This document shows positions 1 to 43,104 of a DNA stretch of 43,104 bases, in pieces. The stretch is taken from the NCBI RefSeq assembly GCF_003334385.1, contig NZ_QOWN01000036.1; one strand, written 5' to 3'. The notes under the pieces were generated by a model. The model did no database searches, had not been told where the DNA came from, and was given only the letters and a program-made list of their open reading frames with translations. A program made the translations under genes and the position numbers. Positions within the stretch are counted from its first letter, which is position 1. The number at the start of each line of letters is the position of its first letter. Source of the stretch: Escherichia coli (GTDB lineage: Bacteria > Pseudomonadota > Gammaproteobacteria > Enterobacterales > Enterobacteriaceae).

Positions 1-71
1 GGTGATGACGGGATCGAACCGCCGACCCCCTCCTTGTAAGGGAGGTGCTCTCCCAGCTGAGCTAATCACCC
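1..71 (-). tRNA. valT: tRNA-Val (anticodon UAC), 3' end truncated by window edge
   Basis: Reverse complement of 1-71 gives GGGTGATTAGCTCAGCTGGGAGAGCACCTCCCTTACAAGGAGGGGGTCGGCGGTTCGATCCCGTCATCACC, a cloverleaf with anticodon loop CTTACAA; the last discriminator/CCA bases lie outside the window. Confidence 0.9.
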
Positions 72-107
72 GATACTACGCTGGATACTACAACTAACTA
101 TGTTAGT

Positions 108-124
108 GGTGGGTCGTGCAGGAT
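108..124 (-). repeat. 17-bp copy of the 3' end of tRNA-Lys (tggtgggtcgtgcagga) in the lysT-valT spacer
   Basis: Exact match of 108-124 to 207-223 (the 3' end of the lysT gene), not followed by the rest of a tRNA. Confidence 0.6.
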
Positions 125-206
125 GACTCGACTTCGTCTCGCCCTTCGGGCCGTTGCTCATGCAACGTTATCCTTCACGTTTTACTACCGCTTCCACCTT
201 AGCGAT

Positions 207-282
207 TGGTGGGTCGTGCAGGATTCGAACCTGCGACCAATTGATTAAAAGTCAACTGCTCTACCAACTGAGCTAACGACCC
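207..282 (-). tRNA. lysT: tRNA-Lys (anticodon UUU)
   Basis: Reverse complement is GGGTCGTTAGCTCAGTTGGTAGAGCAGTTGACTTTTAATCAATTGGTCGCAGGTTCGAATCCTGCACGACCCACCA, 76 nt, anticodon loop CTTTTAA, CCA encoded. Confidence 0.93.
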
Positions 283-322
283 ACTTTTTCGTTGCTTTCG
301 GTTTGTTTGATATCCCGTGGCA

Positions 323-360
323 ACGGCGGCATATATTACTGATTTCAGACTTGAGCGCAA
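323..360 (-). promoter_or_regulatory. Candidate sigma70 promoter for the lysT-valT tRNA operon
   Basis: On the minus strand: -35 TTGCGC (plus 355-360), 16-nt spacer, -10 TAATAT (plus 333-338), then a GC-rich discriminator (gccgccg) typical of stringently controlled tRNA promoters. Pattern-based only. Confidence 0.3.
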
Positions 361-404
361 CAAAAATTTCGATGTAGATCACTCAACTGCTTATGATTCG
401 CACG

Positions 405-438
405 ACACGACCAGAAATAATGCGACTTCTGGTCGTGT
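405..438 (-). terminator. 12-bp perfect stem-loop immediately downstream of the cpoB stop
   Basis: acacgaccagaa (405-416) and ttctggtcgtgt (427-438) are exact reverse complements around a 10-nt loop, 9 nt past the cpoB stop; no clear U-tract, so it may be a 3'-end stabiliser rather than a canonical intrinsic terminator. Confidence 0.3.
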
Positions 439-446
439 GTTATGCA

Positions 447-1238
447 TTACATCGCGTTCAGACGTTTTTGTGCCTGTTTAGCGCCATCAGTACCAGGGTA
501 TTTACTGATAACCTGCTGGTATACGGCTTTCGCTTTTGCGGTGTCACCTTTGTCCTGCATGATGACGCCGACTTTAAACATCGCATCTGCAGCCTTTGGT
601 GACTTCGGATAGTTTTTCACTACCGAAGCAAAATAGTACGCCGCATCATCTTTTTTACCCTTGTTGTAGTTTAACTGACCCAGCCAATAATTGGCGTTTG
701 GCAGGTAAGTTGAATCAGGGTAATTTTTGATGAAATTCTGAAATGCCACCATTGCGTCATCCTGGCGGGATTTATCCTGCACCAGCGCAATAGCTGCATT
801 GTAATCCGTGTTTGCATTACCGCTTTTCACCGGCGCGCCAGCATTCGCAGTACCAGCATCAGCTGTCGGCGTCGTTGATGCCGCCGCACCGCTTTGATCG
901 CCGCTGGTTGATTGCGCCGCTGCACCACCGCTGCTGAGGCTGTCGATCTGCAACAGGATCTGCTTTTGCCGCTCCACGACCTGATTCAGTTGATACTGAT
1001 TTTCCTGAATCTGACCACGCAGGGAATCAATATCGGATTGATTATCAGAAAGTTGTTGCTGGAGTTGGGTTAAAAGCTGGCTGTGAGCATTAGAAATACG
1101 CTCAAGTTGAGTGACGCGGTCTTCGACCGAGCCTGAGCCGACACTACTGATTGGTGCCTGAGCAAAAGCGGCCCAGGGGGCCGCTATACCAACCAGTAAC
1201 GACAGACTCAATAGTTGATGTCTGAAGTTACTGCTCAT
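447..1238 (-). CDS. cpoB: Cell-division coordinator CpoB (YbgF), periplasmic TPR protein
   Basis: 263-aa ORF with signal peptide (MSSNFRHQLLSLSLLVGIAAPWAAFA), coiled-coil Q-rich region and C-terminal TPR-like repeats; last gene of the tol-pal cluster. Confidence 0.95.
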   Translation of the reverse strand: MSSNFRHQLLSLSLLVGIAAPWAAFAQAPISSVGSGSVEDRVTQLERISNAHSQLLTQLQQQLSDNQSDIDSLRGQIQENQYQLNQVVERQKQILLQIDSLSSGGAAAQSTSGDQSGAAASTTPTADAGTANAGAPVKSGNANTDYNAAIALVQDKSRQDDAMVAFQNFIKNYPDSTYLPNANYWLGQLNYNKGKKDDAAYYFASVVKNYPKSPKAADAMFKVGVIMQDKGDTAKAKAVYQQVISKYPGTDGAKQAQKRLNAM

Positions 1239-1247
1239 GCAATTCTC

Positions 1248-1793
<546 letters not shown>

Positions 1794-1803
1794 TTAATTA
1801 TTA

Positions 1804-3096
1804 TCACAGATACGGCGACCAGGCAGGGAATTTGACCTGTCCATCAGTTGCCGGAAGACGCGCTTTGAAACGCCCATCTGTAGAAACCAAATTCAGCACG
1901 GATCCCATCCCCTGAGAAGAGCTGTAGATTACCATAGTGCCGTTAGGTGCCAGACTTGGCGTTTCATCCAGGAACGTGGACGACAGAACTTGTACGCCTC
2001 CCGTTGCCAGATCTTGTTTGGCAATGTGCTGCTGCCCACCATTGGAGCTGACCATTACCATAAATTTACCGTCGCTGCTGACATCCGCATCCTGGTTCTG
2101 CGAACCTTCCCAGGTAATACGTTGTGGCGCACCGCCGTTGATATTCACTTTATAAACCTGCGGACGACCGGCCTGGTCAGAAGTAAATGCCAGGTTCTGG
2201 CTATCCGGGAACCAGGTCGGTTCGGTATTGTTACTGCGACCATCAGTCACCTGGCGGATCTGACCAGAAGCCAAATCCATTACGTACAGGTTCAGACTAC
2301 CGGTTTTCGACAAGGCGAATGCCAGTTTGCTGCCGTCTGGCGAGAATGCAGGTGCACCGTTGTGACGCGGGAATGAAGCCACCTGACGTACAGCGCCATT
2401 TGCCAGCGTCTGAATAACCAGCGCGGAACGACCGCTTTCGAAGGTCACATAAGCCAGTTTAGAACCGTCTGGTGACCACGCCGGAGACATCAGCGGCTGC
2501 GGTGAACGGTGAACGACAAACTGGTTGTAACCGTCATAGTCAGATACGCGCAGTTCATACGGGAACTGACCGCCGTTGGTCTGAACAACGTAGGCAATAC
2601 GAGTACGGAACGCACCTTTAATGCCGGTCAGTTTTTCAAACACTTCATCACTGGCGGTATGACCAGCATAACGCAGCCACTGCTTGTTCACTTTGTACGA
2701 GTTCTGAGCAAGTACAGTACCCGGTGCGCCGCCAGTGTCAACAAGTTGATAAGCAACATTGTAAGAACCATCCGGATTCGGAGTGACCTGACCGACAACT
2801 ACAGCGTCAATGCCCAGTGCGGACCATGCAGCTGGTTGTACTTCCTGCGCACTACCCGGCTGCTGTGGCAGACGAGCGCGATCTAACGGATTAAATTTAC
2901 CGCTGTTACGCAAGTCAGCAGCAACGATGCCGCCAATATCTTCAGGTGCCGCACCAGGCCCCGCCCACTGGAAAGGAACAACACCAATAGGACGACCGGA
3001 ATCTACACCGCTGTCGATCACAATGCGGACTTCAGCATGCAGAACTGATGCCCACAGTATGAGAAAACCAAATGCTACTCGTAATGCCTGCTTCAT
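1804..3096 (-). CDS. tolB: Tol-Pal system periplasmic beta-propeller protein TolB
   Basis: 430 aa from the second Met ([21 protein letters not shown] signal peptide); sequence recognised as TolB. Confidence 0.95.
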
Positions 3097-3228
3097 CATA
3101 TCTCCCTTATCTGGACCGATGGCCCACGATAATTTAGCAGAATGTTAACAAACTAAAATACACAAAACTACCAGAACCCCGTGGCAACCGGTGCCTGATG
3201 TTGACCGTCCGAACAGTCAACATCGCGA

Positions 3229-4494
3229 TTACGGTTTGAAGTCCAATGGCGCGTTTTTGAACACTTCATATACTGCCTGGCTTGGTGGTTTCGGGATCTT
3301 CGCAAGTTTAGCTGCTGCCAACGCAGCCTGACAAAGTGCGGGATCGCCACCTTCAGGTTTGATATCCAGTAACATACCATCGGGTTCCAGTTTTATGCGC
3401 AGCGTACAGGTTTTGCCTGCATAGGACGATGCGTCATAGAACTTACTTTCGATAGCAGATTTAATCTGCCCGGCATAGTTATTGATATCGGCCCCTGATG
3501 CGCCATTGTTTTTAGTATTACCACTCCCGGCAGGCGAAGCATTGTTCCCTTTCGCCCCTCCCCCCGTTTTCGGTGCATTCTTACCAGAGCTTAGCTCACC
3601 GAAAATATCATCTGCCTCTGCGGCCGCTTTTGCTGCAGCGGCTTTTTCAGCTGCAGCTTTTGCCGCTGCCGCTTTTTTGTCTGCGGCGGCTTTTTCTGCC
3701 GCTGCTTTCTTATCAGCTGCTGCCTTTTCAGCAGCCGCTTTTTCTGCTGCTTTTTTGTCGGCTGCAGCTTTCTCTGCTGCCGCTTTCTTATCAGCTGCAG
3801 CCTTTTCAGCAGCCGCTTTCTTCTCAGCTTCTGCTTTGGCTTTTTCAGCAGCTTCAGTTGCCGCTTTCTTTCTTGCTTCAGCTGCAGCTGCTTCTGCCGC
3901 TTCCGCTTTCTTCTTCAGTGCCGCAGCGGCTGCCTCGGCTTTTTTCTGCGCTTCGGCTGCGGCTTTGGCGGCTTCTGCTTCTGCTTTTTTCTTTGCGTCT
4001 GCAGCCGCTTTCTTCGCTGCTTCTTCCGCAGCTTTAGCATCTGCTTCGGCCTTCGCTTTAGCATCTGCCGCCGCTTTCGCTGCCGCCTCTTCAGCTTGCT
4101 TCTGCTTTAACTCGGCCTGTTTTGCGGCTTCTTCAGCCTGCTTTTTCTGCTCCTGAGCCGCTAACCGCTCTTTCTCAAGTTGCTTCAGGCGTTCCTGTTC
4201 AGCCGCTTGTTTCTCACGCAGTTCTTCAGCAGCCTGCTGTTCCTTCATCTTGCGCTGTTCATCAGAACGCTTCGCGCTTGATTCCTGGCTTTGCATGCGT
4301 TTGTACTGCTCAACTACCGCACCTGAATCAACCATGACAGCGTCGATGGACGAACCTCCGCCGCCTCCGGCTGAAGCTTCTATATTCTCATCGAACGAAC
4401 TCCAGATCAGCGCCGCAAATAAGATGACATGCAGCACTGCTGAAATAATTATCGCCCGCTTGAGCTTGTCGTTTTGTTCGGTTGCCTTTGACAC
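3229..4494 (-). CDS. tolA: Tol-Pal system protein TolA
   Basis: 421-aa ORF: N-terminal TM anchor, long Ala/Lys/Glu-rich helical domain II, C-terminal domain III; recognised as TolA. Confidence 0.95.
   Translation of the reverse strand: MSKATEQNDKLKRAIIISAVLHVILFAALIWSSFDENIEASAGGGGGSSIDAVMVDSGAVVEQYKRMQSQESSAKRSDEQRKMKEQQAAEELREKQAAEQERLKQLEKERLAAQEQKKQAEEAAKQAELKQKQAEEAAAKAAADAKAKAEADAKAAEEAAKKAAADAKKKAEAEAAKAAAEAQKKAEAAAAALKKKAEAAEAAAAEARKKAATEAAEKAKAEAEKKAAAEKAAADKKAAAEKAAADKKAAEKAAAEKAAADKKAAAEKAAADKKAAAAKAAAEKAAAAKAAAEADDIFGELSSGKNAPKTGGGAKGNNASPAGSGNTKNNGASGADINNYAGQIKSAIESKFYDASSYAGKTCTLRIKLEPDGMLLDIKPEGGDPALCQAALAAAKLAKIPKPPSQAVYEVFKNAPLDFKP
3597..4287 (-). repeat. In-frame degenerate tandem repeats encoding TolA domain II
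   Basis: Nucleotide periodicity (gctgc(a/c)gc(t/c)ttt... units) is visible directly, strongest at about 3627-3852 where the protein repeats AAEKAAADKKAAAEKAAADKK. Confidence 0.7.
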
Positions 4495-4558
4495 TCTCGG
4501 TTTCCAAAAACTGTTCGCCTGTTACCCGCTCTCTTTCAAGCAAGGGAAACGCAGATGT

Positions 4559-4987
4559 TTAGATAGGCTGCGTCATTAAACCAACCGATTTCACACCCGC
4601 ACTATGTAACAAGTTCAGTGCTTTAATTATTTCATCGTAAGGCACATCTTTTGCGCCACCGATCAGAAAGACCGTTTTCGGGTTGGCCTTGAAACGGCTG
4701 GACACTTCCGCCACCACCTGCTCTGGTGGTAAACGCTCCAGGCGATCTTTCTCAACCACCACGGTGTACTGACCAATACCAGACACTTCAACAATCACTG
4801 GCGGATTATCGTTACTGCTCACCGCCTGTGATTCAGTAGCGTCTGGCAGATCGACCTCCACGCTCTGGGTGATGATGGGCGCTGTCGCCATAAAGATCAG
4901 CAACAGCACCAGCAGTACGTCCAGCAACGGTACAATGTTGATTTCGGACTTGAGATCGCGACGACCTCGTCCACGCGCTCTGGCCAT
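4559..4987 (-). CDS. tolR: Tol-Pal system protein TolR
   Basis: 142-aa ORF, single TM, ExbD/TolR family; position between tolQ and tolA. Confidence 0.95.
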   Translation of the reverse strand: MARARGRGRRDLKSEINIVPLLDVLLVLLLIFMATAPIITQSVEVDLPDATESQAVSSNDNPPVIVEVSGIGQYTVVVEKDRLERLPPEQVVAEVSSRFKANPKTVFLIGGAKDVPYDEIIKALNLLHSAGVKSVGLMTQPI

Positions 4988-4990
4988 GGC

Positions 4991-6084
<1,094 letters not shown>

Positions 6085-6182
6085 TTTACATCCCGGTAAT
6101 GCAACAAAAGTTAGAGCTTTTAAACGCTGCTACTATACGCGCGCGATTGAGGTTTGGGAATGAGGGCAAGTTAAGGGAGCGT

Positions 6183-6218
6183 AAAAATTTATGGGCCTGG
6201 AGCGGCCCATAATTTTTT
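6183..6218. terminator. Stem-loop with T/A runs on both sides between ybgE and ybgC; candidate terminator of the cyd operon
   Basis: tatgggcc-tggagc-ggcccata (6190-6211) is an 8-bp stem, with aaaaa before and tttttt after on the plus strand, so both strands see hairpin plus U-run. Confidence 0.45.
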
Positions 6219-6233
6219 AAAGAGAATTCTGAT

Positions 6234-6527
6234 TTAAAAGAAGAAGAAAATCAGCCCGACAATGAGAACAATATCGGCAAGCAATGGGCAAAAAATCCCT
6301 TGCCAAAGAACCTTCTGCGGACGAAAGCCCACGCCGTGAATCACACCAGCACAGACGGCCCACATCAGCAATAAACCATGCCAGATTTCCAGTTCACTGG
6401 TCTTCGCGGCAAAACGAGATGGGTCCCAAAACATACATCCTGCTAACAGAAGCGCCATCACGAAGGAAAGCGCCCGCAGGGGGCGCTTGTCCATTACCGC
6501 ATACAAAGTCGCGATAATCTTACTCAT
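6234..6527 (-). CDS. ybgE: Small inner-membrane protein YbgE (cyd-operon associated, function unknown)
   Basis: 97-aa hydrophobic ORF directly downstream of cydX, sharing one nucleotide with its stop (TGATG). Confidence 0.85.
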   Translation of the reverse strand: MSKIIATLYAVMDKRPLRALSFVMALLLAGCMFWDPSRFAAKTSELEIWHGLLLMWAVCAGVIHGVGFRPQKVLWQGIFCPLLADIVLIVGLIFFFF

Positions 6528-6640
6528 CAGATGTCTTCTTGACCGGCTTTGCCTGATTCGACGTGTTCAAGCGCCAGCGCGGTGATTACCCCAAACGAAC
6601 AGGCAAGAAGCGTTCCCAGAATCCATGCGAAATACCACAT
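6527..6640 (-). CDS. cydX: Cytochrome bd-I oxidase small subunit CydX (YbgT), 37 aa
   Basis: Manual translation of the minus strand gives MWYFAWILGTLLACSFGVITALALEHVESGKAGQEDI*; below the ORF-track length cut-off; sits between cydB and ybgE. Confidence 0.85.
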   Translation of the reverse strand: MWYFAWILGTLLACSFGVITALALEHVESGKAGQEDI

Positions 6641-6654
6641 TTTTAGCTCCTTAC

Positions 6655-7794
6655 TTAGTACAGAGAGTGGGTGTTACGTTCAATATCTTCTTTGGTGATA
6701 CGACCGAACATTTTCCAGTAACACCAGGCGGTGTAGAGCAGAATGATCGGTACCAGAACCACCGCAACCCAGGTCATGACGTTAAGCGTCAGCTGGCTGG
6801 AAGTTGCATCCCACATTGTCAGACTTGCGTTCATCATGGTGCTGGACGGCATCACAAACGGGAACATTGCGATACCGGCTGTCAGGATGATGCAGGCCAG
6901 CGTCAGGGAGGAGAACACAAACGCCCACGCGGCTTTATCCATACGTGCAGTCAGGATGGTCAGCAGCGGCAGAACCACACCCAGTGCCGGAATAGCCCAC
7001 AGAATTGGCGTGTTGTTGAAGTTAACCAGCCATGCGCCAGCTTCACGAACCACTTCTTTATTCAGTGGGTTAGAGGCTGCGTAATGGTCCATTGTCGATT
7101 TCACGACATAACCATCGATACCGTACATCACCCATACGCCAGCCAGTGCGAAACAGACCAGTGTCACCAGCGCAGCCACCTGAGCCGTTGCACGGGTACG
7201 CAGGTGCAGTTCGCCCACGGTACGCATTTGCAGATAGGTTGCGCCCTGAGTAATGATCATCCCTACGCTCACCACGCCTGCCAGCAGGCCGAACGGGTTA
7301 AGCAACTGGAAGAAGTTACCGGTGTAGTACAGACGCAGATATTCATCAACGTTGAACGGTACGCCCTGCAACAGGTTACCGAACGCTACACCAATTACCA
7401 GCGGCGGAACGAAGCTACCAATGAAGATGCCCCAGTCCCACATGTTACGCCAGCGGGTTTCTTCAATCTTGGAGCGGTAGTCAAAACCGACCGGACGGAA
7501 GAACAAAGACGCCAGCACGAGGATCATCGCCACATAGAAGCCGGAGAACGCAGCGGCATAGACCATCGGCCAGGCAGCAAAGAGTGCGCCGCCCGCGGTG
7601 ATCAGCCAAACCTGGTTACCGTCCCAGTGTGGTGCAATGGAGTTAATCATAATTCGACGCTCGGTGTCGTTACGACCGAGGAAACGGGTGAGCATGCCCA
7701 CCCCCATGTCGAAACCGTCAGTGACTGCAAAACCAATCAGCAGAACGCCAACCAGCAGCCACCAGATAAAACGCAATACTTCATAATCGATCAT
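6655..7794 (-). CDS. cydB: Cytochrome bd-I ubiquinol oxidase subunit II
   Basis: 379-aa polytopic membrane ORF recognised as CydB. Confidence 0.95.
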   Translation of the reverse strand: MIDYEVLRFIWWLLVGVLLIGFAVTDGFDMGVGMLTRFLGRNDTERRIMINSIAPHWDGNQVWLITAGGALFAAWPMVYAAAFSGFYVAMILVLASLFFRPVGFDYRSKIEETRWRNMWDWGIFIGSFVPPLVIGVAFGNLLQGVPFNVDEYLRLYYTGNFFQLLNPFGLLAGVVSVGMIITQGATYLQMRTVGELHLRTRATAQVAALVTLVCFALAGVWVMYGIDGYVVKSTMDHYAASNPLNKEVVREAGAWLVNFNNTPILWAIPALGVVLPLLTILTARMDKAAWAFVFSSLTLACIILTAGIAMFPFVMPSSTMMNASLTMWDATSSQLTLNVMTWVAVVLVPIILLYTAWCYWKMFGRITKEDIERNTHSLY

Positions 7795-7809
7795 TTGACG
7801 ACTCCTGTC

Positions 7810-9378
7810 TTAGCGTGCCGGCTGAGTAGTCGTGGAAGACTGCTCAAAGTGATAGCGACCGGTTTTCAGGCTGCTTGGGCCGAGGCGTGCAAACTTGAAC
7901 ATTAAGAACAATTCTGCCACCAGGAACAGGGTATACAGGCCGCAAATCAGCACCATTGAGAAGATGAGATCGCCTGCGGTCAGTGACGAGTTCGCCACAG
8001 CTGTCGGCAGCACTTCACCGATAGCCCACGGTTGGCGGCCATATTCAGCCACGAACCAGCCCGCTTCTACAGCAATCCACGGCAGCGGAATACCGTACAG
8101 CGCGGCGCGCAGAAGCCATTTTTTCTCGCCAATGCGGTTGCGGATGACACTCCAGAAAGAGAGCGCGATGATTGCCAGAAGCAGGAAGCCACACGCCACC
8201 ATGATACGGAACGCAAAGTACAGCGGCGCTACACGCGGGATGGAGTCTTTGGTTGCCTGTTGAATCTGCGCTTCAGTCGCATCAGCCACGTTTGGCGTAT
8301 AGCGTTTCAGCAGCAGACCGTAACCGAGGTCTTTCTTCATGCTATTGAACTGGTCACGAACCGCCTGGTCGGTAGAACCAGAACGCAGTTGTTCGAGCAG
8401 AGAGTACGCCTTCATCCCGTTACGAATGCGTTCTTCATGCTGCACCATCAGCTCTTTCAGGCCGATAACCGGGGTATCCACGGAACGCGTTGCAATGATG
8501 CCCAGTGCGTAAGGGATCTGAATCGCAAATTTGTTCGTCTCCTCTTCCTGATCAGGAATGCCGAACAGAGTAAAGGCAGCAGGCGCAGGTTGCGTTTCCC
8601 ACTCGGCTTCAATAGCAGCCAGTTTGGTTTTCTGCACGTCGCCCATTTCGTAGCCGGATTCATCACCCAGAACAATAACAGACAGAACAGCAGCCATACC
8701 GAAGCTGGCAGCGATAGCAAAGGAGCGTTTAGCGAAGGCGAAGTCACGACCTTTCAGCATATACCATGCGCTGATACCGAGGATGAACATCGCGCCAGTC
8801 ACATAACCAGACGCTACAGTGTGAACGAATTTCACCTGAGCAACCGGGTTAAGCACCAGCTCGGAGAAGCTCACCATCTCCATACGCATAGTTTCAAAGT
8901 TGAAATCGGACGCGATTGGGTTTTGCATCCAGCCGTTCGCAACCAGAATCCACAGTGCGGACAGGTTTGAACCGAGCGCCACCAGCCAGGTGACACACAT
9001 ATGCTGAACTTTACCCAGACGATCCCAACCGAAGAAGAACAGACCTACAAAGGTGGATTCGAGGAAGAAGGCCATCAGACCTTCGATTGCCAGCGGCGCA
9101 CCGAAGATATCCCCTACATAGTGGGAATAGTAAGACCAGTTAGTCCCGAACTGGAACTCCATGGTCAGACCGGTAGCCACACCCAGAGCGAAGTTGATAC
9201 CAAACAACTTGCCCCAGAACTTGGTCATATCTTTATAAATCTGTTTGCCGGAGAGGACGTAGACCGTTTCCATAATGGCCAGCAGGAACGCCATACCGAG
9301 CGTCAGTGGCACAAAAAGGAAGTGGTACATCGCGGTCAAGGCAAACTGTAAGCGCGACAGTTCGACTATATCTAACAT
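7810..9378 (-). CDS. cydA: Cytochrome bd-I ubiquinol oxidase subunit I
   Basis: 522 aa from [12 protein letters not shown]... (the track ORF has one extra leading Met codon); recognised as CydA. Confidence 0.95.
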
Positions 9379-9712
9379 CATGACTCCTTGCTCATCGCAT
9401 GAAGACTCCGAGAGTGAACCCCGTTAGAAAGGGTCACACGCATGCCCCAATAGAAATTTGTTTGAACACTTTCATCATACCATGTGAATGCACACAAAAA
9501 CGGCGTAAAGAAAGGTTGCAAACATGTTAATAAAAACTCAAATTGATCCCACGTATATATTACGCCGCAAAATCCTTACAATAAACAGGTTTTTGTTGAA
9601 GCAAATTTGCATTTTTCGACGGTGATCAATTTATAGCTAAATTACCGCCTTTCAGCCAATTTGATCGAGAACAATTTATCTCTTTTTGATGCCCATTTCC
9701 AAGACTTATACA

Positions 9713-9726
9713 TTGATAAATATCAA
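9713..9726. promoter_or_regulatory. Perfect FNR/CRP-family box TTGAT-AAAT-ATCAA in the cydA upstream region
   Basis: Exact palindromic match to TTGAT-N4-ATCAA about 340 bp upstream of the cydA ATG, in an AT-rich region; cydAB is known to be FNR/ArcA controlled, but the specific site is not verified here. Confidence 0.45.
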
Positions 9727-10015
9727 TTCCTACAAATTATGTTAATCATGTTTCAATAAGGTAACTTTAGTGACATTTATGTTTAAAATGTGTGAGTTAT
9801 AAGGCTGAAATTAGTTTCGGTTGGCAATTAAAGATAAAAAGAGACGAAGCAAAAACAGCACGGTTGACCTTAATTCTTTTTTTGGTCACTGGCTAATACG
9901 ACGCAGAGTTTCAGGATTACTAATAAAGGCATAAATCCACCCCGCCAATATTAACATTTAGTTAACTTATAATTATATTATAATTAACTCACCCAGGGTT
10001 ATTATTTTGTTAAAA

Positions 10016-10040
10016 ATAAAGCCACATATACGTGGCTTGA
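10016..10040 (-). terminator. Candidate intrinsic terminator downstream of mngB
   Basis: aagccac-atatac-gtggctt hairpin, followed on the minus strand by a U-rich tract (tattttt). Confidence 0.45.
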
Positions 10041-10062
10041 GAGTGAAGATAAACGCAAAATT

Positions 10063-10170
10063 ACCTGATGCGCTACGCTTGCCAGTGTCTACATCATCTC
10101 TGCAATATATTGAATTTGCCTGCTTTTGTAGACCGAATAAAGCGTTCATGCCGTATCCGGCATGAACAAA
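10063..10170. repeat. REP/BIME-type palindromic element with internal IHF-like motif (RIP-like)
   Basis: cctgatgcgctacgc and tgtagaccgaataaagcgttcatgccgtatccggcatgaac palindromic units flanking ctgcaatatattgaatttgc; the same internal motif recurs at 39820-39850. Confidence 0.6.
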
Positions 10171-10224
10171 GCGCCCTTTGTCAACAATCTGGCCGCGCAT
10201 ATGTGGCTTCGGTTTGATTGCTAT

Positions 10225-12858
10225 TCAGGCAAGCCGGTAACTGAACGTCCGTGACTGGCCGGGTAAAAAAGGCCCCGATAGATTTGAACCTTGATTTTCC
10301 TCGGTGGTAATGTGTTCATCCATCATCGTTTCTGAGCAAGAAATCACCTCGCGACTGAAAGCAACAGTCGCATCACAGGTTGCTGATTCAGCCGGATTAA
10401 ACAGCCGTAAAATCACTTCTTGTCGGTCTTCAGCTTTCTTAAGTGCGCTTATCAGGCATCCCACTGGGGGCATTTTCAACAAACTATAACTTTCCGGCAC
10501 GTTGAATCCGGCTTTGTTGAGCTTCATCACATCCCATGGGATTTTGTTGTAACACTGTACTGGAGTCAGCCATGCTCGCGCCTGCTGAGCTACACCAGCG
10601 GCGGTTGGCGTACCGGTATAACTCAATAAACTTAGGCGACAAGAAAGCAGACCACGTAGTTGTGAGTCCGGGACTGGCATTTTAATTCCCGAAGGCCGCC
10701 CAGGCCTTAAAAGCAGATCTTCTTTGCCCAGTAAGCCCACGCCACGCAGCAACGTAATGGCAAAGGTTTTCTTCTCTTCACCGATGACTTCAAATTCACG
10801 TAACCCTTCGCTAAAGACAGCCATGCCGTTACGCCCTTCCTGTAAGGCAACATAGTTGAGCATATTCCATACCGGAACCGGCGCTTCTTTCCAGCCTTCT
10901 TGCTGCCAGTTGTTCATTGCACTGTCGTTCACGGGGCGCGTTAGCGAACCAAACTGCGTATCTGCCAGAACACTGTCGGTGTTAAAAGGTGTAGGGACCA
11001 GGACACGAAGGCGATGATCGTCAGCCTGGTTATCAAGATTGATATCCACATCAATACGCCTGCTGTTATGACTAAGAGTGACAACCAACACCACCCCTAC
11101 TCTGCCAGTGGATTGCCGGGCGCTGCGTTCTGACAAATTGAGCGGCACTGCCATGTCATAGCGGATAACAGCCCTGCTCTGCCAGGCTTCATGAATAATA
11201 TCGCATTGCGGTTTCGCGTTCGCTGCGGTAATTACCCACTCTTCTTTTGCGGGTGAATAGTCATATTCATCACCATCATCAGAGCTTTCTTCAATTTGCA
11301 ATACCCGGTCATAGCGCACACCGCTGTCTTTATCTACCAGTTGCAGAGAACCATCCTCATTGAGCGCAATTTGCCAGAAAGCATTTTCCAGTATCCCTTC
11401 AGCGTCACTTTTTGCCGCAATTACGTTGCCAGGCTGATTCGCTTCGATATAAAGCGTGCGATAGCCCATAGAAGGGACAATCTGGTTGATCTGTATATCA
11501 AACTCCATAAAGGGATCGTAATTACCGTAATGAACTATTTGCCGATCGATTAGGCCTGGATCGATCTCACGGGCATGGCGAATAAAATACGGTACAGGCT
11601 GACCGCGATCGTCCCGCAAATTAAACTGGCTGGCGCGCAGCCGCACAGTGGTGTTGATAACTTCTTCACGCGGCCAGGGCATCAGGTTAAACAGGACGAG
11701 TTTGTCGGCGTCGCTCTGCGGCATGTTGTCGGCAATTTTGCGCATGTAGAAACGAATCAGATTATCCGCCATGTCTTCAGCCAGTTCGAAGCGGGCGACG
11801 ATTTCGCGATGAACTTTGTCACTACAGCAGCAGCCGATACTGTCGTGGGCATGATTTTTTAAGATCTCTTTCCACATTTTCTCCAGCAAGCCGTGGTGGT
11901 ATTCAAAACCCAACGTCCAGGCCAGTGTTGCCAGCGGTTCCAGCAGATTAACAATCTTATTTTCAATACGCGCGTGGGCAATTTTGATATCCATACGCGT
12001 AGAACCGATGGTGCGATGCACGCGCATATATTTGCCATCAATAAATTCCCCTTTCAGGGTTGCCAGATTATCTCGCTGCGCTTCGATCTTCTCAAATACC
12101 TCTTCAAAGCGGCTCATCACAAACTTACGTTGAGGGTAGATCTCACGTAGCTTATCCATCACTTCGAAGATATTTTGCTGCAATGGCATCTGGTCATGCC
12201 CATTCGGCAGCAAAATCTCTTTGGTTACAGACGCTTTTTCCAGCACGTCAAAATAACTGTCGAGGCGTTTACGTAATCCGTTTTCGTCGGCAGGTAAGTA
12301 CTTACCGATGGCGTAGCCCAGCGGCAGCACCTGCGCCGTCACTTCGCTACCGTCACTGCTTTGCCACAAAAACTCGGTTTTATCAGTACCGTGGCGCTCC
12401 GAACATCCGCGCCAGAACATGGTGCGGGTAATGCCAAATCCATTGTAGATATGCGGCAGTTGCCCGGACATGCCAAAGGAATCTGGTAAATAACCTATTT
12501 TCATCGGCTCGCCAAACGCGAGGCAGTCACGCATTCCGTACATCAGATTACGGACGATGGATTCCGCAGAAACAATCGTGGTATCGGTCTGGGTATACCA
12601 GGGGCCGATAATCAACTTGCCGGCTTCTACCTGTTTCTTCACACGGTCTTTGTTTTCCGGTTTCACCGCGAAATAATCTTCGAGGATCGCCGTTTGCCCG
12701 TCGAGTACGTAATATTTGTATTCGTTGTCCTGTTCCAGTCGGCACAGGATCTCTTCCATATTATTGACCAGCAGAATACGTGACTCTTCGGTGGTGAAAT
12801 ACCACTCTCGATCCCAGTGCATATGCGGGGTGATGTGAACGCGAGATACTGCTTTCAT
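10225..12858 (-). CDS. mngB: Alpha-mannosidase / mannosyl-D-glycerate hydrolase (GH38)
   Basis: 877-aa ORF with GH38 N-terminal motifs (HMHWDREW); downstream of mngA. Confidence 0.93.
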
Positions 12859-12875
12859 CGTCGTTTCCTTTTTGT

Positions 12876-14852
12876 TTATGGCATTACGCCATCAGTCAGA
12901 TAGTTGCCATGCTTAACCGCGTGACGCCGCCACATCAGGAGAATTGCAGTCGAGATTGCAGCCCCCACCAATGCCGCGCCAAACCAGCCAATTGCCGCCA
13001 TAACACCGCCCGCGCCATTATCATGAAGTAAAAAGAGCGAGAAAATGCCGGCACCGGGTGTCGAAAGGCCGATATTCATCGCACCGACAATAGCGCCCGT
13101 TACCATAGAGCCCAGCACAAACGAACCAATAACCCGCAGCGGATCTTCAATCGCCATCGGGATCGCCCCTTCGGTAATACCTGCCAGCCCTAACAGCCAG
13201 GTGGATTTCCCGGTCTCAATTTCAAACTCTTTAAACAGGCGCGGTGCGAGCATCGTGGAAGCGGTTACGGTAAATGCCGAAACCATTTTGACGGAGGCGA
13301 AAATGGCATACGGGCCGTAAACGCCGTTCGCCATTGCGCCCAGGCAGAATGCATAAGCGGCTTTATTCACTGGCCCTCCAAGGTCAAAGGAACACATAAA
13401 ACCGAGAATGGCACCCAGCAACAGCGCGTTACTTCCTGACAGACCGTTCAGCCAGGCGGTAAGCGAGTTATTGATCCAGGCGACAGGTTCCCCCACCACA
13501 AACAGCATCAGACTGCCCGCTCCCAACGTACCGAGCACCGGGTAGAGATAAAAAGTCAGGAATCCATTGAATTTACTGCTAAGACGCAAGTGATTTTTCA
13601 CCCAGCGCATCAAGTAACCGGCTATCAATCCGCCAACGACCGCGCCGAGAAACCCGGAGCCGATCATGTTGGCGGCAAGTCCAGCCGCAAAGCCTGGCGC
13701 TAACGCCGGTTTATCTGCCAGAGAATAGGCGGTATAGGCCGCGAGCACCGGTACCATCAAAATTCCGAGCAGCCCGCCGCCCAGCTTGCGGTACATCCAC
13801 AGCCAGGAGTTTTCTTCATTAAACAGATCTTGTAGCCCGAAGATTTGCGACAGTAATACCGCGACCGCCAGCACCGTGCCCCCCGCGACAATCAACGGTA
13901 CGGCAAAAGAGATTCCGCTCAACAGTGCCTGTTTCAGTTCCGTTTTGACACTTTTCACCGGTTGCGTATCTTGCTGTACGGTACGCGTCTCATCGCTACG
14001 CTTGAGGGTAAGCGCTTGTTGGATCAACGCTTCTGCATGGCGAATCGGCTCGGCAACAGGCACTGAAAGCGCGGGAATGCCATTAAAACGCTCACTCTCC
14101 TTGATGGCGACTTCAGCCGCAAAAATACAGGCGGTTGCACTATTGAGTTGATCCGCCGTTAAACGCCCTTCAATGCCGTTAGCGCCTTGTTTTTCAACGT
14201 AAACATTTACGCCGAGTTTGCGTCCGGCTTTTTCCAGATATTCCGCAGCCATATAGGTGTGAGCAATACCCGCCGGACAGGCCGTTACGCAGACGATAGT
14301 TGGCGCGTTGGAAAAAGAGGCAGAAGGTTGCGTGCCTCCCTTGTCATCCAGCGCCGAGAGCAACTCATCAGGCGTCGTCGCCGACTGTATACGCGCCCGA
14401 ATCTCATCATCCGCAAGGCGCGTGGTCAGCGCTGTCAGCAGTTGCATATGCGTAGTACCCGCTTCATTGGGGGGAATCGCCAGCAGCACCACTAAATCAA
14501 CTGCTTCCGGGCCATCAACGCCTTCCCACTGAAGCGGCTCGCTGAGTGTGGCGACCGCAAACGCCGCTTCTTTTACCGCAGCAGTTTTGCCATGCGGCAC
14601 AGCCAACCCTTCACCTAAGGCGGTCGGGCCAAGGCTTTCACGGCGATACACTTCTTCCAGAAATTGCTCAGTACTGGAAATTTTCCCCAGAGCAGCAAGA
14701 CGTTGAGTCAACGCGTGGATGGCCTCTTCACGGCTGGTAAAGCGCGCATTCAGACACAACGCATCGCGGTGGGTCAGAGTCGTCAGATTCATCATGATCC
14801 TCACTTGATCGTTTTTATAGTCGCGCCAGTGTGCCCGATAAAACAATACCAT
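12876..14852 (-). CDS. mngA: PTS 2-O-alpha-mannosyl-D-glycerate-specific EIIABC component
   Basis: 658-aa ORF with fused fructose-type EIIA/EIIB/EIIC domains. An internal Met pair at 14795/14792 has a much better Shine-Dalgarno (gtgagga) than the first ATG, so the true start may be internal. Confidence 0.9.
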
Positions 14853-14861
14853 TATGTGATC

Positions 14862-14881
14862 AATTTCACTTGATTGAAATT
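14862..14881. promoter_or_regulatory. Inverted repeat AATTTCA-N6-TGAAATT in the mngR-mngA divergent region (candidate GntR-family operator)
   Basis: Perfect 7-bp inverted repeat; TGTATT direct repeats lie at 14885-14901 and tcacttgat recurs at 14801 and 14866. Inference only. Confidence 0.3.
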
Positions 14882-14960
14882 ATTTGTATTGTATTTGTAT
14901 TATTTACAGGATGAATTTATCGGGCATAATGGTTAAATTCGTATTAATGAGATACTAAAA

Positions 14961-15683
14961 ATGGGACACAAACCCTTATACCGGCAGATTGCCGATCGCA
15001 TTCGTGAACAAATTGCGCGTGGCGAGCTTAAACCTGGCGATGCGTTACCCACTGAATCAGCGCTACAAACAGAGTTTGGCGTCAGCCGGGTTACGGTGCG
15101 TCAGGCTTTGCGCCAGCTAGTCGAGCAGCAGATCCTCGAAAGCATTCAGGGCAGCGGGACTTACGTCAAAGAAGAGCGGGTCAATTACGATATTTTTCAG
15201 TTAACCAGTTTTGATGAAAAACTGTCGGACCGTCACGTCGATACACACAGTGAAGTTCTGATATTCGAAGTGATTCCGGCTGACGATTTTCTTCAGCAAC
15301 AGCTACAAATCACCCCGCAGGATCGTGTGTGGCATGTGAAGCGCGTGCGCTATCGCAAGCAAAAGCCAATGGCGCTGGAAGAAACCTGGATGCCGCTTGC
15401 GTTGTTCCCGGATCTCACCTGGCAGGTCATGGAAAATTCGAAATATCACTTTATCGAAGAAGTGAAGAAAATGGTTATCGATCGTAGCGAACAGGAAATC
15501 ATTCCTCTGATGCCAACCGAAGAGATGAGCCGTCTGCTTAATATCAGCCAGACAAAGCCGATTCTTGAAAAAGTATCGCGTGGATATTTAGTTGATGGTC
15601 GGGTGTTTGAATATAGCCGCAACGCTTTTAATACCGATGACTATAAATTTACCCTGATAGCGCAGCGAAAATCATCGCGATAA
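14961..15683 (+). CDS. mngR: GntR/HutC-family transcriptional repressor MngR (FarR)
   Basis: 240-aa ORF with N-terminal winged-HTH (ESALQTEFGVSRVTVRQALRQL) and UTRA-type C-terminal domain; divergent from mngAB. Confidence 0.93.
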   Translation: MGHKPLYRQIADRIREQIARGELKPGDALPTESALQTEFGVSRVTVRQALRQLVEQQILESIQGSGTYVKEERVNYDIFQLTSFDEKLSDRHVDTHSEVLIFEVIPADDFLQQQLQITPQDRVWHVKRVRYRKQKPMALEETWMPLALFPDLTWQVMENSKYHFIEEVKKMVIDRSEQEIIPLMPTEEMSRLLNISQTKPILEKVSRGYLVDGRVFEYSRNAFNTDDYKFTLIAQRKSSR

Positions 15684-15686
15684 GCA

Positions 15687-15786
15687 CAAAAAAGGCCATC
15701 ATACGATGGCCAACCATGTCGAAACCGACAGCCCTTCGCCATTCCTGTAGAGGGAAGCGGCGAGGGCTATTTCTTATTACAGATAT
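15687..15786 (-). ncRNA. sdhX: Candidate 3'UTR-derived sRNA SdhX (RybD) downstream of sucD
   Basis: About 100 nt between the sucD stop and an intrinsic terminator (ggccatcgtatgatggcc followed by tttttt on the minus strand, 15687-15712). Assigned from memory of the K-12 annotation, not verified. Confidence 0.45.
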
Positions 15787-16656
15787 TTATTTCAGAACAG
15801 TTTTCAGTGCTTCACCGATATCCGCCAGGCTGCGAACGGTTTTCACGCCTGCGGCTTCCAGAGCAGCGAATTTCTCATCCGCAGTCCCTTTCCCACCGGC
15901 AATGATGGCACCCGCGTGGCCCATACGTTTGCCTTTCGGCGCAGTCACACCAGCGATGTAACCCACAACTGGCTTGGTAACGTGCTCTTTGATGTACGCA
16001 GCTGCTTCTTCTTCAGCGCTACCGCCGATCTCACCGATCATCACGATCGCTTCGGTCTGCGGATCTTTTTCGAACATTTCGAGAATGTCGATAAAGTTAG
16101 AGCCCGGGATCGGGTCACCGCCGATACCGACACAGGTCGACTGACCGAAACCGTAATCCGTGGTCTGTTTAACCGCTTCATAGGTCAGTGTACCGGAACG
16201 GGAAACGATACCCACTTTACCCGGTTTGTGAATGTGACCAGGCTGGATACCGATTTTGCATTCACCCGGAGTGATAACGCCTGGGCAGTTCGGGCCGATC
16301 ATACGAACGCCTGCTTCATCCAGCTTCACTTTCACGGTCAGCATATCCAGCGTCGGGATGCCTTCAGTGATGGTGATAATCAGTTTGATGCCTGCGTCGA
16401 TGGCTTCCAGAATGGAGTCTTTGCAGAACGGTGCTGGTACGTAGATAACAGAAGCGGTAGCGCCAGTGGCAGCAACGGCTTCACGCACGGTGTTGAACAC
16501 CGGCAGGCCGAGGTGGGTGGTGCCGCCTTTACCTGGGGTTACGCCGCCAACCATTTTAGTGCCGTATGCAATGGCCTGTTCTGAGTGGAAAGTCCCCTGG
16601 CTACCGGTAAAGCCCTGGCAGATAACCTTGGTGTTTTTATCGATTAAAATGGACAT
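15787..16656 (-). CDS. sucD: Succinyl-CoA synthetase alpha subunit
   Basis: 289-aa ORF recognised as SucD; 1-nt overlap with sucC. Confidence 0.95.
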
Positions 16657-17822
16657 TATTTCCCCTCCACTGCGGCAACAACCTGCTGAGCTGCATCCGT
16701 CAGACCTTTTGCTGCAATAATATTCAGGCCGCTGTCAGCCAGTTTCTTCGCGCCGAGTTCGGCGTTGTTACCTTCCAGACGTACCACGACCGGTACGTTA
16801 ACACCCACTTCTGCTACCGCGCCGATGATACCGTCAGCGATCAGGTCGCAACGAACGATACCGCCGAAGATGTTAACCAGAACGGCTTTCACTTTGTCGT
16901 CAGAGAGGATGATTTTGAACGCTTCGGTTACACGTTCTTTGGTTGCGCCGCCGCCAACGTCAAGGAAGTTAGCCGGTTCGCCGCCGTGCAGTTTAACGAT
17001 GTCCATCGTACCCATCGCCAGACCTGCGCCGTTAACCATACAACCGATGTTACCGTCCAGCGCAACGTAGTTCAGTTCCCACTGTGCAGCCTGTGCTTCA
17101 CGCGGATCTTCCTGCGACTGGTCACGCATTTCGCGCAGATCAGGCTGGCGGAACAGTGCGTTGCCGTCAGCGCCCAGTTTGCCGTCGAGGCAAATCAGAT
17201 CGCCCTGTTTGGTGATGACCAGCGGGTTGATTTCGATCAACGCCAGGTCGCGCTCCAGGAAAATGGTCGCCAGGCCCATGAAGATTTTGGTGAACTGCTG
17301 AACCAGTTTACCTTCCAGACCCAGTTTGAACGCCAGCTCGCGTCCCTGATACGGCATCGGGCCAGTCAGCGGATCAAGCGCAACTTTATGGATCAGGTGC
17401 GGAGTTTCTTCCGCCACTTTTTCGATTTCCACGCCGCCTTCGGTGGAGGCCATAAAGACCACACGACGGGAACTACGGTCAACAACGGCACCGAGATACA
17501 GCTCTTTAGCGATATCGGTCGCTGCTTCAACCAGAATCTGGTTAACCGGTTGGCCATTGGCATCTGTTTGATACGTTACCAGACGCTTGCCCAGCCAGTT
17601 TTCTGCAAAAGCACGGATGTCTTCTTTGCTGTTTACAACTTTCACACCGCCCGCTTTACCGCGGCCACCAGCGTGAACCTGACATTTCACTACCCACGGA
17701 CCGGCACCGATTTTTGAAGCGGCTTCTTCTGCTTCGCGCGGAGTAGTACAGGCATAACCCACCGGTGCTGGTAAGCCATAGCGGGCAAAAAGTTGTTTTG
17801 CCTGATATTCATGTAAGTTCAT
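16656..17822 (-). CDS. sucC: Succinyl-CoA synthetase beta subunit
   Basis: 388-aa ORF ([18 protein letters not shown]...), ATP-grasp; recognised as SucC. Confidence 0.95.
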
Positions 17823-17905
17823 GTGTTCTGTCCATCCTTCAGTAATCGTTATCTTTTAAACCGTAGACCGAATATTTCGTATCGCTTCCGGGCATTGTCG
17901 GTCAC

Positions 17906-18076
17906 CCGTAGGCCTGATAAGACACGTTAAACGTCACATCAGGCATCGCTTGTCGGATGCGGCGCTAGCGCCTTATCCGACCTACATTGGTGGTCCCGTA
18001 GGCCTGATAAGACGCGTCAGCGTCGCATCAGGCTTCAATTGCCGGAGAAGGCGATAATGCCTTATCCGGTCTACAG
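17906..18076. repeat. REP/BIME cluster in the sucB-sucC spacer
   Basis: Multiple gtaggcctgataagacgcg... and cggatgcggcg... / ccttatccg palindromic units within a 274-bp intergenic gap. Confidence 0.6.
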
Positions 18077-18096
18077 TGCAGGTGAAACTTAAACTA

Positions 18097-19314
18097 CTAC
18101 ACGTCCAGCAGCAGACGCGTCGGATCTTCCAGCAACTCTTTGATCGTTACCAGGAAGCCCACGGATTCGCGACCATCGATCAGACGGTGATCGTAGGACA
18201 GCGCCAGGTACATCATCGGCAGGATCTCAACCTGACCATTCACCGCCATCGGACGATCTTTGATAGCGTGCATACCCAGAATTGCGCTCTGCGGCGGGTT
18301 GATGATCGGCGTAGACATCAGGGAACCGAACACACCACCGTTGGTGATGGTGAAGTTACCACCGGTCAGATCTTCAACGGTCAGCTTGCCGTCACGGCCT
18401 TTGACTGCCAGCTCTTTGATTTTCTTCTCGATGTCTGCCATGCCGAGGGTATCGACATCACGCAGAACCGGCGTCACCAGGCCGCGCGGCGTAGAAACCG
18501 CCATGCTGACGTCGAAATAGTTGTGGTAAACCACGTCATCGCCGTCGATAGAAGCGTTCACTTCCGGGTAACGTTTCAGGGCTTCAACCACCGCTTTCAC
18601 GTAGAAGGACATAAAGCCCAGACGGATGCCGTGGCGTTTTTCAAACGCTTCACCGTACTGCTTACGCAGATCCATAATCGGCTTCATGTTGACTTCGTTG
18701 AACGTGGTCAGCATGGCGGTGGAGTTTTTCGCTTCCAGCAGACGCTCTGCCACACGCTTACGCAGGCGAGTCATCGGGACACGTTTTTCACTACGTGCAG
18801 CCAGAGCCGGTTGCGCCGCCGGAGCAGCCGCTGCCGGAGCAGACTCTTTCGCCGGGGCTTTCGCCAGATGTTTTTCCACATCTTCACGAGTCAGACGACC
18901 ACCCACACCGGTGCCTTTAATGGCGCTGGCGTCGAGATTGTGTTCAGCCAGCAGGCGACGGATCGCCGGGCTTAACGCATCGTTGTTTTGCTCTTCCAGA
19001 GACGCCTGCTGGCGTTGCGCCGGAGTGGACGCTTTCTCTTCAGATTTGGCGCTGGTTTCTTTACCGGCGCTGTTGCCTTCACGCAGGCGACCAAGGATCT
19101 GACGAGACGTTACCGTTGTACCTTCATCTTCCAGAACCGCATCCAGAATGCCGTCTGCTGATGCCGGTACTTCCAGTACCACTTTGTCAGTTTCGATTTC
19201 TACCAGCACTTCATCACGTACGACTGCGTCGCCGGGTTTTTTATGCCAGGTTGCGACGGTGGCATCGGCTACGGATTCAGGCAGGTCAGGGACCAGAATA
19301 TCTACGCTACTCAT
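18097..19314 (-). CDS. sucB: 2-oxoglutarate dehydrogenase E2 (dihydrolipoyl succinyltransferase)
   Basis: 405-aa ORF with N-terminal lipoyl domain (ETDKVVLEV), Ala/Pro linker and catalytic domain. Confidence 0.95.
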
Positions 19315-19328
19315 TGTGTATCCTTTAT

Positions 19329-22130
19329 TTATTCGACGTTCAGCGCGTCATTAACCAGATCTTGTTGCTGTTTCTGGTGAACGGACATATACCCTACCGC
19401 CGGAGAGGCGGAGGCCGGGCGGCCTGCATAACGCAGAGAAGCCCCAAACGGAATCACTTCACGGAAATGATGCTGGCTGCAGTACCATGCGCCCTGGTTG
19501 AGCGGCTCTTCCTGGCACCAGACAAAATCCTTGACGTGAGCAAACTGCTGCAACACTTCCTGCATCGCTTTATGCGGGAACGGGTAGAGTTGCTCGATAC
19601 GCACAATGGCGACATCGTGTTGATTGTTCTTACGACGCTGTTCCAGCAGGTCGTAATAAACCTTACCAGAACACATCACTACGCGCTTCACGCCCTTCGG
19701 ATCAAGCTCGTCGATTTCACCGATGGCTGGCAGGAAGGTGCCGTTCGCCAGTTCTTCGAGGCTGGAAACCGCCAGCGGATGACGCAGCAGGGATTTCGGC
19801 GACATCACGACCAGCGGACGACGCATCCCGCGCAGCGCCTGACGACGCAGCATGTGGTAAACCTGTGCCGGGGTAGACGGTACGCAAACCTGCATGTTTT
19901 GCTCAGCACAAAGTTGCAGATAACGTTCCAGACGCGCGGAGGAGTGCTCCGGCCCCTGCCCTTCGTAACCGTGCGGCAGCAACATCACCAGACCACACAT
20001 CCGGCCCCATTTCTGTTCGCCAGAGGAGATGAACTGGTCGATAACCACCTGCGCACCGTTGGCGAAGTCACCGAACTGCGCTTCCCAGATGGTCAGAGTG
20101 CGTGGTTCTGCGGTGGCATAACCATATTCAAACGCCAGCACTGCTTCTTCAGACAGTACGGAGTCCCAGACACGGAACGCGCCCTGCCCGTTATGGATAT
20201 GTTGCAGCGGCGTGTAAGTGGAACCGTTAGACTGGTTGTGGATCACCGCGTGGCGGTGGAAGAAGGTACCGCGACCGGAGTCTTCACCCGACAGGCGAAC
20301 CGGAATGCCTTCATCAACCAGCGTGGCGTAAGCGAGGTTTTCCGCACCGCCCCAGTCGAACAGTTTCTCACCGGCAGCCATCGCCTGGCGATCGCCATAA
20401 ATCTTGGCAACGCGAGACTGCATTTCAACTGCTTCCGGCACCGTGCTGATGCGTTTCGCCAGCTCCTGCAGGCGCTTCATCTCAACTTTGTTCGGGTACT
20501 CTTCGTCCCATTCGTGGTTGAGGTACGGCGACCAGGTGAAAGAGTGCATGTTCATCGGACGCCACTCTGCCACTACGCAATCGCCAGCATCCAGCGCATC
20601 GCGGTACAGGTTAACCATCTCGGTGGCATCTTCCAGCGTCGCCACTTTTTCCTGCTCCAGCTTGTCAGCGTAGATTTTGCGCGGTGTCGGATGTTTTTTG
20701 ATTTTCTGATACATCAGCGGCTGGGTTGCGCTCGGCTCGTCGGCTTCGTTGTGGCCGTGACGGCGGTAGCACACCAGGTCGATGAAGACATCACGTTTAA
20801 AGGTGTTACGGAAATCGAGCGCCAGACGGGTCACAAAGGCAACGGCTTCCGGATCGTCCGCGTTAACGTGGAAAATCGGGGCCTGAACCATCTTACCGAT
20901 ATCAGTACAGTACGGCGTAGAACGGGCATCCAGCGGATTAGAGGTGGTGAAACCAACCTGGTTGTTGATAACGATACGTACCGTACCGCCAACTTCATAA
21001 CCACGCGCTTTCGACATGTTCAGGGTTTCCTGAACCACGCCCTGCCCGGTCACTGCGGCGTCACCGTGGATGGTGATTGGCAGCACTTTGTTGCTGCTCG
21101 GCTCATCAAGTCTGTCCAGACGGGCACGAACAGAACCGATAACTACCGGGCTTACAATCTCAAGGTGAGACGGGTTAAACGCCAGCGCCAGGTGCACCAG
21201 GCCGCCATCGGTCTGGAAGTCAGACGAGAAGCCCATGTGGTATTTCACGTCACCCGTGCCGAGGTGTTCTTTATGTTTACCGGCGAACTCGTCGAACAAG
21301 TCTTGCGGTTTTTTACCCAGCACGTTCACCAGCACGTTCAGACGACCACGGTGCGCCATCCCGAGAACCACTTCGCGGGTGCCGCTGTTGCCAGCGTGGC
21401 GGATCATCTCTTTAAGCATCGGGATTAACGCGTCACCGCCTTCCAGCGAGAAGCGTTTTGCGCCAGGGAATTTTGCGCCGAGGTAACGTTCAAGACCTTC
21501 AGCGGCGGTCAGTTCGCTTAAGAAGCGTTTTTTCTCTTCGCTATTGAAAGTCGCGCGACCAGACTCGATACGCTGTTGGATCCAGCGTTTTTCTTCGGTG
21601 CTGGTAATGTGCATATACTCGGCACCAATCGGGCCGCAGTAGGTTTGCTTGAGGGCTTCCAGCAGCTCGCCGAGTTTCATGGTTTCTTTGCCGCTGGCAA
21701 ATGAACCGACGTTGAAGGTCTCCTGGAAGTCTGCTTCGGTCAGATCGTGGAAAGACGGATCCAGATCGGCCACTTTATCTTGCTGCCACAGTCCCAGCGG
21801 ATCGAGATTCGCATGCTGGTGACCACGGAAGCGGTATGCGTTAATGAGCTGCAGGACTTTAACCTGCTTCACATTGGTGTCAGGGTCGGAGATCGTTGAA
21901 GAGTAACGTGAAGCGTCTTTCGCCAGGCGGCGGAAATATTCACGCGTTTGAGAGTGGAATTGATCCGGTTTGACTCCCGTACCAGGTAACTGCTGGAACG
22001 TCGAACGCCAGTTAGCGTCAACCGAGTCAGGATCGGTTAAGAAGTCTTCATAGAGCTGTTCTATCCAGCTCTGGTTTGCGCCAGAGAGGTAAGAAGAGTC
22101 CAACCAGGCTTTCAAAGCGCTGTTCTGCAT
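19329..22130 (-). CDS. sucA: 2-oxoglutarate dehydrogenase E1 component
   Basis: 933-aa ORF recognised as SucA ([30 protein letters not shown]...). Confidence 0.95.
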
Positions 22131-22310
22131 CGTGATCCCTTAAGCATCTTTTTTATGCTTACTTCGCCGTGGATACTACCACGCACAGTGATGTGCGTGC
22201 CGGGGTTCACTTGCGAGCTCTTGTCTACGTAGTGGCTCGCGAAGGAACCTTTAAAAACTGTCTTAGTGTCAGGGGCAGTTTTTAAAGATTTCCTGCATTT
22301 CTTTGTTACG

Positions 22311-22428
22311 CCTGATGCGCTGCGCTTATCAGGCCTACGGGTAATGACTTGTAGGCCGGATAAGGCGTTCACGCCGCATCCGGCACTGGTTGCCTGATGC
22401 GACGCTTGCGCGTCTTATCAGGCCTACG
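22311..22428. repeat. REP/BIME cluster in the sdhB-sucA spacer
   Basis: cctgatgcgctgcgcttatcaggcctacg..., ggccggataaggcgttcacgccgcatccggc... and gcctgatgcgacgcttgcgcgtcttatcaggcctacgg palindromic units. Confidence 0.6.
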
Positions 22429-22430
22429 GT

Positions 22431-23147
22431 TTACGCATTACGTTGCAACAACATCGACTTGATATGGCCGATGGCGCGCGTCGGGTTCAGCCCCTTCGGA
22501 CATACACTGACGCAGTTCATGATGCTGTGACAGCGGAATACGCTGAATGCATCACTCAAACCGTCGAGGCGGCTGTCAGTCTCGGTATCACGGCTATCAA
22601 TCAGGAAACGATATGCCGCTAACAAGCCTGCCGGGCCGATAAACTTATCGGGATTCCACCAGAAAGACGGACAAGAGGTTGAACAACATGCGCAGAGAAT
22701 ACATTCATACAGCCCGTCGAGTTTTTCGCGCTGCTCTGGCATCTGTAAATGCTCGCGAGCTGGCGGATTTTGTCCATTATTCAACAGGTAAGGCTTAATT
22801 TTCTCATATTGCGCATAGAATTGTCCCATGTCTACCACCAAATCGCGGATCACCGGTAAACCTGGCAGCGGGCGAATCACAATCTTCTTGCCCGGCTGGT
22901 TGAGTGCCGAAATCGGGGTAATACAGGCCAGACCATTCTTGCCGTTCATGTTCAGACCGTCGGAACCGCACACACCTTCACGGCAGGAGCGGCGGAACGA
23001 CAGGCTGGGATCTTTCTCTTTTAGCTGGATAAGCGCATCCAGCAGCATCATGTCGCGACCTTCATCCGCTTCCAGGGTGTAATCCTGCATACGCGGAGCA
23101 TCATCAACATCCGGGTTATAGCGATAAATTGAAAACTCGAGTCTCAT
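22431..23147 (-). CDS. sdhB: Succinate dehydrogenase iron-sulfur subunit
   Basis: 238-aa ORF with Cys clusters for 2Fe-2S/4Fe-4S/3Fe-4S centres. Confidence 0.95.
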   Translation of the reverse strand: MRLEFSIYRYNPDVDDAPRMQDYTLEADEGRDMMLLDALIQLKEKDPSLSFRRSCREGVCGSDGLNMNGKNGLACITPISALNQPGKKIVIRPLPGLPVIRDLVVDMGQFYAQYEKIKPYLLNNGQNPPAREHLQMPEQREKLDGLYECILCACCSTSCPSFWWNPDKFIGPAGLLAAYRFLIDSRDTETDSRLDGLSDAFSVFRCHSIMNCVSVCPKGLNPTRAIGHIKSMLLQRNA

Positions 23148-23162
23148 TTTCCTGTCTCCGCA

Positions 23163-24929
23163 TTAGTAAGTACGAATCTTCGGCGGGAATGCCGGGCGCA
23201 GTTTCGGTTCCATGTTGACGCTTCGGCGCGTCATGGATTCCGACTCTGGCAGATACAGGGAGTGGCACAGCCAGTTTTCATCATCACGATCCGGGAAGTC
23301 GAAGCGGCTATGCGCGCCACGGCTTTCGGTACGGAAGTTGGCAGAAACAGCCGTTGCATACGCCGTTTCCATCAGGTTATCCAGTTCCAGGCACTCAACG
23401 CGCTGGGTGTTGAACTCGCTGGAAGTGTCATCCAGACGGGCATTTTTCAGACGCTCGCGGATCACTTTCAACTGCTCAAGCCCTTTCGCCATCGCATCAC
23501 CTTCACGGAAGACCGAGAAGTTATGCTGCATACATTCTTGCAGCGCTTTACGGATCGCCACCGGATCTTCACCGTTACGATTATTGTTCCAGCGGTTCAG
23601 GCGATCCAGAGACGCTTCAACATCAGACTCGCTGGCATCGCGCAGTGCGCCCTGCTCGGCGATAGACTCTTGCAGATGCAGACCTGCCGCGCGACCAAAG
23701 ACCACCAGGTCCAGCAGCGAGTTGCCGCCCAGACGGTTAGCGCCGTGTACCGATACACAAGCGATTTCACCAACGGCAAACAGTCCCGGAACAACCACAT
23801 CTTCGCCTTTCTCATTCACAGTCAGCGCCTGACCGGTAACTTTGGTCGGAATACCGCCCATCATGTAGTGACAGGTTGGGATAACCGGAATCGGCTCTTT
23901 CACCGGATCGACGTGAGCGAAGGTACGGGAAAGCTCCAGGATACCCGGCAGACGGGATTCGAGAACTTCTTTACCCAGGTGATCGAGTTTCAGTTTCGCG
24001 TGTGGCCCCCACGGACCATCACAGCCGCGACCTTCACGGATTTCGATCATGATGGAACGCGCAACCACGTCACGGCCCGCCAGGTCTTTGGCGTTCGGCG
24101 CATAACGCTCCATAAAACGTTCGCCATGTTTGTTCAGCAGATAACCGCCTTCACCACGGCAACCTTCGGTGACCAGTACGCCCGCACCGGCAATGCCGGT
24201 CGGGTGGAACTGCCACATTTCCATATCCTGCACCGGTACGCCGGCACGGATAGCCATGCCGACACCGTCGCCGGTGTTAATGTGGGCGTTGGTGGTGGAC
24301 TGATAAATACGCCCTGCTCCGCCAGTCGCCAGCACGGTAGCGCGGGCTTTGAAATAAACCACTTCACCGGTTTCGATGCACAGTGCGGTACAACCCACCA
24401 CCGCGCCATCCTGGTTTTTCACCAGATCCAGCGCATACCACTCGGAGAAAATGGTGGTGTGGTTTTTCAGGTTCTGCTGATAAAGCGTGTGCAACAGTGC
24501 GTGACCGGTACGGTCAGCTGCTGCCGCAGTGCGTGCCGCCTGCTCGCCGCCGAAGTTTTTCGACTGACCGCCAAACGGACGTTGATAGATACGACCATCA
24601 TCGAGACGCGAGAACGGCAGGCCCATGTGTTCGAGTTCCAGAATCGCTTCCGGCCCGGTTTTACACATATATTCAATCGCGTCCTGGTCACCGATATAGT
24701 CCGACCCTTTCACGGTGTCGTACATATGCCATTCCCAGTTATCTTCATGGGTATTACCCAGCGCAACGGTAATGCCGCCTTGCGCAGAAACGGTATGGGA
24801 ACGGGTCGGGAAGACTTTAGAGAGCAGCGCACAGGTCTGGCCGCTCTGGGAAATTTGCAGCGCCGCGCGCATACCTGCGCCACCGGCACCAATCACAACT
24901 GCATCAAATTCTCTGACTGGCAATTTCAT
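23163..24929 (-). CDS. sdhA: Succinate dehydrogenase flavoprotein subunit
   Basis: 588 aa from [24 protein letters not shown] (FAD-binding GxGxxG); the track ORF adds 4 upstream codons. 1-nt stop/start overlap with sdhD. Confidence 0.95.
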
Positions 24930-25276
24930 CACACACCCCACACCACAACGAATCCATAAATCACGTAAACCACCAGTGCAACGACAATCACCAGTTGCAG
25001 CATCAGGCGCAAAGCCAGCGGTTTAACGTAGTCGGTCAACACCTGCCACATGCCGATCCAGGCATGGATCAAGATAGAAAACAGCGCCAGCAGGGTGAAC
25101 ACTTTGGTGAACGCAGAGGCGAAGAAACCGATCCAGACTTCATATGTCAGCTCGCCACTGGTAGCGAAAAAACCGACCATATAAATGATGTAGAGCGTCA
25201 GAACGATAGCGGTAGCGCGAACGAGGATGAAATCATGTACGCCATTGCGTCCTAATGCGGAGGCGTTGCTTACCAT
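24929..25276 (-). CDS. sdhD: Succinate dehydrogenase membrane anchor subunit
   Basis: 115-aa hydrophobic ORF between sdhC and sdhA. Confidence 0.93.
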
Positions 25277-25659
25277 ACGAGGACTCCTGCGAGAAGTGAA
25301 AGCACGACAGTAATAACAAAGGAGATTTTGGCGGAGCGTTTACCCGCTTCGAATGTTTCTTCCAGATAGCCAAAATCCATCATCATGTGGCGAATACCTA
25401 CGACGACGTGATACGCCAGAGCGGTAAGGATGCCCCACATGATAAATTTGACGAAGAAGCTGCCCATAATCGCGGAAGCTTGCTCGAAACCTTCAGGGGA
25501 AGAGAGGCTGGTACCCAGAAGCCACAGCAGGATGCCCACTGCAACAAAGGTGATCACACCGGAAACGCGATGGAGAATGGACGCTATCGCCGTGATGGGG
25601 AACCGGATGGTCTGTAGGTCCAGATTAACAGGTCTTTGTTTTTTCACATTTCTTATCAT
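25270..25659 (-). CDS. sdhC: Succinate dehydrogenase cytochrome b556 subunit
   Basis: 129 aa from [31 protein letters not shown]; the track ORF has a 5-codon upstream extension. Confidence 0.9.
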
Positions 25660-26367
25660 GAATAACGCCCACATGCTGTTCTTATTATTCCCTGGGGACT
25701 ACGGGCACAGAGGTTAACTTTCTGTTACCTGGAGACGTCGGGATTTCCTTCCTCCGGTCTGCTTGCGGGTCAGACAGCGTCCTTTCTATAACTGCGCGTC
25801 ATGCAAAACACTGCTTCCAGATGCGAAAACGACACGTTACAACGCTGGGTGGCTCGGGATTGCAGGGTGTTCCGGAGACCTGGCGGCAGTATAGGCTGTT
25901 CACAAAATCATTACAATTAACCTACATATAGTTTGTCGGGTTTTATCCTGAACAGTGATCCAGGTCACGATAACAACATTTATTTAATTTTTAATCATCT
26001 AATTTGACAATCATTCAACAAAGTTGTTACAAACATTACCAGGAAAAGCATATAATGCGTAAAAGTTATGAAGTCGGTATTTCACCTAAGATTAACTTAT
26101 GTAACAGTGTGGAAGTATTGACCAATTCATTCGGGACAGTTATTAGTGGTAGACAAGTTTAATAATTCGGATTGCTAAGTACTTGATTCGCCATTTATTC
26201 GTCATCAATGGATCCTTTACCTGCAAGCGCCCAGAGCTCTGTACCCAGGTTTTCCCCTCTTTCACAGAGCGGCGAGCCAAATAAAAAACGGGTAAAGCCA
26301 GGTTGATGTGCGAAGGCAAATTTAAGTTCCGGCAGTCTTACGCAATAAGGCGCTAAGGAGACCTTAA
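25660..26367. promoter_or_regulatory. Divergent sdhC / gltA control region
   Basis: 708-bp AT-rich spacer between divergently oriented sdhC and gltA; known to carry promoters for both under ArcA/CRP/FNR control, and the sdhC leader is an sRNA target. Individual sites not mapped here. Confidence 0.6.
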
Positions 26368-27651
26368 ATGGCTGATACAAAAGCAAAACTCACCCTCAAC
26401 GGGGATACAGCTGTTGAACTGGATGTGCTGAAAGGCACGCTGGGTCAAGATGTTATTGATATCCGTACTCTCGGTTCAAAAGGTGTGTTCACCTTTGACC
26501 CAGGCTTCACTTCAACCGCATCCTGCGAATCTAAAATTACTTTTATTGATGGTGATGAAGGTATTTTGCTGCACCGCGGTTTCCCGATCGATCAGCTGGC
26601 GACCGATTCTAACTACCTGGAAGTTTGTTACATCCTGCTGAATGGTGAAAAACCGACTCAGGAACAGTATGACGAATTTAAAACTACGGTGACCCGTCAT
26701 ACCATGATCCACGAGCAGATTACCCGTCTGTTCCATGCTTTCCGTCGCGACTCGCATCCAATGGCAGTCATGTGTGGTATTACCGGCGCGCTGGCGGCGT
26801 TCTATCACGACTCGCTGGATGTTAACAATCCTCGTCACCGTGAAATTGCCGCGTTCCGCCTGCTGTCGAAAATGCCGACCATGGCCGCGATGTGTTACAA
26901 GTATTCCATTGGTCAGCCATTTGTTTACCCGCGCAACGATCTCTCCTACGCCGGTAACTTCCTGAATATGATGTTCTCCACGCCGTGCGAACCGTATGAA
27001 GTTAATCCGATTCTGGAACGTGCTATGGACCGTATTCTGATCCTGCACGCTGACCATGAACAGAACGCCTCTACCTCCACCGTGCGTACCGCTGGCTCTT
27101 CGGGTGCGAACCCGTTTGCCTGTATCGCAGCAGGTATTGCTTCACTGTGGGGACCTGCGCACGGCGGTGCTAACGAAGCGGCGCTGAAAATGCTGGAAGA
27201 AATCAGCTCCGTTAAACACATTCCGGAATTTGTTCGTCGTGCGAAAGACAAAAATGATTCTTTCCGCCTGATGGGCTTCGGTCACCGCGTGTACAAAAAT
27301 TACGACCCGCGCGCCACCGTAATGCGTGAAACCTGCCATGAAGTGCTGAAAGAGCTGGGCACGAAGGATGACCTGCTGGAAGTGGCTATGGAGCTGGAAA
27401 ACATCGCGCTGAACGACCCGTACTTTATCGAGAAGAAACTGTACCCGAACGTCGATTTCTACTCTGGTATCATCCTGAAAGCGATGGGTATTCCGTCTTC
27501 CATGTTCACCGTCATTTTCGCAATGGCACGTACCGTTGGCTGGATCGCCCACTGGAGCGAAATGCACAGTGACGGTATGAAGATTGCCCGTCCGCGTCAG
27601 CTGTATACAGGATATGAAAAACGCGACTTTAAAAGCGATATCAAGCGTTAA
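26368..27651 (+). CDS. gltA: Citrate synthase (type II)
   Basis: 427-aa ORF ([47 protein letters not shown]...) with strong Shine-Dalgarno (aaggag). Confidence 0.96.
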
Positions 27652-27679
27652 TGGTTGATTGCTAAGTTGTAAATATTTT

Positions 27680-27712
27680 AACCCGCCGTTCATATGGCGG
27701 GTTGATTTTTAT
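27680..27712 (+). terminator. Intrinsic terminator of gltA
   Basis: cccgcc-gttcatat-ggcggg hairpin followed by ttgattttta, about 30 nt after the gltA stop. Confidence 0.6.
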
Positions 27713-28039
27713 ATGCCTAAACACAAAAATTGTAAAAATAAAATCCATTAACAGACCTATATAGATATTTAAAAAGAATAGAACAGCTCAAATTATCAGC
27801 AACCCAATACTTTCAATTAAAAACGTCATGGTAGTCGCATTTATAACCCTATGAAAATGACGTCTATCTATACCCCCCTATATTTTATTCATCATACAAC
27901 AAATTCATGATACCAATAATTTAGTTTTGCATTTAATAAAACTAACAATATTTTTAAGCAAAACTAAAAACTAGCAATAATCAAATACGATATTCTGGCG
28001 TAGCTATACCCCTATTCTATATCCTTAAAGGACTCTGTT
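27713..28039 (+). promoter_or_regulatory. Strongly AT-rich upstream region of the ybgD fimbrial operon (candidate H-NS-silenced promoter)
   Basis: About 330 bp dominated by A/T runs, contrasting with the flanking gltA coding sequence; the ybgD Shine-Dalgarno (aaagga) is at its 3' end. Confidence 0.4.
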
Positions 28040-28606
28040 ATGTTTAAAGGACAAAAAACATTGGCCGCACTGGCCGTATCTCTGCTGTTCACTGCACCTG
28101 TTTATGCTGCTGATGAAGGTTCTGGCGAAATTCACTTTAAGGGGGAGGTTATTGAAGCACCTTGTGAAATTCATCCAGAAGATATTGATAAAAACATAGA
28201 TCTTGGACAAGTCACGACAACCCATATAAACCGGGAGCATCATAGCAATAAAGTGGCCGTCGACATTCGCTTGATCAACTGTGATCTGCCTGCTTCTGAC
28301 AACGGTAGCGGAATGCCGGTATCCAAAGTTGGCGTAACCTTCGATAGCACGGCTAAGACAACTGGTGCTACGCCTTTGTTGAGCAACACCAGTGCAGGCG
28401 AAGCAACTGGGGTCGGTGTACGACTGATGGACAAAAATGACGGTAACATCGTATTAGGTTCAGCCGCGCCAGATCTTGACCTGGATGCAAGCTCATCAGA
28501 ACAGACGCTGAACTTTTTCGCCTGGATGGAACAAATTGATAATGCAGTCGATGTCACGGCAGGTGAAGTAACCGCTAACGCAACCTACGTGCTGGATTAT
28601 AAATAA
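28040..28606 (+). CDS. ybgD: Fimbrial major subunit-like protein YbgD
   Basis: 188-aa ORF with signal peptide (MFKGQKTLAALAVSLLFTAPVYA) and a C-terminal beta-strand typical of pilins. Confidence 0.9.
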   Translation: MFKGQKTLAALAVSLLFTAPVYAADEGSGEIHFKGEVIEAPCEIHPEDIDKNIDLGQVTTTHINREHHSNKVAVDIRLINCDLPASDNGSGMPVSKVGVTFDSTAKTTGATPLLSNTSAGEATGVGVRLMDKNDGNIVLGSAAPDLDLDASSSEQTLNFFAWMEQIDNAVDVTAGEVTANATYVLDYK

Positions 28607-28616
28607 GTATTATTTT

Positions 28617-28637
28617 GGCGGCATCATCGCCGCCTTT
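28617..28637 (+). terminator. GC-rich hairpin between ybgD and ybgQ (candidate partial terminator/attenuator)
   Basis: ggcggc-atcatc-gccgcc followed by ttt, 11 nt after the ybgD stop. Confidence 0.35.
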
Positions 28638-28656
28638 CATAAAATATTTATCAGGT

Positions 28657-31113
28657 ATGGACACCGTGAATATTTATCGACTCTCTTTTGTATCCTGCCT
28701 GGTCATGGCGATGCCTTGCGCAATGGCGGTCGAATTCAATCTGAATGTTCTCGATAAATCAATGCGCGACCGCATTGATATTTCATTATTAAAGGAAAAA
28801 GGAGTCATTGCTCCCGGTGAATATTTTGTTAGCGTTGCGGTGAATAACAACAAAATCAGTAATGGGCAAAAAATTAACTGGCAAAAAAAGGGTGACAAAA
28901 CCATTCCATGCATCAATGATTCACTGGTCGATAAATTTGGTTTAAAACCAGATATCCGTCAGTCCTTGCCACAGATAGATCGGTGTATTGATTTCAGTTC
29001 CCGACCTGAAATGCTCTTCAATTTCGATCAAGCCAATCAGCAACTGAATATTAGTATTCCGCAAGCCTGGCTGGCGTGGCACTCAGAAAACTGGGCTCCC
29101 CCCTCTACATGGAAAGAAGGTGTTGCCGGTGTCCTGATGGATTACAACTTGTTTGCCAGCAGCTACCGCCCACAGGACGGCAGCAGCAGCACTAACCTGA
29201 ATGCCTACGGTACCGCCGGAATTAACGCCGGGGCATGGCGCTTACGCAGTGATTACCAGCTTAATAAGACCGATAGCGAAGATAACCATGACCAGTCAGG
29301 CGGAATATCGCGCACCTATCTTTTTCGTCCATTACCGCAATTAGGCTCTAAGTTAACCCTCGGCGAAACCGATTTCAGTTCCAATATTTTCGATGGTTTT
29401 TCTTATACCGGCGCGGCACTGGCGAGTGACGATCGAATGTTACCGTGGGAGCTGCGTGGCTACGCCCCACAAATTAGCGGTATTGCACAGACCAATGCCA
29501 CGGTGACGATCAGTCAATCAGGCCGCGTCATTTACCAGAAAAAAGTCCCGCCAGGCCCGTTTATTATTGATGACCTCAATCAGTCTGTTCAGGGCACGCT
29601 GGATGTCAAAGTGACGGAAGAAGATGGTCGGGTGAACAATTTCCAGGTTTCGGCAGCATCGACGCCCTTCCTGACTCGCCAGGGACAGGTTCGCTATAAA
29701 TTGGCCGCGGGTCAGCCACGGCCTTCCATGTCACATCAAACTGAAAATGAAACCTTTTTTAGCAATGAAGTTTCCTGGGGGATGCTCTCAAACACCTCGC
29801 TGTACGGCGGCCTGCTGATTTCTGATGATGACTACCATTCTGCCGCAATGGGTATCGGGCAAAATATGCTGTGGCTTGGCGCACTGTCCTTTGATGTCAC
29901 CTGGGCCAGTAGCCATTTTGATACTCAGCAGGACGAGCGGGGCTTAAGCTACCGTTTTAATTACAGCAAACAAGTGGATGCCACCAACAGCACGATTTCG
30001 CTCGCCGCTTATCGCTTCTCAGATCGTCATTTTCACAGCTACGCCAACTATCTGGATCACAAATACAACGACAGCGATGCGCAGGACGAAAAACAGACGA
30101 TCAGCTTATCCGTGGGCCAACCGATTACCCCACTAAACCTCAATCTTTACGCCAACCTGCTACATCAAACCTGGTGGAATGCAGACGCCTCCACGACCGC
30201 CAACATCACAGCAGGTTTTAATGTTGATATTGGTGACTGGAGAGATATCTCGATTTCGACGTCATTCAATACGACCCACTACGAAGATAAAGATCGCGAC
30301 AACCAGATTTATCTGTCGATTTCGCTCCCCTTCGGTAACGGTGGTCGGGTTGGCTATGACATGCAAAACAGTAGCCACAGCACCATACACCGCATGTCGT
30401 GGAACGATACGCTGGATGAACGTAATAGCTGGGGCATGTCTGCCGGACTGCAATCCGATCGTCCGGACAATGGAGCCCAGGTGAGCGGTAACTATCAGCA
30501 CCTGAGTTCAGCGGGTGAGTGGGATATTTCTGGTACCTATGCCGCCAGTGATTACAGTTCCGTCAGCAGCAGCTGGAGCGGTTCTTTCACCGCAACCCAA
30601 TATGGTGCAGCATTTCATCGCCGCAGCTCCACCAATGAACCACGCCTGATGGTCAGCACCGATGGCGTGGCAGATATTCCGGTTCAGGGCAATCTCGACT
30701 ACACCAACCATTTTGGCATTGCGGTGGTGCCGTTGATTTCCAGTTACCAGCCTTCCACCGTGGCGGTGAACATGAATGACTTACCCGACGGCGTAACAGT
30801 TGCAGAAAACGTCATCAAGGAAACATGGATTGAAGGCGCGATAGGTTACAAATCACTGGCTTCCCGTTCCGGTAAAGACGTTAACGTCATCATACGCAAC
30901 GCCAGCGGTCAGTTCCCTCCCCTCGGTGCGGATATCCGCCAGGATGACAGCGGCATTAGCGTGGGTATGGTTGGCGAGGAAGGACATGCCTGGTTAAGCG
31001 GTGTCGCTGAAAATCAACTGTTTACCGTGGTCTGGGGTGAGCAAAGCTGCATTATTCATCTGCCAGAACGTCTGGAAGACACGACCAAACGCCTGATTTT
31101 ACCTTGTCATTAA
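28657..31113 (+). CDS. ybgQ: Fimbrial outer-membrane usher YbgQ
   Basis: Large ORF with usher-family features; start ambiguous: ATG at 28657 (818 aa), GTG at 28666 (815 aa), or the track ATG at 28615, which lies inside the hairpin. Confidence 0.88.
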   Translation: MDTVNIYRLSFVSCLVMAMPCAMAVEFNLNVLDKSMRDRIDISLLKEKGVIAPGEYFVSVAVNNNKISNGQKINWQKKGDKTIPCINDSLVDKFGLKPDIRQSLPQIDRCIDFSSRPEMLFNFDQANQQLNISIPQAWLAWHSENWAPPSTWKEGVAGVLMDYNLFASSYRPQDGSSSTNLNAYGTAGINAGAWRLRSDYQLNKTDSEDNHDQSGGISRTYLFRPLPQLGSKLTLGETDFSSNIFDGFSYTGAALASDDRMLPWELRGYAPQISGIAQTNATVTISQSGRVIYQKKVPPGPFIIDDLNQSVQGTLDVKVTEEDGRVNNFQVSAASTPFLTRQGQVRYKLAAGQPRPSMSHQTENETFFSNEVSWGMLSNTSLYGGLLISDDDYHSAAMGIGQNMLWLGALSFDVTWASSHFDTQQDERGLSYRFNYSKQVDATNSTISLAAYRFSDRHFHSYANYLDHKYNDSDAQDEKQTISLSVGQPITPLNLNLYANLLHQTWWNADASTTANITAGFNVDIGDWRDISISTSFNTTHYEDKDRDNQIYLSISLPFGNGGRVGYDMQNSSHSTIHRMSWNDTLDERNSWGMSAGLQSDRPDNGAQVSGNYQHLSSAGEWDISGTYAASDYSSVSSSWSGSFTATQYGAAFHRRSSTNEPRLMVSTDGVADIPVQGNLDYTNHFGIAVVPLISSYQPSTVAVNMNDLPDGVTVAENVIKETWIEGAIGYKSLASRSGKDVNVIIRNASGQFPPLGADIRQDDSGISVGMVGEEGHAWLSGVAENQLFTVVWGEQSCIIHLPERLEDTTKRLILPCH

Positions 31114-31127
31114 TTAAGGAAAAGAGA

Positions 31128-31856
31128 ATGACATTTATTAAAGGATTACCCTTAATGTTGTTAACCATCAGCTTGGGTTGCAATGCTGCGGTGCAACCCG
31201 ATCGCACACGCATTGTGTTTAACGCCAATGACAAAGCCACCAGCCTGCGTATCGAAAACCAAAGTGACAAACTGCCTTATCTTGCTTATTCCTGGATAGA
31301 AAATGAAAAAGGGGAGAAAAGCGATGCTCTTCTGGTCGCTTTGCCCCCTATTCAACGTCTGGAACCGAAAGCGACATCGCAGGTGCGGGTTGTGAAACAA
31401 GCCTCAACCACACAATTACCTGGCGATCGCGAAACGCTATTTTTCTACAATATGCGCGAAATTCCTCCCGCTCCGGATAAAAGCAGCGACCATGCGATAC
31501 TTCAGGTCGCTATTCAAAGTCGTATTAAATTGTTCTGGCGACCGGCTGCATTACGCAAGAAAGCAGGAGAAAAGGTCGAACTGCAGTTACAGGTCAGCCA
31601 GCAGGGCAACCAACTGACACTGAAAAATCCTACCGCGTATTATCTGACCATTGCCTATCTGGGGAGAAATGAAAAAGGCGTTCTCCCAGGCTTCAAAACC
31701 GTGATGGTTGCACCTTTTAGTACGGTCAACACAAACACCGGAAGTTATAGCGGCAGCCAGTTTTATCTCGGTTACATGGATGATTACGGCGCATTACGCA
31801 TGACGACGCTCAACTGCAGCGGACAATGCCGTTTACAAGCAGTGGAGGCGAAATGA
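31128..31856 (+). CDS. ybgP: Fimbrial periplasmic chaperone YbgP (PapD-like)
   Basis: 242 aa from [20 protein letters not shown] with a good Shine-Dalgarno (aaggaaaagag); the track ORF adds 8 upstream codons. Confidence 0.9.
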
Positions 31857-32914
31857 GTGCTGGCAAGGGATTGTTGCTCGTCATCTGCCTGTTATTTCTG
31901 CCGTTGAAGTCTGCAATGGCGCTGAACTGCTATTTTGGTACATCTGGTGGCGCAGTAGAAAAATCAGAAGCGATTCAACCGTTTGCTGTACCAGGCAATG
32001 CCAAACCCGGTGATAAGATCTGGGAATCTGACGATATTAAAATTCCCGTCTATTGTGACAACAATACCAACGGCAACTTTGAAAGCGAGCATGTCTACGC
32101 CTGGGTAAACCCCTATCCGGGGGTGCAGGATCGTTATTATCAACTCGGCGTGACATACAACGGTGTCGATTACGATGCCAGTCTGGGAAAAAGTCGCATC
32201 GACACTAACCAGTGTATCGACAGTAAGAACATTGATATTTATACCCCTGAGCAGATCATCGCGATGGGATGGCAGAACAAAATTTGCTCGGGCGATCCCG
32301 CTAATATTCATATGTCGCGTACCTTTCTCGCTCGCATGCGGTTATACGTCAAAATACGAGAAATGCCGCCGCATGATTATCAAAGTACGCTTAGCGACTA
32401 TATCGTCGTGCAATTTGACGGTGCCGGTAGCGTTAACGAAGACCCTACTGCCCAAAACCTGAAATATCATATTACTGGTCTGGAAAACATTCGCGTGCTG
32501 GATTGCAGCGTCAATTTTTCCATTTCACCGGAAACACAGGTGATTGATTTTGGTAAATTTAATTTGCTGGATATACGTCGCCACACAATGTCGAAAACGT
32601 TCAGTATTAAAACGACCAAGAGCCAAAACGATCAATGCACCGACGGATTTAAAGTCAGTTCCTCCTTTTATACCGAAGAAACGTTGGTTGAAGAAGATAA
32701 AGCATTGTTGATTGGTAATGGTCTGAAGCTACGTTTACTGGATGAAAACGCCTCGCCTTATACCTTCAATAAATATGCTGAATACGCCGATTTCACCAGT
32801 GACATGTTGGTCTACGAAAAAACCTATACGGCTGAACTTTCGTCCATTCCAGGCACCCCCATCGAGGCTGGCCCCTTCGATACAGTGGTGCTTTTTAAGA
32901 TTAACTATAACTGA
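31853..32914 (+). CDS. ybgO: Fimbrial adhesin-like protein YbgO
   Basis: 353 aa from [23 protein letters not shown]; ATGA overlap with the ybgP stop; operon-terminal position typical of tip adhesins. Confidence 0.88.
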
Positions 32915-33065
32915 TTTACCATGATGCCCTTTGCCGCCGGAAAGGGCATCTCTTTCAGAAAATTGCTGATTTTCCCCTTTTCCTTGATTGCTGTTATTTT
33001 TTCCTGGCCCAGCTTTCTTTATGCTGTATCGATACACCAAAGAGAAAATAATGAGGGAGCGAAGG

Positions 33066-34112
33066 ATGCCAGTTTTGCAGTGGGGAATGTTATGTGTGCT
33101 ATCACTTCTCCTTTCTATTGGTTTCCTCGCGGTACATCTCCCGGCGGCGCTATTACTTGGGCCGATGATCGCCGGGATCATCTTTAGTATGCGCGGAATT
33201 ACTCTGCAACTTCCCCGCTCTGCTTTTCTCGCCGCCCAGGCCATTCTTGGCTGCATGATTGCGCAAAACCTCACTGGTTCGATTCTCACCACCCTGGCCG
33301 TCAACTGGCCGATCGTGCTTGCAATTTTACTGGTAACGCTGCTTTCCAGCGCCATTGTGGGTTGGTTATTGGTGCGCTATAGCTCATTGCCTGGAAATAC
33401 CGGTGCCTGGGGCTCCTCTCCTGGCGGCGCGGCGGCAATGGTCGCTATGGCGCAAGATTACGGCGCAGATATTCGCCTGGTGGCGTTTATGCAATATCTG
33501 CGAGTGCTGTTCGTCGCGGGGGCCGCTGTTCTGGTCACCCGCATGATGCTGGGCGATAACGCTGAAGCGGTTAACCAGCATATCGTCTGGTTCCCGCCAG
33601 TGAGCATTAATCTCCTGCTTACTATTTTGCTCGCGGTCGTTGCCGGTACAGTGGGATGCCTGCTGCGTCTTCCTTCCGGCACGATGCTCATCCCGATGCT
33701 GGCGGGCGCAGTGCTCCAGTCTGGTCAGCTCATCACCATCGAACTACCGGAATGGCTGCTGGCGATGGCGTATATGGCAATTGGCTGGCGGATTGGTCTT
33801 GGTTTCGATAAACAAATCTTACTGCGGGCACTACGCCCGCTACCGCAAATCCTGCTGTCGATTTTTGCTCTGCTGGCTATTTGTGCGGGTATGGCGTGGG
33901 GGCTGACCCGGTTTATGCACATTGATTTTATGACTGCCTACCTCGCCACCAGCCCCGGCGGGCTTGATACCGTGGCGGTCATCGCCGCAGGGAGCAATGC
34001 CGATATGGCGCTCATTATGGCGATGCAAACCCTACGCCTGTTCAGTATTTTGCTGACAGGGCCTGCCATTGCGCGGTTTATTTCAACCTATGCGCCGAAG
34101 CGGTCGGCCTAG
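33066..34112 (+). CDS. abrB: Membrane protein AbrB (AbrB-duplication family, putative regulator of aidB)
   Basis: 348 aa from [20 protein letters not shown]; polytopic membrane protein; the track ORF adds 26 upstream codons. Confidence 0.88.
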
Positions 34113-34900
34113 TGCTGGCAGCCAGGGCACCAGTAAAACGGGCGAGATGACAGCGTGGTTTTCTCAATGATGCTGCCACAACGTTCGCACGGTTCGCCAT
34201 CTCGATGAAAAACCTTAAAGCGAAACAGCGCCCCATGATGCTTATTCTCATCCACCTGCCCCCGCGTAGCGTAGGAAAATCGAGGAATCTCCAGTAACGC
34301 GTGTGCGAGTGCATCCAGTTGCGCCGCATTGAGATCTTTCGCTTTATGATTTCCAGTCAACCCAACCTGCCAGAGGATCTCCACCCGCAAATAATTGCCA
34401 AGCCCAGCCAGAAACGCCTGATCGAGCAGTAATCCAGCAAACTGACGGTTACGAAAGCGCGGCGACAATAATCGTTCTTTCACCACCTCCGGCGTCAGAT
34501 TCGGATCCAGCACATCGGGACCAACGCGTTGTAAAAACGGATGCGTGGTCAGTTGTTCCGGGGTCAACATCTCAATATCCGAGGCGCTATAAAGCAGAAT
34601 GGTTTTGTCAGCCGTTTGCAGTTTTACCCGCAATACTCGCGTGGTCTGCGGCTCTTCGCCGGTATCAACCACGCGCCAGACGCCGTAAAGCTGATTATGG
34701 CTGTAGAGCGTTAAGTCGTTGGAAAAATGAGTTAACAACGCCTTACCACGCGTTTCCACATGGGTAACGTGTTGACCGATAAGTTGTGATTGATAAGGTT
34801 TTAACTGCGGGAAGGCAAACCAGACATCAGTTAGTGGTTTGCCTTTGATCGCCGCCTCCAGGTTATCCGCTGCACGGCGGATCTCCGGGCCTTCAGGCAT
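34109..34900 (-). CDS. nei: Endonuclease VIII (DNA glycosylase/AP lyase)
   Basis: 263-aa ORF with N-terminal MPEGPEIRR catalytic motif and C-terminal zinc finger ([25 protein letters not shown]). Confidence 0.95.
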
Positions 34901-34935
34901 GGTGATATCCTTTTTTCATTCTTTATTAATCGGGG

Positions 34936-35670
34936 TTATGCTGCGACAACAATCCCCTTTTCGGCAAATGCAGAGCGTAGTCGGCGGGCGAACGCCAGTG
35001 CGTGCTCGCCGTCGCCATGCAGGCAGACCGTTTGCGCCGCGACCGTTGCCCATTCGCCGGTGATACTTTTGACTCTGCCGTGTTGCACCATCTCCAGCGT
35101 TTGCGCCAGCGCCTGTTCTTCGTTTTCAATCAACGCGCCTGACTGGCTTCGCGGCACCAGCGAGCCGTCAGCCTGATAACCGCGATCGGCAAACACTTCC
35201 TCGCGCGTTGTCAGACCATATTGCTTGCCTGCACGAATCAGCTCGCTTCCCGCCAGCCCGACGAGAATCAATGCTGGATCGCAAGCGTATACCGCTCTGG
35301 CGATGGCGTCTGCCAGTTGTGCTTCTTTCGCCGCCTGGTTGTACAACATGCCGTGCGGTTTGACATGACGCATTACGCCGCCTTGCGCACGGGCAATCGT
35401 TGCCAGCGCGCCAATTTGATACAGCGTCTGGGCGTAAACGGTTTCTGGCGGCAGCTGCATGGCGCTGCGACCAAAATTTTCCCTGTCGGGAAAACTCGGG
35501 TGAGCGCCAATCGCGACACCATTTTTTATTGCTTCACGCACGCAAGCCTGCATGATTTGCGCATCGCCTGCATGAAATCCACAGGCAATATTGGCAGAGG
35601 AAACCAGCGTTAATAGCTCTGCGTCGCTGGCGCAGCCTTCGCCCAGATCGGCGTTCAGGTCAATTTTCAT
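34936..35670 (-). CDS. pxpA: 5-oxoprolinase subunit A (LamB/YcsF family; YbgL)
   Basis: 244-aa ORF ([20 protein letters not shown]...). Confidence 0.92.
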
Positions 35671-36592
35671 TGTGCAGCCGCCACGCTAATTGTTCAAAAT
35701 AACGTTGCTGATCTTGCCGTGCTTTTAGTGCCTCTTCCAGTGAACACTGGACAAAATGAATCGGCTGACCGAGCGGAATTTGCGCCAGATGGTACATATC
35801 AGCCTCAATGATACAGGCAATACGCGGGTAACCACCGGTGGTCTGTGCGTCGTTCATCAACACAATCGGCTGCCCGTTATGTGGCACCTGCACCACGCCC
35901 GGTAACAAACCGTGAGATAACAGTTCGCGATCGGTGGTGCGTTTTAAAATTTGCCCCTGTAAGCGATAGCCCATGCGGTTACTTTGCGAGCTAAGCTGCC
36001 AGGGCGAACGCCAGAATGCATCCTGCGAGGCGCGATCGAACTCATGATATTCCGGCCCCGGCAAGGCGCGAATGCGGTTGCCCCACAGCAGCTGTTTAAC
36101 GCCCTGCGCTTCCATAGAATCACGCTTCGATTTGCCAATCGGGAGTCGGTCACCATCCTTCAGTAAACGGCCTTCCAGCCCGCCAATCCCCACTTTGAGA
36201 TCGGTGCTGCATGAGCCCATTACCGGCGGAACATCAATACCACCCGCGACCGCCAGATAACTGCGCATCCCGTGCTGCGGGCGTTTAAGCGTTAAACGCT
36301 GGCCTGCTTTCATCGGCAATCGCCAGCCGGTCCAGACGGCATTATCATCCAGCCGCGCTTCGCAACCGGCACCCGTCAGAGCAAACCACCCATCAGTTTC
36401 GAACTCAACAGTTAACTGACCGAGCGTGATCTCCAGCGCGGGGGCATTGGCGTCATTACCCACCAGTAGGTTAGCAATGCGTAACGCGGGCATATCCAGT
36501 GCGCCGCAGTGGCTGATACCCGACTGGCGAAAACCGTGACGACCGCCATCCTGCACAGTGGTATACATGCCCGCACGAATAATCTTCAGCAT
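35660..36592 (-). CDS. pxpC: 5-oxoprolinase subunit C (YbgK)
   Basis: 310-aa ORF; 11-nt overlap with pxpA. Confidence 0.92.
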
Positions 36593-37242
36593 ACTCCCTC
36601 CTTCTGCGGTACAAAGCGCACGCTGTCTCCCGGACGTAATAAGATGGGTTCGTCACGCGCCGGATCAAACAGGCTGAGTGAGGTATGACCAATCAACTGC
36701 CAGCCACCCGGCGTTGCCAGCGGATAAACACCAGTCTGCGGCCCGCCGATCCCGACAGAACCTGCCGGAACGAGTAAGCGCGGTTCAGCGCGCCGTGGCG
36801 TGTGTAGTTGTTCCGGCAAACTCCCGAGATACGGGAAGCCCGGTTGAAAACCTAAAAACCAGACCACGTATTCCACGGAGGAGTGCAATTCAACAACCTG
36901 TTTTTCGCTCAACCCGCAATGCGCCGCGACCACCGCCAAATCCGGTCCGCCTGCACCACCGTAAACCACCGGAATTTCAATAAAGCGAGACTCCGGCTCC
37001 AGCGCCTCGCTCTCCTCCCACCAGCGTTGCAAACGCTCTATGGCATCCAGCGCCAGCGACTCAGGATTACGCAAAATCACCGTGATATTGTTCATGCCGG
37101 GAATGGCTTCAACCACATTCGGCATATCCACCAGACGCTGCGCCAGTCGCCAGATCCGTTTCTGGCTAGCCAGCGTCACCGGCGGTTCCAGTTCCAGCAC
37201 TACCGCCGTTTCACCTATCAGATAACAACGCGCTCGTTGCAC
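36586..37242 (-). CDS. pxpB: 5-oxoprolinase subunit B (YbgJ)
   Basis: 218-aa ORF; 7-nt overlap with pxpC. Confidence 0.92.
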
Positions 37243-37264
37243 TTTCGATCCCTCTGATTATTCG

Positions 37265-38008
37265 TTATGCAGGATTAGGAATATCAATAAAGGTCACATC
37301 AAGATCGGTATTTTCATTCAGCCACTCGCTCAATGCGCGAATACCACCACGTTCAGTGGCATGGTGACCTGCAGCATAAAAATGCAATCCCTGCTCGCGG
37401 GCTGAATGAATGGTCTGTTCAGAAACTTCGCCAGTAATAAAAGCATCCACGCCAAAACGCGCGGCGCTATCGATAAAACTTTGCCCGCCGCCCGTGCACC
37501 AGGCGACGCGCTGGACCACCTCAGGTCCGGTATCGCCACACCATAACGGCTTACGTCCCAGACGCGCTTCAATCCAGGAAGCCAGCTCCAGTCCCGGCAC
37601 AGGCATGGTCAGTTCGCCCCACGGCACCAACGGCTCAATTTCGCCCATGACCGTGATCCCCAGTAACGCCGCCAGCTGTGCGTTATTGCCCAGCTCAGGA
37701 TGTGCGTCAAGCGGCAAATGCCAGCCATACAGGTTGATATCATTCGCCAGCAACGTTTTTAAACGGTTACGCTTCATTCCGCGAATGACCGGAGACTCTC
37801 CTTTCCAGAAGTAGCCATGATGCACAATGACCGCATCCGCGCCCAGACGCACTGCCTCATCGAGCAAAGCCTGGCTGGCGGTGACACCGGTAACAATTTT
37901 TTGCACCGTCTCTTTGCCTTCCACCTGCAAACCATTCGGCGCGTAATCACTAATCGCCGCGCTGTTCAGTTTTTCGTTAATCAGTTGTTCCAGTTCGGTG
38001 TTTTTCAT
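37265..38008 (-). CDS. ybgI: Nif3-family metal-binding protein YbgI (GTP cyclohydrolase 1 type 2 homologue)
   Basis: 247-aa ORF recognised as YbgI; first gene of the ybgI-pxpBCA-nei cluster. Confidence 0.92.
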   Translation of the reverse strand: MKNTELEQLINEKLNSAAISDYAPNGLQVEGKETVQKIVTGVTASQALLDEAVRLGADAVIVHHGYFWKGESPVIRGMKRNRLKTLLANDINLYGWHLPLDAHPELGNNAQLAALLGITVMGEIEPLVPWGELTMPVPGLELASWIEARLGRKPLWCGDTGPEVVQRVAWCTGGGQSFIDSAARFGVDAFITGEVSEQTIHSAREQGLHFYAAGHHATERGGIRALSEWLNENTDLDVTFIDIPNPA

Positions 38009-38095
38009 CTTCGCGCCTTCCGTATTCTGATAGCTACACCGTTAACATAGCGTTACCTCGCCAGTTCGTCGATAGCCAATCTTTTGACATATTAA

Positions 38096-39760
<1,665 letters not shown>

Positions 39761-39775
39761 TAGGCCAGCACCGAT

Positions 39776-39905
39776 GCCTGATGCGACGCTTGACGCGTCT
39801 TATCAGGCCTACGTATTTCCTGCAATTTATTGAATTTGCACAAATTTGTAGGCTGGATAAGGCGTTCACGCCGCATCCGGCATCTGGGCTCGATTGCCTG
39901 ACGCG
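39776..39905. repeat. REP/BIME (RIP-like) element in the convergent dtpD-phr spacer
   Basis: gcctgatgcgacgcttgacgcgtcttatcaggcctac and tgtaggctggataaggcgttcacgccgcatccggcat palindromes flanking ctgcaatttattgaatttgc. Confidence 0.6.
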
Positions 39906-39909
39906 TCTG

Positions 39910-41328
39910 TTATTTCCCCTTCCGCGCCGCCTCATACGCTGCCAACGTTTGTACTCTCGCTTCTTTGTGCTCGACTATCGGTTGCGGATAATCCAGCGTC
40001 ACACCTGCTTTCTGCGCCCACTTCCACGGCTCATGCACCACTTTCCCTGGCACATCGCGCAGTTCCGGTAGCCACTGGCGGATAAACTCGCCCTCATGAT
40101 CAAATTTCTCGCCCTGGGTTGTCGGGTTGAAAATACGAAAATACGGCGCTGCATCGGTTCCGGTTGAAGCGGCCCACTGCCAGCCACCGTTATTGGCTGC
40201 CAAATCACCATCAATCAGCTGCGACATGAAATATCGCTCGCCTTCGCGCCAGTCGATCAATAAATCTTTCACCAGAAAACTGGCTGTAATCATCCGTAGC
40301 CTGTTATGCATCCAGCCAGTGCTGTTAAGCTGACGCATAGCGGCATCAACAATCGGGTATCCCGTTTTGCCTTCCTGCCAGGCCTGTAAATGTGCGGGAT
40401 TGCTCTGCCACTGTACACGATCCGTCCAGGCAATAAATGGACGATGTTTACACAACGAGGGGTGATACGTTATCAGGTGACGGTAAAACTCGCGCCAGAT
40501 CAGCTCATTAAGCCAGACACTACCGGCCCCACCGTCCAGCGCCTGCGGCTGTTCAGCCAACAAGCGATGCAAGCACTGGCGAGGCGATAACCCGCCCGTT
40601 GCCAGGCTGGCCGACAAACGGCTGGTGCCTTCCACTGCCGGAAAATCTCGTTGTTGCTCATATTCTCCGGCACCGTTCTGGCAAAACTGGCGTAATTGCG
40701 CAATCGCCGCTTTTTCTTCCACCGGAAAATGCGCAGTATCGAAAGACTGACGAGGATAATTCAGCGTAATGGATGGCGAGGGCTCTATCGATCCGCTACT
40801 ACGAACTTTTGGCGCAGCGACGCACTCCGGCATCCCTTCCCGCAGCCGTTTCAGCCAGGCATTCTTAAAAGGCGTAAAGACTTTGTACATCTCGTGATTA
40901 CCGGTCATCACCGCGCCAGGCGGCAGGATCACGCTGTCATCAAATCCTTCACACACCACGTTACGCAGCGCTCTTTCAACTTCCACATCCCGCGCCCGCT
41001 CATTCACTTCATACTGATAGTTATAAAACAGGTGGGTAACGCTGTTTTCCGCGCACACCTGTTTAACTATTTCGACACTGGCGACAAAGTCATCCACTTC
41101 ACGGAACAATAAAGGAATACCTTTTTCCGCAAGCGCTATTTGTAGCCCATTCAGTTGAGCATTGATAAGTTCAGCCTGACGCGGCGACATGTTATGCGTC
41201 GCCCACTGGCGTGGTGTAGCGATATACAACGCCAGCACGCGTGCAGACGAATTGCGGCAGGCGGCAGCCAGTGCGAGATTATCGTGCAGACGTAAATCCT
41301 GGCGAAACCAGACCAGATGGGTAGTCAT
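39910..41328 (-). CDS. phr: Deoxyribodipyrimidine photolyase (CPD photolyase)
   Basis: 472-aa ORF (MTTHLVWFRQDLRLHDNLALAAA...) with photolyase/cryptochrome FAD-binding domain. Confidence 0.95.
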   Translation of the reverse strand: MTTHLVWFRQDLRLHDNLALAAACRNSSARVLALYIATPRQWATHNMSPRQAELINAQLNGLQIALAEKGIPLLFREVDDFVASVEIVKQVCAENSVTHLFYNYQYEVNERARDVEVERALRNVVCEGFDDSVILPPGAVMTGNHEMYKVFTPFKNAWLKRLREGMPECVAAPKVRSSGSIEPSPSITLNYPRQSFDTAHFPVEEKAAIAQLRQFCQNGAGEYEQQRDFPAVEGTSRLSASLATGGLSPRQCLHRLLAEQPQALDGGAGSVWLNELIWREFYRHLITYHPSLCKHRPFIAWTDRVQWQSNPAHLQAWQEGKTGYPIVDAAMRQLNSTGWMHNRLRMITASFLVKDLLIDWREGERYFMSQLIDGDLAANNGGWQWAASTGTDAAPYFRIFNPTTQGEKFDHEGEFIRQWLPELRDVPGKVVHEPWKWAQKAGVTLDYPQPIVEHKEARVQTLAAYEAARKGK

Positions 41329-41834
41329 AAAACTCCTGAATGGCGCAAGTTAATCACACGCGGCCAAAGTTCGAAATAACGCTGCCCTGAAAGCCAGGCG
41401 TCAGGATAAAGCGCCATATAGTGTTTGATACGCATCAGCGGCGCAAGAAGTGGTTGCTCGCCACGGCGATAACTGTCGATAAGCGCAGCCAGCTGCTGGC
41501 GTTCTGTGGAATCAATATGCGGGCGAAAATAACCCTGAACGTGCATCAAAACATTGGTGTGATCGCGCGGGTTGGCGGGGTGAGAAAGCAAAACAACTAC
41601 GCGTTGGCGGTACTGGTTGTAATAGTCATCCAGATTTTGCCACTGGTGAATATCAGCCACGAACGGGCCAAGTTTGCGGTACTCCGGCTGAGAATGCGCC
41701 AGAAAGACGAGTTTATAGCGGCTGTGATAATCGAGAAGCGCCCCGCGCGTTAAGCCATGTTCTTTCAGTCGATGTAACTCATGAAGGGCAAAGATACGGA
41801 TTAGGGTGCTGTCATCAAATCGTTGTAGATTCAT
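41325..41834 (-). CDS. ybgA: DUF1722-family protein YbgA, co-transcribed with phr
   Basis: 169-aa ORF whose stop overlaps the phr start (ATGA). Confidence 0.9.
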   Translation of the reverse strand: MNLQRFDDSTLIRIFALHELHRLKEHGLTRGALLDYHSRYKLVFLAHSQPEYRKLGPFVADIHQWQNLDDYYNQYRQRVVVLLSHPANPRDHTNVLMHVQGYFRPHIDSTERQQLAALIDSYRRGEQPLLAPLMRIKHYMALYPDAWLSGQRYFELWPRVINLRHSGVL

Positions 41835-41917
41835 TACTGCTCCTGAGCGGTTTACAGGAGTAAGTGTAGACGTTGAGAAATGATATTTGTGAAGTTAATC
41901 CTGTTGTAGCAGGACAA

Positions 41918-41977
41918 ATTTACGAAAGCCTGCTCCCCGCAAGGACTGACGTCAGGTAGTTTCTAACCATAGCTGCC
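41918..41977 (-). repeat. H-repeat (ISAs1-family) 3'-terminal segment, displaced downstream of truncated ybfD
   Basis: About 55 bp nearly identical to 42873-42930, which encodes the C-terminus of the ybfL ORF; here it translates as ...NYLTSVLAGSRLS* but is out of context after the ybfD stop. Confidence 0.6.
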
Positions 41978-41981
41978 CTTT

Positions 41982-42743
41982 CTATTCAAACGTGAAATCA
42001 ATAAGCTCATCAGGGACATCGCAAACAATATGAAGACGGGTTTCTTCTCTGCCGTGACTCTTTTCACTAATTGCGTAACTGTCATGCTTGGGATTATTTA
42101 ATTCTTTCAGCGGAAATTTTTCCTCGAAGGCTTTATTTAGCCGCCCCTGGTTTCCTTTTACAGCGAATAAATAATCACCTCCCTGTTTTTGTATCTTCTC
42201 TGCAATATCTTTCTGGCAACCCATCGCATCAGTTGTGATGATTTTTCCTTTAATATCCAGCATGTTAAGAAGTTCAGGGATAGCTGTGATCTCATTGGAT
42301 TTCTTATCCGTCTTGATCTGTCCGATGACCAGACTGTGCATTGTTGAGAACGCACTAATGACATGAATCGCTCCCTTACGGCGACTCTTGTCATAAGAAT
42401 GCCGGTGTATTTTTCCATCAATTGCGATGACGTCTTTATCATCTGAAGAATGGTAGTCAAGCATCCAGTTAATAAAGCTCTCATGAAATTTCGCAGGACA
42501 GATACAGGATACAACTCTGGCAATGGTATCGTGAACAGGAATACCATTTTCAAAATCACCATATTGCTTCAAAAAATCGGGATGTGTTTCCCCAAAATCC
42601 TCTATATCTTCCCAGCCTTCTGCACCAGAAATAACGGCACAAATAGTCAACAGTAGAATATCCGATAATTTATGTTCCACTTTCCAGGCTTGTCTGTAAT
42701 CGGGGATAATAGAAATATGTTCCATCAATTTTTTAAGTTCCAT
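41982..42743 (-). CDS. ybfD: H repeat-associated protein YbfD (ISAs1-family transposase, C-terminally truncated)
   Basis: 253-aa ORF with DDE-transposase-like sequence, ending abruptly at DFTFE* where full-length H-repeat proteins continue. Confidence 0.88.
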
Positions 42744-42873
42744 TTTGTTCTCCTTAATTATGTAAGAAGTATTTGATCATGTATAAGCAATAAAAAACAG
42801 CTTCAGGTAATAAGGAATATCTCAATTTTTAAACATAAAATGCGAATTATTTAGTACAAAAAGCAGGGAAAGA

Positions 42874-43104
42874 TTACGAAAGCCCGCTCCCCGCAAGGAC
42901 TGACGCGAGATAGTTTCTATCCATGGCTGCTTTTCGCATCTTACGTCTTAACCCTGCCTTGAATACCTTATCATTCGTTAAAATATTAATAGCGATGTGC
43001 CGTATCCCTGAAAATAATTCTGCGGCGTTTCCTCTTCTTATTTTGCAGTCGTCTTCATTCATTACCACGTCCAGACGCCAGTGCAGCTTATTCTCCACGT
43101 GCCA
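42874..43104 (-). CDS. ybfL: H repeat-associated protein (ISAs1-family transposase), 3' portion; continues beyond window
   Basis: 74 aa visible (…[35 protein letters not shown]…[16 protein letters not shown]), matching the conserved C-terminus of ISAs1/H-repeat transposases; the ORF is open at the window edge. Confidence 0.8.

Follow-up and report, generated by a model that had tools for sequence, protein, structure and literature searches.

The window that we analysed, a 43,104-nt stretch of an Escherichia coli genome (NZ_QOWN01000036.1), starts inside the lysT tRNA operon on the minus strand and holds valT, a spacer and lysT, followed by cpoB, pal and tolB. valT (1-71, minus strand) is cut by the window edge and lacks its last 5 nt; the Rfam tRNA model matches it as a 3′-truncated tRNA (56.9 bits), and matching E. 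coli genomes annotate it as tRNA-Val. lysT (207-282, minus strand) was called by ARAGORN as tRNA-Lys(UUU) and scored 79.2 bits against the Rfam tRNA model. The lysT-valT spacer between them covers 72-206 (135 nt). Further into the window, a perfect 12-bp inverted repeat (ACACGACCAGAA / TTCTGGTCGTGT, 10-nt loop) lies at 405-438, just past the cpoB stop (minus strand), and, lying upstream of the lysT promoter region, probably serves as the terminator hairpin of that gene. Rfam matches above cut-off elsewhere in the window were the CpoB/ybgF thermometer (142 bits; 1209-1347, minus strand), two naRNA4 (17911-17982, minus strand; 22354-22424, plus strand) and the ES036 sRNA (39805-39847, minus strand).

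The spacer carries an exact copy of the lysT 3′ end. The 17-mer TGGTGGGTCGTGCAGGA occurs twice in the 43-kb window, at 107-123 and at 207-223, and still twice when up to 2 mismatches are allowed. We ruled out a chance repeat, as 100 dinucleotide-preserving shuffles gave an expectation of 0.00 copies. The occurrence at 207-223 is the 3′ end of tRNA-Lys(UUU) on the minus strand with the complement of its CCA, and 83 nt lie between the two 17-mers. The identity stretches to 18 nt (107-124 = 207-224, the latter being the source copy) at a spacing of 100. The first-pass annotation of this DNA, which had matched 108-124 to 207-223, was correct about the exact duplication and the CCA complement and one base off in the start, since 108-124 corresponds to 208-224. 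It had also placed the copy outside any tRNA, and so do our searches: ARAGORN calls lysT alone, and matches to the Rfam tRNA model are confined to 210-282 and 1-71. A tRNA pseudogene was likewise rejected, as neither program finds a cloverleaf at 72-206 and the interior aligns to the core of another RNA family, RtT.

Performing a whole-window Rfam scan, we obtained 58.8 bits for RtT (RF00391) over 107-275 (minus strand), the curated gathering score being 45 bits. That alignment takes the model's 5′ half from lysT's own T arm. The unit at 107-206 (minus strand) alone scored 40.6 bits, below 45 (E 4e-7), as a 5′-truncated match confined to model positions 51-130, and we therefore regard it as a short, truncated RtT form. 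This 100-nt unit lies between the lysT CCA and a CCA of its own. It starts at the base right after the lysT CCA on the same strand, likewise in all copies examined, and ends with the exact copy of the adjacent tRNA's 3′ end and CCA, that is, with the 18-mer. The minimum-energy fold contains a closing helix, made by the tRNA-derived 3′ segment and an upstream complement, together with internal hairpins. Judged from sequence and predicted fold, the 17-mer is the 3′-terminal part of a 100-nt short-form unit of the known RtT family. A standard Rfam scan is enough to flag it. The RtT element was first described in the tyrT operon, where Egan and Landy in 1978 and Bosl and Kersten in 1991 reportedly found 178-bp repeats, each ending in the tRNA-Tyr 3′ end. 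A role of the rtT RNA of tyrT in the stringent response has been proposed; decades on, we know of no established function for the family. No description of RtT-like units in the lysT operon was found in the literature searched, to which the original tyrT/rtT papers did not belong.

Read in the direction of transcription, the unit begins with a variable linker of a kind that we call type A (AUCGCUAAGGUGGAAGCGGUAGUAAAA; 180-206, minus strand), common to several genera at this position. Then comes the 5′ arm (CGUGAAGGAU; 170-179, minus strand), which makes 9/10 pairs with the 3′ arm around one conserved A.G mismatch. Three hairpins on the minus strand fill the interior: H1 (CGUUGC-AUGA-GCAACG; 152-167), H2 (GCCC-GAA-GGGC; 141-151) and H3 (GAC-GAA-GUC; 130-138). 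The 3′ arm (AUCCUGCACG; 115-124, minus strand), predicted to pair with 170-179 as the 3′ strand of the closing helix, is a copy of the end of the T loop, the 3′ strand of the T stem and the start of the acceptor 3′ strand. The unit closes with the tail ACCCACCA (107-114, minus strand), which belongs to the 18-mer and comprises the remainder of the copied acceptor 3′ strand, the discriminator base and CCA. The tail lies outside the conserved closing helix; in the predicted fold of the window unit its CCACC pairs with GGUGG of the linker. We dropped this pairing as a general feature, other copies being without GGUGG. The distal spacer (RNA CUAACAUAGUUAGUUGUAGUAUCCAGCGUAGUAUC; 72-106, minus strand) then leads to valT. 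The ORFs found at the unit, of 20-54 aa, are all unconserved, and the unit has no coding capacity. One of them, a 31-aa ORF (MSNGPKGETKSSHPARPTTNIVSCSIQRSIG; 66-161, minus strand), has its ATG inside the variable H1 loop and is not conserved, because that loop differs among copies; in the tyrT repeats the equivalent region holds the small tpr ORF. A search of the spacer gave no promoter, and its sole terminator-like match, on the plus strand at 152-167, is hairpin H1 in reverse.

RNAfold gave the window unit −34.7 kcal/mol (z −3.06), with the closing helix drawn around the three hairpins, and the z-scores of other copies ranged from −2.4 to −4.9. We then aligned 85 distinct short units, namely the window's own, 5 of the Arg type and 79 of the Lys type, the last drawn from 80 species loci of Enterobacteriaceae. 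Over the four helices, 92.9% of cells were paired vs 27-46% with the partners slid. The closing helix was paired in 88.5% of cells, H1 in 99.4% and H2 in 94.7%. Pairs changed on both sides numbered 7, against a shuffle mean of 2.1, a count reached by 0/500 shuffles, although this control overstates the significance because the aligned sequences are related. In H3, columns 60/67 went from A-U to G-C with both sides changed in 14 sequences, and 3/6 pairs of H1 had both-side changes. Stems and arms were 90-99% conserved and the unpaired tail columns 91-97%, compared to 49-82% (average ~75%) in the loop columns of H1 and H2. Thus, the four predicted helices are supported by compensatory changes across ~80 species, and for this reason we do not regard the unit as a decaying relic.

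The first-pass annotation had called the copy an orphan, which is misleading, because the lysT operon of a K-12-like genome holds 10 exact copies of the 17-mer, 5 at tRNA-Lys ends and 5 in spacers or the trailer. The spacer copies lie ~100-156 nt downstream of each tRNA-Lys end, and the five units to which they belong score 46.7-60 bits against RF00391. In K-12, a unit is present behind all six tRNA-Lys genes. RefSeq annotates an 'RtT sRNA' after lysQ, lysV and proK and four at tyrT/tyrV, which are long forms only; four short copies of the K-12 lysT operon and three copies in the argV operon are unannotated. The latter three are short units in the serV-argVYZQ operon of K-12 (minus strand, at ~761-895, 1025-1159 and 1440-1573 within NZ_CP026361.1 2816900-2818500) that end in ATCCTCCCGGATGCACCA, the exact end of tRNA-Arg(ACG). 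Two of them scored 41.2 and 31 bits, below 45, and the third had no match at E <= 0.01. The proK unit, with the tRNA-Pro(CGG) end at its terminus, scored 101.3 bits. In total we counted 14 units in K-12, with 5 in the lysT operon, 1 behind lysV, 3 in the argV operon, 1 behind proK and 4 at tyrT. In two genomes (NZ_CP195607.1, NZ_AP045777.1) a 700-nt query aligned as two pieces over 783 nt, covering two tRNA-Lys genes, which points to a difference between strains in copy number or arrangement of the array.

Related units thus stand behind tRNA-Tyr, Arg(ACG), Pro(CGG) and Pro(UGG), each ending in the last 17-18 nt of its own tRNA. Scanning metagenomes for the RtT core, we retrieved 120 loci; ~15 other matches fell by chance inside coding sequence. 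Each metagenome unit follows one of four tRNAs, and its last 17 nt equalled those of that tRNA in 41/54 units behind Arg(ACG), 21/28 behind Lys(UUU), 12/15 behind Pro(CGG) and 22/24 behind Pro(UGG). All five host tRNAs (Lys, Tyr, Arg-ACG, Pro-CGG, Pro-UGG) have the T-arm 13-mer AGGTTCGAATCCT in common; for the proM-type tRNA it was seen in metagenome loci. Going by annotation only, K-12 proM itself (tRNA-Pro UGG; NZ_CP026361.1 3981800-3983600) has no RtT downstream; in other genomes this tRNA does carry units, as the 24 from metagenomes show. The tRNA-Arg gene argX of the K-12 proM operon, which presumably shares the 13-mer, is followed by a spacer of just 58 nt with no unit, again by annotation.

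The arms of the closing helix are specific to the host tRNA. Beside the Lys arms (CGUGAAGGAU/AUCCUGCACG, 9/10 pairs), the Tyr unit has GGGGAAGGAU/AUCCUUCCCC (10/10 pairs) and the Arg unit GCACCAGGGAGGAU/AUCCUCCCGGAUGC, with 12/14 positions paired and only ACCA left unpaired, so that the Arg-type closing helix extends to the first acceptor base pair; in the Pro unit 7-8 positions are paired. Long-form units also hold the variable loop and the 5′ half of the T stem of the local tRNA just upstream of the core (GAGGTTCGA in Pro, AAGGTTCGA in Tyr, GCAGGTTCGA or GCAGGTTTGA in Lys). They resemble a tRNA 3′ half whose TTCGA and ATCC have been separated by an insert of ~65 nt. After lysQ, lysV and proK, the duplicated block consists of a Rho-independent terminator and a long-form unit (155-156 nt), and in some species it stands in tandem two to three times, as the tyrT 178-bp repeats do. 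We saw this terminator-bearing block at loci L001 (1492-1700), L003 (1829-2020), L088 (600-850), L021 and L057.

We compared the spacer across relatives, as the first-pass annotation had proposed, and the DNA between the repeats proved to be a presence/absence polymorphism whose edge coincides with the repeat to the base. Measured behind 262 tRNA-Lys genes, spacers were either short (14-64 nt) or long (121-199 nt). Among the species compared at the first Lys-to-Val position, 32 had the filled and 31 the empty state. In 30/31 of the latter, the tRNA's CCA is joined to the distal spacer (typically CTAAC... or CTTAAAG...) just as the copy's CCA is in filled alleles. The same empty allele exists within E. 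coli: at locus L005 and in strain A42, the lysT CCA is followed by the 35-nt distal spacer and then valT. In the E. albertii lysT-valT spacer (locus L013, 4033-4077), a linker-like start (ATCGTAAAGATTGGAGCAGTAG...) is kept and the structured core is gone, which indicates an imprecise deletion, the exception among the 31 empty species. The filled spacer was found in 3592/5426 complete E. coli genomes, and 1466/5426 matched the query in part; the two of these that we inspected had 53 nt of distal spacer and tRNA end. About one in three complete E. coli genomes and about half of related species cleanly lack the unit, and the copy between lysT and valT is dispensable. The first-pass annotation held that a 17-mer conserved within a structured spacer in all relatives would speak against its reading; such a spacer is indeed found in about half of the relatives, the unit being missing in the rest. 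Where present, the unit has the same position and the same linker type in Escherichia, Salmonella, Citrobacter, Enterobacter, Klebsiella and Raoultella. Because the type A linker is common to these six genera, the filled state at the first Lys-to-Val position is probably ancestral, and precise losses have probably been recurrent.

The copy and the tRNA end also vary together. A second tRNA-Lys allele with a compensated change in the acceptor stem (GGGGCGU/ACGCCCC) occurred in 37/262 genes, in Citrobacter and relatives (for example, loci L031, L009, L055 and L008 among L004-L083). Comparing each tRNA with its copy, we counted 82 canonical-canonical, 9 variant-variant and 0 cross combinations, and the concordance was also seen in loci with both alleles. 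The A-to-C change in the downstream copies was found only behind variant tRNAs, and the changed base is the first of the tail. Because this base lies just outside the closing helix, we ascribe the tracking to repeat exchange or block inheritance rather than to selection for RNA pairing. Most of the signal comes from a single clade (Citrobacter and relatives), and block inheritance could explain it. In the literature searched, we found no earlier account of arms specific to each of five tRNAs, of copies that follow the tRNA allele or of common presence/absence within a species.

How the unit might be handled can be considered from the maturation of its neighbours. The 171-nt rtT RNA of tyrT is said to be cut out and trimmed by the enzymes that mature tRNAs. 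tRNA minihelices and other tRNA-like RNAs are substrates of RNase P and of CCA-handling enzymes. The lysT operon including its spacers is one transcript, separated mainly by RNase P; Northern probes to the lysT-valT spacer gave bands only in strains mutant for RNase P (rnpA49), without any report of a stable spacer RNA in the wild type (PMC4176162). A stable RtT-like product from the window copy is therefore doubtful. In the account that we favour, the closing helix and its CCA tail would imitate a tRNA 'minihelix', in which acceptor and T arms are stacked, and the enzymes maturing the neighbouring tRNAs would excise the unit and then trim or degrade it. Gene conversion or unequal exchange may keep the copy and the tRNA 3′ end alike. 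The 18-bp direct repeat flanking a hairpin-forming insert could in turn cause the unit to be lost precisely and repeatedly, through slippage or recombination. This whole account, a tRNA-linked RtT repeat with minihelix-like processing, a copy kept by conversion and repeat-mediated loss, is in our judgement the probable one. The Lys-form helix ends 4 nt short of a true minihelix and leaves an 8-nt tail.

A broader version of this idea is more speculative, and we doubt it in its full form. It would make all RtT-type units minihelix mimics limited to tRNAs with AGGTTCGAATCCT, the 3′ arm being continually re-copied from the adjacent tRNA by gene conversion and the 5′ arm then selected to re-form the helix. 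Such units might persist as cis modules handled by RNase P and 3′ exonucleases, so that long spacers would be tolerated or tRNA maturation regulated, or, alternatively, as selfish tRNA-linked repeats.

Several other explanations were weighed against the favoured account. The first-pass annotation had seen in the copy a possible footprint of integrase-mediated insertion or excision at a former attachment site; the 17-mers would then be attL/attR cores and the 83 nt an island or phage remnant, maybe excisable in trans. Many tRNA attachment sites do have a repeat from the T loop to CCA, as here, and the filled/empty polymorphism has a precise boundary at the repeat. However, the unit is without coding capacity, no integrase or other mobile-element gene lies within or beside it (the neighbours are cpoB and tRNA genes), and the same core with covarying RNA-type helices stands behind five tRNA species. 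The RtT core had 0 matches in 2.9 million viral contigs. Searched with BLAST, 50,697 phage records yielded 4 matches to the unit, namely 3 bacterial Salmonella contigs and one 'unverified' 7-kb contig; 72,556 plasmid records yielded 22, all in non-mobilizable records, most of them chromosome-sized, and the two that we examined hold chromosomal segments (gltX-valU; csrA-serV-argV-yqaB). Among the matches examined, which exclude those of Providencia, Arsenophonus and Yersinia, there was thus no phage- or plasmid-borne unit, and these examined matches are misfiled chromosomal DNA. With a filled state that looks ancestral across genera and with tandem copies in existence, for example at tyrT, we find an attachment-site footprint highly improbable. 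Three public records look misfiled: OR850888.1, an 'unverified' Salmonella phage contig with a chromosomal tRNA-Pro and RtT unit; NZ_CP093469.1, a 14-kb K. pneumoniae 'plasmid' made of the csrA-serV-argV-yqaB-gshA chromosomal segment beside an IS3-family transposase; and NZ_CP098226.1, a 50-kb E. coli 'plasmid' with gltX fragments and the lysV trailer. A mobile origin of another kind would be a selfish non-autonomous repeat targeting the T loop and 3′ end of AGGTTCGAATCCT tRNAs, with flanks copied from the target. The 13-mer in all five hosts, the long forms that look like a tRNA 3′ half with a ~65-nt insert at TTCGA/ATCC, and the patchy, dispensable nature of the unit are consistent with this. 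But we found no transposase or integrase that could act as its partner, the distribution agrees with vertical inheritance and loss, and homologous exchange suffices for spread within tRNA arrays. K-12 proM and argX, moreover, are without a unit by annotation, though other genomes have one at proM. We therefore give such a repeat little credence.

Decay and regulation are the other two possibilities. A neutral relic of a decayed tandem tRNA-Lys duplication, with the 3′ end alone recognisable, would agree with the exact tRNA 3′ end that closes the unit, with the variable-loop and T-stem 5′ half of the local tRNA in long forms and with an operon that evolves by duplication. The interior, however, does not resemble tRNA-Lys but consists of the RtT core that Arg, Pro and Tyr units also have, neither ARAGORN nor the Rfam tRNA model detects a pseudogene at 72-206, and stems 90-99% conserved while the H1 and H2 loops drift, with compensatory changes, do not look like neutral decay. 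As an account of the present state of the unit, a relic is unlikely and already contradicted by the covariation of the predicted helices. Of the ancestral tRNA duplication and decay that the first-pass annotation had offered as a second reading, the decay has thus to be given up, whereas an ancient partial tRNA duplication is possible as the ultimate origin. The unit might, on the other hand, give a trans-acting regulatory RNA, either in the stringent response as proposed for rtT or as an sRNA sponge like 3′ETS-leuZ, a functional tRNA-operon spacer. We know of no sRNA partner for an RtT-type unit. Family membership, the conserved structure and the conserved single-stranded stretches are in line with such a role; the lack of a stable spacer RNA reported in the wild type (PMC4176162) and the absence of the unit from about a third of E. 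coli genomes make us consider it improbable.

In practice, a short exact copy of a tRNA 3′ end in a tRNA operon of enterobacteria should first be compared with RtT and only then considered an attachment-site scar. The conserved fold, the tRNA-matched arms, the tracking of a tRNA allele and the existence of natural strains that have or lack the unit at one site provide handles for deciding between a role in pre-tRNA processing and a passenger. If the unit is a mere passenger, it reports on the ordinary repeat dynamics of a tRNA array.

Several known systems have traits in common with the unit. RtT-type units resemble minihelices in their predicted uninterrupted helix, which corresponds to the stacked acceptor and T stems and has NCCA after it; they differ in the three-hairpin core that stands in place of the T loop and, in the Lys form, in the 8-nt tail. 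The resemblance to tRNA attachment sites lies in the direct repeat from T loop to CCA and in filled and empty alleles with precise junctions. Unlike them, the unit is only 100 nt long, gene-free and without a phage or plasmid link among the matches examined, and its structured core is common to different tRNAs. As in 3′ETS-leuZ, a piece of a polycistronic pre-tRNA transcript would be released in processing, whereas the mimicry of a tRNA end is specific to RtT-type units. From the RtT RNA of tyrT, the short form differs by the lack of model positions 1-50 (a T-arm-like segment and one hairpin), and because these are missing its 5′ arm abuts hairpin H1. It also differs in lying inside the operon between tRNA genes, when the tyrT RtT comes after the terminator, and, unlike the long-form copies, the window unit is without RefSeq annotation. 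RtT-type units, those of tyrT included, can be repeated in tandem together with a terminator. Both the tyrT RNA and the window unit lie downstream of a tRNA on the same strand with the 3′ end and CCA of the local tRNA coming last. They share the core hairpins AACGUUGC..GCAACG, GCCC-GAA-GGGC and CGAGU, and in both the copied tRNA end pairs with an upstream complement as the closing helix.

Follow-up and report, generated by a model that had tools for sequence, protein, structure and literature searches.

Location of the stem-loop between cpoB and lysT

The window, by which is meant the whole stretch of 43,104 nucleotides of Escherichia coli DNA that was analysed, is given on the strand opposite to that of the K-12 map. 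K-12 coordinates were obtained by subtracting the window position from 780836, with the stop of cpoB (447 = 780389) and the start of lysT (282 = 780554) as anchors. The beginning of the window encodes, on the minus strand, a partial valT (1-71) and lysT (207-282), the tRNA-Lys(UUU) gene that is the first gene of the tRNA operon. The coding sequence of cpoB (ybgF) is found at 447-1238, also on the minus strand, with the stop codon TAA at 449-447, and pal and then tolB lie beyond it in the same orientation. The 3' untranslated region of cpoB contains a stem-loop at 405-438 (minus strand) and the lysT promoter lies just beyond this hairpin on the same strand, which agrees with the first-pass annotation. 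The promoter core (333-360, minus strand), read from the sequence, consists of the -35 element TTGCGC (360-355), a 16-nt spacer and the -10 element TAATAT (338-333), followed by a GC-rich discriminator, and is an invariant block in 72 sequences. The start of lysT transcription was inferred as the seventh nucleotide after TAATAT, at about window position 327. Open reading frames antisense to the hairpin, such as 393-602 (plus strand), were treated as mechanical and not as genes.

Two matches to other structured RNA families are found close by. The lysT-valT spacer (107-275, minus strand) matches the Rfam family RtT RNA (RF00391) with 58.8 bits, above the gathering score; inside this match the tRNA-Lys 3' end is repeated over 18 nt at 107-124 (TGGTGGGTCGTGCAGGAT, plus strand), and unrelated sequence follows. 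The junction of pal and cpoB (1209-1347, minus strand) gives a full-length match to the Rfam CpoB/ybgF thermometer (RF02782) with 142 bits and an E value of 5e-30.

The inverted repeat and its fold as RNA

The arms ACACGACCAGAA (405-416) and TTCTGGTCGTGT (427-438) are 100% complementary across 12 nt with a 10-nt gap between them, and the perfect 12-bp stem with a 10-nt loop that had been described is thus borne out. The stem begins at the ninth nucleotide after the stop codon, leaving 8 nt between stop and stem, and the earlier placement 9 nt past the stop is therefore correct. As cpoB-sense RNA the stem is lengthened by G·U and U-A pairs to 14 bp and the loop is reduced to 6 nt. The hairpin has a folding energy of -20.4 kcal/mol (z -7.6) and none of 200 shuffled sequences folded as well; in 81 nt of context the values are -30.8 kcal/mol and z -4.3.

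In length and stability, and in its position right after a stop codon, the stem-loop is comparable to that of an intrinsic terminator. An intrinsic terminator, however, has a U-tract of about 7-8 nt, whereas the tail after the cpoB stem is CGUGCGAAUC, with two U among the first 8 nt (CGUGCGAA), and the absence of a U-run noted in the first-pass annotation is confirmed. No call was made on the hairpin in a scan for consensus promoters and terminators.

Like the REP and BIME elements, the hairpin is an extragenic palindrome at the 3' end of an mRNA and would block exonucleases. Those elements have many dispersed copies with a shared consensus, in contrast to the cpoB hairpin, which is found once per genome. 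It is present as a single copy in all 5426 of 5426 complete E. coli genomes (median one place per genome), with an identity of 99% or more in 5377. A second copy of GACCAGAA-N10-TTCTGGTC was sought in the window with up to 3 mismatches and was not found. Membership in REP or another repeat family was therefore ruled out. A REP-like palindrome, GTCGGATGCGGCGCTAGCGCCTTATCCGAC, does occur in the window at 17952-17981, with a sequence unrelated to that of the cpoB hairpin.

The covariance models of Rfam 15, run with E values up to 10, gave no match over 405-438; the models that did match close to it are those of tRNAs, RtT and the CpoB/ybgF thermometer. The 5' arm shares the 7-nt string CACGACC with the 3' end of tRNA-Lys, which was judged too short to carry meaning.

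The window contains three perfect inverted repeats of at least 12 bp with loops of 3-40 nt, compared with 0.11 expected from 300 first-order Markov simulations of the window. The three repeats, the cpoB hairpin included, amount to about 30 times the chance expectation; the other two are found at 38156-38189 (TATTTATGCAAT/ATTGCATAAATA, 10-nt spacer) and at 22249-22287 (A/T-rich, 15-nt spacer).

Mapped 3' ends of cpoB RNA

The 3' ends of the cpoB transcript that are available in published tables coincide with the hairpin. The Term-seq study of Adams et al. 2021 (PMC7815308, Supplementary file 1) reports a 'primary' 3' end of cpoB at 780434, with a score of 12432 in LB at OD 0.4 and 5719 in M63; it is missing from the list for LB at OD 2.0. 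The sequence printed for this end terminates in ...UUUCUGGUCGUGUCGU, 3 nt beyond the base of the stem, at window position 402 (minus strand). [quoted passage not shown] Here the R statistic is 0.86-0.96, which corresponds to few 3' ends within the next 67 nt. With the stem ending at 780431, the mapped ends (780433-780436) are found at positions +2 to +5 from the stem.

A second strong 3' end is found inside cpoB at K-12 779672-779674. It lies at a hairpin resembling an intrinsic terminator, GCGGCCCCCUGGGCCGC followed by UUUUG, at about 1162-1184 (minus strand), 76 nt into the gene in the region encoding the signal peptide. Adams et al. give it an intrinsic score of 5.16 and a Rho score of 1.49 that is not significant, and in TRS it is labelled an 'alternative primary' terminus of pal. 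This hairpin looks like an attenuator built in between pal and cpoB.

Conservation among the Enterobacteriaceae

A total of 80 loci were gathered through their CpoB proteins, of which 70 distinct sequences were included in the alignment, designated A1. The hairpin element is carried by 80 of the 80 loci. The six inner pairs, GACCAG/CTGGTC, show no variation in 70 of 70 sequences, and five pairs, the four outer ones and the one closing the loop, have changes on both sides. Pair 12-45, for example, is GC in 34 sequences, AU in 21 and GU in 11. Overall 92.5% of the cells are paired, compared with 36-58% after displacement of the 3' partners by 1-3 columns. The stem is thus kept through compensatory changes among the 70 sequences. 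The tail is poor in U throughout, its first 8 nt containing 0-3 U in all 70 sequences. The spacer between cpoB and lysT is well conserved over its whole length and the core of the stem is as invariant as the block formed by the -10 element and the discriminator.

The non-Watson-Crick cells comprise 61 G·U and a single A·C, and in 60 of the 70 sequences the better fold is that of the cpoB-sense strand and not of the antisense one. Both observations point to RNA of the cpoB strand as the conserved molecule, and such a ratio is unexpected for duplex DNA or a cruciform. The hairpin is a real, conserved RNA stem-loop that marks the mature 3' end of the tol-pal-cpoB mRNA. The proposal in the first-pass annotation that it protects or defines this end is supported by the mapped ends and by the compensatory changes.

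The invariance of the inner pairs exceeds the constraint needed for a plain block to exonucleases. The loop drifts among the 70 sequences, with positions C26 and G27 invariant or nearly so. The conserved inner stem and these two loop residues, together with the location at the extreme 3' end of the mRNA, would fit a docking site in the 3' untranslated region, where a ProQ-like RNA-binding protein or a nuclease tunes cpoB or pal beyond passive protection. Such a function is very improbable, as the literature and datasets searched do not link ProQ, Hfq or a small RNA to the cpoB 3' untranslated region, the hairpin does not match an Rfam family, and other families use unrelated sequences.

Hairpins after cpoB in other families of the Enterobacterales

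The first protein search gave Enterobacteriaceae only, and the representatives at 50% identity included insect symbionts. The named outgroup loci were obtained in a second protein search with P0124; loci from Yersinia and Serratia were not in the sample.

Strong hairpins with unrelated sequences were found just after the cpoB stop in Pectobacterium carotovorum (-21.4 kcal/mol, z -4.8), Hafnia alvei (-25.2 kcal/mol, z -6.9), Proteus vulgaris (-19.5 kcal/mol, z -4.1) and Pragia fontium (-38.9 kcal/mol, z -7.0). These four hairpins span about -131 to -53 relative to the inferred lysT start, with their cores at roughly -120 to -64. The first 8 nt of their tails contain 1-4 U, none of them a canonical U-tract. 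The position of the hairpin is thus fixed while its sequence turns over, which is good evidence of a structural role as RNA.

Pantoea sp. retains the 6-bp core GACCAG/CTGGTC in a weak fold (z -0.7). Erwinia tracheiphila keeps the arrangement of cpoB and lysT and has no significant hairpin after cpoB. The same is true for the lineages L082, L083/84 and L086, where lysT is still the next gene after cpoB. The existence of these lineages indicates that the hairpin is useful and not indispensable.

Overlap of the hairpin with the upstream region of lysT

Fis-like sites upstream of lysT were scored with the loose pattern GNNYRWWWWWYRNNC, at least 13 of 15 matches being required. Three such sites are predicted in E. 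coli. The first, at about -70 (389-403, GTGCGAATCATAAGC on the minus strand), is situated just downstream of the hairpin. The second, at about -90 (409-423, GCATTATTTCTGGTC on the minus strand), has the form G-N13-C and covers the loop and one arm, and a weaker third site at about -111/-112 (431-445) takes in 8 outer nt of the other arm (431-438) and extends 7 nt beyond the stem. In intervals that were set from the E. coli result, 71 of 72 sequences from Enterobacteriaceae have the -70 site, 59 of 72 the -90 site and 9 of 72 the -111/-112 site. The end G and C of the first two sites are invariant columns in alignment A1, G47/C61 for the -70 site and G27/C41 for the -90 site.

In the other families both the -70 and the -90 site, with differing sequences, were found in Erwinia, Pantoea, Hafnia, Pragia and L086. 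Pectobacterium has only the -90 and -110 sites, while Proteus, L082 and L083 have only the -70 site. The chance expectation obtained by shuffling is about 0.02 per site and species, the lineages being related to each other. An A/T-centred 15-mer of the form G-N13-C at about -70 is seen in nearly every lineage examined (L083, L086, L090-L094), most of which have another at about -90.

The predicted sites at about -70, -90 and -110 are two helical turns apart, as in the Fis-dependent upstream activating sequences of tyrT and rrn P1, and the first two agree with the positions of about -71 and -91 that 15-bp sites with an A/T-rich centre take in helical register; lysT shares with such promoters a GC-rich discriminator and an A/T-rich, UP-like tract. 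The sites at lysT differ from those of tyrT and rrn P1 in being predictions made with a loose pattern. A database-derived listing (PMC10100675) gives Fis as an activator of the lysT operon, and promoters of stable RNAs typically carry Fis sites in phase (PMC8099737). A literature search on Fis at lysT was unproductive. The recurrence of the predicted sites and the listing of Fis as activator together indicate that the DNA of the hairpin probably serves in addition as a part of the activating region upstream of lysT, a feature that the first-pass annotation does not mention.

The hairpin could for this reason be seen as primarily a DNA element, a protein site or cruciform within the region that activates lysT from upstream, with the RNA hairpin as a by-product; the candidates would be Fis sites II and III or another dimeric regulator. 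The unvaried GACCAG/CTGGTC core, which is retained also in Pantoea, is in agreement with this, as are the return of Fis-like G-N13-C sites at -70 and -90, and in some cases at -110, in families whose sequences have turned over, the listing of Fis as an activator of the lysT operon and the phased Fis sites of stable-RNA promoters. The explanation is nevertheless very improbable. The ratio of G·U to A·C cells is the one expected of RNA, the 3' end of the RNA is found exactly at the stem, and Fis sites need no mutual complementarity, two independent sites being estimated to match at about 7.5 of 15 positions. In addition, the Fis motif pattern is loose and the lysT start is an inferred one. Erwinia tracheiphila has the -90 and -70 sites without a hairpin, which shows that hairpin and sites are separable.

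A dual code is a further, doubtful interpretation, in which the same 34 bp would serve as a protective 3' hairpin when transcribed to RNA and, as DNA, its arms would be Fis sites II and III of the lysT promoter. A combined constraint on RNA and DNA, if true, would leave GACCAG/CTGGTC unchanging in the Enterobacteriaceae, and the overlap of the arms with the predicted Fis-like sites may therefore explain why this core does not vary. Occupancy of lysT by Fis and polymerase, which depends on growth rate, could in that case act as a roadblock and set where the transcripts of the envelope genes end. In the known upstream activating sequences, Fis sites are not reported to serve at the same time as a 3' hairpin in the mRNA of the preceding gene. 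That the hairpin overlaps Fis-like sites is a modest addition to its role in RNA.

Origin of the 3' end

Dar & Sorek 2018 (PMC6061677) described E. coli transcripts that end just after stable stem-loops without U and are trimmed by PNPase or RNase II. The cpoB transcript resembles this class in having a stable stem-loop and a precise end directly after it without a U-rich tail, and the energy of its stem is similar to that of intrinsic terminator stems. It differs from the class in that the site has no bias of C over G downstream and in that a tRNA operon follows 122 nt beyond the hairpin, so that processing by RNase P or RNase E could replace Rho.

The cpoB hairpin probably functions as a 3' stem-loop that blocks exonucleases, with an end made downstream and then trimmed back, whereby the end of the mRNA would be fixed and stabilised. 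RNA polymerase would pass beyond the hairpin and a 3' end would be made somewhere downstream of it. Rho could be responsible, or polymerase could run into Fis or another RNA polymerase bound at the very active lysT promoter, or read-through RNA that extends into the tRNA operon could be cleaved by RNase P or RNase E. The 3'-to-5' exonucleases PNPase and RNase II would then digest the RNA as far as the stem, so that the message would end sharply 3 nt beyond it and be protected.

The location of the end argues for trimming rather than release. The RNA:DNA hybrid in an elongation complex is 9-10 nt long, and release at intrinsic terminators takes place 7-9 nt beyond the stem. The cpoB end at 3 nt past the stem is within the length of the hybrid and short of 7-9 nt, which indicates that it is not the site where polymerase releases the RNA. 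The suggestion in the first-pass annotation that the hairpin is a weak terminator is for this reason unlikely to hold as regards direct release.

An alternative is direct, non-canonical termination, where the hairpin, although no U-tract follows, causes polymerase to let go of the RNA within a few nucleotides; NusA or NusG might assist, or a polymerase stalled against Fis or the promoter complex at lysT. This would agree with the sharp end and the few 3' ends in the next 67 nt, and with the missing rut-like bias of C over G downstream. The hairpin is also situated about 44 bp upstream of the -35 element of a strong promoter, and with its front edge against the promoter complex a polymerase would have its catalytic centre at around -75 to -80, not far from the mapped end. 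Direct termination is still unlikely, considering the two U in the 8-nt tail, the end 3 nt from the base of the stem inside the would-be hybrid, and the lack of a terminator in the consensus scan. Steady-state ends, moreover, cannot separate release from trimming.

For the trimming model, the downstream event was considered further. Rho-dependent termination, another mechanism suggested in the first-pass annotation, is not supported by the evidence considered here; insulation of the tRNA promoter from upstream read-through, also suggested there, is a hypothetical function of the hairpin. The hairpin is absent from the list of Rho regions of Adams et al. (PMC7815308), an assay whose 800-nt downstream window is here swamped by the tRNA genes. 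The 122 nt before lysT contain 25 C and 26 G, thus without a rut-like bias of C over G, and none of the 40-nt windows is strongly C-rich. Rho first and trimming thereafter is consequently without support at this site. Cleavage of read-through RNA by RNase P or RNase E is a simple alternative because the tRNA operon follows, and stalling against the busy lysT promoter could be a further simple source of the primary end. The only cpoB entry in the Rho list of Adams et al. is at 779749 (window about 1087), inside the gene, with a score of 1.74 and p 1.5e-5. The entry suggests that polarity due to Rho arises inside cpoB or immediately ahead of it, and not downstream of the gene.

The hairpin is not discussed in the literature found on cpoB or ybgF in connection with lysT, terminators or ProQ. 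It is a previously uncharacterised, ordinary example of the known end-protecting stem-loops without U, already visible in public tables of 3' ends, and it overturns nothing in current understanding. It sets the point at which the tol-pal-cpoB messages, coding for a core system of the cell envelope and of division, come to an end, and it explains how cpoB, lacking a recognisable terminator, has a sharp and reproducible 3' end just 120 nt before one of the strongest tRNA promoters of the cell. The locus also provides a clean test case for two questions, the origin of stem-loop ends without U where the downstream sequence is not Rho-friendly, and the sharing of DNA between a structure at the 3' end of an mRNA and the activating region of the promoter that follows.

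Elsewhere in the window, at 6182-6219, there is a 16-nt, 94% complementary repeat (TAAAAATTTATGGGCC/GGCCCATAATTTTTTA) with A/T runs on both sides, which looks like a bidirectional intrinsic terminator.

Follow-up and report, generated by a model that had tools for sequence, protein, structure and literature searches.

Does the Ala/Lys/Glu-rich centre of tolA form a repeat tract whose length changes among Escherichia coli strains, and what would such changes mean for the cell? We addressed this question in a stretch of E. coli DNA of 43,104 nucleotides (the window), using its tolA gene as the reference allele. We conclude, with a probability of roughly 0.93, that the segment corresponds to an in-frame VNTR already known from E. 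coli tolA, of which the window has the modal form, with 13 units. Work from 2012 had described this locus together with its range in nature, its rate of mutation and the associated phenotypes, and nothing essential differs here. The present work makes small additions: a sample drawn from 5,426 genomes, variation in a second repeat at 4017-4081, perfect duplications in natural strains, repeated length changes on identical haplotypes and a test at synonymous sites.

The tolA coding sequence lies at 3229-4494 on the minus strand, begins with a GTG start and encodes 421 aa. Its product, taken from the list of open reading frames, matches two NCBIfam TolA equivalogs over the whole protein, NF007065 at 551.8 bits (cutoff 213) and TIGR02794 at 307.5 bits (cutoff 59.45), as well as PDB chains of full-length TolA and of domain III (structures 1tol, 2x9a, 3qdp and 1s62; E values of 1e-58 to 1e-226). 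The gene is 100% identical to tolA as annotated in E. coli SCU-104; from that of MG1655 it differs at 2 nt, both outside the repeat region; positions 3450-4350 are the K-12 sequence with zero differences. Same-strand open reading frames of fitting sizes flank tolA and identify the locus as the tolQ-tolR-tolA-tolB-pal-cpoB cluster, with ybgC, tolQ and tolR on one side and tolB, pal and cpoB on the other. The names ybgC, tolQ, tolR, tolA and tolB are those given by RefSeq at homologous loci, and a CpoB/ybgF Rfam element is found downstream of tolA.

The membrane anchor of domain I (aa 14-34; 4393-4455, minus) is recognised from the translation by its SHLS motif, as defined in PMC12204202, which reads S18, H22, L29 and S33 within the N-terminal transmembrane helix. 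At the other end of the protein the non-repetitive C-terminal domain III (aa 325-419; 3238-3522, minus) is delimited by Pfam TolA_C PF06519 (E 8e-38) and by solved structures. Between them lies the periplasm-spanning, alpha-helical domain II, characterised by its composition by segment and probably comprising aa 48-310 (3565-4353, minus). Its helical character has been described (PMC10666116, PMC12204202), and a structured helical domain II is needed for outer-membrane stabilisation and for efficient colicin E9 import (PMC10666116).

Some further features of the gene and its surroundings were recorded. In domain III, residue 370 is Glu in place of Ala (GCA to GAA at 3385-3387, base 3386, minus); the residue is Ala in all 16 other full-length TolA alleles compared, and a 61-nt probe centred on base 3386 is found exactly in one of 5,426 complete E. 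coli genomes, that of SCU-104 (NZ_CP053284.1). The 3' end of tolA contains, at 3305-3334 on the minus strand and about 200 nt upstream of tolB, a σ70-like promoter match (TTGTCA, 18 nt, TAAACT); an internal promoter for tolB-pal has been described in this area. Rfam matches at gathering score occur at 1209-1347, 107-275, 207-282, 1-71, 17911-17982 and 39805-39847 on the minus strand and at 22354-22424 on the plus strand; the families are the CpoB/ybgF thermometer between pal and cpoB, an RtT RNA overlapping tRNA-Lys(UUU), a tRNA cut by the start of the window, two naRNA4 (REP-derived) elements and the ES036 sRNA, all of which are ordinary for this region of E. coli.

Domain II is very rich in Ala, Lys and Glu, and for this reason periodicity was assessed against shuffles of whole codons, which keep both composition and frame. 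By this standard the segment 3616/3617-3852 is strongly periodic at lags of 15 nt (z 5.3), 33 nt (z 4.4), 78 nt (z 4.9-5.1) and 111 nt (z 4.9), with a family-wise p <= 0.001 for these lags; the initial annotation had likewise placed the strongest part of the array at 3627-3852. Between 3990 and 4107 a lag of 24 nt is weakly significant (p 0.017). No significant periodicity was seen in the segments 3853-3989 (p 0.53) and 4108-4287 (p 0.98), nor in any of 13 control segments from tolB, tolQ and cydA. The proposal that repeats extend across 3597-4287 therefore holds for 3616-3852 and, weakly, for 3990-4107, and its bounds are too wide. Apart from a local 24-nt repeat, 3853-4107 is Ala/Lys/Glu-rich low-complexity sequence, while 4108-4287 encodes a Gln/Glu/Lys/Arg-rich helix without repeats in which Ala, Lys, Glu and Asp together make up only 58%. 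Tandem Repeats Finder (TRF) agrees with this picture, reporting overlapping arrays at 3617-3837 with periods of 15, 30, 33, 45 and 78 nt and small arrays at 4010-4081 with periods of 12 and 24 nt. One could object that no true repeat exists here, only Ala/Lys/Glu low-complexity composition of stable length, and the outer two thirds of the span first claimed (3853-4287), with little or no periodicity beyond composition, would suit such a view. However, four lags remain significant in 3616-3852 under a composition-keeping null, TRF scores reach 255, and about 30% of the genomes sampled below differ in length, so that we regard this objection as already refuted and scarcely credible.

Read directly in frame, and as delimited by unit decomposition, TRF and the codon-shuffle test, the core tandem array (aa 225-293; 3616-3822, minus) consists of 13 units of 15 or 18 nt encoding K(K)AAA(E/D/A), in the order KKAAAE, KAAAD, KKAAAE, KAAAD, KKAAE, KAAAE, KAAAD, KKAAAE, KAAAD, KKAAAA, KAAAE, KAAAA and KAAAE. 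This corresponds to the 13 imperfect repeats of 15 or 18 bp that Zhou, Michiels and Aertsen described in tolA (2012 PLoS One, PMC3477136). The locus is the same, and so is the 13-unit allele of MG1655 (Zhou, Vanoirbeek, Aertsen and Michiels 2012 Res Microbiol; PMC3477136). Upstream of the core, degenerate repeat units (aa 195-224; 3823-3912, minus) are indicated by natural indels and by their membership of a repeat family (D2); less conserved units upstream of the tract were also noted in PMC3477136, and these units, the natural range and the modal frequency of that study all agree with the present analysis. Within the core, TRF, the search for exact repeats and the synonymous permutation described below converge on a super-repeat of 78 nt, or five units, present in 2.0 copies that are 88% identical (3666-3824, minus), which is also the best-scoring TRF array (score 255). 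It contains the longest exact direct repeats of tolA, one of 20 nt (3800-3819 and 3722-3741) and one of 17 nt (3782-3798 and 3704-3720). A separate two-copy repeat of 24 nt encoding ADAKAKAE (4017-4081, minus), detected by TRF and by the lag-24 test and duplicated once more (+24) in some strains, lies outside the classical tract.

How much of this periodicity belongs to the DNA rather than to the protein was judged by permuting synonymous codons. At lags of 15, 30 and 33 nt the DNA similarity is not above that expected from the periodicity of the protein (p 0.2-0.8), and only the lag of 78 nt exceeds the protein-level expectation (p 0.012-0.017). Given an excess at 78 nt only, we abandoned recent homogenisation of the array as a whole at the DNA level. 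The result suggests instead that the 15-nt periodicity is mainly a protein-level pattern whose synonymous sites have been scrambled, and that the 78-nt duplication is a younger and more recombinogenic layer. The units are only 60-78% identical at the DNA level, which, together with the lack of a synonymous excess at 15, 30 and 33 nt, makes the array a weaker substrate for slippage than classical perfect repeats.

Secondary structure was also considered. Folded as single-stranded DNA the tract is more stable than its shuffles (z -3.3), but its centroid has almost no structure; the signal is accounted for by the palindromes GCTGCAGC and CAGCTG, and hairpins were dropped as a mechanism. Inverted repeats in the tract were likewise rejected, the search having found a single weak pair with 74% complementarity. 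The reverse complement of the tract (3618-3979, plus) contains 9 terminator-like motifs of a hairpin plus T-run, as against 2.8 +/- 1.8 in shuffles; these and the folding stability probably arise incidentally, from GCTGCAGC palindromes that precede the TTT of Lys codons. Two antisense open reading frames on the plus strand, 3482-4156 (224 aa) and 3573-4037 (154 aa), would encode Ala/Phe/Ser-rich or Leu/Pro/Gln-rich low-complexity peptides, and were dismissed as genes since Ala, Lys and Glu codons rarely give stops when reverse-complemented.

Length variation was surveyed in two systematic samples spread across a ranking of all 5,426 complete E. coli genomes, with the whole of tolA and positions 3450-4350 as queries; the census comprises the 116 full-coverage rows sampled. 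The length found in the window occurs in 81 of these 116 rows (70%). Altogether the sampled genomes fall into 16 length classes, from 1185 to 1311 nt (TolA of 394-436 aa), and the 15 other than that of the window have net differences of -81, -63, -51, -45, -42, -33, -15, -6, -3, +9, +24, +30, +33, +39 and +45 nt, every one a multiple of 3. Seventeen alleles were fetched, of which 16, including that of MG1655, are full-length and annotated as intact tolA. In protein and DNA alignments all indels fall within 3663-3912, with the exception of a +24 at 4065/4066 in strain GPEC606, a perfect tandem duplication inside the 24-nt repeat. Several affect the degenerate upstream zone, namely -42 (3871-3912), -6 (3886-3891), +39 (at 3852/3853), -81 (3790-3870) and -48 (3811-3858). 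Domains I and III show no change of length in the aligned alleles (13 alleles in the case of domain III). Thus the segment has both the periodicity and the strain-to-strain length variation, in frame and placed in the repeat tract, that had been predicted for it.

Repetitive regions are prone to misassembly, and the variation might be an artefact of this kind. One allele does look like one: in NIPH17_0036 (NZ_AP024561.1; positions 1357-2498 of the fetched locus, L018) tolA is annotated as a frameshifted pseudogene, and dozens of indels of 1-14 nt, along with substitutions, crowd gene nucleotides ~340-1010 while the flanks are perfect. We considered whether this could be a genuine tolA, disrupted or recombinant, and rejected the idea: so many small, random indels enclosed by perfect flanks resemble unpolished long-read sequence and are probably assembly noise. 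All other variants, in contrast, are in frame, and their flanks and units are otherwise those of known haplotypes. Independent assemblies also share lengths: -63 occurs in two E2348/69-type records, -81 in three records, and +45 in at least nine, or ten if S22EC is included. Sizing of 234 isolates by PCR gave the same range (PMC3477136). An assembly artefact is therefore a most improbable source of the variation as a whole. The genome search also returned two tolA matches on plasmid-labelled records and a few genomes with matches in two places, such as the second match in C11 (NZ_CP010133.1); such cases may reflect duplication, a single match split in two, or pieces of chromosome deposited as plasmids.

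The alleles themselves carry traces of how they arose. Each of the +24, +30, +33 and +39 insertions is a perfect tandem copy of the adjoining sequence, the mark of a recent expansion, and at clean single-gap deletions the two flanks share 5-12 nt of exact homology. The MG1655 haplotype carries five different indel alleles (+30, -33, -45, +39 and -42) with 0-1 substitutions across the whole gene. Similarly, tolA genes of 1185, 1215 and 1275 nt share the haplotype of O157:H7 strains with 0 substitutions and differ by pure indels of 30 and 60 nt (O157:H7 611, Z869 and strain 7386Nal). Since the indel alleles sit on nearly identical SNP haplotypes, length changes are recent and recur independently, in tolA at least as fast as point substitutions. 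In the 1185/1215/1275 nt series repeat number has changed alone within tolA, including between two O157:H7 strains.

Contraction and duplication of this sort agree with the mechanism first proposed for the segment, slippage or recombination between repeats. Misaligned units delete or duplicate whole codons, through what is on published evidence mostly RecA-dependent recombination plus a RecA-independent remainder. In clonal MG1655 a stop-codon reversion assay gave a contraction rate of 6.9e-5. A recA background lowered this rate to 15%, uvrD raised it 3.3-fold and mutS had no effect; a '5-TR deletion' was the commonest event, and some of the deletions extended into the degenerate upstream units (PMC3477136). 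The five indel alleles on the MG1655 haplotype lend this clonal instability indirect support. The 20- and 17-nt exact repeats of the window are spaced exactly 78 nt, or five units, apart and so explain the bias of the assay towards that event. For deletions with only 5-12 nt of exact homology, slipped-strand mispairing rather than RecA-mediated exchange is the probable route. Laboratory expansions were seen in 0 of 150 colonies (PMC3477136). The outcome is a shorter or longer helical, periplasm-spanning segment of TolA, with domains I and III unchanged; if the segment is one continuous helix, its reach would change by some 7.5 Angstrom per 5-residue unit.

Whether these changes matter to the cell is a separate question. 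The tract may simply be a mutational hot spot in a length-tolerant spacer, where TolA needs a helical rod of roughly the right length, small in-frame changes drift and the polymorphism is neutral or nearly so. Constructed variants of 6 to 39 units were all expressed and fully rescued the sensitivity to SDS and to plain salt (PMC3477136), as this reading would have it. A single length dominates, both in our sample (~70%) and among the 234 isolates, which ranged from 8 to 16 copies with 13 copies in 66% (PMC3477136); this is what stabilising selection for an optimal length, blurred by mutation, could produce. The scrambling of synonymous sites from unit to unit gives no sign of selection for high instability. 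Other published phenotypes nevertheless argue against strict neutrality. Plating efficiency on deoxycholate climbs with copy number across four orders of magnitude, and plating of the phage fd is 28-43% in every variant of other than 13 units, including one of 8 units that lies within the natural range (PMC3477136). In addition, certain length alleles were met repeatedly among the O157:H7 and O127:H6 (E2348/69) genomes of the sample. On balance we see a neutral hot spot as a real possibility, held at somewhat less than even odds.

A more elaborate proposal is that the tract is a contingency locus which is tuned rather than maximal. Synonymous scrambling would quiet most of the array, the 78-nt super-repeat and a few short exact homologies would channel a limited set of in-frame steps, and bile salts, filamentous phages and group A colicins, selecting in opposing directions, would maintain the natural alleles of 394-436 aa, with length changes outpacing point substitutions. 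One length dominates, and the scrambled synonymous sites speak against selection for maximal instability. We offer the tuned locus tentatively and think it rather unlikely. Whatever the part played by selection, published experiments show copy number to tune deoxycholate tolerance, salt tolerance at low pH (at pH 5 the 6-, 8- and 13-unit variants were best; PMC3477136) and plating of filamentous phage. The initial annotation had suggested that length variants could alter envelope-spanning reach and the import of colicins and phages; for phages the fd results bear this out, whereas an effect of copy number on colicin import, like an adaptive role, is something we only infer.

Classical contingency loci consist of perfect repeats of 1-8 nt that shift the reading frame as an on/off switch and change by RecA-independent slippage. 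The phase-variable surface genes of Neisseria and Haemophilus, with their simple sequence repeats, share with tolA a repeat-mediated, reversible and high-frequency mutation in a gene facing the environment. The tolA tract differs from the classical loci in that its imperfect units of 15/18 nt always stay in frame and tune the length of the protein, and in that its contraction is largely RecA-dependent. A nearer likeness is found in Salmonella enterica, a different species which we compare by description, where TolA alleles of close relatives go with a change in resistance. The TolA proteins of Typhi and Typhimurium reportedly differ in the number of domain II repeats. A passage in PMC6369716, citing Lahiri et al. 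2011, states that the allelic difference between the two alters resistance to detergent and bile. TonB, a homologous force transducer, likewise spans the periplasm with a domain II of short repeats (Glu-Pro / Lys-Pro), and the two domains are partly interchangeable (PMC10666116). Their sequences are however unrelated, and domain II forms a polyproline II helix in TonB as opposed to an alpha-helix in TolA.

Variation of the tolA repeat is by now cited as established (PMC8583887, PMC12505904), and the tract is of practical use as a marker for typing, besides being known to cause problems in assembly. Its length could be of help in subtyping. TolA links the TolQR motor of the inner membrane with the outer membrane and serves phages and colicins as a route of entry. 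A rod of changeable length gives E. coli heritable variation in bile tolerance and in susceptibility to phage.

Follow-up and report, generated by a model that had tools for sequence, protein, structure and literature searches.

CydX, the small subunit X of cytochrome bd-I, is physically present in cryo-EM structures of the Escherichia coli oxidase, in which the solved subunits are CydA, CydB, CydX and CydH/YnhF (PMC8951039). Deletion phenotypes have further established that CydX is needed for oxidase activity (PMC6005532, PMC12648545). The gene ybgE has been described as a mark of the bd-I-type cydABX operon, other cydABX operons of Klebsiella aerogenes being without it (PMC11576283). cydX itself has been annotated, structurally resolved and genetically characterised for over a decade. 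Stop–start sites of the UGAUG or AUGA type are known to support termination–reinitiation, examples being the trpE-trpD and trpB-trpA pairs of E. coli.

Here we evaluate a cydB-cydX-ybgE locus in a 43,104-nucleotide stretch of E. coli DNA, hereafter referred to as the window. Taken as a whole, the locus is very probably best explained by the identity of the short gene as cydX, a coupled cydX-ybgE junction and an accessory role of YbgE. The individual parts of this explanation are of different strength, as set out below.

The cydX locus and its surroundings

The whole window corresponds to the reverse complement of approximately 737.7-780.8 kb of E. coli K-12 MG1655 at 99.97% identity. A blastn comparison against MG1655 737700-780900 returned a single alignment of 43,105 columns in reverse orientation with 12 differences, comprising 11 substitutions and one 1-bp deletion (window positions 1518, 3386, 4357, 13938, 14972, 17967, 23826, 25202, 27730, 27825, 42231 and 42235). 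These affect, among others, pal, tolA (twice), mngA, mngR, sdhA, sdhD and ybfD (twice), and the same whole-window alignment contains no substitution or deletion in cydB, cydX or ybgE. The sequence is either K-12-like and distinct from MG1655 itself, or bears sequence edits or errors.

The features of the locus, with the MG1655 annotation mapped to the window, are as follows.

6655..7794, minus strand: cydB (b0734), cytochrome bd-I subunit II, a 379-aa ORF
6655-6657, minus strand: TAA stop codon of cydB
6641..6654, minus strand: 14-nt cydB-cydX spacer, GTAAGGAGCTAAAA, containing the cydX Shine-Dalgarno sequence
6647-6653, minus strand: cydX Shine-Dalgarno sequence UAAGGAG, anti-SD duplex -8.4 kcal/mol
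6527..6640, minus strand: cydX (b4515, formerly ybgT), subunit X of bd-I, 37 codons plus TGA
6234..6527, minus strand: ybgE (b0735), 97 aa, predicted three-helix inner-membrane protein (PF09600/TIGR02112)

The reading frame at 6527..6640 (-) translates from its ATG to MWYFAWILGTLLACSFGVITALALEHVESGKAGQEDI (ORF listing, 20-aa minimum). This confirms the initial annotation in its coordinates and, letter for letter, in its peptide, and adds the strand that it had left out: the gene lies on the minus strand, and a plus-strand reading of 6527-6640 was rejected because its translation is broken by a stop. The placement of the gene between cydB and ybgE, also proposed initially, agrees with the ORF coordinates.

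This 37-codon ORF corresponds to a known gene, cydX, which encodes the bd-I small subunit. Its product scores 70.7 bits against NCBIfam TIGR02106 (cut-off 31.6, E=9.1e-20) and is identical at 37/37 positions to chain X of PDB entry 6RKO (E=8.9e-22), which bears out the earlier assignment of the peptide to CydX; nine PDB entries of bd-I hold the identical CydX sequence (6RKO, 6RX4 and seven further). The peptide has a single hydrophobic helix, with a maximum Kyte-Doolittle hydropathy of 2.12 over 17 residues, and an N-terminal MWYFxW..G motif. A cydX-like MWYFxW(I/V)LG... peptide is conserved in 12 lineages (the window and 11 others). When the 1,860 candidate short-ORF starts of the window are ranked by anti-SD energy, cydX comes within the top ~0.5%; the same Shine-Dalgarno sequence and spacing are tabulated for it in PMC9841429. 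Ribosome occupancy had been named as a check on the gene, and here the literature provides the answer: cydX is classed as translated in a manual curation of E. coli Ribo-seq data and is picked up by three ORF-calling tools (PMC8921622).

The initial annotation also described cydX as missed by the ORF track. A 60-codon cut-off does hide the gene, but it is annotated in RefSeq E. coli records. In MG1655 it is listed as b4515, 'cytochrome bd-I accessory subunit CydX', at 774196-774309, and ybgE follows at 774309-774602, such that their overlap can be read straight from the annotation coordinates. A 901-bp query across the cydX locus matched 5,426/5,426 complete RefSeq E. coli genomes, and cydB, cydX and ybgE are all annotated beneath this match in every RefSeq E. 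coli record listed.

Start codons at the locus present two further observations. cydX begins with AUGUG, and a GTG located 2 bases downstream opens an out-of-frame 23-codon ORF, MVFRMDSGNASCLFVWGNHRAGA, at 6567..6638 (-); cydX has been included among AUGUG genes, with no start ambiguity predicted for it (PMC9841429). For cydA, the ATG at 9381 (-) gives the longest ORF (523 aa, MMLDIV...), and MG1655 uses the next ATG, at 9378, for a product of 522 aa.

The cydX-ybgE junction

The stop codon of cydX and the start codon of ybgE share a nucleotide, as had been noted initially and as is evident from the plus strand, where 6525-6529 reads CATCA. Two features are relevant to the expression of ybgE.

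6525..6529, minus strand: TGATG junction, cydX TGA at 6529-6527 and ybgE ATG at 6527-6525, with a shared A at 6527
6602..6618, minus strand: sigma-54 motif TGGGAACGCTTCTTGCC, ChIP-seq site IS08 (PMC4591121), in sense orientation over cydX codons 8-13

To place the junction in a wider context, we used the genomic surroundings of eleven divergent YbgE relatives that are 23-39% identical to E. coli YbgE. Together with the window, cydX lies directly upstream of ybgE in 12/12 lineages, and in all twelve the spacing from the cydX stop to an in-frame ybgE start falls in the range from a gap of 1 nt to an overlap of 20 nt. The anti-SD duplex of ybgE is among the weakest of the 39 annotated starts in the window (-2.4 kcal/mol, as against -8.4 for cydX and a median of -6.0). 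The combination of a weak ybgE Shine-Dalgarno sequence and a conserved tight junction supports coupling by termination–reinitiation, and on these sequence features we consider it plausible that ybgE is translationally coupled to cydX. The predicted mRNA structure at the junction did not differ from shuffled controls (z=-0.01), and there is consequently no hint of an occluded ybgE start that upstream ribosomes would have to unwind.

We propose the following model for the locus. cydX is translated from its own strong Shine-Dalgarno sequence, 14 nt past the cydB stop, on the cydABX-ybgE mRNA. Its 37-residue, single-helix product packs on CydA near haem b558 and is required for stable bd-I assembly and activity, as established by structures and genetics. 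Ribosomes that end on cydX would most likely reinitiate at ybgE via the UGAUG overlap, and such reinitiation would tie the synthesis of YbgE to that of CydX, at a lower level.

Alternatively, ybgE could be expressed independently of cydX translation, either through de novo initiation at its own weak ribosome binding site or through transcription from a sigma-54 promoter internal to cydX, with the overlap reflecting compaction only. Bacterial operons commonly have stop and start codons that overlap by 1 or 4 nt, and this generality, together with the lack of occluding RNA structure detected at the junction, is compatible with such independence. A promoter is suggested by the sigma-54 ChIP-seq site, a GG-N10-GC motif in sense orientation upstream of ybgE that is the only exact match to TGGGAACGCTTCTTGCC within the window, and IS08 could in principle drive cydX-independent transcription of ybgE. 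However, the motif has a low score (6.85 in the table of PMC4591121), and its bases are constrained in any case by the conserved cydX codons for WILGxLLAC. Independent expression also has to contend with one of the weakest Shine-Dalgarno pairings of the window at ybgE, with a junction that stays tight in 12/12 lineages despite divergence of the sequences to ~25-35% identity, and with the joint rise of cydX and ybgE mRNA under microaerobiosis (log2 2.83 and 1.98, respectively; PMC8910356). We therefore regard this alternative as unlikely and favour coupling of ybgE to cydX. In the proteomics of the same microaerobiosis study, both YbgE and CydX were undetected (PMC8910356), so that the missing YbgE signal carries no weight.

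YbgE and its operon partner

YbgE is a full-length member of the families NF007881 ('cyd operon protein YbgE'; 185.2 against a cut-off of 116), TIGR02112 (141.8 against 89.55) and PF09600 (E=1.1e-33). An exhaustive representative search recovered YbgE relatives in just 75 clusters (50% identity) among 1.84 billion proteins, indicating a narrow family. In an alignment of 37 diverse members, G67 is near-invariant and R18, A25, P36, G65, F68, P70, W75, F79 and P81 are strongly conserved; these residues are mostly of the kind that serves packing or turns, not catalysis or ligand binding. His64 was considered as a haem ligand and rejected, since it is conserved in 67% of members and replaced by Tyr or Phe, making an obligatory role unlikely.

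In a confident AlphaFold2 model of YbgE (pLDDT 93.1, pTM 0.82), an amphipathic helix at the N-terminus is accompanied by three long helices, and the conserved loop contains a further, short helix. Across the family, Lys plus Arg is enriched in the N-terminal tail (2.55) and in loop 2 (1.97) as against loop 1 (0.91), from which we predict an N-in topology with loop 2 (G-x-G-F-x-P) in the cytoplasm and the C-terminus out. A comparison of YbgE with the PDB found no matching chain even at E<=10, and the search for an informative fold relative returned none.

The initial annotation held that YbgE has no defined role in the oxidase. This is consistent with its absence from bd-I structures and with its PF09600/TIGR02112/NF007881 family, which has no assigned function. 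YbgE does not appear as a stoichiometric subunit of purified bd-I: given that no PDB chain matches it and that solved bd-I consists of CydA, CydB, CydX and CydH/YnhF, we conclude that it is no core subunit. It also appears dispensable in the laboratory, since a kan cassette inserted between cydX and ybgE caused no growth or beta-mercaptoethanol phenotype (PMC6005532). Its constant position in the operon leads us to speculate that YbgE has a dispensable function specific to bd-I, as an accessory or assembly/stability factor. A more specific version, in which YbgE is a translationally coupled factor dedicated to gammaproteobacterial bd-I that assists its assembly or stabilisation in sub-stoichiometric amounts, is a possibility that we hold tentatively and with some doubt. 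If this were true, YbgE might use its conserved cytoplasmic G-x-G-F-x-P loop to dock transiently on CydX or CydA while membrane insertion or haem loading takes place, and would be lost on purification; it would then matter only under microaerobic, NO, sulfide or host conditions.

The end of the operon bears on the question of which system YbgE serves.

6189..6212, both strands: GC-rich, terminator-like hairpin with a 9 bp stem, 22 nt past the ybgE stop

The cydABX-ybgE transcription unit probably ends at this hairpin, which was identified by consensus match only. Downstream of it lies the ybgC-tolQRA-tolB-pal envelope system, to which YbgE might instead belong functionally, given that ybgC-tolQ-tolR follow ybgE both in the window and in five divergent lineages (L002, L005/L006, L007, L008 and L011). 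This assignment is very improbable. Two lineages (L003/L004 and L012) keep cydABX-ybgE without ybgC-tol and have unrelated convergent genes downstream. Moreover, ybgE abuts or overlaps cydX in every lineage, whereas the ybgE-ybgC gap spans 79-322 nt; that of the window measures 149 nt and contains the terminator-like hairpin. The persistence of cydABX-ybgE without ybgC-tol, together with the hairpin after ybgE, links YbgE to cyd and not to tol, in keeping with an accessory role in bd-I.

Proteins that join CydX and YbgE exist in the databases. Entries 131-135 aa in length combine the Pfam domains of CydX and YbgE (P0002-P0006, P0012 and P0018), and these arise through independent frameshifts or stop loss at differing positions in the cydX tail, running on into the ybgE frame. 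A Rosetta-stone interpretation was rejected: most of the proteins are singletons that come from assemblies of read-archive or metagenome data, and they probably represent errors or sporadic mutants. The joined proteins would be topologically compatible if CydX has the C-in orientation, which we take to be the case, and YbgE is N-in as predicted.

In two non-enterobacterial lineages, L003 (1359..1595) and L012 (1447..1644), the gene directly before cydA, on the same strand, encodes a small 'CydP' protein (PF28236; 65-78 aa). A CydP homologue was not found in the 846-nt mngB-cydA intergenic region of the window. The 'upstream hydrophobic small protein' of Allen et al. (2014) was set aside as a candidate because it is confined to operons without cydX.

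Short genes in the window and comparison with known systems

It had been suggested initially that other genes below 60 codons could be hidden in the window. Three annotated CDS of this size are present, namely cydX and two genes in the sdhC-gltA intergenic region.

26055..26162, plus strand: ybgU, 35 aa, annotated in MG1655
26146..26178, plus strand: ybgV, 10 aa, GTG start, annotated in MG1655
9870..9932, minus strand: MPLLVILKLCVVLASDQKKN, a 20-codon ATG ORF ~550 nt upstream of cydA, the best candidate from our rescan

ybgU and ybgV share 17 nt, which they read in different frames; both are intact, match MG1655 exactly and have modest Shine-Dalgarno pairing (-4.3 and -4.0 kcal/mol, respectively). 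Both have been validated through tagging and ribosome profiling (bioRxiv 10.1101/511675). Further short genes therefore do exist, as suspected, but these two were already annotated and none of the remaining candidates is credible as new.

The proposed rescan for short ORFs with Shine-Dalgarno sequences covered lengths of 10-60 codons across the window, 1,860 start-stop pairs in all, each scored for anti-SD pairing, and yielded no convincing new gene. Eight mostly intergenic candidates reached <= -5 kcal/mol, and most of them were rejected for having TTG starts or lying in REP or tRNA-flanking sequence. The best, at 9870..9932 (-), is preceded by the SD-like GGGGTGGA (-6.8 kcal/mol). Its region occurs in 3,176/5,426 E. 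coli genomes, being missing from 41%, and has no annotated feature in any E. coli record listed; on both grounds it was rejected as a conserved gene, and it is probably not a gene.

The 37/37 identity to a PDB chain, the TIGR02106 score and the strong Shine-Dalgarno sequence set cydX far apart from chance ORFs of this kind. The reading that its 37-codon frame is a chance opening, with cydB and ybgE the only real genes, has short length as its sole support and is dismissed outright in view of the family score, the PDB identity, the Ribo-seq curation and the conservation of the peptide in 12 lineages.

Several non-coding elements in the window were recorded alongside the short ORFs. Matches at the Rfam gathering threshold comprise the CpoB/ybgF thermometer at 1209..1347 (-), two REP-derived naRNA4 elements at 22354..22424 (+) and 17911..17982 (-) in the sdhB-sucA and sucB-sucC spacers, the ES036 sRNA at 39805..39847 (-) and RtT at 107..275 (-) beside tRNA genes. 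The K-12-annotated sRNA SdhX (sdhX) lies at 15686..15786 (-), and Rfam did not report it at the gathering threshold.

Outside E. coli, gene callers missed cydX in 2/11 related loci examined, and under-annotation of this small gene persists there. At L006 4391..4500, cydX is uncalled in the NCBI assembly GCA_000222065.2, and identical DNA in the ENA assembly (L005) has a 32-aa ORF. On an ENA contig (L014 1..193) cydX is likewise uncalled, and a spurious gene on the opposite strand was called there instead.

As a finding, cydX in the window is correct but already known, being an annotated and structurally resolved gene, and the case is mainly one of quality control, in that a 60-codon ORF cut-off conceals real genes. 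The present analysis adds the strand, support for coupling (Shine-Dalgarno strengths and 12/12 conservation), a confident, if uninformative, model of YbgE and the observation that YbgE tracks cydX over tol. The remaining biology is that of YbgE, which is narrowly distributed, well conserved, always operonic with cydX and absent from bd-I structures.

Compared with described systems, the window gene shows no difference from CydX of E. coli bd-I (YbgT; TIGR02106 / PF08173 YbgT_YccB), sharing its sequence, its position 14 nt after cydB, its Shine-Dalgarno sequence and its AUGUG start. AppX/CbdX (NF011333), the small subunit of bd-II, is a paralogous single-helix peptide with an MWYxxW N-terminal motif, likewise encoded after subunit II. 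The window CydX resembles it remotely (PDB 7OSE_C, E=0.015; NF011333 21.7 bits against a cut-off of 57). AppX/CbdX differs in that the app operon lies elsewhere in the genome and in that cydABX operons besides bd-I are without ybgE (PMC11576283). Like the coupled trp pairs, cydX-ybgE combines a one-base UGAUG overlap, a weak downstream Shine-Dalgarno sequence and conserved juxtaposition; unlike in those pairs, the dependence of ybgE on cydX translation is a prediction only. CydH/CydY (YnhF), the fourth bd-I subunit, is another small membrane protein associated with bd-I, and it was long overlooked. However, CydH/CydY is encoded elsewhere, consists of a single helix and is present in the structures, whereas YbgE is encoded in the operon and absent from them. 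With regard to its own family, the window YbgE is indistinguishable from other PF09600/TIGR02112/NF007881 members and occupies the defining place of that family directly after cydX.

Follow-up and report, generated by a model that had tools for sequence, protein, structure and literature searches.

The cydAB control region of Escherichia coli K-12 has been worked out by the Gunsalus, Lin, and Kiley laboratories as an array of five promoters (P1–P5), two FNR operators (FNR-1 and FNR-2), and three ArcA sites (I–III), together with H-NS. The ndh promoter and other FNR-repressed promoters with tandem sites resemble it in having a pair of FNR boxes close to the promoter, with one covering the transcription start, and in being co-bound by ArcA. 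Park et al. 2013 (PMC3798270) list ndh and cydA together among co-regulated operons of the respiratory chain. However, cydAB appears to differ from ndh-type promoters in that ArcA activates it by anti-silencing and FNR represses it only partly, giving a microaerobic optimum. Among dispersed repeats, BIME-1 elements are defined by y and z1 REPs inverted around a conserved L linker (Ton-Hoang 2012).

The stretch of DNA analyzed here, 43,104 nucleotides in length and referred to as the window, is the reverse complement of MG1655, base for base (100% identity). Window positions (w) convert to U00096.3 coordinates as g = 780836 − w, and U00096.2 coordinates are those of U00096.3 minus 777. The mngB–cydA intergenic spacer, w9379–10224 on the minus strand, corresponds to MG1655 770612–771457 and is also 100% identical in many other E. 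coli genomes. Almost certainly, it is from this stretch that transcription of the cydABX operon (cytochrome bd-I) is controlled in response to oxygen in E. coli K-12. The DNA is that studied in the three laboratories, and the published sequences and coordinates of the FNR and ArcA sites are those found in the window, with no sequence difference. While mngB ends at 10225, cydA, also on the minus strand, begins with a tandem ATGATG, of which the open reading frame list uses the upstream ATG (9381) and RefSeq the second (9378). The spacer predicted as 843 bp is therefore 846 bp when the RefSeq start is taken, and either length holds depending on the start codon. It was also predicted to be AT-rich, and its GC content is 37% overall and 24–43% per 100-bp window across 9400–10100, with flanks at about 50%.

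The control region is already known, and each of its predicted features (the FNR box, the ArcA motifs, the terminator, and the repeat element) is genuine and had been mapped before. The original prediction of a multi-promoter, oxygen-responsive control of cydAB is thus correct but ordinary; it agrees with the five cydAB promoters of Shimada et al. 2014 and with an overlay of the published FNR and ArcA sites, which do overlap the predicted motifs. The classic region of FNR repression and ArcA anti-silencing has been re-derived from raw sequence, which makes it a positive control for the scan and adds nothing new. Two other annotations of this DNA were set aside. A 75-aa open reading frame at 9973–10200, called a hypothetical protein in some genomes, was judged spurious; it is composed of the RIP element and the terminator and is unannotated in MG1655. 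A PdhR box published for the mngB–cydA spacer actually matches inside cydA (about w9221–9240), and its authors found cydAB unaffected.

The FNR operator is a 14-bp inverted repeat, TTGAT-N4-ATCAA. The predicted palindrome, TTGATAAATATCAA, lies exactly at 9713–9726 and is the published FNR-1 operator (TTGATATTTATCAA), with perfect half-sites and a center at −53.5 from P1 and about −341 from the ATG. A second box that the original prediction had missed, FNR-2 (TTGTTCTCGATCAA, 9661–9674), has one mismatch, scores 10.9–11.1 bits, and is situated across the P1 start at a distance of 52 bp from FNR-1. In the study of Myers et al. 2013 (PMC3688515), these sites are given at 770333 (w9713–9726) and 770385 (w9661–9674), respectively, both within one ChIP-seq peak with its summit at 770404 (w9655). 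The same study placed the FNR site at −53.5 and classed cydAB among the operons repressed directly by FNR, with expression going further up in an fnr mutant. The coordinate overlay thus brings both in vivo FNR occupancy and an FNR-dependent change in expression to these boxes. The pattern TTGATNNNNATCAA has two matches in 43 kb against 0.07 expected, and none of 100 shuffles reached two. Moreover, a position weight matrix (PWM) built without the cydA sites gave six hits of at least 9 bits in the spacer, compared with 0.85 in local dinucleotide shuffles, only 0.4% of which reached six.

ArcA sites were defined by at least two TGTTA-type direct repeats spaced about 11 bp center to center, an arrangement displayed by the clusters in the spacer. 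Using a PWM from 24 non-cydA ArcA boxes, we found 10 hits of at least 9 bits in the spacer, compared with 2.2 ± 1.6 in shuffles (0 of 500 reached 10). The best spacer scores were 18.8, 15.4, 14.4, 14.2, and 13.0 bits, and the first of these, at 9951–9968, is the top hit of the entire 43-kb window. Park et al. 2013 (PMC3798270) described three ArcA ChIP-seq regions upstream of cydA, with repeat architectures of 3, 5, and 3 and predicted sites at 770081–770111 (w9948–9978), 770260–770311 (w9748–9799), and 770526–770556 (w9503–9533); the sites agree with earlier DNase I footprints, and activation by ArcA against H-NS is cited. Overlaid on the window, all three regions of in vivo occupancy fall on the spacer clusters. 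ArcA site 1 (9948–9978; cydA1 of Park 2013, with the strongest ChIP enrichment) corresponds to the ArcA-like motifs predicted at 9940–9990, and an extra ArcA-like box at 9996–10013 (15.4 bits), beneath the ChIP peak center at w10004, extends the feature to 9948–10013. ArcA site 2 (9741–9799, plus strand; cydA2) comprises five direct repeats at 9748–9799 and a TGTTAA at 9741–9746, gives PWM hits of 13.0, 10.9, and 10.2 bits, and adjoins FNR-1 immediately upstream; the motifs predicted at 9741–9760 cover its promoter-proximal edge and overlap the five repeats only in part. ArcA site 3 (9503–9533, plus strand; cydA3), with three direct repeats and a score of 14.4 bits, falls within the leaders of both P1 and P2, near −155 relative to the ATG, and had escaped the original prediction.

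Conservation was assessed with our own PWM scans, shuffles, and a comparison with about 80 Enterobacterales loci; the scan of genome contigs for such loci returned no Escherichia or Salmonella among the matches listed. From genus to genus, the FNR and ArcA sites stay in place, although the sequence around them falls to 50–75% identity. In most Enterobacteriaceae loci, FNR-1 is found between −334 and −352 relative to the ATG, and in more distant genera between −227 and −396; its spacing from FNR-2 is 52 bp wherever both boxes were detected in Enterobacteriaceae loci and 51 bp in Yersinia. ArcA boxes, including site 3, occupy matching positions in a second E. coli haplotype and in Citrobacter, Enterobacter, and Kluyvera, and that haplotype and other genera likewise have a distal ArcA box, around −570 to −620. 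The TGTTAA at 9741–9746 is invariant across 15 aligned enterobacterial sequences.

Two promoters can be placed on this map, both on the minus strand. We infer the start of P1 (9666–9702) at w9666, about −288 from the ATG, from the published −53.5 position (Myers Table 1), and candidate hexamers read from the sequence are TTGGAA at 9697–9702 for the −35 and ATAAAT at 9674–9679 for the −10, with a 17-bp spacer. P2 (9550–9562) has a −10 element, TAATAT, at 9557–9562 and belongs to the best-conserved block of the spacer. Its start at w9550, which leaves a 172-nt 5′ UTR, was mapped by two independent studies, at 770509 with 21 reads by Kim 2012 and as cydA p2 at −174 by Mendoza-Vargas 2009, and an anaerobic sigma70 peak is also found at 770509 (Myers et al. 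2013, PMC3688515). In addition to the five promoters, Shimada et al. 2014 reported H-NS binding and multiple RNAP SELEX peaks in the spacer.

The distal part of the spacer was predicted to carry the mngB terminator and a REP/IHF element. The terminator scan called a stable intrinsic-terminator-like hairpin with a U tract on the minus strand (10009–10038), 187 nt downstream of the mngB stop. Its stem-loop, AAGCCAC-GTATAT-GTGGCTT followed by UAUUUUU, runs from 10038 to 10019 with eight pairs (−10.2 kcal/mol, z = −4.6), so that the hairpin and U tract of an intrinsic terminator are found on the same strand 3′ of the gene. However, mngB is followed by two terminator-like hairpins rather than one, the other being a hairpin derived from the REP at 10168–10143 (−18.4 kcal/mol) with a weak tail, CUUUAUUC. 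The Term-seq tables of Adams 2021 have no entry for the gene, which was probably not expressed in those conditions.

The repeat element, at 10064–10168, is a RIP/BIME-1 copy as predicted, albeit a decayed one when aligned with an intact RIP and read against the BIME-1 definition of Ton-Hoang 2012. It is made up of a z1-type REP remnant (10064–10092), an L linker with an IHF-like motif (10093–10127), and a y-type REP arm (10128–10162). The linker core, GCAATATATTGAATTTGC, is exact at 10102–10119, and the linker is one base off that of an intact RIP at 39776–39892 in the same window. The 118-bp RIP element occurs at no fewer than 40 places per E. coli genome (5,426 genomes); this copy shares with the others its extragenic position 3′ of a gene, here between mngB and cydA, and the GTAG/CTAC tetranucleotides flanking the linker. 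Both REP arms are recognizable by alignment. However, the z1 arm has lost its palindrome through a 7-nt deletion and is non-folding (−7.7 kcal/mol, z = −0.6), whereas the y arm, with six substitutions, has been remodeled and folds in a non-canonical register, a new perfect 11-bp hairpin (10143–10168) replacing the canonical REP stem. The predicted IHF site between the two REPs is one mismatch from the consensus WATCAANNNNTTR, which has no exact match in the spacer and only two one-mismatch matches, one of them this linker site. No IHF signal is marked for the FNR sites in the table of Myers (PMC3688515). An Rfam E-value search of 9000–10600 returned the RIP linker against ES036 at a sub-threshold level only (21.9 bits compared with a gathering score of 37.6).

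Because a spacer of 24–43% GC inflates matches to AT-rich motifs, and local shuffles still yield about two ArcA-like hits and one FNR-like hit, the palindrome and the TGTTAA motifs might be read as chance products of base composition that bind nothing. However, the observed counts and top scores lie above nearly all composition-matched shuffles, the sites coincide with ChIP-seq peaks, and their positions are kept across genera despite 50–75% identity around them. Chance is accordingly close to inconceivable as the origin of these motifs; conservation and the published in vivo binding data already refute it. There is slightly more room, yet still very little, for FNR-1 serving as an activating rather than a repressor site for some promoter. 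With its center near −53.5, the site is upstream of the −35 hexamer and would not by itself occlude RNAP, but cydAB is directly repressed and more highly expressed in the fnr mutant (Myers 2013), FNR-2 overlaps the P1 start, and the fixed spacing of 52 bp, or five turns, agrees with two dimers on one face that repress cooperatively.

Somewhat less remote, although improbable, is an active part for the distal RIP in cydAB control, through an IHF-bent architecture and/or a constitutive promoter reading into cydAB. The linker contains promoter-like hexamers, TCTACA-17-TATATT (10104–10132, minus strand; 9 of 12 positions matched), and exactly this pair is tabulated as a constitutive cydAB promoter by Shimada 2014, whose multiple RNAP SELEX peaks in the spacer also speak for it, as does the aerobic sigma70 ChIP peak at 770039 (w10020; Myers et al. 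2013, PMC3688515). This peak could equally reflect AT-rich −10-like boxes near ArcA site 1, however, and the terminator hairpin stands between the promoter-like site and cydA. Furthermore, Kim 2012 has no TSS at this site, promoter-like sites in the spacer are no more common than in shuffles (3 compared with 2.9), and the RIP is absent in about 42% of E. coli genomes.

We retain the reading of the spacer as an FNR- and ArcA-governed oxygen switch, which almost certainly works as follows. Several sigma70 promoters serve the operon, two of which can be placed (P1 near −288 and P2 near −172). Without oxygen, transcription is lowered by [4Fe-4S]-FNR dimers on FNR-1 (−53.5 of P1) and on the weaker FNR-2 across the P1 start. 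ArcA-P, on its three clusters of TGTTA-type repeats (near −590, between −420 and −370, and near −155 relative to the ATG), raises transcription, mainly by relieving H-NS silencing of the AT-rich DNA. The two inputs combined make expression maximal at low oxygen. The sites themselves are supported here by identity with K-12, by the coincidence of motifs with published sites, by statistical enrichment, and by positional conservation across genera, whereas the literature supplies the in vivo occupancy, the sign of regulation, and the antagonism with H-NS. The mngB-proximal 215 bp, with the decayed RIP/BIME-1 and the terminator hairpin, lies outside the conserved switch; together these two elements may close the mngAB transcript and presumably insulate cydAB. 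The RIP is not an essential part of the cydAB switch, since the other E. coli haplotype does not have it.

The 5′ leader contains conserved RNA elements at 9382–9437 on the minus strand, namely, a covarying hairpin (9414–9437) and a predicted helix (9382–9406) in which CUUC pairs with the GGAG of the ribosome-binding site and would sequester it. Both lie within the last 80 nt of the leader. The fold of the whole P2 leader is not unusually stable (z = −0.39), and support is confined to the local hairpin. The search of 9000–10600 against Rfam assigned no known RNA family to the spacer or leader. The invariant leader could be a post-transcriptional control element, for example a CsrA-responsive one, that has no Rfam family.

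When 5,426 complete E. coli genomes were compared, about 42% had a strongly divergent haplotype of the spacer (70–80% identity) beside a cydA that is 98–100% identical. The K-12-type haplotype is present in about 58% of complete genomes at 99% identity or higher (for example, K-12, C, BL21 derivatives, and O111), and the second is exemplified by CFT073, APEC O2:K1, O157:H7, and O145. The boundary between them is sharp: from −81 upstream of the ATG, 20–30% of positions differ, whereas CydA is identical or nearly so. The second haplotype is without the RIP and has different left-hand neighbors, and at sites 2 and 3 it has higher-scoring ArcA boxes than the K-12 type. Its distal half might be taken for unrelated DNA, as megablast and blastn find nothing beyond about −370, but this was rejected on account of ArcA boxes at matching distances. 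Fast evolution in one lineage as the source of the K-12 haplotype was also rejected by outgroup comparison. Across the 90 positions at which the two types show fixed differences, the outgroups share the K-12 state at 14 and the other state at 21–27; being split between both types, they indicate that both haplotypes are old. E. coli has two long-diverged haplotypes of the cydAB control region, of which the K-12 type is one.

The idea that E. coli promoter regions undergo horizontal regulatory switching was reportedly put forward by Oren et al. in 2014. Intergenic regions of this kind are termed switched in the description of Piggy (PMC5890482). The cydA locus is similar in that a core gene is preceded by two regulatory haplotypes 20–30% apart with a sharp boundary. 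However, both haplotypes keep the binding-site architecture, which argues for divergence of a homologous region and not replacement by unrelated DNA. We found no paper naming cydA as a case of regulatory switching.

Cytochrome bd-I is important in gut colonization, urinary tract infection, and resistance to nitrosative stress. To our knowledge, mechanistic work on its control has all used the K-12 haplotype. As a tentative proposal, which we consider rather doubtful, the split between the haplotypes may both have escaped earlier description and have functional consequences. If the split is functional, commensal-type and extraintestinal/EHEC-type E. coli would set cytochrome bd-I differently along the oxygen gradient, and regulatory constants from K-12 would not transfer to pathogens. 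In the second haplotype, carried by B2, E, and other strains that are not of the K-12 type, the architecture is kept and the site strengths are changed. The haplotype pair is a natural experiment in how far a multi-input promoter can drift without a change in its logic.

The intergenic DNA between mngB and cydA (9382-10224) is 100% identical to that of E. coli K-12 MG1655 and of thousands of other E. coli genomes. The window runs as the reverse complement of the reference, with both cydA and mngB on its minus strand and g(U00096.3) = 780836 - w, where w is the window position. U00096.2 coordinates equal those of U00096.3 minus 777, an offset verified by comparing where cydA begins in Kim 2012 (770681) and in RefSeq (771458); the MG1655 RefSeq annotation ends mngB at 770611 and starts cydA at 771458. 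The cydA gene opens with a tandem ATGATG (9376-9381), of which the ORF call uses the first ATG (9381) and the annotation the second (9378). Because the upstream ATG is not conserved, being replaced by ATAATG in Enterobacter and AAGATG in Serratia and Yersinia, the annotated second ATG is the likely start. The original prediction gave the spacer upstream of cydA as 843 bp; its length is likely 846 bp. Its AT richness is borne out by a GC content of 37% overall and 24-43% in 100-bp windows, compared with ~50% in the flanks.

We scanned the window with FNR and ArcA weight matrices built from published sites, excluding those of cydA, against a background of 500 dinucleotide shuffles of the spacer. 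The spacer showed enrichment for both regulators. It held six FNR matches of at least 9 bits, compared with 0.85 in the shuffles (six were reached by 0.4% of them), and the 10 ArcA matches, compared with 2.2 ± 1.6, were reached by 0 of 500.

The perfect FNR-type palindrome TTGATAAATATCAA predicted at 9713-9726 (FNR-1) is located exactly there and scores 14.7 bits; the consensus TTGATNNNNATCAA has two matches in the 43 kb, with 0.07 expected. A further box, FNR-2 (TTGTTCTCGATCAA at 9661-9674, ~11 bits), had been overlooked. Myers et al. 2013 (PMC3688515) reported two cydA FNR PWM sites within one FNR ChIP-seq peak, and overlaying these mapped sites on the window places 770333 TTGATATTTATCAA at w9713-9726, coinciding with FNR-1, and 770385 TTGTTCTCGATCAA at w9661-9674, coinciding with FNR-2; the peak summit (770404/5) falls at w9655. 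In the same study, the cydAB FNR site lies at -53.5 and the operon is classed as directly repressed. From the -53.5 position, the start of promoter P1 is derived as w9666, which falls inside FNR-2 and sets the center of that box at -1.5. TTGGAA (9697-9702) and ATAAAT (9674-9679) are plausible P1 hexamers, their placement being inferred. The other perfect consensus match in the window, TTGATTTCGATCAA at 17227-17240, scores 17.9 bits, above the cydA box, and coordinate mapping places it within the sucC coding region; it is absent among the ChIP-bound FNR sites examined from Myers et al. 2013 (PMC3688515).

For ArcA, Park et al. 2013 (PMC3798270) described three ChIP-seq regions upstream of cydA, said to match earlier DNase footprints. 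Their predicted sites correspond to w9948-9978 (cydA1, or site 1; 770081-770111), w9748-9799 (cydA2, or site 2, with five repeats; 770260-770311), and w9503-9533 (cydA3, or site 3; 770526-770556). The TGTTAA-type cluster noticed at 9940-9990 therefore represents site 1, and the top ArcA match of the whole window (9951-9968, 18.8 bits) was found here. The motif noticed at 9741-9760 catches only the edge of site 2; all 15 aligned sequences share its TGTTAA at 9741-9746. Site 3 was missed. An additional ArcA-like box, GGGTTATTATTTTGTTAA at 9996-10013 (15.4 bits), lies between the terminator and site 1, directly beneath the center of the region-1 ChIP-seq peak of Park 2013 (770055 = w10004); it is not among the ArcA sites listed in that study (PMC3798270).

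The multipromoter control invoked by the original prediction agrees with the literature. According to Shimada 2014, the mngB-cydA spacer has five known promoters, shows multiple RNAP peaks, and is bound by H-NS. The P2 start was mapped to 770509 (w9550), with a leader of 172 nt, by Kim 2012 and given as cydA p2 at -174 by Mendoza-Vargas 2009. The P2 -10 hexamer is TAATAT (9557-9562). In C43(DE3) and strain LR-31, a 768-bp IS1 with target duplication CGGTAATT is inserted at w9640-9647, between P1/FNR-2 and P2; in C43(DE3), this is the known insertion at -262 from cydA. Judged from its position, IS1 would separate P2 from the FNR and ArcA sites that lie upstream in these strains.

The distal spacer was predicted to carry the mngB terminator and a REP/IHF-motif element. 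A stable hairpin with a U tract is indeed present at 10038-10019 (minus strand; -10.2 kcal/mol, z = -4.6). The element is a RIP/BIME-1, in which y and z1 REPs are inverted around a linker with an IHF-like motif: its linker, GCAATATATTGAATTTGC at 10102-10119, has one mismatch to that of an intact RIP at 39776-39892, and each arm of one element aligns with its counterpart in the other. By the BIME-1 definition of Ton-Hoang 2012, the cydA-upstream copy is a decayed member. Unlike the canonical element, it has a 7-nt deletion in the z1 arm, which has lost its fold (z = -0.6), and its y arm is now a perfect 11-bp hairpin (-18.4 kcal/mol). The intact copy, used here as an internal reference, is flanked by two convergent ORFs, and its two REP arms both fold, at -21.3 and -18.7 kcal/mol. 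The 118-bp RIP element occurs in at least 40 places in each of 5,426 genomes. Within the linker of the cydA copy, the promoter-like hexamers TCTACA-17-TATATT (10104-10132, minus strand) are tabulated as the "constitutive promoter" of cydAB by Shimada 2014; no start was reported there by Kim 2012. A sigma70 ChIP peak, stronger aerobically, lies at w10020, ~80-110 bp downstream of these hexamers. The predicted terminator also sits downstream, and a transcript starting here would meet it at 10038-10019, giving an RNA of ~60-90 nt. A 75-aa ORF built from the RIP and terminator (9973-10200, minus strand) is probably spurious; it is unannotated in MG1655, while many genomes annotated with PGAP list it as "hypothetical protein" WP_001324497.1.

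The cydA loci listed for 80 Enterobacterales species were compared. In most of those from Enterobacteriaceae, among them Citrobacter, Enterobacter, Kluyvera, and Lelliottia, FNR-1 is perfect or has one mismatch and is found at -334 to -352 relative to the ATG. Distant genera (Pantoea, Serratia, Dickeya, Yersinia, Xenorhabdus, and others) have one-mismatch boxes over a wider range of positions, -227 to -396. The spacing from FNR-1 to FNR-2 is 52 bp in every Enterobacteriaceae locus where both were detected and 51 bp in Yersinia. ArcA boxes recur at ~-155, -421/-410/-381, and ~-570 to -620 in Citrobacter, Enterobacter, Kluyvera, and a second E. coli haplotype, and conservation within the spacer is highest in the P2 core AAAAACCTGTTTATTGTAAGGATTTTGCGGCGTAATATA. 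The retention of FNR, ArcA, and P2 positions across genera shows that the switch architecture is old and under selection. The P1-P2 block at 9560-9640 (minus strand), GCTATAAATTGATCACCGTCGAAAAATGCAAAT, is nearly invariant across genera and includes an FNR-like half-site pair, TTGATCACCGTCGA at 9616-9629, with one mismatch in Citrobacter.

Among 5,426 complete E. coli genomes, spacer identity is bimodal. The K-12-type spacer is present at ≥99% identity in 3,177 (~58%), a second type in ~2,245 (~42%), including CFT073, APEC O2:K1, O157:H7, and O145, and only four genomes are intermediate. The second type matches only the cydA-proximal ~370 bp, at ~80%, and has no RIP; its left-hand neighbor also differs from that of the K-12 type and can be a TPR-protein pseudogene, sucD, or a methylaspartate-mutase cluster. 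As the mngB-proximal 215 bp (RIP and terminator) is absent from it, this segment lies outside the conserved switch. The two types share 98-100% identity in the cydA coding sequence (C43 and MS10860 share CydA accession WP_000884361.1), and identity drops sharply at ~-81 from the cydA ATG. Compared with TUM13770, the diverged block extends from ~w9459 to ~w11400, inside mngB, at 73-85% identity, beyond which identity tapers to 98-100% in sucCD. E. coli has two forms of the cydA control region together with the 3' half of mngB, and these haplotypes are only 70-85% identical. At 70-73% identity, the haplotypes are as distant from each other as either is from Citrobacter or Enterobacter, and at 90 fixed differences, outgroups agree with K-12 at 14 sites and with the other type at 21-27. 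Both haplotypes have FNR-1, FNR-2, the P2 core, and the ArcA positions, and the non-K-12 type has higher ArcA box scores at sites 2 and 3. Our literature search found no description of this split for cydA.

The last ~80 nt of the cydA leader are invariant between the two haplotypes. Among 17 enterobacterial sequences, a leader hairpin at 9414-9437 (minus strand) is 94% paired, with compensatory changes in five of its seven pairs. For the whole predicted structure, 97.8% of cells pair, a share that falls to 30-60% on sliding the 3' partners. A predicted invariant helix (9382-9406, minus strand) pairs CUUC with GGAG, the Shine-Dalgarno sequence of the ribosome-binding site. The leader contains two GGAGUC motifs 26 nt apart, and a 3.5-fold activation of cydABX translation by CsrA was reported in Salmonella; an Rfam search returned no family matching the leader. 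Term-seq 3' ends on the minus strand at -21 (w9399, inside the leader helix) and +24 of cydA (w9354) (Adams 2021) hint at pausing, processing, or premature termination at the cydA start.

Overall, the observation behind the original prediction is confirmed and its reading as oxygen-responsive control is supported, as the FNR and ArcA motifs coincide with published in vivo sites (Myers 2013 and Park 2013). The published cydAB oxygen-control mechanism is the best explanation of the region. In this mechanism, FNR dimers on FNR-1 and FNR-2 repress cydAB under anoxia, and ArcA-P at the three repeat clusters activates it, mainly by opposing H-NS on AT-rich DNA, an antagonism described by Govantes 2000 as summarized by Park 2013 (PMC3798270); with both in play, cydAB expression peaks at low oxygen. 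This control region has been described in detail before and is therefore of little interest as a discovery; only the haplotype split and the structured leader may be worth following up.

Follow-up and report, generated by a model that had tools for sequence, protein, structure and literature searches.

The mngA gene of Escherichia coli starts at the ATG at 14792 and encodes a protein of 638 aa; it does not start at the ATG at 14852 that opens its longest reading frame (658 aa), and the first 20 codons of that longest frame are non-coding promoter/operator DNA. Very probably, the region is jointly explained by translation from 14792, by the regulatory nature of the 20 extra codons and by an upstream spacer that houses two promoters. 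The window, that is the whole stretch of 43,104 nucleotides that was analysed, is 99.8% identical to K-12 and contains sucCD, mngR on the plus strand and mngA and mngB on the minus strand. The mngR gene (14961-15683, plus strand) encodes a GntR/HutC-family repressor and lies divergently to mngA in each of the 78 loci with sufficient flanking DNA. Counted from its supported start (ATG 14792-14790, MNLTTL...), the mngA coding sequence occupies 12876-14792 on the minus strand, which leaves a spacer of 168 bp between the two genes, and the long open reading frame runs on the same strand from 14852 to 12876. The PGAP annotation already gives mngA 638 aa from 14792 in 9 of 9 RefSeq genomes inspected, as does the RefSeq non-redundant protein WP_001054864.1, and the curated K-12 record NC_000913.3 (b0731 / NP_415259.1) still carries 658 aa. 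The start ambiguity and the regulatory region are thus ordinary and largely known already, RefSeq PGAP using the short start. The features that an earlier note had described here are all present and correctly placed; the start-codon ambiguity and the TGTATT repeats among them are real signals, as judged by shuffle rates and by a clustering of repressor boxes at 14841-14949.

The direct repeats are the part of the spacer for which the most is documented. Most GntR/HutC regulators bind palindromes, FarR/MngR being a documented exception that binds direct repeats (PMC4494728), with the consensus TGTATTAWTT (Quail 1994, as cited in PMC4494728); secondary citations attribute the binding of MngR to its operator to Quail 1994 and Sampaio 2004. 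In the window the operator consists of two boxes on the plus strand with an 11-bp period (14885-14905), TGTATTGTAT at 14885-14894, which matches the consensus at 8/10 positions, and TGTATTATTT at 14896-14905, which is the sole perfect TGTATTAWTT in the 43 kb. Within 14885-14901 the hexamer TGTATT occurs three times, as two copies of TATTTGTATT, and its middle copy (14890-14895) is specific to E. coli. Three copies of TGTATT are reached in 0.5% of dinucleotide shuffles of 14792-14960, our measure of chance level for all of the repeats discussed here, and a 10-nt direct repeat in 3.5%. Two AATACA boxes 11 bp apart are found in nearly all of 78 orthologous spacers, the operator pair being kept as AATACAAAT-N2-AATACAAAT in the mngA sense. 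The proposal that the TGTATT repeats are MngR sites is thus borne out by their fit to the published FarR/MngR consensus and by their conservation with an 11-bp period. This is the FarR/MngR operator of E. coli (Quail, Dempsey & Guest 1994; Sampaio et al. 2004), identical here in locus and sequence, with the repressor gene adjacent and divergent and with upstream boxes that show no difference.

Two further boxes complete a cluster of four TGTATTAWTT matches (≤2 mismatches) in 14841-14949; across the window such matches are not enriched (57 vs 60.6 expected), and the information lies in the local cluster and the perfect match alone. The third, MngR-like box, GGTATTGTTT (14841-14850, minus strand, 8/10; ancestral form TGTATTATTT), is inverted with respect to the upstream pair and overlaps the ATG of the long open reading frame. 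The fourth, CGTATTAATG (14940-14949, plus strand, 8/10), is likewise MngR-like, has a conserved TTAATAC core and lies immediately downstream of the predicted mngR transcription start, near 14937 (about 765899 on the minus strand of NC_000913.3). Neither the box at 14940-14949 nor that at 14841-14850 figured in the earlier note, and the same is true of the CRP-like site described below.

The mngR promoter is readily recognised as TTTACA-16-CATAAT (14903-14930, plus strand, 10/12 matches in our scan), with a -35 hexamer that overlaps the second MngR box and with both hexamers conserved across Enterobacteriaceae. A consensus scan for sigma-70 -35/-10 pairs on the minus strand found none, which we take to fit activator dependence of mngA and not to mean the absence of a promoter. 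On that strand, at 14855-14870, there is a CRP-like palindrome, AGTGAAATTGATCACA, whose core AGTGA-N6-TCACA agrees at 9/10 positions with TGTGA-N6-TCACA. It is the only copy of GTGA-N6-TCACA in the window and the most conserved block of the spacer; a core of at least 9/10 is present in 45% of 77 distinct spacers vs 1.3% of shuffles, and five spacers, Photobacterium and Aliivibrio being represented among them, have the full 10/10. A -10-like hexamer located 29-34 nt downstream of the palindrome centre is conserved in 75 anchored loci, reading TGnCACAAT in Enterobacteriaceae and TATTAT in Vibrionaceae; its counterpart in the window, the candidate mngA -10 hexamer CACACT (14828-14833, minus strand; TGnCACAAT in other Enterobacteriaceae), pairs with the mngR -10 region in an inverted repeat of 17 nt. 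The elements also keep their order: two boxes, about 27 bp, the palindrome, the inverted box at +12 to +15 and the -10-like hexamer at +29 to +34. With the palindrome centre set at -41.5 and the hexamer at -12 to -7, mngA transcription is predicted to start at 14821 on the minus strand (±2 nt; about 766015 in NC_000913.3). The arrangement suggests, from comparison of sequences, a class II CRP-type mngA promoter flanked by MngR boxes; we infer CRP as the protein that binds the palindrome, the exact transcription start and the mechanism of repression.

Class II CRP promoters of the galP1 and melAB type have the CRP site at -41.5, no -35 and often an extended -10, and the mngA spacer resembles them in its GTGA-N6-TCACA, in the want of a recognisable -35, in the hexamer 29-34 bp from the centre and in the TGn that precedes the -10 in most Enterobacteriaceae. 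It differs from them in that both the transcription start and the CRP dependence are predicted here, in that the K-12 -10 is degenerate and in that the CRP SELEX does not report the site. The mngA operon is a further point of resemblance, being a PTS sugar catabolic operon and so of a class that is typically activated by CRP. Cra/FruR, with which the palindrome shares a TGA-N6-TCA core, was considered as an alternative ligand and set aside by inspection: the inner bases AAWC/GWTT, which in the Cra consensus are Cra-specific, are absent, and the CRP-specific outer GTGA/TCAC are conserved. Among published data sets, RNA polymerase holoenzyme SELEX has a peak in the mngR-mngA spacer; the spacer is not listed in the text or supplements of the CRP genomic SELEX paper (PMC3105977, Shimada 2011), the supplements of Kim 2012 and Mendoza-Vargas 2009 have no entry for a transcription start of mngA or mngR, and a keyword literature search on CRP and mngA expression returned nothing relevant. 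An Rfam scan of 14500-16000 at E≤1 gave no match and hence no known leader RNA.

The K-12 form of the candidate -10, CACACT, is weak and is preceded by GGG, not TGn, and it is changed to CACGCT or CGCGCT in some E. coli alleles. Because the class II -10 is weak and further degraded in this way, another hexamer may serve in E. coli, for example CATAAT at 14856-14851, which was made by the same substitution as the long ATG. In the likeliest of the alternative readings the palindrome is the site of some other factor or part of a larger MngR operator and the K-12-type -10 is CATAAT, with transcription starting at about 14844 (about 765992 in NC_000913.3). The weakness of the class II hexamer in E. 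coli speaks for it, as do the absence of the spacer from the CRP SELEX report and CATAATGGT, a sequence duplicated on both strands that matches the mngR -10 region. CATAAT, however, exists only in the K-12-type allele and is CATAAA elsewhere, and its -35 would have to be TTTCAA, a 3/6 match in a variable segment. The half-sites TGnGA/TCAC, moreover, are kept while the 6 bp between them vary from family to family, the core reaches a perfect CRP match in Photobacterium and Aliivibrio, and the -10-like hexamer keeps its fixed distance from the palindrome centre in all families. On balance we regard this alternative as rather unlikely, with a real but minor chance of being right; transcription from CATAAT would in any event likewise leave the long ATG untranscribed.

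That translation of mngA begins at 14792 is a firm conclusion. Of 80 orthologous loci from Enterobacterales, Aeromonas and Vibrionaceae, which are not phylogenetically independent of one another, 78 have ATG at the codon aligned with 14792, and in many of the orthologs the frame is closed by a stop 3-10 codons upstream of it, as at -9 in Citrobacter, -8 in Enterobacter and -5 in Aeromonas. The Shine-Dalgarno GTGAGGA (14798-14804, minus strand) forms an anti-SD duplex of -7.6 kcal/mol; a duplex at even the -6 level is reached by only about 7.5% of window ATGs, and the GAGGA within it is kept across Enterobacteriaceae. The protein itself points to the same place. The Pfam model PTS_EIIA_2 (PF00359) aligns from its position 6 at residue 30 of the long form of MngA, the alignment to PtsN (1a6j) begins at residue 21, and the mannitol IIA protein (1a3a) has its chain residue 1 extrapolated to residue 21. 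Alignments to solved free-standing EIIA-2 proteins begin at about residues 19-21 of the long form; by Pfam and by solved homologs alike, the EIIA-2 domain stands at the N-terminus of the 638-aa protein. The earlier note had suggested that a pair of Met codons at 14795 and 14792, behind a strong Shine-Dalgarno, may be the mngA start; the comparative data uphold this and narrow it to the second ATG, 14792. It is improbable that the first ATG of the pair (14793-14795, minus strand), or both ATGs, should be used instead, which would give a protein of 639 aa (MMNLTTL...). The first ATG is in frame and shares the same strong Shine-Dalgarno, and its position is occupied by ATG, GTG or TTG in about 30 of 80 orthologs. 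Its gap to the GAGGA core, however, is just 2 nt, against the customary 5 nt at 14792, in most orthologs its position holds a non-start codon (for example CTT, TTT, GTT or ATC) and is followed almost always by ATG, and PGAP picks 14792 over it; the codon at 14795 is probably not the main start.

The ATG of the long form (14850-14852, minus strand) is not a real start. The earlier remark that it has no obvious Shine-Dalgarno is confirmed by an anti-SD duplex of -1.6 kcal/mol, which is background level, vs -7.6 kcal/mol for the Met pair. The codon is absent from all other genera and is missing in at least 649 of the 3,868 locus-carrying E. coli genomes (ATA in 113, out of frame in 536), 3,031 having the K-12 allele and thus 78% of the total retaining an in-frame ATG. 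It arose by a lineage-specific two-base change in the third MngR-like box, from ATAAATGTATT to ATAATGGTATT. Between K-12 and Eco889, the differences at first, second and third codon positions number 19/6/76 in the coding sequence and 0/4/3 in the extension, and residues are changed at 4/20 positions of the extension vs 16/639 of the remainder (Fisher p=0.002). The suggestion that the first 19 or 20 codons are leader/operator DNA is accordingly well founded, given the lack of a Shine-Dalgarno, the unconserved ATG, the absence of coding-type substitutions and the location of the extension outside the EIIA domain.

These same observations bear on the reading in which K-12-type strains do make the 658-aa form, from an upstream transcript and with a 20-residue, lineage-specific N-terminal extension of EIIA. 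In its favour, the long frame is open with its ATG in those 3,031 E. coli genomes, the curated K-12 record retains 658 aa, and Shimada 2014 puts forward, by prediction alone, an mngA promoter, TTAATA-19-GATAAA, whose transcript would include the long ATG. We rejected that pair as the main mngA promoter: a conserved MngR box read on the opposite strand gives the TTAATA, conservation is lacking for GATAAA, the hexamers are not maintained as such, and a 19-nt spacer is atypical. Against the 658-aa form stand also the missing Shine-Dalgarno, the loss or frame displacement of the ATG within E. coli, its absence in other genera, the want of codon-position bias together with an excess of residue change in the extension, and the placement of the ATG within conserved promoter/operator elements and of the extension outside the domain; we hold it to be very improbable. 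The mngA operon is repressed under standard conditions, and our literature search found no proteomic or TIS-profiling data for mngA.

The earlier note had also pointed to an inverted repeat and to a duplicated 9-mer as candidate operators. Both exist as described, the perfect inverted repeat AATTTCA-N6-TGAAATT at 14862-14881 (arms 14862-14868 and 14875-14881) and TCACTTGAT at 14801 and 14866, but neither stands as an operator. Shuffled sequence attains a perfect inverted repeat of 7 nt in 20% of cases and a distant 9-mer repeat in 7.2%. The right arm of the inverted repeat falls in the most variable segment of the spacer, and the repeat, which is lineage-specific, does not survive in the Eco889-type allele of E. 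coli; the 9-mer duplication, too, is not conserved within E. coli. The arm that is conserved is half of the CRP-like palindrome GTGA-N6-TCACA, and in the two TCACTTGAT copies conservation is confined to the palindrome half-site and the Shine-Dalgarno; the repeat and the duplication are by-products of these two elements. That either or both should form a functional MngR operator is the least probable of all the alternatives, for even though both are perfect in K-12 and adjoin the promoter, and palindromes are what most regulators of the family bind, they are at chance level, are broken in the Eco889-type allele and absent from other genera, and would have to be recognised by a documented direct-repeat binder; chance level and lack of conservation are our grounds for rejecting them.

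Taken together, the spacer would work as follows. Its 168 bp would hold two divergent promoters and one common operator array. Two boxes (14885-14905) overlap the -35 of the mngR promoter, with a further box at about +4 (14940-14949), and are the published FarR autoregulatory operator. The mngA promoter, without a -35, would rely on an activator bound at the CRP-type palindrome, whose centre is about 41.5 bp ahead of a start near 14821, and on the weak -10 CACACT, with the inverted MngR-like box at 14841-14850 between palindrome and -10. With MngR on the boxes that flank the palindrome, RNA polymerase and/or CRP would be kept out until MngR is released by inducer. The 60 nt from 14852 to 14793 would then comprise the core of the mngA promoter/operator and a 5' UTR of about 29 nt, with translation from ATG 14792 by way of the GAGGA 5 nt upstream. 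Under the class II promoter model the long ATG lies at about -30, within the third MngR-like box, and in K-12-type strains it is an accident of the ATAAATGTATT to ATAATGGTATT change inside that box.

More tentatively, and with the odds somewhat against it, the spacer may be a switch, shared from Enterobacteriaceae to Vibrionaceae, in which repressor boxes bracket a CRP site: MngR, acting on direct repeats, would occupy a pair of boxes upstream and, inverted, one or two downstream, and a single array would serve for the autoregulation of mngR and, at mngA, for blocking or anti-activating CRP. The two-base change of the K-12 type would have weakened the third box and created CATAAT, so that the regulation of mngA may differ between lineages of E. 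coli. Comparable systems are NanR at nanATEK and NagC at nagE-nagB, where, as here, a sugar-specific repressor of the GntR or ROK family acts at short repeated boxes (direct repeats of TGGTATAW for NanR) with a CRP-activated promoter alongside, a predicted one in the case of mngA; the nag case also has the divergent layout of mngR-mngA. Unlike the nan and nag systems, mngR-mngA has its CRP-like site between oppositely oriented boxes, in an array that also autoregulates the repressor gene. As an annotation matter, the long form belongs with the legacy over-extensions produced by choosing the longest open reading frame, in which an in-frame ATG without a Shine-Dalgarno is preferred to a conserved start that has one, and which homology-aware pipelines such as PGAP correct; it departs from the usual case in that the spurious ATG sits inside the gene's own promoter/operator and stems from a recent substitution in an operator box.

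The value of the result lies mainly in curation, as 20 residues in b0731 / NP_415259.1 and in the resources derived from it are almost certainly never made, and constructs, fusions, deletions and structure models based on the long form include or remove the mngA promoter and an operator box. The understanding of such systems is unchanged by the mngA result. The comparative footprint is, in addition, a testable map of four MngR boxes, a probable CRP site and both promoters, and the CRP site, if true, would link this PTS operon to catabolite control.

The annotation conflict over mngA is real, and one resolution of it, the short start, is already public in RefSeq. In the curated K-12 record NC_000913.3 (genome coordinate = 780836 - window position), mngA (b0731, NP_415259.1) spans 765984-767960 and encodes 658 aa from the ATG at 14852, whereas in PGAP-annotated RefSeq genomes (a second MG1655 assembly, REL606 and seven diverse strains, all in agreement) the gene is 1,917 nt long (638 aa) and begins at window position 14792, with no feature annotated over the long ATG. 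The 20-codon extension between the two starts (14793-14852) is very probably non-coding, and we hold it likely, with good confidence, that the main start is 14792 rather than the adjacent ATG at 14795, since five independent lines agree on 14792: orthologs, E. coli alleles, translation signals, substitutions and a domain boundary.

Scanning a single genome for each species yielded 80 orthologous loci, whose identity over the N-terminal 112 residues is 54-98%; they come from Escherichia, Citrobacter, Enterobacter, Kluyvera, Buttiauxella, Serratia, Rahnella, Hafnia, Aeromonas, Vibrio, Photobacterium and other genera. Of the 80, 78 have ATG at the aligned position of 14792. At that of 14795 most have a non-start codon (CTT, TTT, GTT, ATC, ACG and others), some have GTG or TTG, and a minority has ATG. 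Many orthologs have an in-frame stop 3-10 codons upstream (-9 in Citrobacter amalonaticus, -8 in several Enterobacter, -5 in Aeromonas), so that the 20-codon extension is impossible in them. Within E. coli, the Eco889-type allele of the mngR-mngA spacer, as distinct from the K-12 type, reads GTAAATGT, with the ATG displaced by one base and out of frame; strain WCHEC000837 and Escherichia sp. MOD1-EC7003 have ATA as the 14852 codon. By megablast of 30-mers centred on that codon, with a 28-nt exact word that approximates an exact match, the K-12 allele occurs in 3,031 E. coli genomes, the ATA allele in 113 and the shifted allele in 536.

The earlier note saw no obvious Shine-Dalgarno before 14852, and the strongest pairing to the 3' end of the 16S rRNA there is indeed only -1.6 kcal/mol, with about 40% of the ATGs in the window equally weak or weaker. 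Its preference for the Met pair 14795/14792 is borne out, specifically for 14792: the duplex is -7.6 kcal/mol and leaves 14795 at a distance of 2 nt, too close for initiation in E. coli, and 14792 at 5 nt, a near-optimal spacing. Between the K-12 and Eco889 alleles, the 1,917-nt CDS differs at 101 sites (19/6/76 by codon position) and the 60-nt extension at seven (0/4/3), with 4 of 20 residues changed in the extension versus 16 of 639 in the remainder (Fisher p=0.002). Pfam PTS_EIIA_2 matches long-form residues 30-169 with model positions 6-142, the alignment with E. coli PtsN (1a6j) begins at long-form residue 21, and residue 1 of the mannitol IIA chain (1a3a) extrapolates to that same residue. 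Over-extension of this kind is a classic artefact of choosing the longest ORF.

The window matches E. coli (99.8% to K-12 across 14600-15100), and the locus is carried by 3,868 of 5,426 complete E. coli genomes; it is accessory, since the mngR-mngA junction is absent from the other 1,558. One copy is plasmid-borne, and in strain I3 (H30) the junction match is split (72% coverage in two pieces), pointing to an insertion or deletion within the spacer. On the minus strand lie sucC-sucD, mngA and mngB (10225-12858); mngR (14961-15683) is on the plus strand and diverges from mngA in each of the 78 loci where the upstream DNA reaches far enough. The K-12 reference annotation places the sRNA SdhX (sucD 3' UTR) at about 15686-15786 on the minus strand (NC_000913.3 765050-765150), within the 103 nt that separate the sucD stop from the convergent stop of mngR; an Rfam scan of 14500-16000 gave no match at E<=1. 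An assembly labelled Chryseobacterium sp. 18061 (CACSKA010000002.1, L044) carries an enterobacterial mngR-mngA locus (MngA identity 82%) laid out as in Citrobacter sp. 18056 (L027) from the same project, and is probably mislabelled or contaminated.

Conserved elements follow a fixed order from mngR to mngA, both when 39 distinct Enterobacteriaceae spacers are aligned and when 75 spacers, anchored on a shared CRP-like palindrome, are compared without gaps. Box C (CGTATTAATG, 14940-14949), nearest mngR, is followed by the mngR promoter (-10 CATAAT, 14925-14930; -35 TTTACA, 14903-14908), also the best sigma-70 scan match, then by Box B (TGTATTATTT, 14896-14905) and Box A (TGTATTGTAT, 14885-14894), these two with an 11-bp period. 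Beyond a variable segment of about 12 nt (roughly 14871-14882) come a nearly invariant block (AGTGAAAnTGATCACATAAATGTATT, 14870-14845), a TCTGnCACAAT element (in K-12 CGGGCACACT, hexamer 14833-14828), a variable stretch, the Shine-Dalgarno and the ATG. The earlier view of the first ~19 codons as leader or operator DNA thus agrees with both the non-coding character of 14793-14852 and the conserved promoter and operator elements there.

MngR (FarR) binds TGTATTAWTT repeats and represses mngAB and its own gene according to the literature, and the boxes fit this direct-repeat consensus, attributed to Quail et al. 1994 in PMC4494728; the operator is the known FarR/MngR operator. Four matches with at most two mismatches fall within 110 bp, 14896-14905 being the window's sole perfect one. 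The middle TGTATT (14890-14895) is confined to E. coli, and TTTGTATTTAATTTGTATT takes its place in other genera. In 2,000-3,000 dinucleotide shuffles of 14792-14960, three TGTATT copies arose in 0.5% and a 10-nt direct repeat in 3.5%. In three Rahnella loci (L036, L039, L040) and Hafnia paralvei (L045) the operator is rearranged: instead of two boxes, the palindrome and an inverted box in the usual order, a cluster of three to six AATACA boxes lies 28-71 nt upstream of the mngA ATG, and the CRP-like core is weak or absent.

Every feature of the earlier note is where it was placed: the ATG at 14852 (658 aa), the Met pair behind GTGAGGA, AATTTCA-N6-TGAAATT at 14862-14881, three TGTATT at 14885-14901, and TCACTTGAT at 14801 and 14866. 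As candidate MngR sites only the TGTATT repeats, conserved and rare by chance, hold up. The 7-nt inverted repeat is reached in 20% of shuffles and is gone in the Eco889 allele because its right-arm site reads AGTATCTTGTAAGTGAAAGT; its left arm (14862-14868) belongs to the GTGAAAT of the palindrome and its right arm (14875-14881) to the variable segment. A distant 9-mer repeat is reached in 7.2%, and the TCACTTGAT copies are conserved only in AGTGA, a palindrome half-site, and GTGAGGA, the Shine-Dalgarno.

The palindrome, GTGA-N6-TCACA (14855-14870), lies inside the invariant block and occurs nowhere else in the window. Its half-sites are constant across families while its 6-bp spacer varies, Photobacterium and Aliivibrio have a perfect TGTGA-N6-TCACA core, and the core scores at least 9/10 in 45% of 77 distinct spacers versus 1.3% of shuffles. 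Directly after it stands an inverted TGTATT box (14841-14850), of which Vibrionaceae have two, TTTGTATTTAATAGGTATTATT; in loci L047, L053, L068, L078 and others from Vibrionaceae these MngR-type boxes lie about 15-35 nt past the palindrome centre. Across the 75 anchored spacers a -10-like hexamer is always 29-34 nt from that centre, as TGnCACAAT (an extended -10) in most Enterobacteriaceae and as TATTAT inside the second box in Vibrionaceae, where the repressor would therefore cover the -10 directly. In class II CRP-dependent promoters the CRP site is at -41.5, and judged from this spacing the mngA promoter is somewhat more probably of that type than of another. Transcription in K-12 would then start near 14821, giving a leader of about 29 nt with the Shine-Dalgarno; the palindrome's ligand would be CRP, and MngR on both sides of it may block RNA polymerase and/or CRP. 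Such a promoter would pair the standard class II CRP design with a sugar-specific repressor, in the manner of nan or nag.

A 17-nt inverted repeat, 88% complementary in K-12 and absent from the earlier note's list, joins the -10 regions of both divergent promoters (mngR, 14916-14932, TTTATCGGGCATAATGG; mngA, 14826-14842, TTTATCGGGCACACTGG) and supports the mngA -10 assignment by analogy to mngR, whose promoter is clearer. The putative E. coli mngA -10 is degenerate and has decayed further in some alleles; in MB10 (L088) and 22AR0118 (L089), CACGCT and CGCGCT replace CACACT at the equivalent of 14828-14833, so that either the promoter has decayed in some lineages or the assignment is wrong for E. 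coli. The literature searched yielded no experimental mngA transcription start or CRP data, and the spacer is missing among the CRP SELEX targets in the searched text and supplements of PMC3105977. RNA polymerase holoenzyme binds the spacer in SELEX, with H-NS flagged there in the same table; SlyA over-expression raises mngAB 3.4-fold, and CsrA represses mngA.

With a class II promoter the long ATG (14852-14850) would occupy about -31 to -29, within the inverted box. It owes its existence solely to the ATAATGGTATT that K-12-type strains carry in place of the ATAAATGTATT of Eco889-type E. coli and most other genera. The same change created a minus-strand copy (14856-14848) of CATAATGGT, whose plus-strand copy (14925-14933) is the mngR -10 region, and CATAAT at 14856-14851 could serve as a rival mngA -10 with a start near 14844; the long ATG would be untranscribed there too. 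A class I position (-61.5) was rejected, as it would place the start within the Shine-Dalgarno. In the Eco889 allele (L002, about 14851-14801), the ancestral-type AAATGTATT holds an out-of-frame ATG opening a 16-codon ORF (MYCFIRHTCATIKMIK) that terminates at a TGA within the mngA Shine-Dalgarno; this ORF probably goes untranscribed, though an active upstream promoter would turn it into a uORF.

The main claim of the earlier note is right, although what it describes is ordinary; the only items that may be undocumented are the CRP-like site, the inverted third box and the deep conservation of both. In practice, records of the b0731/P54745 type can be corrected to 638 aa, and the analysis also provides a testable map of the control region.

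Follow-up and report, generated by a model that had tools for sequence, protein, structure and literature searches.

The DNA analysed here, a stretch of 43,104 nucleotides that we call the window, is Escherichia coli chromosome in reversed orientation relative to MG1655. Its minus strand carries the open reading frames of the sdhCDAB-sucABCD operon (15787..25674), with sucC, sucB, sucA, sdhB, sdhA, sdhD and sdhC lying upstream of sucD in the order and with the sizes given by the MG1655 feature table. The operon closes with the TAA stop codon of sucD (15789..15787), after which the minus strand reads AUAUCUGUAAUAAGAAAUAGCCCUCGCCGCUUCCCUCUACAGGAAUGGCGAAGGGCUGUCGGUUUCGACAUGGUUGGCCAUCGUAUGAUGGCCUUUUUUGU, and mngR converges on this interval from the plus strand (Table 1). 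A sequence-only reading of the interval had proposed, from its position, that it encodes the small RNA (sRNA) SdhX, formerly RybD.

We aligned the interval to the curated MG1655 record. Window positions 15686..15786 (-) are identical at 101 of 101 bases to the curated ncRNA gene sdhX (b4764; NC_000913.3, 765050..765150), and every aligned base remains the same over 15680..15800 (-), which includes the sdhX flanks. The MG1655 feature, whose text reads 'sdhX, b4764, small regulatory RNA SdhX', is located between sucD (end at 765049) and mngR (765153..765875, minus strand), and the full identity together with the same flanking genes bears out the proposal. A sequence match to SdhX was thus found, since the seed, G62, C34 and the target duplexes described below are present along with the full identity. 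The first base of sdhX (15786) directly follows the sucD stop codon on the same strand; the sequence-only reading had given the gene as 15687..15786, with a correct 5' end and a 3' end 1 nt short of the curated 15686. It had also held that an sRNA is described at this position in E. coli, and a stable RNA is indeed documented in both E. coli and Salmonella (PMC6393394, PMC9438474, PMC7213987). Judged by its sequence, the segment is the known, curated sRNA SdhX: it shares position, mngR neighbour, seed, terminator and target sites with K-12 MG1655 b4764, and no difference from the K-12 reference was detected.

Table 1. Coordinates of the features at the sucD-mngR junction of the window.
Feature	Position	Strand	Basis
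sdhX (RybD) sRNA gene, long form ~101 nt	15686..15786	-	101/101 identity to b4764; MFE -41.3 kcal/mol, z -4.7
sucD, 289-aa ORF, last gene of sdhCDAB-sucABCD	15787..16656	-	ORF list; RefSeq annotation under 100% matches; MG1655 operon layout
mngR, 240-aa ORF, convergent neighbour (context only, outside the sRNA)	14961..15683	+	ORF list; annotation
5' stem-loop of the long form, SdhX nt 19-57, lineage-variable part of the 3' UTR	15730..15768	-	Predicted structure; hypervariable between genera
katG-pairing site, SdhX nt 29-42 including C34, Escherichia-specific	15745..15758	-	Recomputed 14-bp duplex
Probable RNase E site GG↓UUU, SdhX nt 62/63	15724..15725	-	Sole full RN↓WUU match; predicted product agrees with the published ~38-nt short form
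Seed UUCGACAUGGU, SdhX nt 64-74 (core CGACAU, 15721..15716)	15713..15723	-	Identical to the published seed
Rho-independent terminator: 7-bp stem GGCCAUC/GAUGGCC, 4-nt loop, U6 tail	15688..15711	-	Terminator scan; fold; covariation

The strong minus-strand intrinsic terminator that had been noticed about 100 nt after the sucD stop is real, with a 7-bp stem and a T6 run. Its hairpin, GGCCATCGTATGATGGCC (15711..15694), has five G-C pairs in the stem and is followed by TTTTTT (15693..15688), and a terminator scan of 15000..16700 returned 15711..15688 as the sole terminator-like site. None of 200 shuffles was as stable as the 101-nt RNA, the shuffled sequences folding at -26.1 +/- 3.2 kcal/mol. This element is the operon terminator and presumably also the Hfq-binding 3' module; the features looked for in connection with Hfq binding, a terminator hairpin with a U6 tail, are present in the sequence. 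The tail was also said to abut the mngR stop, and the T-run does end 4 nt from the mngR stop codon, which is itself 2 nt from the annotated 3' end of sdhX. On the plus strand, the region 3' of the mngR stop (15684..15716) reads as the hairpin followed by AACCATG in place of a T-run, so the hairpin is not a canonical terminator for mngR, and we rejected the idea of a bidirectional terminator serving both genes. Because of that same AACCATG, mngR has no obvious intrinsic terminator, and we speculate that its transcripts may read antisense through sdhX.

The seed UUCGACAUGGU ends 1 nt before the terminator stem. In published work, SdhX base-pairs with ackA mRNA across the AUG and the second codon, UCG, and so represses it, a mechanism confirmed by compensatory mutations (PMC6393394). 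The E. coli RNA also represses fdoG by way of G62, for which fdoG C-13G compensates, and katG by way of a non-conserved upstream region of SdhX, probed with C34G, in a '14-base pair nearly perfect' duplex (PMC6393394). Hfq-CLASH in E. coli recovered SdhX-ackA and SdhX-katG chimeras (PMC7213987), and De Mets et al. 2019, as summarised in a review (PMC9438474), describe discoordinate repression, of ackA but not of pta. We searched SdhX for contiguous helices with the 5' regions of MG1655 ackA, katG and fdoG. Positions -2..+8 of ackA (CCAUGUCGAG) pair with SdhX nt 64-73 in 10 bp with one G.U, covering the start codon and the second codon (UCG). For fdoG, -22..-13 (AUGUCGAAAC) pairs with nt 62-71 in 10 Watson-Crick bp, placing G62 (window 15725) opposite C-13, and for katG, -20..-7 (CUGUAGAGGGGAGC) pairs with nt 29-42, which include C34 (window 15753), in 14 bp with one G.U.

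These helices are exactly the published ackA, fdoG and katG interactions. Shuffled 100-nt targets reached the same duplex length in 51 of 2000 cases for ackA, 66 of 2000 for fdoG and 6 of 2000 for katG, so that the 10-bp ackA and fdoG duplexes, at about 2.5-3% of shuffles, are by themselves only modestly unlikely by chance and no more than suggestive. The weight of the recomputed duplexes is in their exact agreement with pairs that have been verified by mutation. Whole-molecule RNAduplex runs of SdhX against the target 5' regions scored shuffled targets equally well; this result is uninformative because intramolecular structure is ignored, and the contiguous-helix search was used instead.

Since the conserved core of 6-11 nt is too short to serve as a DNA pattern across genera, the SucD protein was used as an anchor in one-genome-per-species contigs, and the DNA after each sucD stop was analysed at 80 loci from other species. 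A module consisting of TTCGACATG, one or two variable bases, TTGG, a hairpin and T6 or longer occurred at 22 of the 80 sucD loci. It was found in E. albertii, Citrobacter, Enterobacter, Kluyvera, Phytobacter, Pluralibacter, Superficieibacter, Mangrovibacter and Cedecea, and also in three of four Serratia, Dickeya, two Rahnella, Hafnia and two soil or metagenome-assembled (MAG) genomes. Its seed begins between 17 and 136 nt past the sucD stop, and the module keeps a fixed position behind upstream UTR sequence that is unrelated and hypervariable. Among the same 80 loci, the module was not found in Pantoea, Erwinia, Tatumella, Rosenbergiella, Photorhabdus, Arsenophonus, Acerihabitans or Budvicia, and none of the 37 loci from outside Enterobacterales had it, all 37 showing a plain terminator only. 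This distribution among sucD 3' UTRs (L027, L029-L041, L043-L045, L047 and L055) implies that the module was either lost in some families of Enterobacterales or gained several times.

Within an alignment of 23 module sequences, no base of GACAU varies, and the C that opens the core is replaced, by T, in one soil MAG only (UGACAU). The terminator stem covaries: 100% of the cells are paired, double changes occur at four of the seven pairs, and 0 of 500 shuffles reached the observed score. In a control with the stem slid to other registers, only 22-62% of cells paired. In published comparisons, conservation among enterics was confined to the core CGACAU and the terminal U stretch (PMC6393394), and our comparative data are an independent reproduction of that picture of a short conserved core with a hypervariable extension.

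Several loci depart from the common form. Yersinia artesiana (L047) has GTTCGACAC beside a hairpin that lacks a T-run, and Enterobacter sp. BIGb0383 (L020) carries a diverged seed, GCGACTTAAC. Many Enterobacteriaceae (L009, L011-L015, L017, L018, L020 and L022) have another 5' hairpin, CTGCTCCC, a loop and then GGGAGC, within the first ~30 nt past the sucD stop. This hairpin is unrelated to the AGCCCT...AGGGCT stem of E. coli and Citrobacter, and it could be an RNase-protective or processing-related structure.

[quoted passage not shown] A hairpin and T-run follow shortly after sucD at every locus examined, the 37 outside Enterobacterales included, and a terminator alone is therefore to be expected at this position. 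A passive terminator does not, however, account for an 11-nt motif directly 5' of the hairpin that is kept across genera within an otherwise hypervariable UTR, or for the complementarity of that motif to the ackA start region, and it is contradicted by the published compensatory mutations and base-pairing regulation (PMC6393394). We consider it very improbable and favour SdhX as a trans-acting regulator.

SdhX was first found as an Hfq-bound E. coli transcript (Miyakoshi et al., PMC6393394). It is released by RNase E processing of the ~10-kb sdhCDAB-sucABCD mRNA and has two forms, a long one and one of 38 nt, with the seed just 5' of the terminator (PMC6393394); in E. coli, the two forms are given as ~101 and 38 nt (review, PMC9438474). 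Our search of the last 30 nt of sucD plus SdhX for RNase E sites, a check that the sequence-only reading had suggested, returned a single full motif match, G61 G62 / U63 U64 U65, whose product would be 37-38 nt long. The consensus used, RN↓WUU (arrow, cut), is reportedly that of Chao and colleagues from 2017. The exact cleavage position is probably GG↓UUU, which would give the ~38-nt form.

Alternatively, the sRNA could be made from its own promoter inside sucD, in the manner of MicL, and not by processing of the operon mRNA. SucD and SdhX levels are not always correlated (PMC6393394), as such a promoter would allow. Against this, SdhX is lost in rne-ts and its 5' ends have no transcription start site (PMC6393394), and a promoter scan of 15000..16700 detected no sigma-70-like site within ~400 nt upstream of sdhX. 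The sole match in that interval (16232..16205) is ~420 nt upstream, and such matches occur at chance frequency. The absence of a nearby promoter-like site is consistent with processing and not with independent transcription, and we give an internal promoter about as little chance as a purely passive terminator.

With SdhX as a processed product of the operon, the sucD transcript would be its precursor. The ~10-kb sdhCDAB-sucABCD transcript would end at the hairpin and U6 (15711..15688), RNase E would cut the mRNA 3' end to give the ~101-nt form starting just after the sucD stop, and a second cut at GG↓UUU would probably give the ~38-nt form. Both forms would present a single-stranded seed directly 5' of the terminator, with the U-tail and hairpin binding Hfq. 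Pairing of the seed at the ackA start-codon region would block ackA translation, so that acetate kinase synthesis and TCA-cycle operon expression would be inversely coupled. Two further pairings would take place in E. coli, one between nt 62-71 and a site upstream of the fdoG ribosome-binding site, the other between nt 29-42 and the Shine-Dalgarno region of katG. Of this scheme, our sequence analysis establishes the identity to sdhX, its position, the terminator, the seed and the complementarity to the targets; RNase E processing, Hfq dependence and repression in vivo are taken from the literature (Miyakoshi 2018; De Mets 2019). We found no sequence evidence contrary to this explanation as a whole (operon 3' end, RNase E release, Hfq, and pairing with ackA, fdoG and katG), and we put its probability at about 0.96.

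Within E. coli, the sdhX region was found in all 5426 of 5426 complete genomes, at an identity of at least 99% in 4291, 95-99% in 1129 and 90-95% in 7. Three variant loci that we aligned all keep the seed unchanged; their substitutions lie in one of two loops (the apical one of the 5' stem-loop, or that of the terminator) or are a C>U that leaves the terminator stem with a G.U pair. A 301-nt query spanning mngR was covered over at least 80% of its length in only 3883 of the 5426 genomes, and roughly one E. coli genome in four has other genes in place of mngR. The breakpoint of this variability lies just past the SdhX U-tail (window 15684..15688), making the sRNA terminator the edge of the conserved block. 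In CE10, a convergent RtcB-family gene whose stop codon overlaps the T-run replaces mngR, and in 'strain 9' a TPR pseudogene stands in place of mngR after sdhX (breakpoints at L002:1613-1641 and L003:1613-1641). The idea that a 33-aa ORF at 15641..15742 (-) encodes a small protein has next to no probability and was rejected. The ORF appears in the mechanical ORF list, but its ATG lies inside the predicted 5' stem-loop and it continues through the terminator onto the strand antisense to mngR; since the sequence past the T-run is replaced entirely in other E. coli lineages, the downstream half of the ORF is not conserved in the species. The peptide is not known from ribosome profiling or mass spectrometry.

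A single genome of the 5426, FDAARGOS_944 (L004:1587-2394), carries an IS1 that entered after SdhX nt 73 and now stands between seed and terminator hairpin. The insertion parts the seed from the Hfq/terminator module and amounts to a natural disruption of sdhX, and it probably alters termination of the operon too.

The predicted fold of the long form raised the idea that its seed is masked. The core CGACA (nt 66-70) is predicted to pair with UGUCG (nt 57-61) in a 5-bp mini-hairpin whose loop holds the probable RNase E site (UUU), and the predicted probability of being unpaired at nt 66-69 is 0.04-0.18 in the long form vs more than 0.9 in the short form. UGUCG is an internal mimic of the AUGUCG site of ackA. 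The mini-hairpin might accordingly mask the seed of the long form, and RNase E cleavage to ~38 nt would then be an activating switch that unmasks it, a scheme we regard as unlikely. A comparable anti-seed, (A)UGUC, occurs in Enterobacter, Pluralibacter, Kluyvera and Superficieibacter, and seed accessibility is lower in the long than in the short form at most of the 22 loci. A masking helix of at least 5 bp with the immediately upstream sequence was found at only 8 of the 22 loci, with per-sequence shuffle frequencies of 0.08-0.32 and the positives being related lineages. Given these figures, and given that an unprocessable UUU>CCC mutant still regulates when overexpressed (PMC6393394), we rejected the mini-hairpin as a demonstrated conserved feature.

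[quoted passage not shown] It shares with E. coli the seed next to the terminator and the ackA target (PMC6393394). The two differ at nt 62, a G in E. coli and a U in Salmonella, and the G enables pairing with fdoG in E. coli (PMC6393394). The upstream katG-pairing region of E. coli SdhX is missing in Salmonella, whereas fumB and yfbV are targets in Salmonella only (PMC6393394). SdhX of the window has the E. coli versions, G62 and the katG-pairing region. CpxQ, NarS, MalH, GlnZ and SroC follow the same logic, with the mRNA terminator as Hfq module, release by RNase E and a seed just upstream (PMC9438474), but differ from SdhX in parental genes, seeds and targets. Among processed 3' UTR sRNAs, SdhX is unusual in that a very short core and the terminator are conserved and the remainder is hypervariable.

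As a textbook example, SdhX shows how the mRNA of a metabolic operon can hold a trans-acting regulator in its 3' end, and it connects expression of the TCA cycle with the metabolism of acetate and acetyl phosphate. Its recognition here concerns an RNA that is already known and adds no new biology; what it illustrates is that a real sRNA left unannotated by default can be recovered from position and terminator features alone. Complete E. coli genomes annotated by PGAP show sucD and the neighbouring gene under the match and never sdhX, which only the curated MG1655 record contains. Rfam 15 gave no match at sdhX at gathering thresholds, and at E <= 10 the region returned only a terminator-like isrD (17.3 bits vs a threshold of 37) and a spurious snoR9 (11 bits vs 90). 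The lack of an above-threshold match follows from there being no SdhX family in the library and is not evidence against membership. The gene thus falls into an annotation gap, with no Rfam model and no mark by PGAP, though it is present in all of the complete genomes.

The same Rfam search also marked two naRNA4/CssrE (REP-type) elements in the window, at 17911..17982 (-) and 22354..22424 (+), with scores that exceed the gathering threshold; both lie within the sdhCDAB-sucABCD operon, between sucB and sucC and between sdhB and sucA. At the left edge of the window, 1..347 (-) holds two tRNA genes and an RtT repeat (1..282, -). An intercistronic CpoB/ybgF RNA thermometer lies at 1209..1347 (-; 142 bits), and ES036/CssrF lies at 39805..39847 (-; 75 bits).

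Follow-up and report, generated by a model that had tools for sequence, protein, structure and literature searches.

The 274-nt spacer that separates sucB from sucC in the DNA analyzed here, a stretch of 43,104 nt from Escherichia coli (hereafter the window), holds a BIME-2-type array of REP elements, which consists of two y-z2 pairs and a decayed half-palindrome and is located in transcribed sequence. It appears probable that the hairpins of this array block 3' exonucleases and give rise to RNAs ending after sucAB, that transcription mostly reads through them, and that the effect on the ratio of the encoded enzymes is small. Since REP-less E. coli strains and other genera have a hairpin at this place too, the array is best regarded as an expandable and redundant replacement for a stem-loop conserved between the two cistrons, and not as a new regulatory device.

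[quoted passage not shown] The sequence of the K-12 suc spacer has presumably been available since the middle of that decade, and we take it that its REPs were noted in sequencing papers of the time. A literature text search combining REP with the names of both enzymes gave no result. The window corresponds to a K-12-like segment of the E. coli chromosome, with 99.6-100% identity to complete genomes including K-12 MG1655, and for this reason the suc array is an element that is already known, an ordinary E. coli repeat which, beyond its correct annotation, matters little.

Genomic Context of the sucB-sucC Spacer

The surroundings of the operon are those expected for this region of the chromosome, namely tRNA genes with an RtT element at the start of the window (1-282) and the tol-pal region. 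A CpoB/ybgF RNA thermometer, itself an expected tol-pal neighbor, was recognized by Rfam at 1209-1347 (142 bits). The suc genes and the parts of the spacer are arranged as follows, in the order of transcription:

19329-22130, minus strand: sucA
18097-19314, minus strand: sucB, 405 aa
18094-18099, minus strand: end of sucB, with the stop codon TAG at 18099-18097 and a further in-frame TAG at 18096-18094, according to the sequence and its ORF list
18075-18096, minus strand: linker of 22 nt after the sucB stop, up to the first REP
18040-18074, minus strand: REP-a, degenerate y-type, 35 nt, GTAG on the transcribed strand, sequence GTAGACCGGATAAGGCATTATCGCCTTCTCCGGCA
17998-18034, plus strand: REP-b, z2-type, 37 nt, GTAG on the plus strand, orientation opposite to that of REP-a
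17951-17985, minus strand: REP-c, y-type, 35 nt, GTAG on the minus strand, with AA/GC bulge
17908-17945, plus strand: REP-d, diverged z2-type, 38 nt, GTAG on the plus strand, inverted
17863-17894, plus strand: "REP-e", degenerate REP-like half-palindrome, -3.2 kcal/mol alone, no stable hairpin of its own
17823-17862, minus strand: tail of the spacer and sucC leader, 40 nt, ending at the sucC AUG
16656-17822, minus strand: sucC, 388 aa, ATG at 17822-17820
15787-16656, minus strand: sucD

The sucB TAG and the sucC ATG place the spacer at 17823-18096 (274 nt), exactly the bounds given in the preliminary description, and the MG1655 spacer is equally long. On its transcribed strand no small ORF was found. 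A plus-strand ORF of 299 aa (18076-18975), antisense to sucB and starting inside the spacer, was rejected as spurious, its Arg/His-rich composition being that commonly seen in antisense artefacts. Likewise judged spurious were three ORFs of 26-35 aa on the plus (antisense) strand, which overlap the spacer through the palindromes. A promoter and terminator scan of positions 15500-22700 predicted neither a promoter-like site in the spacer, so that an internal sucCD promoter was rejected, nor a terminator at the REPs; its only match near the sucB stop, at 18114-18094, is a weak stem that reaches into the end of the coding sequence and can be expected by chance. The operon terminator is located 3' of sucD (15694-15711, minus strand), where a GGCCATC...GATGGCC stem is followed by a T-run. 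This position is that of a strong Term-seq 3' end (MG1655 765148) and of the 3' end of the SdhX sRNA, and Rfam at the gathering threshold lists no family there.

Composition and Identity of the REP Array

REPs of E. coli are defined by a GTAG tag, a length of 35 nt for y and 37 nt for z2 and an AA/GC bulge, and BIMEs combine y-z1 or y-z2 units, inversely oriented, into mosaics (PMC8266576). All four REPs of the suc spacer start with GTAG, their lengths are 35, 37, 35, and 38 nt, and they follow the BIME-2 order of y, inverted z2, y, and inverted z2, i.e., two y-z2 pairs at 17908-18074. The linkers between successive elements amount to 5, 12, 5, and 13 nt in transcription order. AA stands opposite GC in the bulge of REP-b and REP-c, the corresponding pairs being AA/AC in REP-d and AA/TT in REP-a, both of which are thereby degenerate. 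Counting and orienting the REPs by comparison with the consensus, which had been set as a check in the preliminary description, yielded four units in alternating orientation, with no mismatch of REP-b to the z2 pattern and two mismatches of REP-c to the y pattern; in 100 dinucleotide-shuffled versions of the window the expectation for such matches was 0.00. Identity to the respective consensus was at the level of 33/37 for REP-d (z2) and 28/35 for REP-a (y). The y and z2 consensus strings used here have exact matches in other REP copies of the window.

Tandem Repeats Finder detected an array at 17905-18075 (period 89, 1.9 copies, 79% matches), which is essentially the palindromic block delimited earlier as 17906-18076. 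Moreover, the pair formed by REP-c and REP-d (17911-17982, minus strand) scored 61.8 bits with the Rfam family RF02564 (naRNA4), above the gathering threshold of 59.5 bits, and the other y-z2 pair (18001-18071, minus strand) scored 56.4 bits, just below this threshold. The consensus and naRNA4 matches, the alternating GTAG palindromes and the tandem period of 89 bear out the earlier assignment of a REP/BIME cluster that parts sucAB from sucCD. The statement that the gap is almost entirely composed of REPs was a mild overstatement, as the four REPs with their inner linkers account for 167 of the 274 nt (61%); inclusion of the degenerate fifth element raises this to 212 nt (77%), and the last 40 nt are the sucC leader.

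The naRNA4 model was built from REP325 units and is in effect one y-z2 unit, and membership in this family means "BIME-2 unit" and not "functional nucleoid RNA". For REP325 itself, the nucleoid-organizing RNA role that the family name implies could not be reproduced (bioRxiv 10.64898/2026.03.23.713779). BIME-1, in which y-z1 units enclose an IHF linker, was rejected, since the partners of the y elements are z2 and not z1 and a search of the spacer for the IHF core motif WATCAANNNNTTR returned none; the lack of this motif assigns the array to the BIME-2 type.

Folding of the spacer RNA gave a minimum free energy of -109.1 kcal/mol (z = -6.6 compared to shuffles), with individual REP hairpins in the range of -15 to -22 kcal/mol, namely -16.4 kcal/mol for REP-a, -21.6 kcal/mol for REP-b, -18.8 kcal/mol for REP-c and -15.2 kcal/mol for REP-d. 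According to the inverted repeat and the fold, the 5' arm of REP-a is also able to pair over a long range with 17863-17877 and to close the whole array; here, the CGGTCTAC end of "REP-e" pairs with GTAGACCG of REP-a, and in K-12 these 8-mers make the long-range stem that closes the entire structure.

The array is wholly extragenic, located between coding sequences, and other REP copies are present in the window at 22309-22427 and 39848-39881. Across all 5,426 complete E. coli genomes a 521-nt query found a median of 7 and a maximum of 19 megablast places per genome. The REP family is thought to be dispersed by the RAYT/TnpA-REP transposase.

RNA 3' Ends and Possible Function of the Array

All functional data considered here stem from K-12, which carries the identical 274-nt allele. 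RNA 3' ends of MG1655 were taken from the Term-seq data of Adams et al. (2021) (PMC7815308, supplementary file 1); their mapping was verified by the printed flanks, the sequence given in the table covering -50 to +10 as checked on the thrL entry. Two of these 3' ends fall in the spacer:

17899, minus strand: MG1655 762937, LB at OD 2.0, 1,500 reads, 9 nt past the CTAC of REP-d
17855, minus strand: MG1655 762981, LB at OD 0.4, 1,569 reads, 8 nt past the last CTAC, the one closing the array, and 33 nt upstream of the sucC start codon

RNA 3' ends are thus shown to be present at hairpin feet within the spacer. For growth in M63 glucose no 3' end is listed inside it (PMC7815308). The terminal 3' end of the operon at 765148, which belongs to the sucD/SdhX terminator, is represented by 19,842-34,704 reads, and the 3' ends internal to the spacer reach about 4-8% of these terminal-end reads. 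REPs fold into exonuclease-resistant structures, at which many Rho-dependent transcripts have their steady-state 3' ends (PMC6061677; likewise PMC12306157).

We propose that in the sdhCDAB-sucABCD and sucABCD mRNAs each REP would form a stable hairpin without a U tract, which most polymerases would read through. New 3' ends downstream of the array may then arise when an endonuclease cuts the AU-rich leader of sucC or the sucCD region itself, or when transcription occasionally terminates, and 3'-to-5' exonucleases would trim these RNAs until stalled by a REP stem at a distance of 8-9 nt from its foot, as the positions of the mapped 3' ends suggest. As a consequence, RNAs containing sucAB would outlast the sucCD part and the ratio may shift slightly toward 2-oxoglutarate dehydrogenase. 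The net effect on SucAB:SucCD would probably be small (less than 2-fold) and may overlap with the action of the single hairpin present in REP-less strains. It could also be that the 3' ends in the spacer represent sites of termination or cleavage and not exonuclease stalls. The stabilization of upstream mRNA put forward in the preliminary description is hence supported indirectly, by MG1655 3' ends located 9 and 8 nt past the stems, which is where trimming toward a protecting hairpin should leave them.

Evidence on differential decay is available from Dar and Sorek (2018) (PMC5927463), who included sdhCDAB-sucABCD of K-12 BW25113 among the 390 operons analyzed. The pair sucB/sucC is absent from the 47 operons in which neighbors were at least 2-fold apart in both stability and abundance, an absence for which pair-level filters of the study may also be responsible. 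The bicyclomycin-sensitive Rho-termination regions listed for MG1655 do not include the spacer or its vicinity (PMC7815308). The low level of the internal 3' ends, the missing differential-decay call and the missing Rho signal suggest that, under the conditions studied, the effect is below 2-fold and most transcripts read through. The downstream attenuation and the modulation of the enzyme ratio expected in the preliminary description are therefore probably weak, also in view of the 62.7% of genomes that lack the array. sucCD are not known to have a promoter of their own, and since none was predicted in the spacer either, substantial readthrough is needed for their expression.

The main alternative, which we hold to be possible but rather unlikely, is that the array is a neutral passenger, i.e., a selfish or slippage-prone repeat without measurable effect on suc, and that the 3' ends are incidental decay intermediates. 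It is in line with the absence of the array from 62.7% of the genomes and its copy number of 0 to 4, with the recent gain or loss suggested by short-allele strains whose flanks are 99.9% identical, with sucB/sucC receiving no differential-decay call and with the finding of a 2026 study that REPs had no uniform effect on half-life (bioRxiv 10.64898/2026.03.23.713779). Against it stand the discrete and condition-dependent 3' ends at hairpin feet, and the conservation of a junction hairpin across gammaproteobacteria implies that structure at this place is probably not irrelevant. That the BIME drives partial Rho-dependent termination, with fewer polymerases entering sucCD, is decidedly unlikely, despite the fact that Rho-dependent attenuation associated with BIMEs was described by Espeli et al. 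(2001), according to the passages of PMC6061677 and PMC12306157 that refer to that work, and that REP325 limits expression of the downstream gene yjdN about 8-10-fold in a partly Rho-dependent manner (bioRxiv 10.64898/2026.03.23.713779): in MG1655 the spacer and its vicinity are free of called bicyclomycin-sensitive regions, and the REPs lack a U tract or a terminator-like site.

A role at the level of DNA, in which gyrase binds and cleaves the array and thereby relieves supercoiling of the heavily transcribed 10-kb operon, the effects on RNA being secondary, would fit its BIME-2 architecture, as binding and cleavage by DNA gyrase are known from the literature for BIME-2 generally; we consider it very improbable, given that most strains do without the array and that a long-range chromosome-organizing role of REP325 was not reproduced (bioRxiv 10.64898/2026.03.23.713779). 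Hardly credible is a down-regulation of sucB translation by a REP near the stop codon that stalls the terminating ribosome and leads to tmRNA tagging. Such stalling was reported for REPs at most 15 nt from the stop (Liang et al., 2015, as referred to in a passage of PMC12306157), whereas the first REP of the suc array begins 22 nt past the sucB stop and is thus beyond the limit quoted in that passage.

Copy-Number Polymorphism Among E. coli Genomes

The array (at least 80% of the query covered) was found in 2,020 of the 5,426 complete E. coli genomes, and a short 93-nt allele in 3,401 (62.7%). As most E. coli genomes are devoid of the array, a benefit specific to the REPs appears dispensable. 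Spacer lengths were sampled in 60 evenly spaced rows out of the 5,426 genomes, and the sample is in agreement with these totals:

93 nt: 37 of 60
184 nt: 1 of 60
261 nt: 1 of 60
274 nt: 9 of 60
365 nt: 11 of 60
456 nt: 1 of 60

The long alleles differ by whole y-z2 pairs of 91 nt, with one to four pairs corresponding to 184, 274, 365, and 456 nt, as exemplified by the following loci:

L004:424-607: 184-nt allele, one pair
L005:724-1088: 365-nt allele, three pairs
L087:1824-2279: 456-nt allele, four pairs, strain J3
L086:374-634 and L006:1240-1500: 261-nt spacers of E. coli strain FAH and of E. albertii

In the array of E. albertii (261 nt), the apex of REP-d lacks 13 nt through a deletion, and the apex truncation of REP-d in the FAH spacer is similar but not identical. 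For the 93-nt allele a minimum free energy of -25 kcal/mol is predicted, and the range extends to -205 kcal/mol at 456 nt.

The majority allele of 93 nt, found for instance in O157:H7 (L002:424-516) and in E2348/69, contains one 31-nt hairpin, GTAGACCGAC-GTGGATAGGGT-GTCGGTCTAC, which is single-copy in the genome. The outer 8-mers of this hairpin, GTAGACCG and CGGTCTAC, in the long alleles recur exactly as the outermost sequences of the array. The array, with zero to four pairs in steps of 91 nt, thus sits where a unique hairpin stands in the short allele. The 15-nt loop of the short hairpin was sought in the array and not found, and the 93-nt allele could not be derived from a long one by a simple deletion; the change may have been an insertion into a hairpin or a replacement. 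In some short-allele strains the flanks are 99.9% identical to the window, from which allele switching seems to be recent.

It is unlikely, in our estimation, that this polymorphism of zero to four pairs acts as a natural rheostat, in which each y-z2 pair raises either the stability of sucAB-ending RNA or the frequency of stops before sucCD. If it were so, lineages would differ heritably in the ratio of 2-oxoglutarate dehydrogenase to succinyl-CoA synthetase with promoter and coding sequences unchanged. As the array is not fixed in the species, conclusions on suc stoichiometry drawn from K-12 may not hold in other strains. The suc spacer moreover offers a ready natural allele series for gauging the effect of REPs on differential expression within an operon.

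Intercistronic Hairpins in Other Genera

A scan of species-representative genomes yielded at least 80 sucC loci, in a sample without Salmonella, E. fergusonii and E. marmotae. Among the matches listed, sucB was located directly upstream of sucC in 57, and pseudomonads and some others had no adjacent sucB. For Enterobacterales besides E. coli and E. albertii among these matches the spacer measured 56-221 nt, commonly 80-115 nt, which is near the 93-nt allele. A BIME of the E. coli type was sought in 21 fully read Enterobacterales spacers and found in none except that of E. albertii. Several spacers, e.g., those of Citrobacter and Superficieibacter, contain a single hairpin of the form GTAG...CTAC or GCCGGATG...CATCCGGC at the corresponding position.

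A local hairpin with z < -2 was present in 42 of the 57 gammaproteobacterial sucB-sucC spacers listed (L007-L084), with a median of -20.5 kcal/mol, these figures being rough as the z-scores derive from only 40 dinucleotide shuffles per spacer. The hairpins usually start at most 25 nt from the sucB stop, usually lack a U tract, and are mutually unrelated in sequence. Their presence in 42 of the 57 spacers listed shows that a structured element right after sucB is a conserved architecture, which in part of Escherichia is supplied by REPs.

The sucC Leader and Its Complementarity to Spot 42

The leader of sucC comprises an AU-rich single-stranded stretch, a purine-rich Shine-Dalgarno region and complementarity to the Spot 42 sRNA. 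It is kept in Citrobacter, Pluralibacter and Superficieibacter, where the last approximately 30 nt of the spacer read GATAACGATTAC(C)TGAAGGATGGACAGAACAC. The complementarity to Spot 42 is arranged in two blocks, ACGAUUAC and CUGAAGGAUGGACAGAAC, and the duplex of Spot 42 with the leader, calculated after verification of the Spot 42 sequence, was estimated at -27.3 kcal/mol, a value reached by 14 of 500 shuffles. A validated pairing of Spot 42 with sucC and discoordinate SucB/SucD levels on glucose are described in a passage of PMC6393394. Targeting of the sucC leader by Spot 42 could provide an independent route by which SucCD is uncoupled from SucAB. Neither this leader nor the varying copy number of the array had been mentioned in the preliminary description.

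Comparison With Known Systems and Further REP Sites

The closest counterpart of the suc array is the BIME-2 REP325 between yjdM and yjdN, with which it shares the y and z2 classes, the GTAG tag, the AA/GC bulge, the alternating orientation and the tandem pairs. Both are located between two genes of one operon and both vary in copy number between strains. The suc array has fewer units (four), two of which are degenerate, and compared to the naRNA4 model of REP325 units its y-z2 linker is 6 nt shorter. Deletion of REP325 lowered the upstream mRNA about 3-fold and raised the downstream mRNA about 10-fold, partly in a Rho-dependent manner (bioRxiv 10.64898/2026.03.23.713779); whereas REP325 acts 8-10-fold on yjdN, the effect of the suc array is probably much smaller.

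The stabilizer between malE and malF, the classic example of genes in one operon decaying at different rates, is similar in that intercistronic REP hairpins stand 3' of the 5' genes, and in both cases a block of exonucleases after downstream cleavage is expected. However, malEFG, with half-lives of 3.5 compared to 1 min, was recovered in the genome-wide screen and sucB/sucC was not (PMC5927463). Inverted extragenic REPs are also common to the suc array and to BIME-1 (RIP/RIB elements), but the latter are not tandemly repeated and contain z1 and an IHF linker, whereas the suc array is tandem and has neither z1 nor an IHF core. With an intrinsic terminator the array shares GC-rich stem-loops and 3' ends a few nt downstream, and it differs in the lack of a U tract. 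An intrinsic terminator was rejected because the stems are followed by GGGACCACC, GGGTGACCG and GGTTTAAAA, without a U tract, and the scan detected none at the REPs.

A second REP cluster, with three units, was observed in the same operon in the sdhB-sucA spacer (22131-22430):

22391-22427: z2
22351-22384: y
about 22309-22337: short, z1-like

Its first REP begins 3 nt past the sdhB stop and, unlike that of the sucB cluster, falls within the 15-nt distance for ribosome stalling as quoted in the passage of PMC12306157 mentioned above. The y-z2 pair of this cluster matches naRNA4 with 88.4 bits on the plus strand, antisense to the operon, and an MG1655 Term-seq 3' end (758531) lies 5 nt past the third REP. 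A further REP site is located at 39805-39881, where the Rfam family ES036 (CssrF) was recognized on the minus strand at 39805-39847 and is adjoined by a y-type REP at 39848-39881 with one mismatch to the consensus.

Follow-up and report, generated by a model that had tools for sequence, protein, structure and literature searches.

A strain-variable REP cluster and a conserved, structured sucA leader in the sdhB-sucA spacer of Escherichia coli: a likely two-part post-transcriptional control region

The spacer between sdhB and sucA in the window (the whole stretch of 43,104 nucleotides of E. coli DNA that was analyzed) probably acts, in two parts, as a post-transcriptional control region for the sdhCDAB-sucABCD transcript. 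Its first part would be a dispensable, strain-variable BIME of three REPs that starts 3 nt after the sdhB stop codon, and its second part a conserved sucA leader of ~165 nt, predicted to form four hairpins (A to D). The analyses presented here show the structures, how they are conserved and covary, and that the REPs vary, and the RNase III dependence, the pairing with GlnZ, and the internal 3′ end and promoter come from the literature; which hairpin is cleaved, and the helix that would mask the ribosome-binding site, we infer. The feature is real, is ordinary in kind, and has already been characterized at exactly this locus. The relative amounts of two TCA-cycle enzyme complexes are set by the sdh-suc spacer, which is also an entry point of nitrogen status (through GlnZ and Nac) into carbon flux. 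What is added here is a covariation-backed map of the leader, in which constrained parts (hairpins A-D and four invariant segments) are distinguished from parts that are free to vary (the REP cluster, and those loops into which mobile repeats can insert).

Both genes are called on the minus strand, as are all features below unless stated otherwise: sdhB at 22431-23147, with its TAA stop codon at 22431-22433, and sucA at 19329-22130, with its start codon at 22128-22130. The 300-nt spacer thus spans exactly 22131-22430 and has 100% identity to positions 758406-758705 of K-12 MG1655 (window position = 22130 + 758706 - K-12 position), so that experiments performed in K-12 are directly transferable to the window. 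Folding of the whole spacer RNA on the sense strand gives -118.5 kcal/mol (z = -7.8), in agreement with the stable structures that a preliminary description of this DNA had expected RNA folding to reveal. An 86-aa open reading frame called mechanically at 22112-22372 crosses the REPs and was disregarded.

The preliminary description placed REP/BIME units at 22311-22428, directly after sdhB, and a repeat search of the spacer together with a match to the naRNA4 covariance model (88 bits) bears this out, resolving three REPs within 22307-22427. In transcript order, these are REP1 (22391-22427), which holds an internal palindrome, REP2 (22351-22385), with inverted repeats and itself inverted relative to REP1, and REP3 (22307-22338), with an internal palindrome and a direct repeat (-14.5 kcal/mol, z = -3.0). 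Their orientation alternates, REP1/REP2 and REP2/REP3 being mutually inverted; identical direct repeats of 16 nt and 10 nt are shared between the units, and each unit contains internal inverted repeats. The first REP stem begins 3 nt past the sdhB stop codon (window 22428-22433). The cluster has what defines REP/BIME elements in E. coli: imperfect palindromes of ~35 nt matching the consensus, with the GTAGGCC...GATAAG/GCATC signature, extragenic and in alternating orientation right after a stop codon, forming stable predicted RNA hairpins, and with dispersed copies, as the median number of matches to a 451-nt query containing the REPs was 39 per E. coli genome. Nothing about it is unusual, save for its polymorphism between strains (absent, three REPs, or ~8 REPs).

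REP1 and REP2 together are predicted to form a composite hairpin of ~30 bp (22351-22427; -48.9 kcal/mol, z = -7.4), which we consider a candidate 3′-exonuclease barrier and RNase III substrate. REPs act as mRNA 3′ stabilizers and in Rho-dependent attenuation, REP/BIME elements are also associated with binding of gyrase, Pol I or IHF, and where REPs lie within ~15 nt of a stop codon, terminating ribosomes reportedly stall and the expression or translation of the upstream gene is lowered. In the proposed mechanism, the REP1-REP2 duplex in read-through RNA would mark and protect the 3′ end of the sdh message, and it would lie within the region that is removed in an RNase III-dependent manner. In strains that lack the REPs, and in other genera, a simple GC-rich hairpin is found at the same position.

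REP1 and REP2 are covered by the naRNA4 match (RF02564, the nucleoid-associated RNA from the REP325 element) at 22354-22424, with scores of 88 bits for the plus strand and 53 bits for the minus strand. The higher-scoring strand is antisense to the operon. The naRNA4 model essentially describes a REP pair and would match any pair of this kind, and an independent RNA at this site was rejected for this reason. A second REP pair (naRNA4, 61.8 bits) is located at 17911-17982 (minus strand), in the sucB-sucC spacer.

We compared the 80 closest sdhB-sucA junction loci, which come from species-representative genomes of the families Enterobacteriaceae and Erwiniaceae. Spacer length was measured in the 78 of them that contain the sdhB end; it ranges from 201 to 660 nt, and in many genera the lower bound is about 200 nt. 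The short spacers carry a GC-rich hairpin without a U-tract after sdhB, such as GCCGGGGAAAUCCCCCGGC (-17.9 kcal/mol), and in the window the REP cluster takes the place of this hairpin. The same difference is found within E. coli: about a third of the complete genomes (1765 of 5426) have a REP-free spacer of 200 nt with the GC hairpin instead, and the form found in the window is covered at at least 80% in 2286 genomes. A third form, of 550 nt and with tandemly amplified REP pairs, occurs in LF82-like E. coli strains and in E. albertii. Being absent or variable among E. coli genomes, the REP cluster appears to be a polymorphic and dispensable occupant of the position after sdhB. In an alignment of the short spacers, the part adjacent to sdhB is not conserved, whereas the ~165 nt adjacent to sucA can be aligned from Escherichia to Pantoea, Erwinia and Mixta.

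The 550-nt spacers (L003:951-1330 in E. albertii; L083 in E. coli LF82) are built from ~4 tandem copies of a ~98-nt unit containing a REP pair. Each unit ends in AATGCAGAAACC, which resembles the sequence right before hairpin A and suggests amplification by unequal recombination that took in the flank. The longest spacer, 660 nt in Superficieibacter electus (L022:841-1290), contains ~6 tandem repeats of ~84 nt, each with a REP-like palindrome (GTAGGCCCGGTAAGCG...CACCGGGC).

The conserved leader begins, in transcript order, with hairpin A (22243-22294; -18.1 kcal/mol, z = -4.8), whose AU-rich stem of 18 bp has a single bulge and closes a loop of 15 nt. The arms of this AAAAACTG...CAGTTTTT hairpin (as RNA, AAAAACUG/CAGUUUUU) are 15 nt long and 93% complementary (22246-22260/22276-22290), and they hold two of the invariant segments, a (GGAAAUCU) and b (AAGGUUCC). 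This is the aaaactg...cagtttt hairpin of the preliminary description, which had given it an extent of about 22250-22285; it is real, and larger than was then thought. Hairpin B (GCGAGC...GCUCGC, 22213-22240; -9.4 kcal/mol, z = -1.9) follows, and after it comes the nearly invariant segment c, GUGAACCC (22203-22210), for which either the Shine-Dalgarno region or the GGUUC of the hairpin A 3′ arm is the predicted partner. Hairpin C is a perfect 8-bp palindrome (CACGCACA/TGTGCGTG, 22180-22187/22192-22199) with the loop UCAC (-12.9 kcal/mol, z = -3.0); its existence had been correctly noted, at 22184-22203, and its actual position, 22180-22199, is 4 nt lower. When the 170-nt non-REP part of the spacer was shuffled 5000 times, 42 of the shuffled sequences contained a perfect 8-bp hairpin. 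Closest to sucA are the nearly invariant hairpin D (UAAGCAU-AAAAAAG-AUGCUUA, 22141-22161; -5.7 kcal/mol, z = -3.4) and the Shine-Dalgarno region AAGGGAUCAC (segment d, 22132-22141), in which the GGG occupies 22137-22139 and is predicted to pair with segment c. Hairpins B and D, the predicted masking helix and the conservation of the ~165-nt structured leader as a whole had not been described in the earlier account.

Covariation analysis was carried out on an alignment of 52 distinct leaders from 52 enterobacterial species, from which repeats inserted in variable loops had first been trimmed. In these 52 loop-trimmed leaders, 95.2% of the alignment cells are standard pairs. Both sides changed in 16 of the 46 pairs, against 5.3 ± 1.2 in column shuffles (none of 500 reached 16) and 3-8 in slid controls, where partners were moved by 1-3 columns; both the use of the E. 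coli row as the source of the test structure and the trimming of the loops favor the observed counts. The compensatory changes lie in hairpins A, B and C, and hairpin D and the long-range helix E (see below) are nearly invariant. In hairpin C all five apical pairs are compensatory (for example CACGCAUA/UAUGCGUG and CACGUAC/GUACGUG), hairpin B is found for instance as GCGGAC/GUCCGC, and in hairpin A six of the 18 pairs are compensatory. In Pantoea the entire arm of hairpin A is replaced (GCUAAGCG/CGCUUAGC) with retention of the pairing.

The deviations from standard pairing also carry information on the strand. Cells with G.U outnumber those with A.C on the sense strand in hairpin B (28 vs 4) and in hairpin C (51 vs 12), which argues for an RNA on the mRNA strand. 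Hairpin A behaves in the opposite way, with 49 C.A mismatch cells vs 22 G.U, and this hairpin (window 22243-22295) folds slightly better antisense (-22.2 kcal/mol) than sense (-18.1 kcal/mol), so that it would not necessarily act on the mRNA strand.

A short open reading frame of nine codons (MQEIFKNCP; AUG CAG GAA AUC UUU AAA AAC UGC CCC UGA) at 22271-22299 on the minus strand, with its AUG at 22297-22299, overlaps the 5′ arm of hairpin A. We rejected it as a leader peptide because the start is not conserved: other genera have GUG, or a stop codon immediately after the start.

The loops of the leader accept considerable insertions. The arm-to-arm span of hairpin A is 81-204 nt in 54 of the 80 loci, with a mode of 171-180 nt (25 loci), instead of 44-58 nt as in E. 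coli. The inserted sequences (for example L013:1210-1392, L024 and L030; the corresponding loop in the window is 22261-22275) are imperfect palindromes that leave the stem in place, and that we take to resemble ERIC-type elements. The loop of hairpin A is an insertion hot spot, where the insert lengthens the duplex; in Kluyvera, hairpin A forms the base of a 180-nt hairpin (-70.4 kcal/mol, z = -6.3). In three Citrobacter loci (L004, L023 and L048), a repeat of ~84-128 nt separates the GlnZ site from hairpin D (window ~22162-22164), and the GlnZ target is thereby moved to about position -170 or -126 relative to the AUG. These inserts match the 127-nt extra spacer described for Salmonella Typhimurium (PMC9731577). 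Insertions of ~30-130 nt are located only in the hairpin A loop or, in Citrobacter, in the gap between the GlnZ site and hairpin D, and no stem is interrupted.

Between hairpins C and D lies the target of the sRNA GlnZ, UAUCCACGGCGA (22164-22175; positions -45 to -34 relative to the AUG). Within the spacer, the GlnZ seed UUGCCGUGGAAA has its best duplex at 22164-22173 (-18.3 kcal/mol), which consists of 10 consecutive pairs, including one G.U wobble, with the core UCCACGGC at -43 to -36. GlnZ, derived from the glnA 3′UTR, represses sucA by seed pairing to the spacer, as validated by compensatory mutations (PMC9731577; Walling preprint), and a purine-rich 15-nt element beside the ribosome-binding site is required for repression by GlnZ and Hfq (PMC9731577). 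The window has the exact validated target as well as a purine-rich element near the ribosome-binding site, and the latter is probably the A-rich loop of hairpin D. In contrast to these published accounts, which refer only to 'relatively long stem-loop structures' and do not mention hairpins C and D as conserved, covarying structures (PMC9731577; Walling preprint), our map suggests how the site may be organized: hairpin C would flank a single-stranded GlnZ target (predicted unpaired probability ~0.68), and hairpin D would present its A-rich loop beside the Shine-Dalgarno sequence. The target begins 4-6 nt downstream of the 8-bp palindrome, and hairpin C is best read as a structural element framing it. 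The position of hairpin C 4 nt upstream of the GlnZ target, and inside the predicted domain that sequesters the Shine-Dalgarno sequence, points to translational control rather than termination.

Processing of the spacer by RNase III has been documented previously. Three RNase III-specific processing sites in the spacer are attributed to Cunningham and Guest (1998) in later papers (PMC9731577, PMC5371410, PMC6393394), and papers citing the same work report a weak internal suc promoter in the operon. In RNA-seq of an rnc mutant, in which sucA served as a known positive control, the RNase III-dependent read depletion peaks at K-12 position 758515 (PMC5371410). This position corresponds to window position 22321, the apex of REP3, inside the REP annotation. 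In the rnc mutant, SucA decreases and SucB does not (PMC9731577), and without RNase III the repression of SucA by GlnZ is lost (Walling preprint). Furthermore, an internal 3′ end, termed an intrinsic terminator, and a secondary promoter balance the coverage of the two halves of the operon (Conway et al., PMC4161252).

The preliminary description had proposed that processing at the two palindromes (now hairpins A and C) could decouple sdh from suc expression. The general idea holds and was already published for this sequence, but its assignment to the two palindromes is not supported, as the one RNase III signal found with genome coordinates falls in the REP cluster. Two predicted duplexes have the length expected of an RNase III substrate (at least about two helical turns), the ~30-bp REP1-REP2 hairpin and the 18-bp hairpin A. 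The latter, as a long AU-rich stem, would be the best candidate within the leader for cleavage by RNase III, and it is plausibly a substrate. Halfway between the apices of the REP1-REP2 duplex and of hairpin A lies about K-12 position 758507, close to the depletion peak at 758515; excision of a fragment between cuts in both duplexes would fit this. RNase III processing, repression by GlnZ and Hfq, and the weak internal promoter would together allow sucA output to be set separately from that of sdh. The region shares features with RNase III-processed leaders such as those of adhE, pnp and rnc (sucA itself is a listed target), namely long duplexes in an untranslated region, an rnc-dependent loss of reads and the rnc dependence of SucA, but it differs in being intercistronic rather than a primary 5′ UTR.

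In the full leader, the Shine-Dalgarno GGG is predicted to be almost entirely paired (unpaired probability 0.01-0.02; median 0.02 over the 80 loci). A long-range helix E, in which GUGA.CCC pairs with GGG.UCAC, is predicted to mask the ribosome-binding site. GUGAACC has an alternative partner in the GGUUC of the hairpin A 3′ arm, and RNAalifold favors another long-range pairing, between the hairpin A 5′ arm and the Shine-Dalgarno sequence. Changes in helix E and in these alternatives are one-sided (wobble) only, and none is compensatory.

These competing pairings allow an extension of the two-part model that we think unlikely, in which RNase III acts as the trigger of a switch. The segments a (GGAAAUCU), b (AAGGUUCC), c (GUGAACCC) and d (AAGGGAUCAC) would pair in mutually exclusive ways: a:b and c:d in the intact leader, until a cut in hairpin A removes a, b captures c, the Shine-Dalgarno sequence opens and sucA is translated. 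In RNase III-dependent regulation of adhE, cleavage unmasks a sequestered ribosome-binding site, and this type of unmasking is the mechanism that would apply to sucA as a novel case. In line with such a switch, a 5′ end placed inside hairpin A raises the predicted unpaired probability of the GGG from 0.02 to 0.44-0.69, and no rise is seen if b (GGUUCC) is removed too; across the 80 loci, the median rises from 0.02 to 0.20 after the modeled cut, but accessibility exceeds 0.5 in only three of them. The b:c and c:d pairings are each 97-98% pairable across species, and the extreme invariance of a to d suits segments that have two partners each, yet compensatory covariation is absent for b:c, c:d and a:d alike. 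The behavior of the rnc mutant, in which SucA decreases, SucB does not and the effect of GlnZ is lost, would also be expected, whereas the published depletion peak falls in REP3 and the literature consulted documents no cut within hairpin A. That the leader constitutes an uncatalogued cis-regulatory RNA family (outside Rfam, and present in Enterobacteriaceae and Erwiniaceae) that acts as such an RNase III-triggered switch is, in our view, a tentative proposal with the balance against it. If true, sucA would be translated only once the transcript had been split into its sdh and suc halves, and transcripts from the internal promoter might bypass the cleavage step. The switch would give a testable explanation for the RNase III dependence of SucA but not SucB.

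A different view is that the palindromes act as DNA and serve the weak internal suc promoter as operators or promoter elements, with IHF and Nac as candidate proteins; this we regard as very unlikely. Hairpin A is AT-rich and nearly strand-symmetric, and its departures from pairing are more often C.A than G.U; binding of Nac at the sucA promoter is cited in PMC9731577. The replacement of the hairpin A arms in Pantoea, Mixta and Erwinia, where the pairing is kept and the sequence is not, speaks against this view, and so does the richness of hairpins B and C in sense-strand G.U pairs. IHF reportedly represses Psuc. Within the spacer, we found no IHF consensus (allowing at most one mismatch) and no sigma-70 promoter match of at least 9/12; a sigma-70 scan of REP-free spacers was likewise negative. 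The nearest IHF-like site, TATCAAGTCGATG (one mismatch; 22452-22464, minus strand), lies inside the 3′ end of sdhB and is the closest one to the reported IHF-repressed suc promoter; in the window as a whole, the number of IHF-like sites is not above chance.

Slightly less credible still is a leader that senses a metabolic signal, riboswitch-like or through a bound protein, by analogy with the sucA motifs of other proteobacteria. The leader does have multiple covarying hairpins with the Shine-Dalgarno sequence embedded in structure, and it precedes the same gene as the Rfam sucA motifs. Like the sucA RNA motif (RF01070, Burkholderiales) and sucA-II, it is a conserved structured RNA directly upstream of sucA whose pairing involves the ribosome-binding site, but it matches neither in sequence or structure and differs in clade and architecture, so that the analogy is one of position only. 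An Rfam scan with permissive filters at E ≤ 10 matched only the REP model in the spacer, plus one noise match, and the sucA and sucA-II families were absent. Moreover, the loop sequences of the hairpins are variable, insertions of more than 100 nt are tolerated in them, and RNase III and GlnZ/Hfq already account for the conserved single-stranded parts.

Least probable of all is that some polymerases are stopped before sucA by the hairpins, acting as partial intrinsic terminators or attenuators, a role that had been suggested for the two palindromes and that could draw on the internal 3′ end downstream of sdhB, reported as an intrinsic terminator (PMC4161252): a scan for a stem followed by a U-tract found no site on either strand in 21900-22700, nor a canonical terminator in the REP-free spacers of E. 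coli and Pantoea, hairpin A is rich in AU, the sequence after hairpin C is GUAGUAUCC, and the REP or GC hairpin right after sdhB explains the reported 3′ end more simply.

Elsewhere in the window, Rfam models match on the minus strand at 1-282, 1209-1347 and 39805-39847, comprising two tRNAs with an RtT element, the CpoB/ybgF thermometer (142 bits) and the ES036 (CssrF) sRNA model (75 bits).

Follow-up and report, generated by a model that had tools for sequence, protein, structure and literature searches.

An AT-rich spacer with divergent alleles between gltA and ybgD as the probable H-NS-covered control region of the cryptic ybgDQPO fimbrial operon of Escherichia coli

The DNA analyzed here, referred to as the window, is a stretch of 43,104 nucleotides of E. 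coli K-12-like sequence that is 99.97% identical to MG1655 (12 differences across 43.1 kb) and is oriented as the reverse complement of MG1655 ~737,731-780,835. Our interest was in positions 27652-28039, a segment of 388 bp that corresponds to the gltA-ybgD spacer: according to the RefSeq annotation of near-identical K-12 records, it extends from the first base past the gltA stop codon to the last base before the ybgD ATG, and it is 99.5% identical to the K-12 spacer. The spacer is followed by the ybgDQPO operon and, downstream of ybgO, by abrB and nei (RefSeq annotation). The features of the locus are collected in Table 1. The gene names used in the preliminary description of this DNA, which spoke of a chaperone-usher operon ybgD, ybgQ, ybgP and ybgO next to gltA, agreed with the RefSeq annotation and with NCBIfam, where YbgD was recognized as a fimbrial subunit (8.9e-39), YbgQ as an usher (3.7e-193) and YbgP as a chaperone (5e-54). 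As all three matches lie below the curated equivalog cut-offs, these assignments hold at the family level only; YbgO matched no NCBIfam family. The coding part of the operon is mildly shifted towards AT (GC 0.48 versus 0.517).

Table 1. Features of the gltA-ybgD-ybgQPO locus, in window coordinates
Feature	Position	Strand	Basis
gltA (citrate synthase) CDS; upstream neighbour and left edge of the divergent segment	26368..27651	+	RefSeq annotation
gltA 3' untranslated stretch ahead of the terminator	27652..27677	+	Sequence; not conserved across alleles; no Rfam match
gltA intrinsic terminator: 12-bp stem and 4-nt loop (27678-27705), T5	27678..27710	+	Terminator scan
AT-rich core (GC 0.281), published ybgD/gltA 'promoter island', ybgDQPO upstream regulatory region	27716..28039	.	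Composition, hexamer density, PMC3661553 Table 1, PMC3946193
TAAACA-15-TAAAAT, predicted 'constitutive' RpoD promoter of ybgD (Shimada 2014)	27718..27744	+	Published prediction and sequence
TTTGCA-17-TATTTT, candidate core promoter, putative start near 27961	27926..27954	+	Our hexamer scan, conservation
Shine-Dalgarno AAGGA (28028-32), 7-nt gap, ybgD ATG (28040)	28028..28042	+	Sequence
ybgDQPO chaperone-usher operon	28040..32914	+	RefSeq annotation, NCBIfam
ybgD	28040-28606	+	RefSeq annotation
ybgQ	28666-31113	+	RefSeq annotation
ybgP	31128-31856	+	RefSeq annotation
ybgO	31853-32914	+	RefSeq annotation
Three TCGATAAATT matches with 0-1 mismatch, speculative downstream nucleation sites for H-NS	28671..28937 (28671, 28751, 28928)	.	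Motif scan

A stretch of ~390 bp had been described as lying between the gltA terminator and ybgD. The two genes do bound it, but the terminator sits inside it, near its left end. The hairpin has a fold energy of -22.7 kcal/mol (z = -4.0), and its stem is preserved in 7 alleles of the locus, three pairs being altered on both sides in a compensatory manner; a GC-rich hairpin of conserved structure followed by a U-run thus identifies a Rho-independent terminator of gltA. Other RNA or coding features were sought in the same region. Rfam gave no match at E <=1 in 26000-29000 and, in a search of the whole window, no gathering-level match in the spacer. The folding of a putative leader (27958-28075) and of the segment 27800-27900 was no better than that of shuffled sequences. 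No open reading frame of at least 20 aa lies within 27792-28011, and the small ones near the terminator look spurious. Elsewhere in the window, gathering-level Rfam matches were obtained for the CpoB/ybgF thermometer, two naRNA4 elements (REP-derived) and ES036 (1209-1347, 17911-17982, 22354-22424, 39805-39847); the known sRNA SdhX (MG1655 765050-765150) gave no Rfam match at the gathering threshold.

The preliminary description had presented the spacer as AT-rich, dominated by A/T tracts and unlike its flanks, and had proposed that its GC content and curvature be computed and H-NS ChIP data be consulted. The compositional part of this description was borne out. The GC content is 0.294 for the spacer (29.4%, versus 51.1% for the window) and 0.281 for the part following the terminator; compared with sliding 388-nt windows (0.511 +/- 0.053), the spacer lies at z = -4.1, and the 388-nt stretch of lowest GC in the whole 43 kb falls at this locus (0.286 at 27670-28057). 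The spacer contains fourteen A or T runs that are 4 nt or longer; 388 nt of the window hold 3.7 such runs on average, and the highest count in the window is reached at this same locus. Composition-matched shuffles of the spacer contained 7.8 +/- 2.4 such runs (P ~0.0125). The curvature, predicted with our own implementation of a wedge model, gave a mixed answer: the mean of the spacer was ordinary (82nd percentile), which we counted against an explanation by H-NS silencing, but a single local peak of 22.7 degrees at 27792 reached the 99th percentile.

Low GC is not a property of this spacer only. Of the 15 intergenic regions that measure 60 bp or more, one has a lower GC content, the divergent-promoter spacer between mngR and mngA (14853-14960, 108 bp, GC 0.241). 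Second in AT-richness within the window is a stretch (9630-10017, GC 0.304) of the mngB-cydA spacer (9379-10224), which precedes the housekeeping cydAB genes, is the most curved region of the window in the wedge model and also ranks second for the density of promoter-like sites. Since the region upstream of cydA and the mngR-mngA spacer are comparably AT-rich, low GC is not restricted to acquired DNA.

Promoter-like sites are exceptionally dense in the spacer. Relaxed sigma70-like hexamer pairs numbered 18 per 388 nt, the maximum of the window, versus 2.0 +/- 2.6 on average. These pairs are no more common than in the spacer's own dinucleotide shuffles, which indicates that they are a by-product of AT-richness, and we counted this absence of excess over the composition expectation against the explanation that we favour below. 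An exceptional density of potential start sites over at least 300 bp, a hallmark of promoter islands, was found, with a density that follows composition. Within the spacer, conservation points to two blocks as promoter candidates. One, AAAAATTGTAAAAAT (27725-27739), is conserved among the homologous alleles and overlaps the RpoD promoter predicted by Shimada; the other, 27926-27972, is the best conserved block of the spacer across 8 homologous alleles and contains the second candidate of Table 1, which reads TTTACA-17-TATTTT in the HD12481-type allele. The hexamer pairs named within these blocks are putative. At the right edge of the divergent spacer, nearly all alleles retain the sequence TAAAGGAyTC...ATGTTTAAAGGAC.

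Two of the 12 differences between the window and MG1655 fall inside the spacer (27725 and 27825), where ~0.11 would be expected. At 27725 a run of six A residues is reduced to five, so that the gap of the predicted RpoD site is 15 nt in the window and the MG1655 version is TAAACA-16-TAAAAT. In base-by-base comparison the A5 run was absent from MG1655, from strain SCU-104 and from a near-identical contig filed under Collinsella; as it occurs in none of the sequences compared and no complete genome is 100% identical to the spacer, a sequencing error in the homopolymer is a possible cause. The T-to-G change at 27825 is common to the window and SCU-104. It creates a 7-nt inverted repeat that is too short to carry any meaning. 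A direct repeat (TATCTATACCCC / TAGCTATACCCC) and an 11-nt inverted repeat were likewise set aside as chance or allele-specific features because they are not conserved across alleles.

The binding of H-NS suggested in the preliminary description is documented in the literature, in all cases for K-12. The catalogue of 78 E. coli promoter islands contains the spacer as '751980_413 ybgD(-)/gltA(-)' and gives it as bound by H-NS 'according to all studies', namely the ChIP sets of Grainger, Kahramanoglou and Oshima (Panyukov & Ozoline 2013, PMC3661553 Table 1). Genomic SELEX placed sites for the RpoD holoenzyme and for H-NS in the gltA/ybgD spacer as well (Shimada 2014, PMC3946193). According to the promoter-island paper, these islands as a set bind RNA polymerase and form open complexes, are transcribed at very low levels and give short oligonucleotides, and the authors ascribe the low transcription to H-NS (PMC3661553). 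That the operon is cryptic also agreed with published work, in which it is described as a cryptic, core-associated chaperone-usher locus: Ybg is classed as 'core-associated' and as 'not intact in many strains', and the same article states that the cryptic chaperone-usher fimbriae of commensal E. coli are repressed by H-NS, with reference to Korea 2010 (Wurpel 2013, PMC3559732). In a review on how chaperone-usher systems are regulated, ybg goes unmentioned. When expressed constitutively, Ybg raised adherence to bladder cells; a higher expression of ybg has been reported in HUS-associated STEC, and overproduction of BolA increased that of ybgD. A further claim, that the region was horizontally acquired, stood only in part. 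The genes adjoining the island are foreign according to GIST, Nakamura and Lawrence but not according to IslandViewer and Price (3 of 5 methods; PMC3661553). Since Ybg is core-associated and adjoins gltA in other Escherichia species, the acquisition is better read as ancient and accompanied by allelic exchange.

We also scanned the locus for the H-NS motif TCGATAAATT. This is the high-affinity motif that Lang and colleagues reportedly described in 2007; such motifs help H-NS to bind and are not obligatory. No match with <=2 mismatches was present in 27652-28039, and this was counted against the silencing explanation. The 5' part of ybgQ contains 3 of the 11 matches of the window at <=1 mismatch, including the sole perfect one. 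These lie within 270 bp, in a stretch of local GC 0.37-0.42 situated 630-890 bp downstream of the AT-rich promoter region, and the first of them is conserved in all seven alleles; because the motifs are in coding sequence, this conservation may reflect constraint on the protein.

These observations can be assembled into the following scheme. The first ~60 bp of the spacer, made up of the gltA 3' end and a strong terminator, would shield the fimbrial genes from the highly expressed gltA, and the remaining ~325 bp (28% GC) would form the upstream regulatory region of ybgDQPO. The extreme AT-richness of this part would provide many overlapping sigma70-like sites able to bind RNA polymerase and, at the same time, make it a preferred substrate for H-NS, which would coat the core and might bridge it to the AT-rich 5' part of ybgQ. 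H-NS would thereby hold productive transcription off under laboratory conditions, and the operon would stay cryptic until a putative anti-silencing input is received, for example upon BolA overproduction. The binding of H-NS and RNA polymerase and the listing as an island come from the K-12 literature, and the composition, the terminator, the gene assignments and the alleles from the present analysis. An AT content far above that of the neighbourhood was measured here, and H-NS occupancy is given by the K-12 literature. Combined, these data lead us to conclude with high confidence that the spacer is the H-NS-covered, normally silent control region of ybgDQPO. This supports the reading put forward in the preliminary description and is already known, as the AT-rich spacer had been catalogued as an H-NS-covered promoter island.

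Comparison with known systems places the spacer among several established classes. It does not differ from the E. coli promoter islands, being itself one of those listed, with >300 bp of overlapping promoter-like sites (Shavkunov 2009; PMC3661553); what we reproduced of the island features is site density and composition. The H-NS-silenced cryptic operons of K-12 (yad, yeh, yfc, sfm, ycb and yra; reportedly described by Korea et al. 2010) have the same layout of subunit, usher, chaperone and putative adhesin genes behind an AT-rich upstream spacer. Like ybg, these operons are silent in the laboratory and functional if artificially expressed, and several of their spacers are also in the promoter-island list; the ybg locus differs from them in having no dedicated regulator gene. 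With proU and bgl, which have upstream and downstream H-NS elements, ybg shares an AT-rich promoter region and a second AT-rich stretch, located in ybgQ, but the downstream motifs of ybg are in coding sequence and bridging at ybg would be pure inference.

We then compared the spacer across E. coli and related species. The gltA gene is universal in 5,426 complete E. coli genomes, and at least 80% of window positions 27400-28300 was covered in 3,748 of them at megablast sensitivity. When the spacer alone was used as the query against the same 5,426 genomes, 915 matched at >=99% identity, 20 at 80-99% and 3,412 at 60-80%, and 1,079 were unmatched. In 200-nt windows, identity to the window is 0.96-1.00 in gltA and falls to 0.37-0.88 directly after its stop codon; no other part of the locus diverges as much as the spacer (0.41-0.75 identity between alleles versus 0.92-0.99 for gltA). 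The sequences fall into at least four discrete haplotype families, namely the K-12 type, the HD12481 family, the AZ147 type and the O157/E1V33 type. Searches with the other alleles retrieved the HD12481 family in 1,493 genomes, the AZ147 type in 1,345 and the O157 type in 412, the matches of this last type all being at >=99% identity. Between HD12481 and AZ147, ybgD is 100% identical and ybgQ 99% identical, whereas the spacers are 63% identical, and one and the same YbgD protein (WP_000472422) is found behind spacers that are only 63% alike. Strains 1919D62 and OkiPb01709 carry mosaics with breakpoints inside the spacer, for instance at the conserved block AAAAAATTGTAAAAAT.

The O157 type is the most distant of these families. 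No homology could be detected between its core and the other alleles (best diagonal 0.38 versus a null 95% limit of 0.389), and its spacer is nevertheless 386 bp long, compared with 388 bp in the window, and AT-rich too (positions 7253-7638 of the O157:H7 locus and 2615-3000 of the E1V33 locus). Over the spacer, ybgD and ybgQ, the O157 type shares 98-99% identity with Escherichia sp. E1V33, with 99% for the spacer core, versus 94% for gltA, which points to allele exchange between species. Every allele, that of E. whittamii included, has a spacer of 381-391 bp with a GC content of 0.26-0.33. Outside Escherichia, a peptide-pattern scan of one genome per species, a method that finds close relatives only, detected no close relatives of YbgD except on two contaminant contigs. 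These carry K-12-type gltA-ybgD on a contig of a Collinsella sp. MAG (99.9% identical to the window) and on an Alkalicoccobacillus contig, and are most likely due to contamination by E. coli. E. coli SCPM-O-B-8794 carries a 73%-identical YbgD homologue with an usher gene and no gltA upstream, which may belong to a paralogous or relocated ybg-like operon.

At least two highly divergent alleles between the same flanking genes, as found here, define the 'switched' intergenic regions (Oren et al. 2014; Thorpe et al. 2018, PMC5890482). The allele pattern is a modest addition, a new instance of this known class and not a new kind of thing; the ybg spacer differs from the class in that all its variants keep 381-391 bp and a low GC content. 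One reading of this constancy is that the spacer acts as an exchangeable silencer cassette, in which length and GC content are selected and the sequence is not, which is swapped independently of the structural genes, even across Escherichia, and whose haplotypes set lineage-specific thresholds for turning Ybg on or off. We offer this reading tentatively and regard it as rather improbable in this full form. Divergent haplotypes behind identical or near-identical fimbrial genes would in any case amount to a natural experiment that asks if base composition is by itself what silencing requires or if particular sequences matter, and they could explain differences between lineages in Ybg expression, such as that of HUS-associated STEC.

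An alternative account is that the spacer is free of constraint and owes its AT-richness to mutation biased towards AT, H-NS binding being incidental and the operon decaying. Such drift would fit a spacer that diverges more than any other part of the locus (identity 0.37-0.88 in 200-nt windows, 0.41-0.75 overall), the small number of its conserved blocks, promoter-like sites that do not exceed the composition expectation, and an operon that is deleted in B2-type strains and 'not intact in many strains'. However, a divergence of 25-59% next to flanks that are 92-99% identical within one species requires allele exchange and not drift in place. Composition and length are kept even in the non-homologous core of the O157 type, A/T tracts exceed what composition predicts, all alleles have kept an intact ribosome-binding site, start codon and terminator, and the operon is functional once expressed. 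We consider drift unlikely and keep the H-NS-covered control region as the preferred interpretation.

Two further accounts concern the promoter itself. An RpoE promoter has been suggested for the spacer in earlier literature, and the main promoter could in principle be served by envelope-stress sigmaE (RpoE) instead of being an H-NS-silenced sigma70 promoter. Against this, genomic SELEX with the RpoE holoenzyme gave sites in ybgO and in the gltA/sdhC spacer and none in the gltA/ybgD spacer; no convincing match to GGAACTT-N16-TCAAA was noticed in the spacer, and where MG1655 has an AACTT pentamer, the window and SCU-104 read AACGT, the pentamer not being conserved in other alleles. These points make a sigmaE promoter very improbable.

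Many fimbrial operons are phase variable, and fimS inversion and the Dam/Lrp switch of pap resemble the ybg case in that an upstream regulatory spacer precedes a chaperone-usher operon that most cells keep silent. A phase-variation switch of either type could draw on the 11-nt perfect inverted repeat (27920-27930 / 27958-27968), but it is largely refuted and has a negligible chance of being correct: no GATC, and hence no GATC pair, occurs between 27547 and 28198, no recombinase or regulator gene adjoins the operon, the arms of the short repeat are 27 nt apart, allele-specific and unlike the inverted repeats flanking invertible elements, and no inverted arrangement was seen among the collection genomes, where the locus occupies a median of one place per genome and full-length matches are co-linear.

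The silent control region is interrupted or lost in some strains. In B2-type strains (HB37 and EcN), a deletion of ~27744-32521 has taken out the greater part of the AT-rich spacer together with ybgD, ybgQ, ybgP and two-thirds of ybgO from its 5' end, and has spared the gltA terminator and a ybgO remnant. Strain S171-1 carries an IS1 at 27981-27989 with a 9-bp target duplication, 51-59 bp before the ybgD ATG, which parts the AT-rich core from the gene. The deletion found in strain NR2550 is bounded by IS1 and begins within the final codons of gltA, which are fused to a truncated Orn/Lys/Arg decarboxylase gene with potE behind it; ybg is lost entirely along with many neighbouring genes, and the 3' end of gltA is altered.
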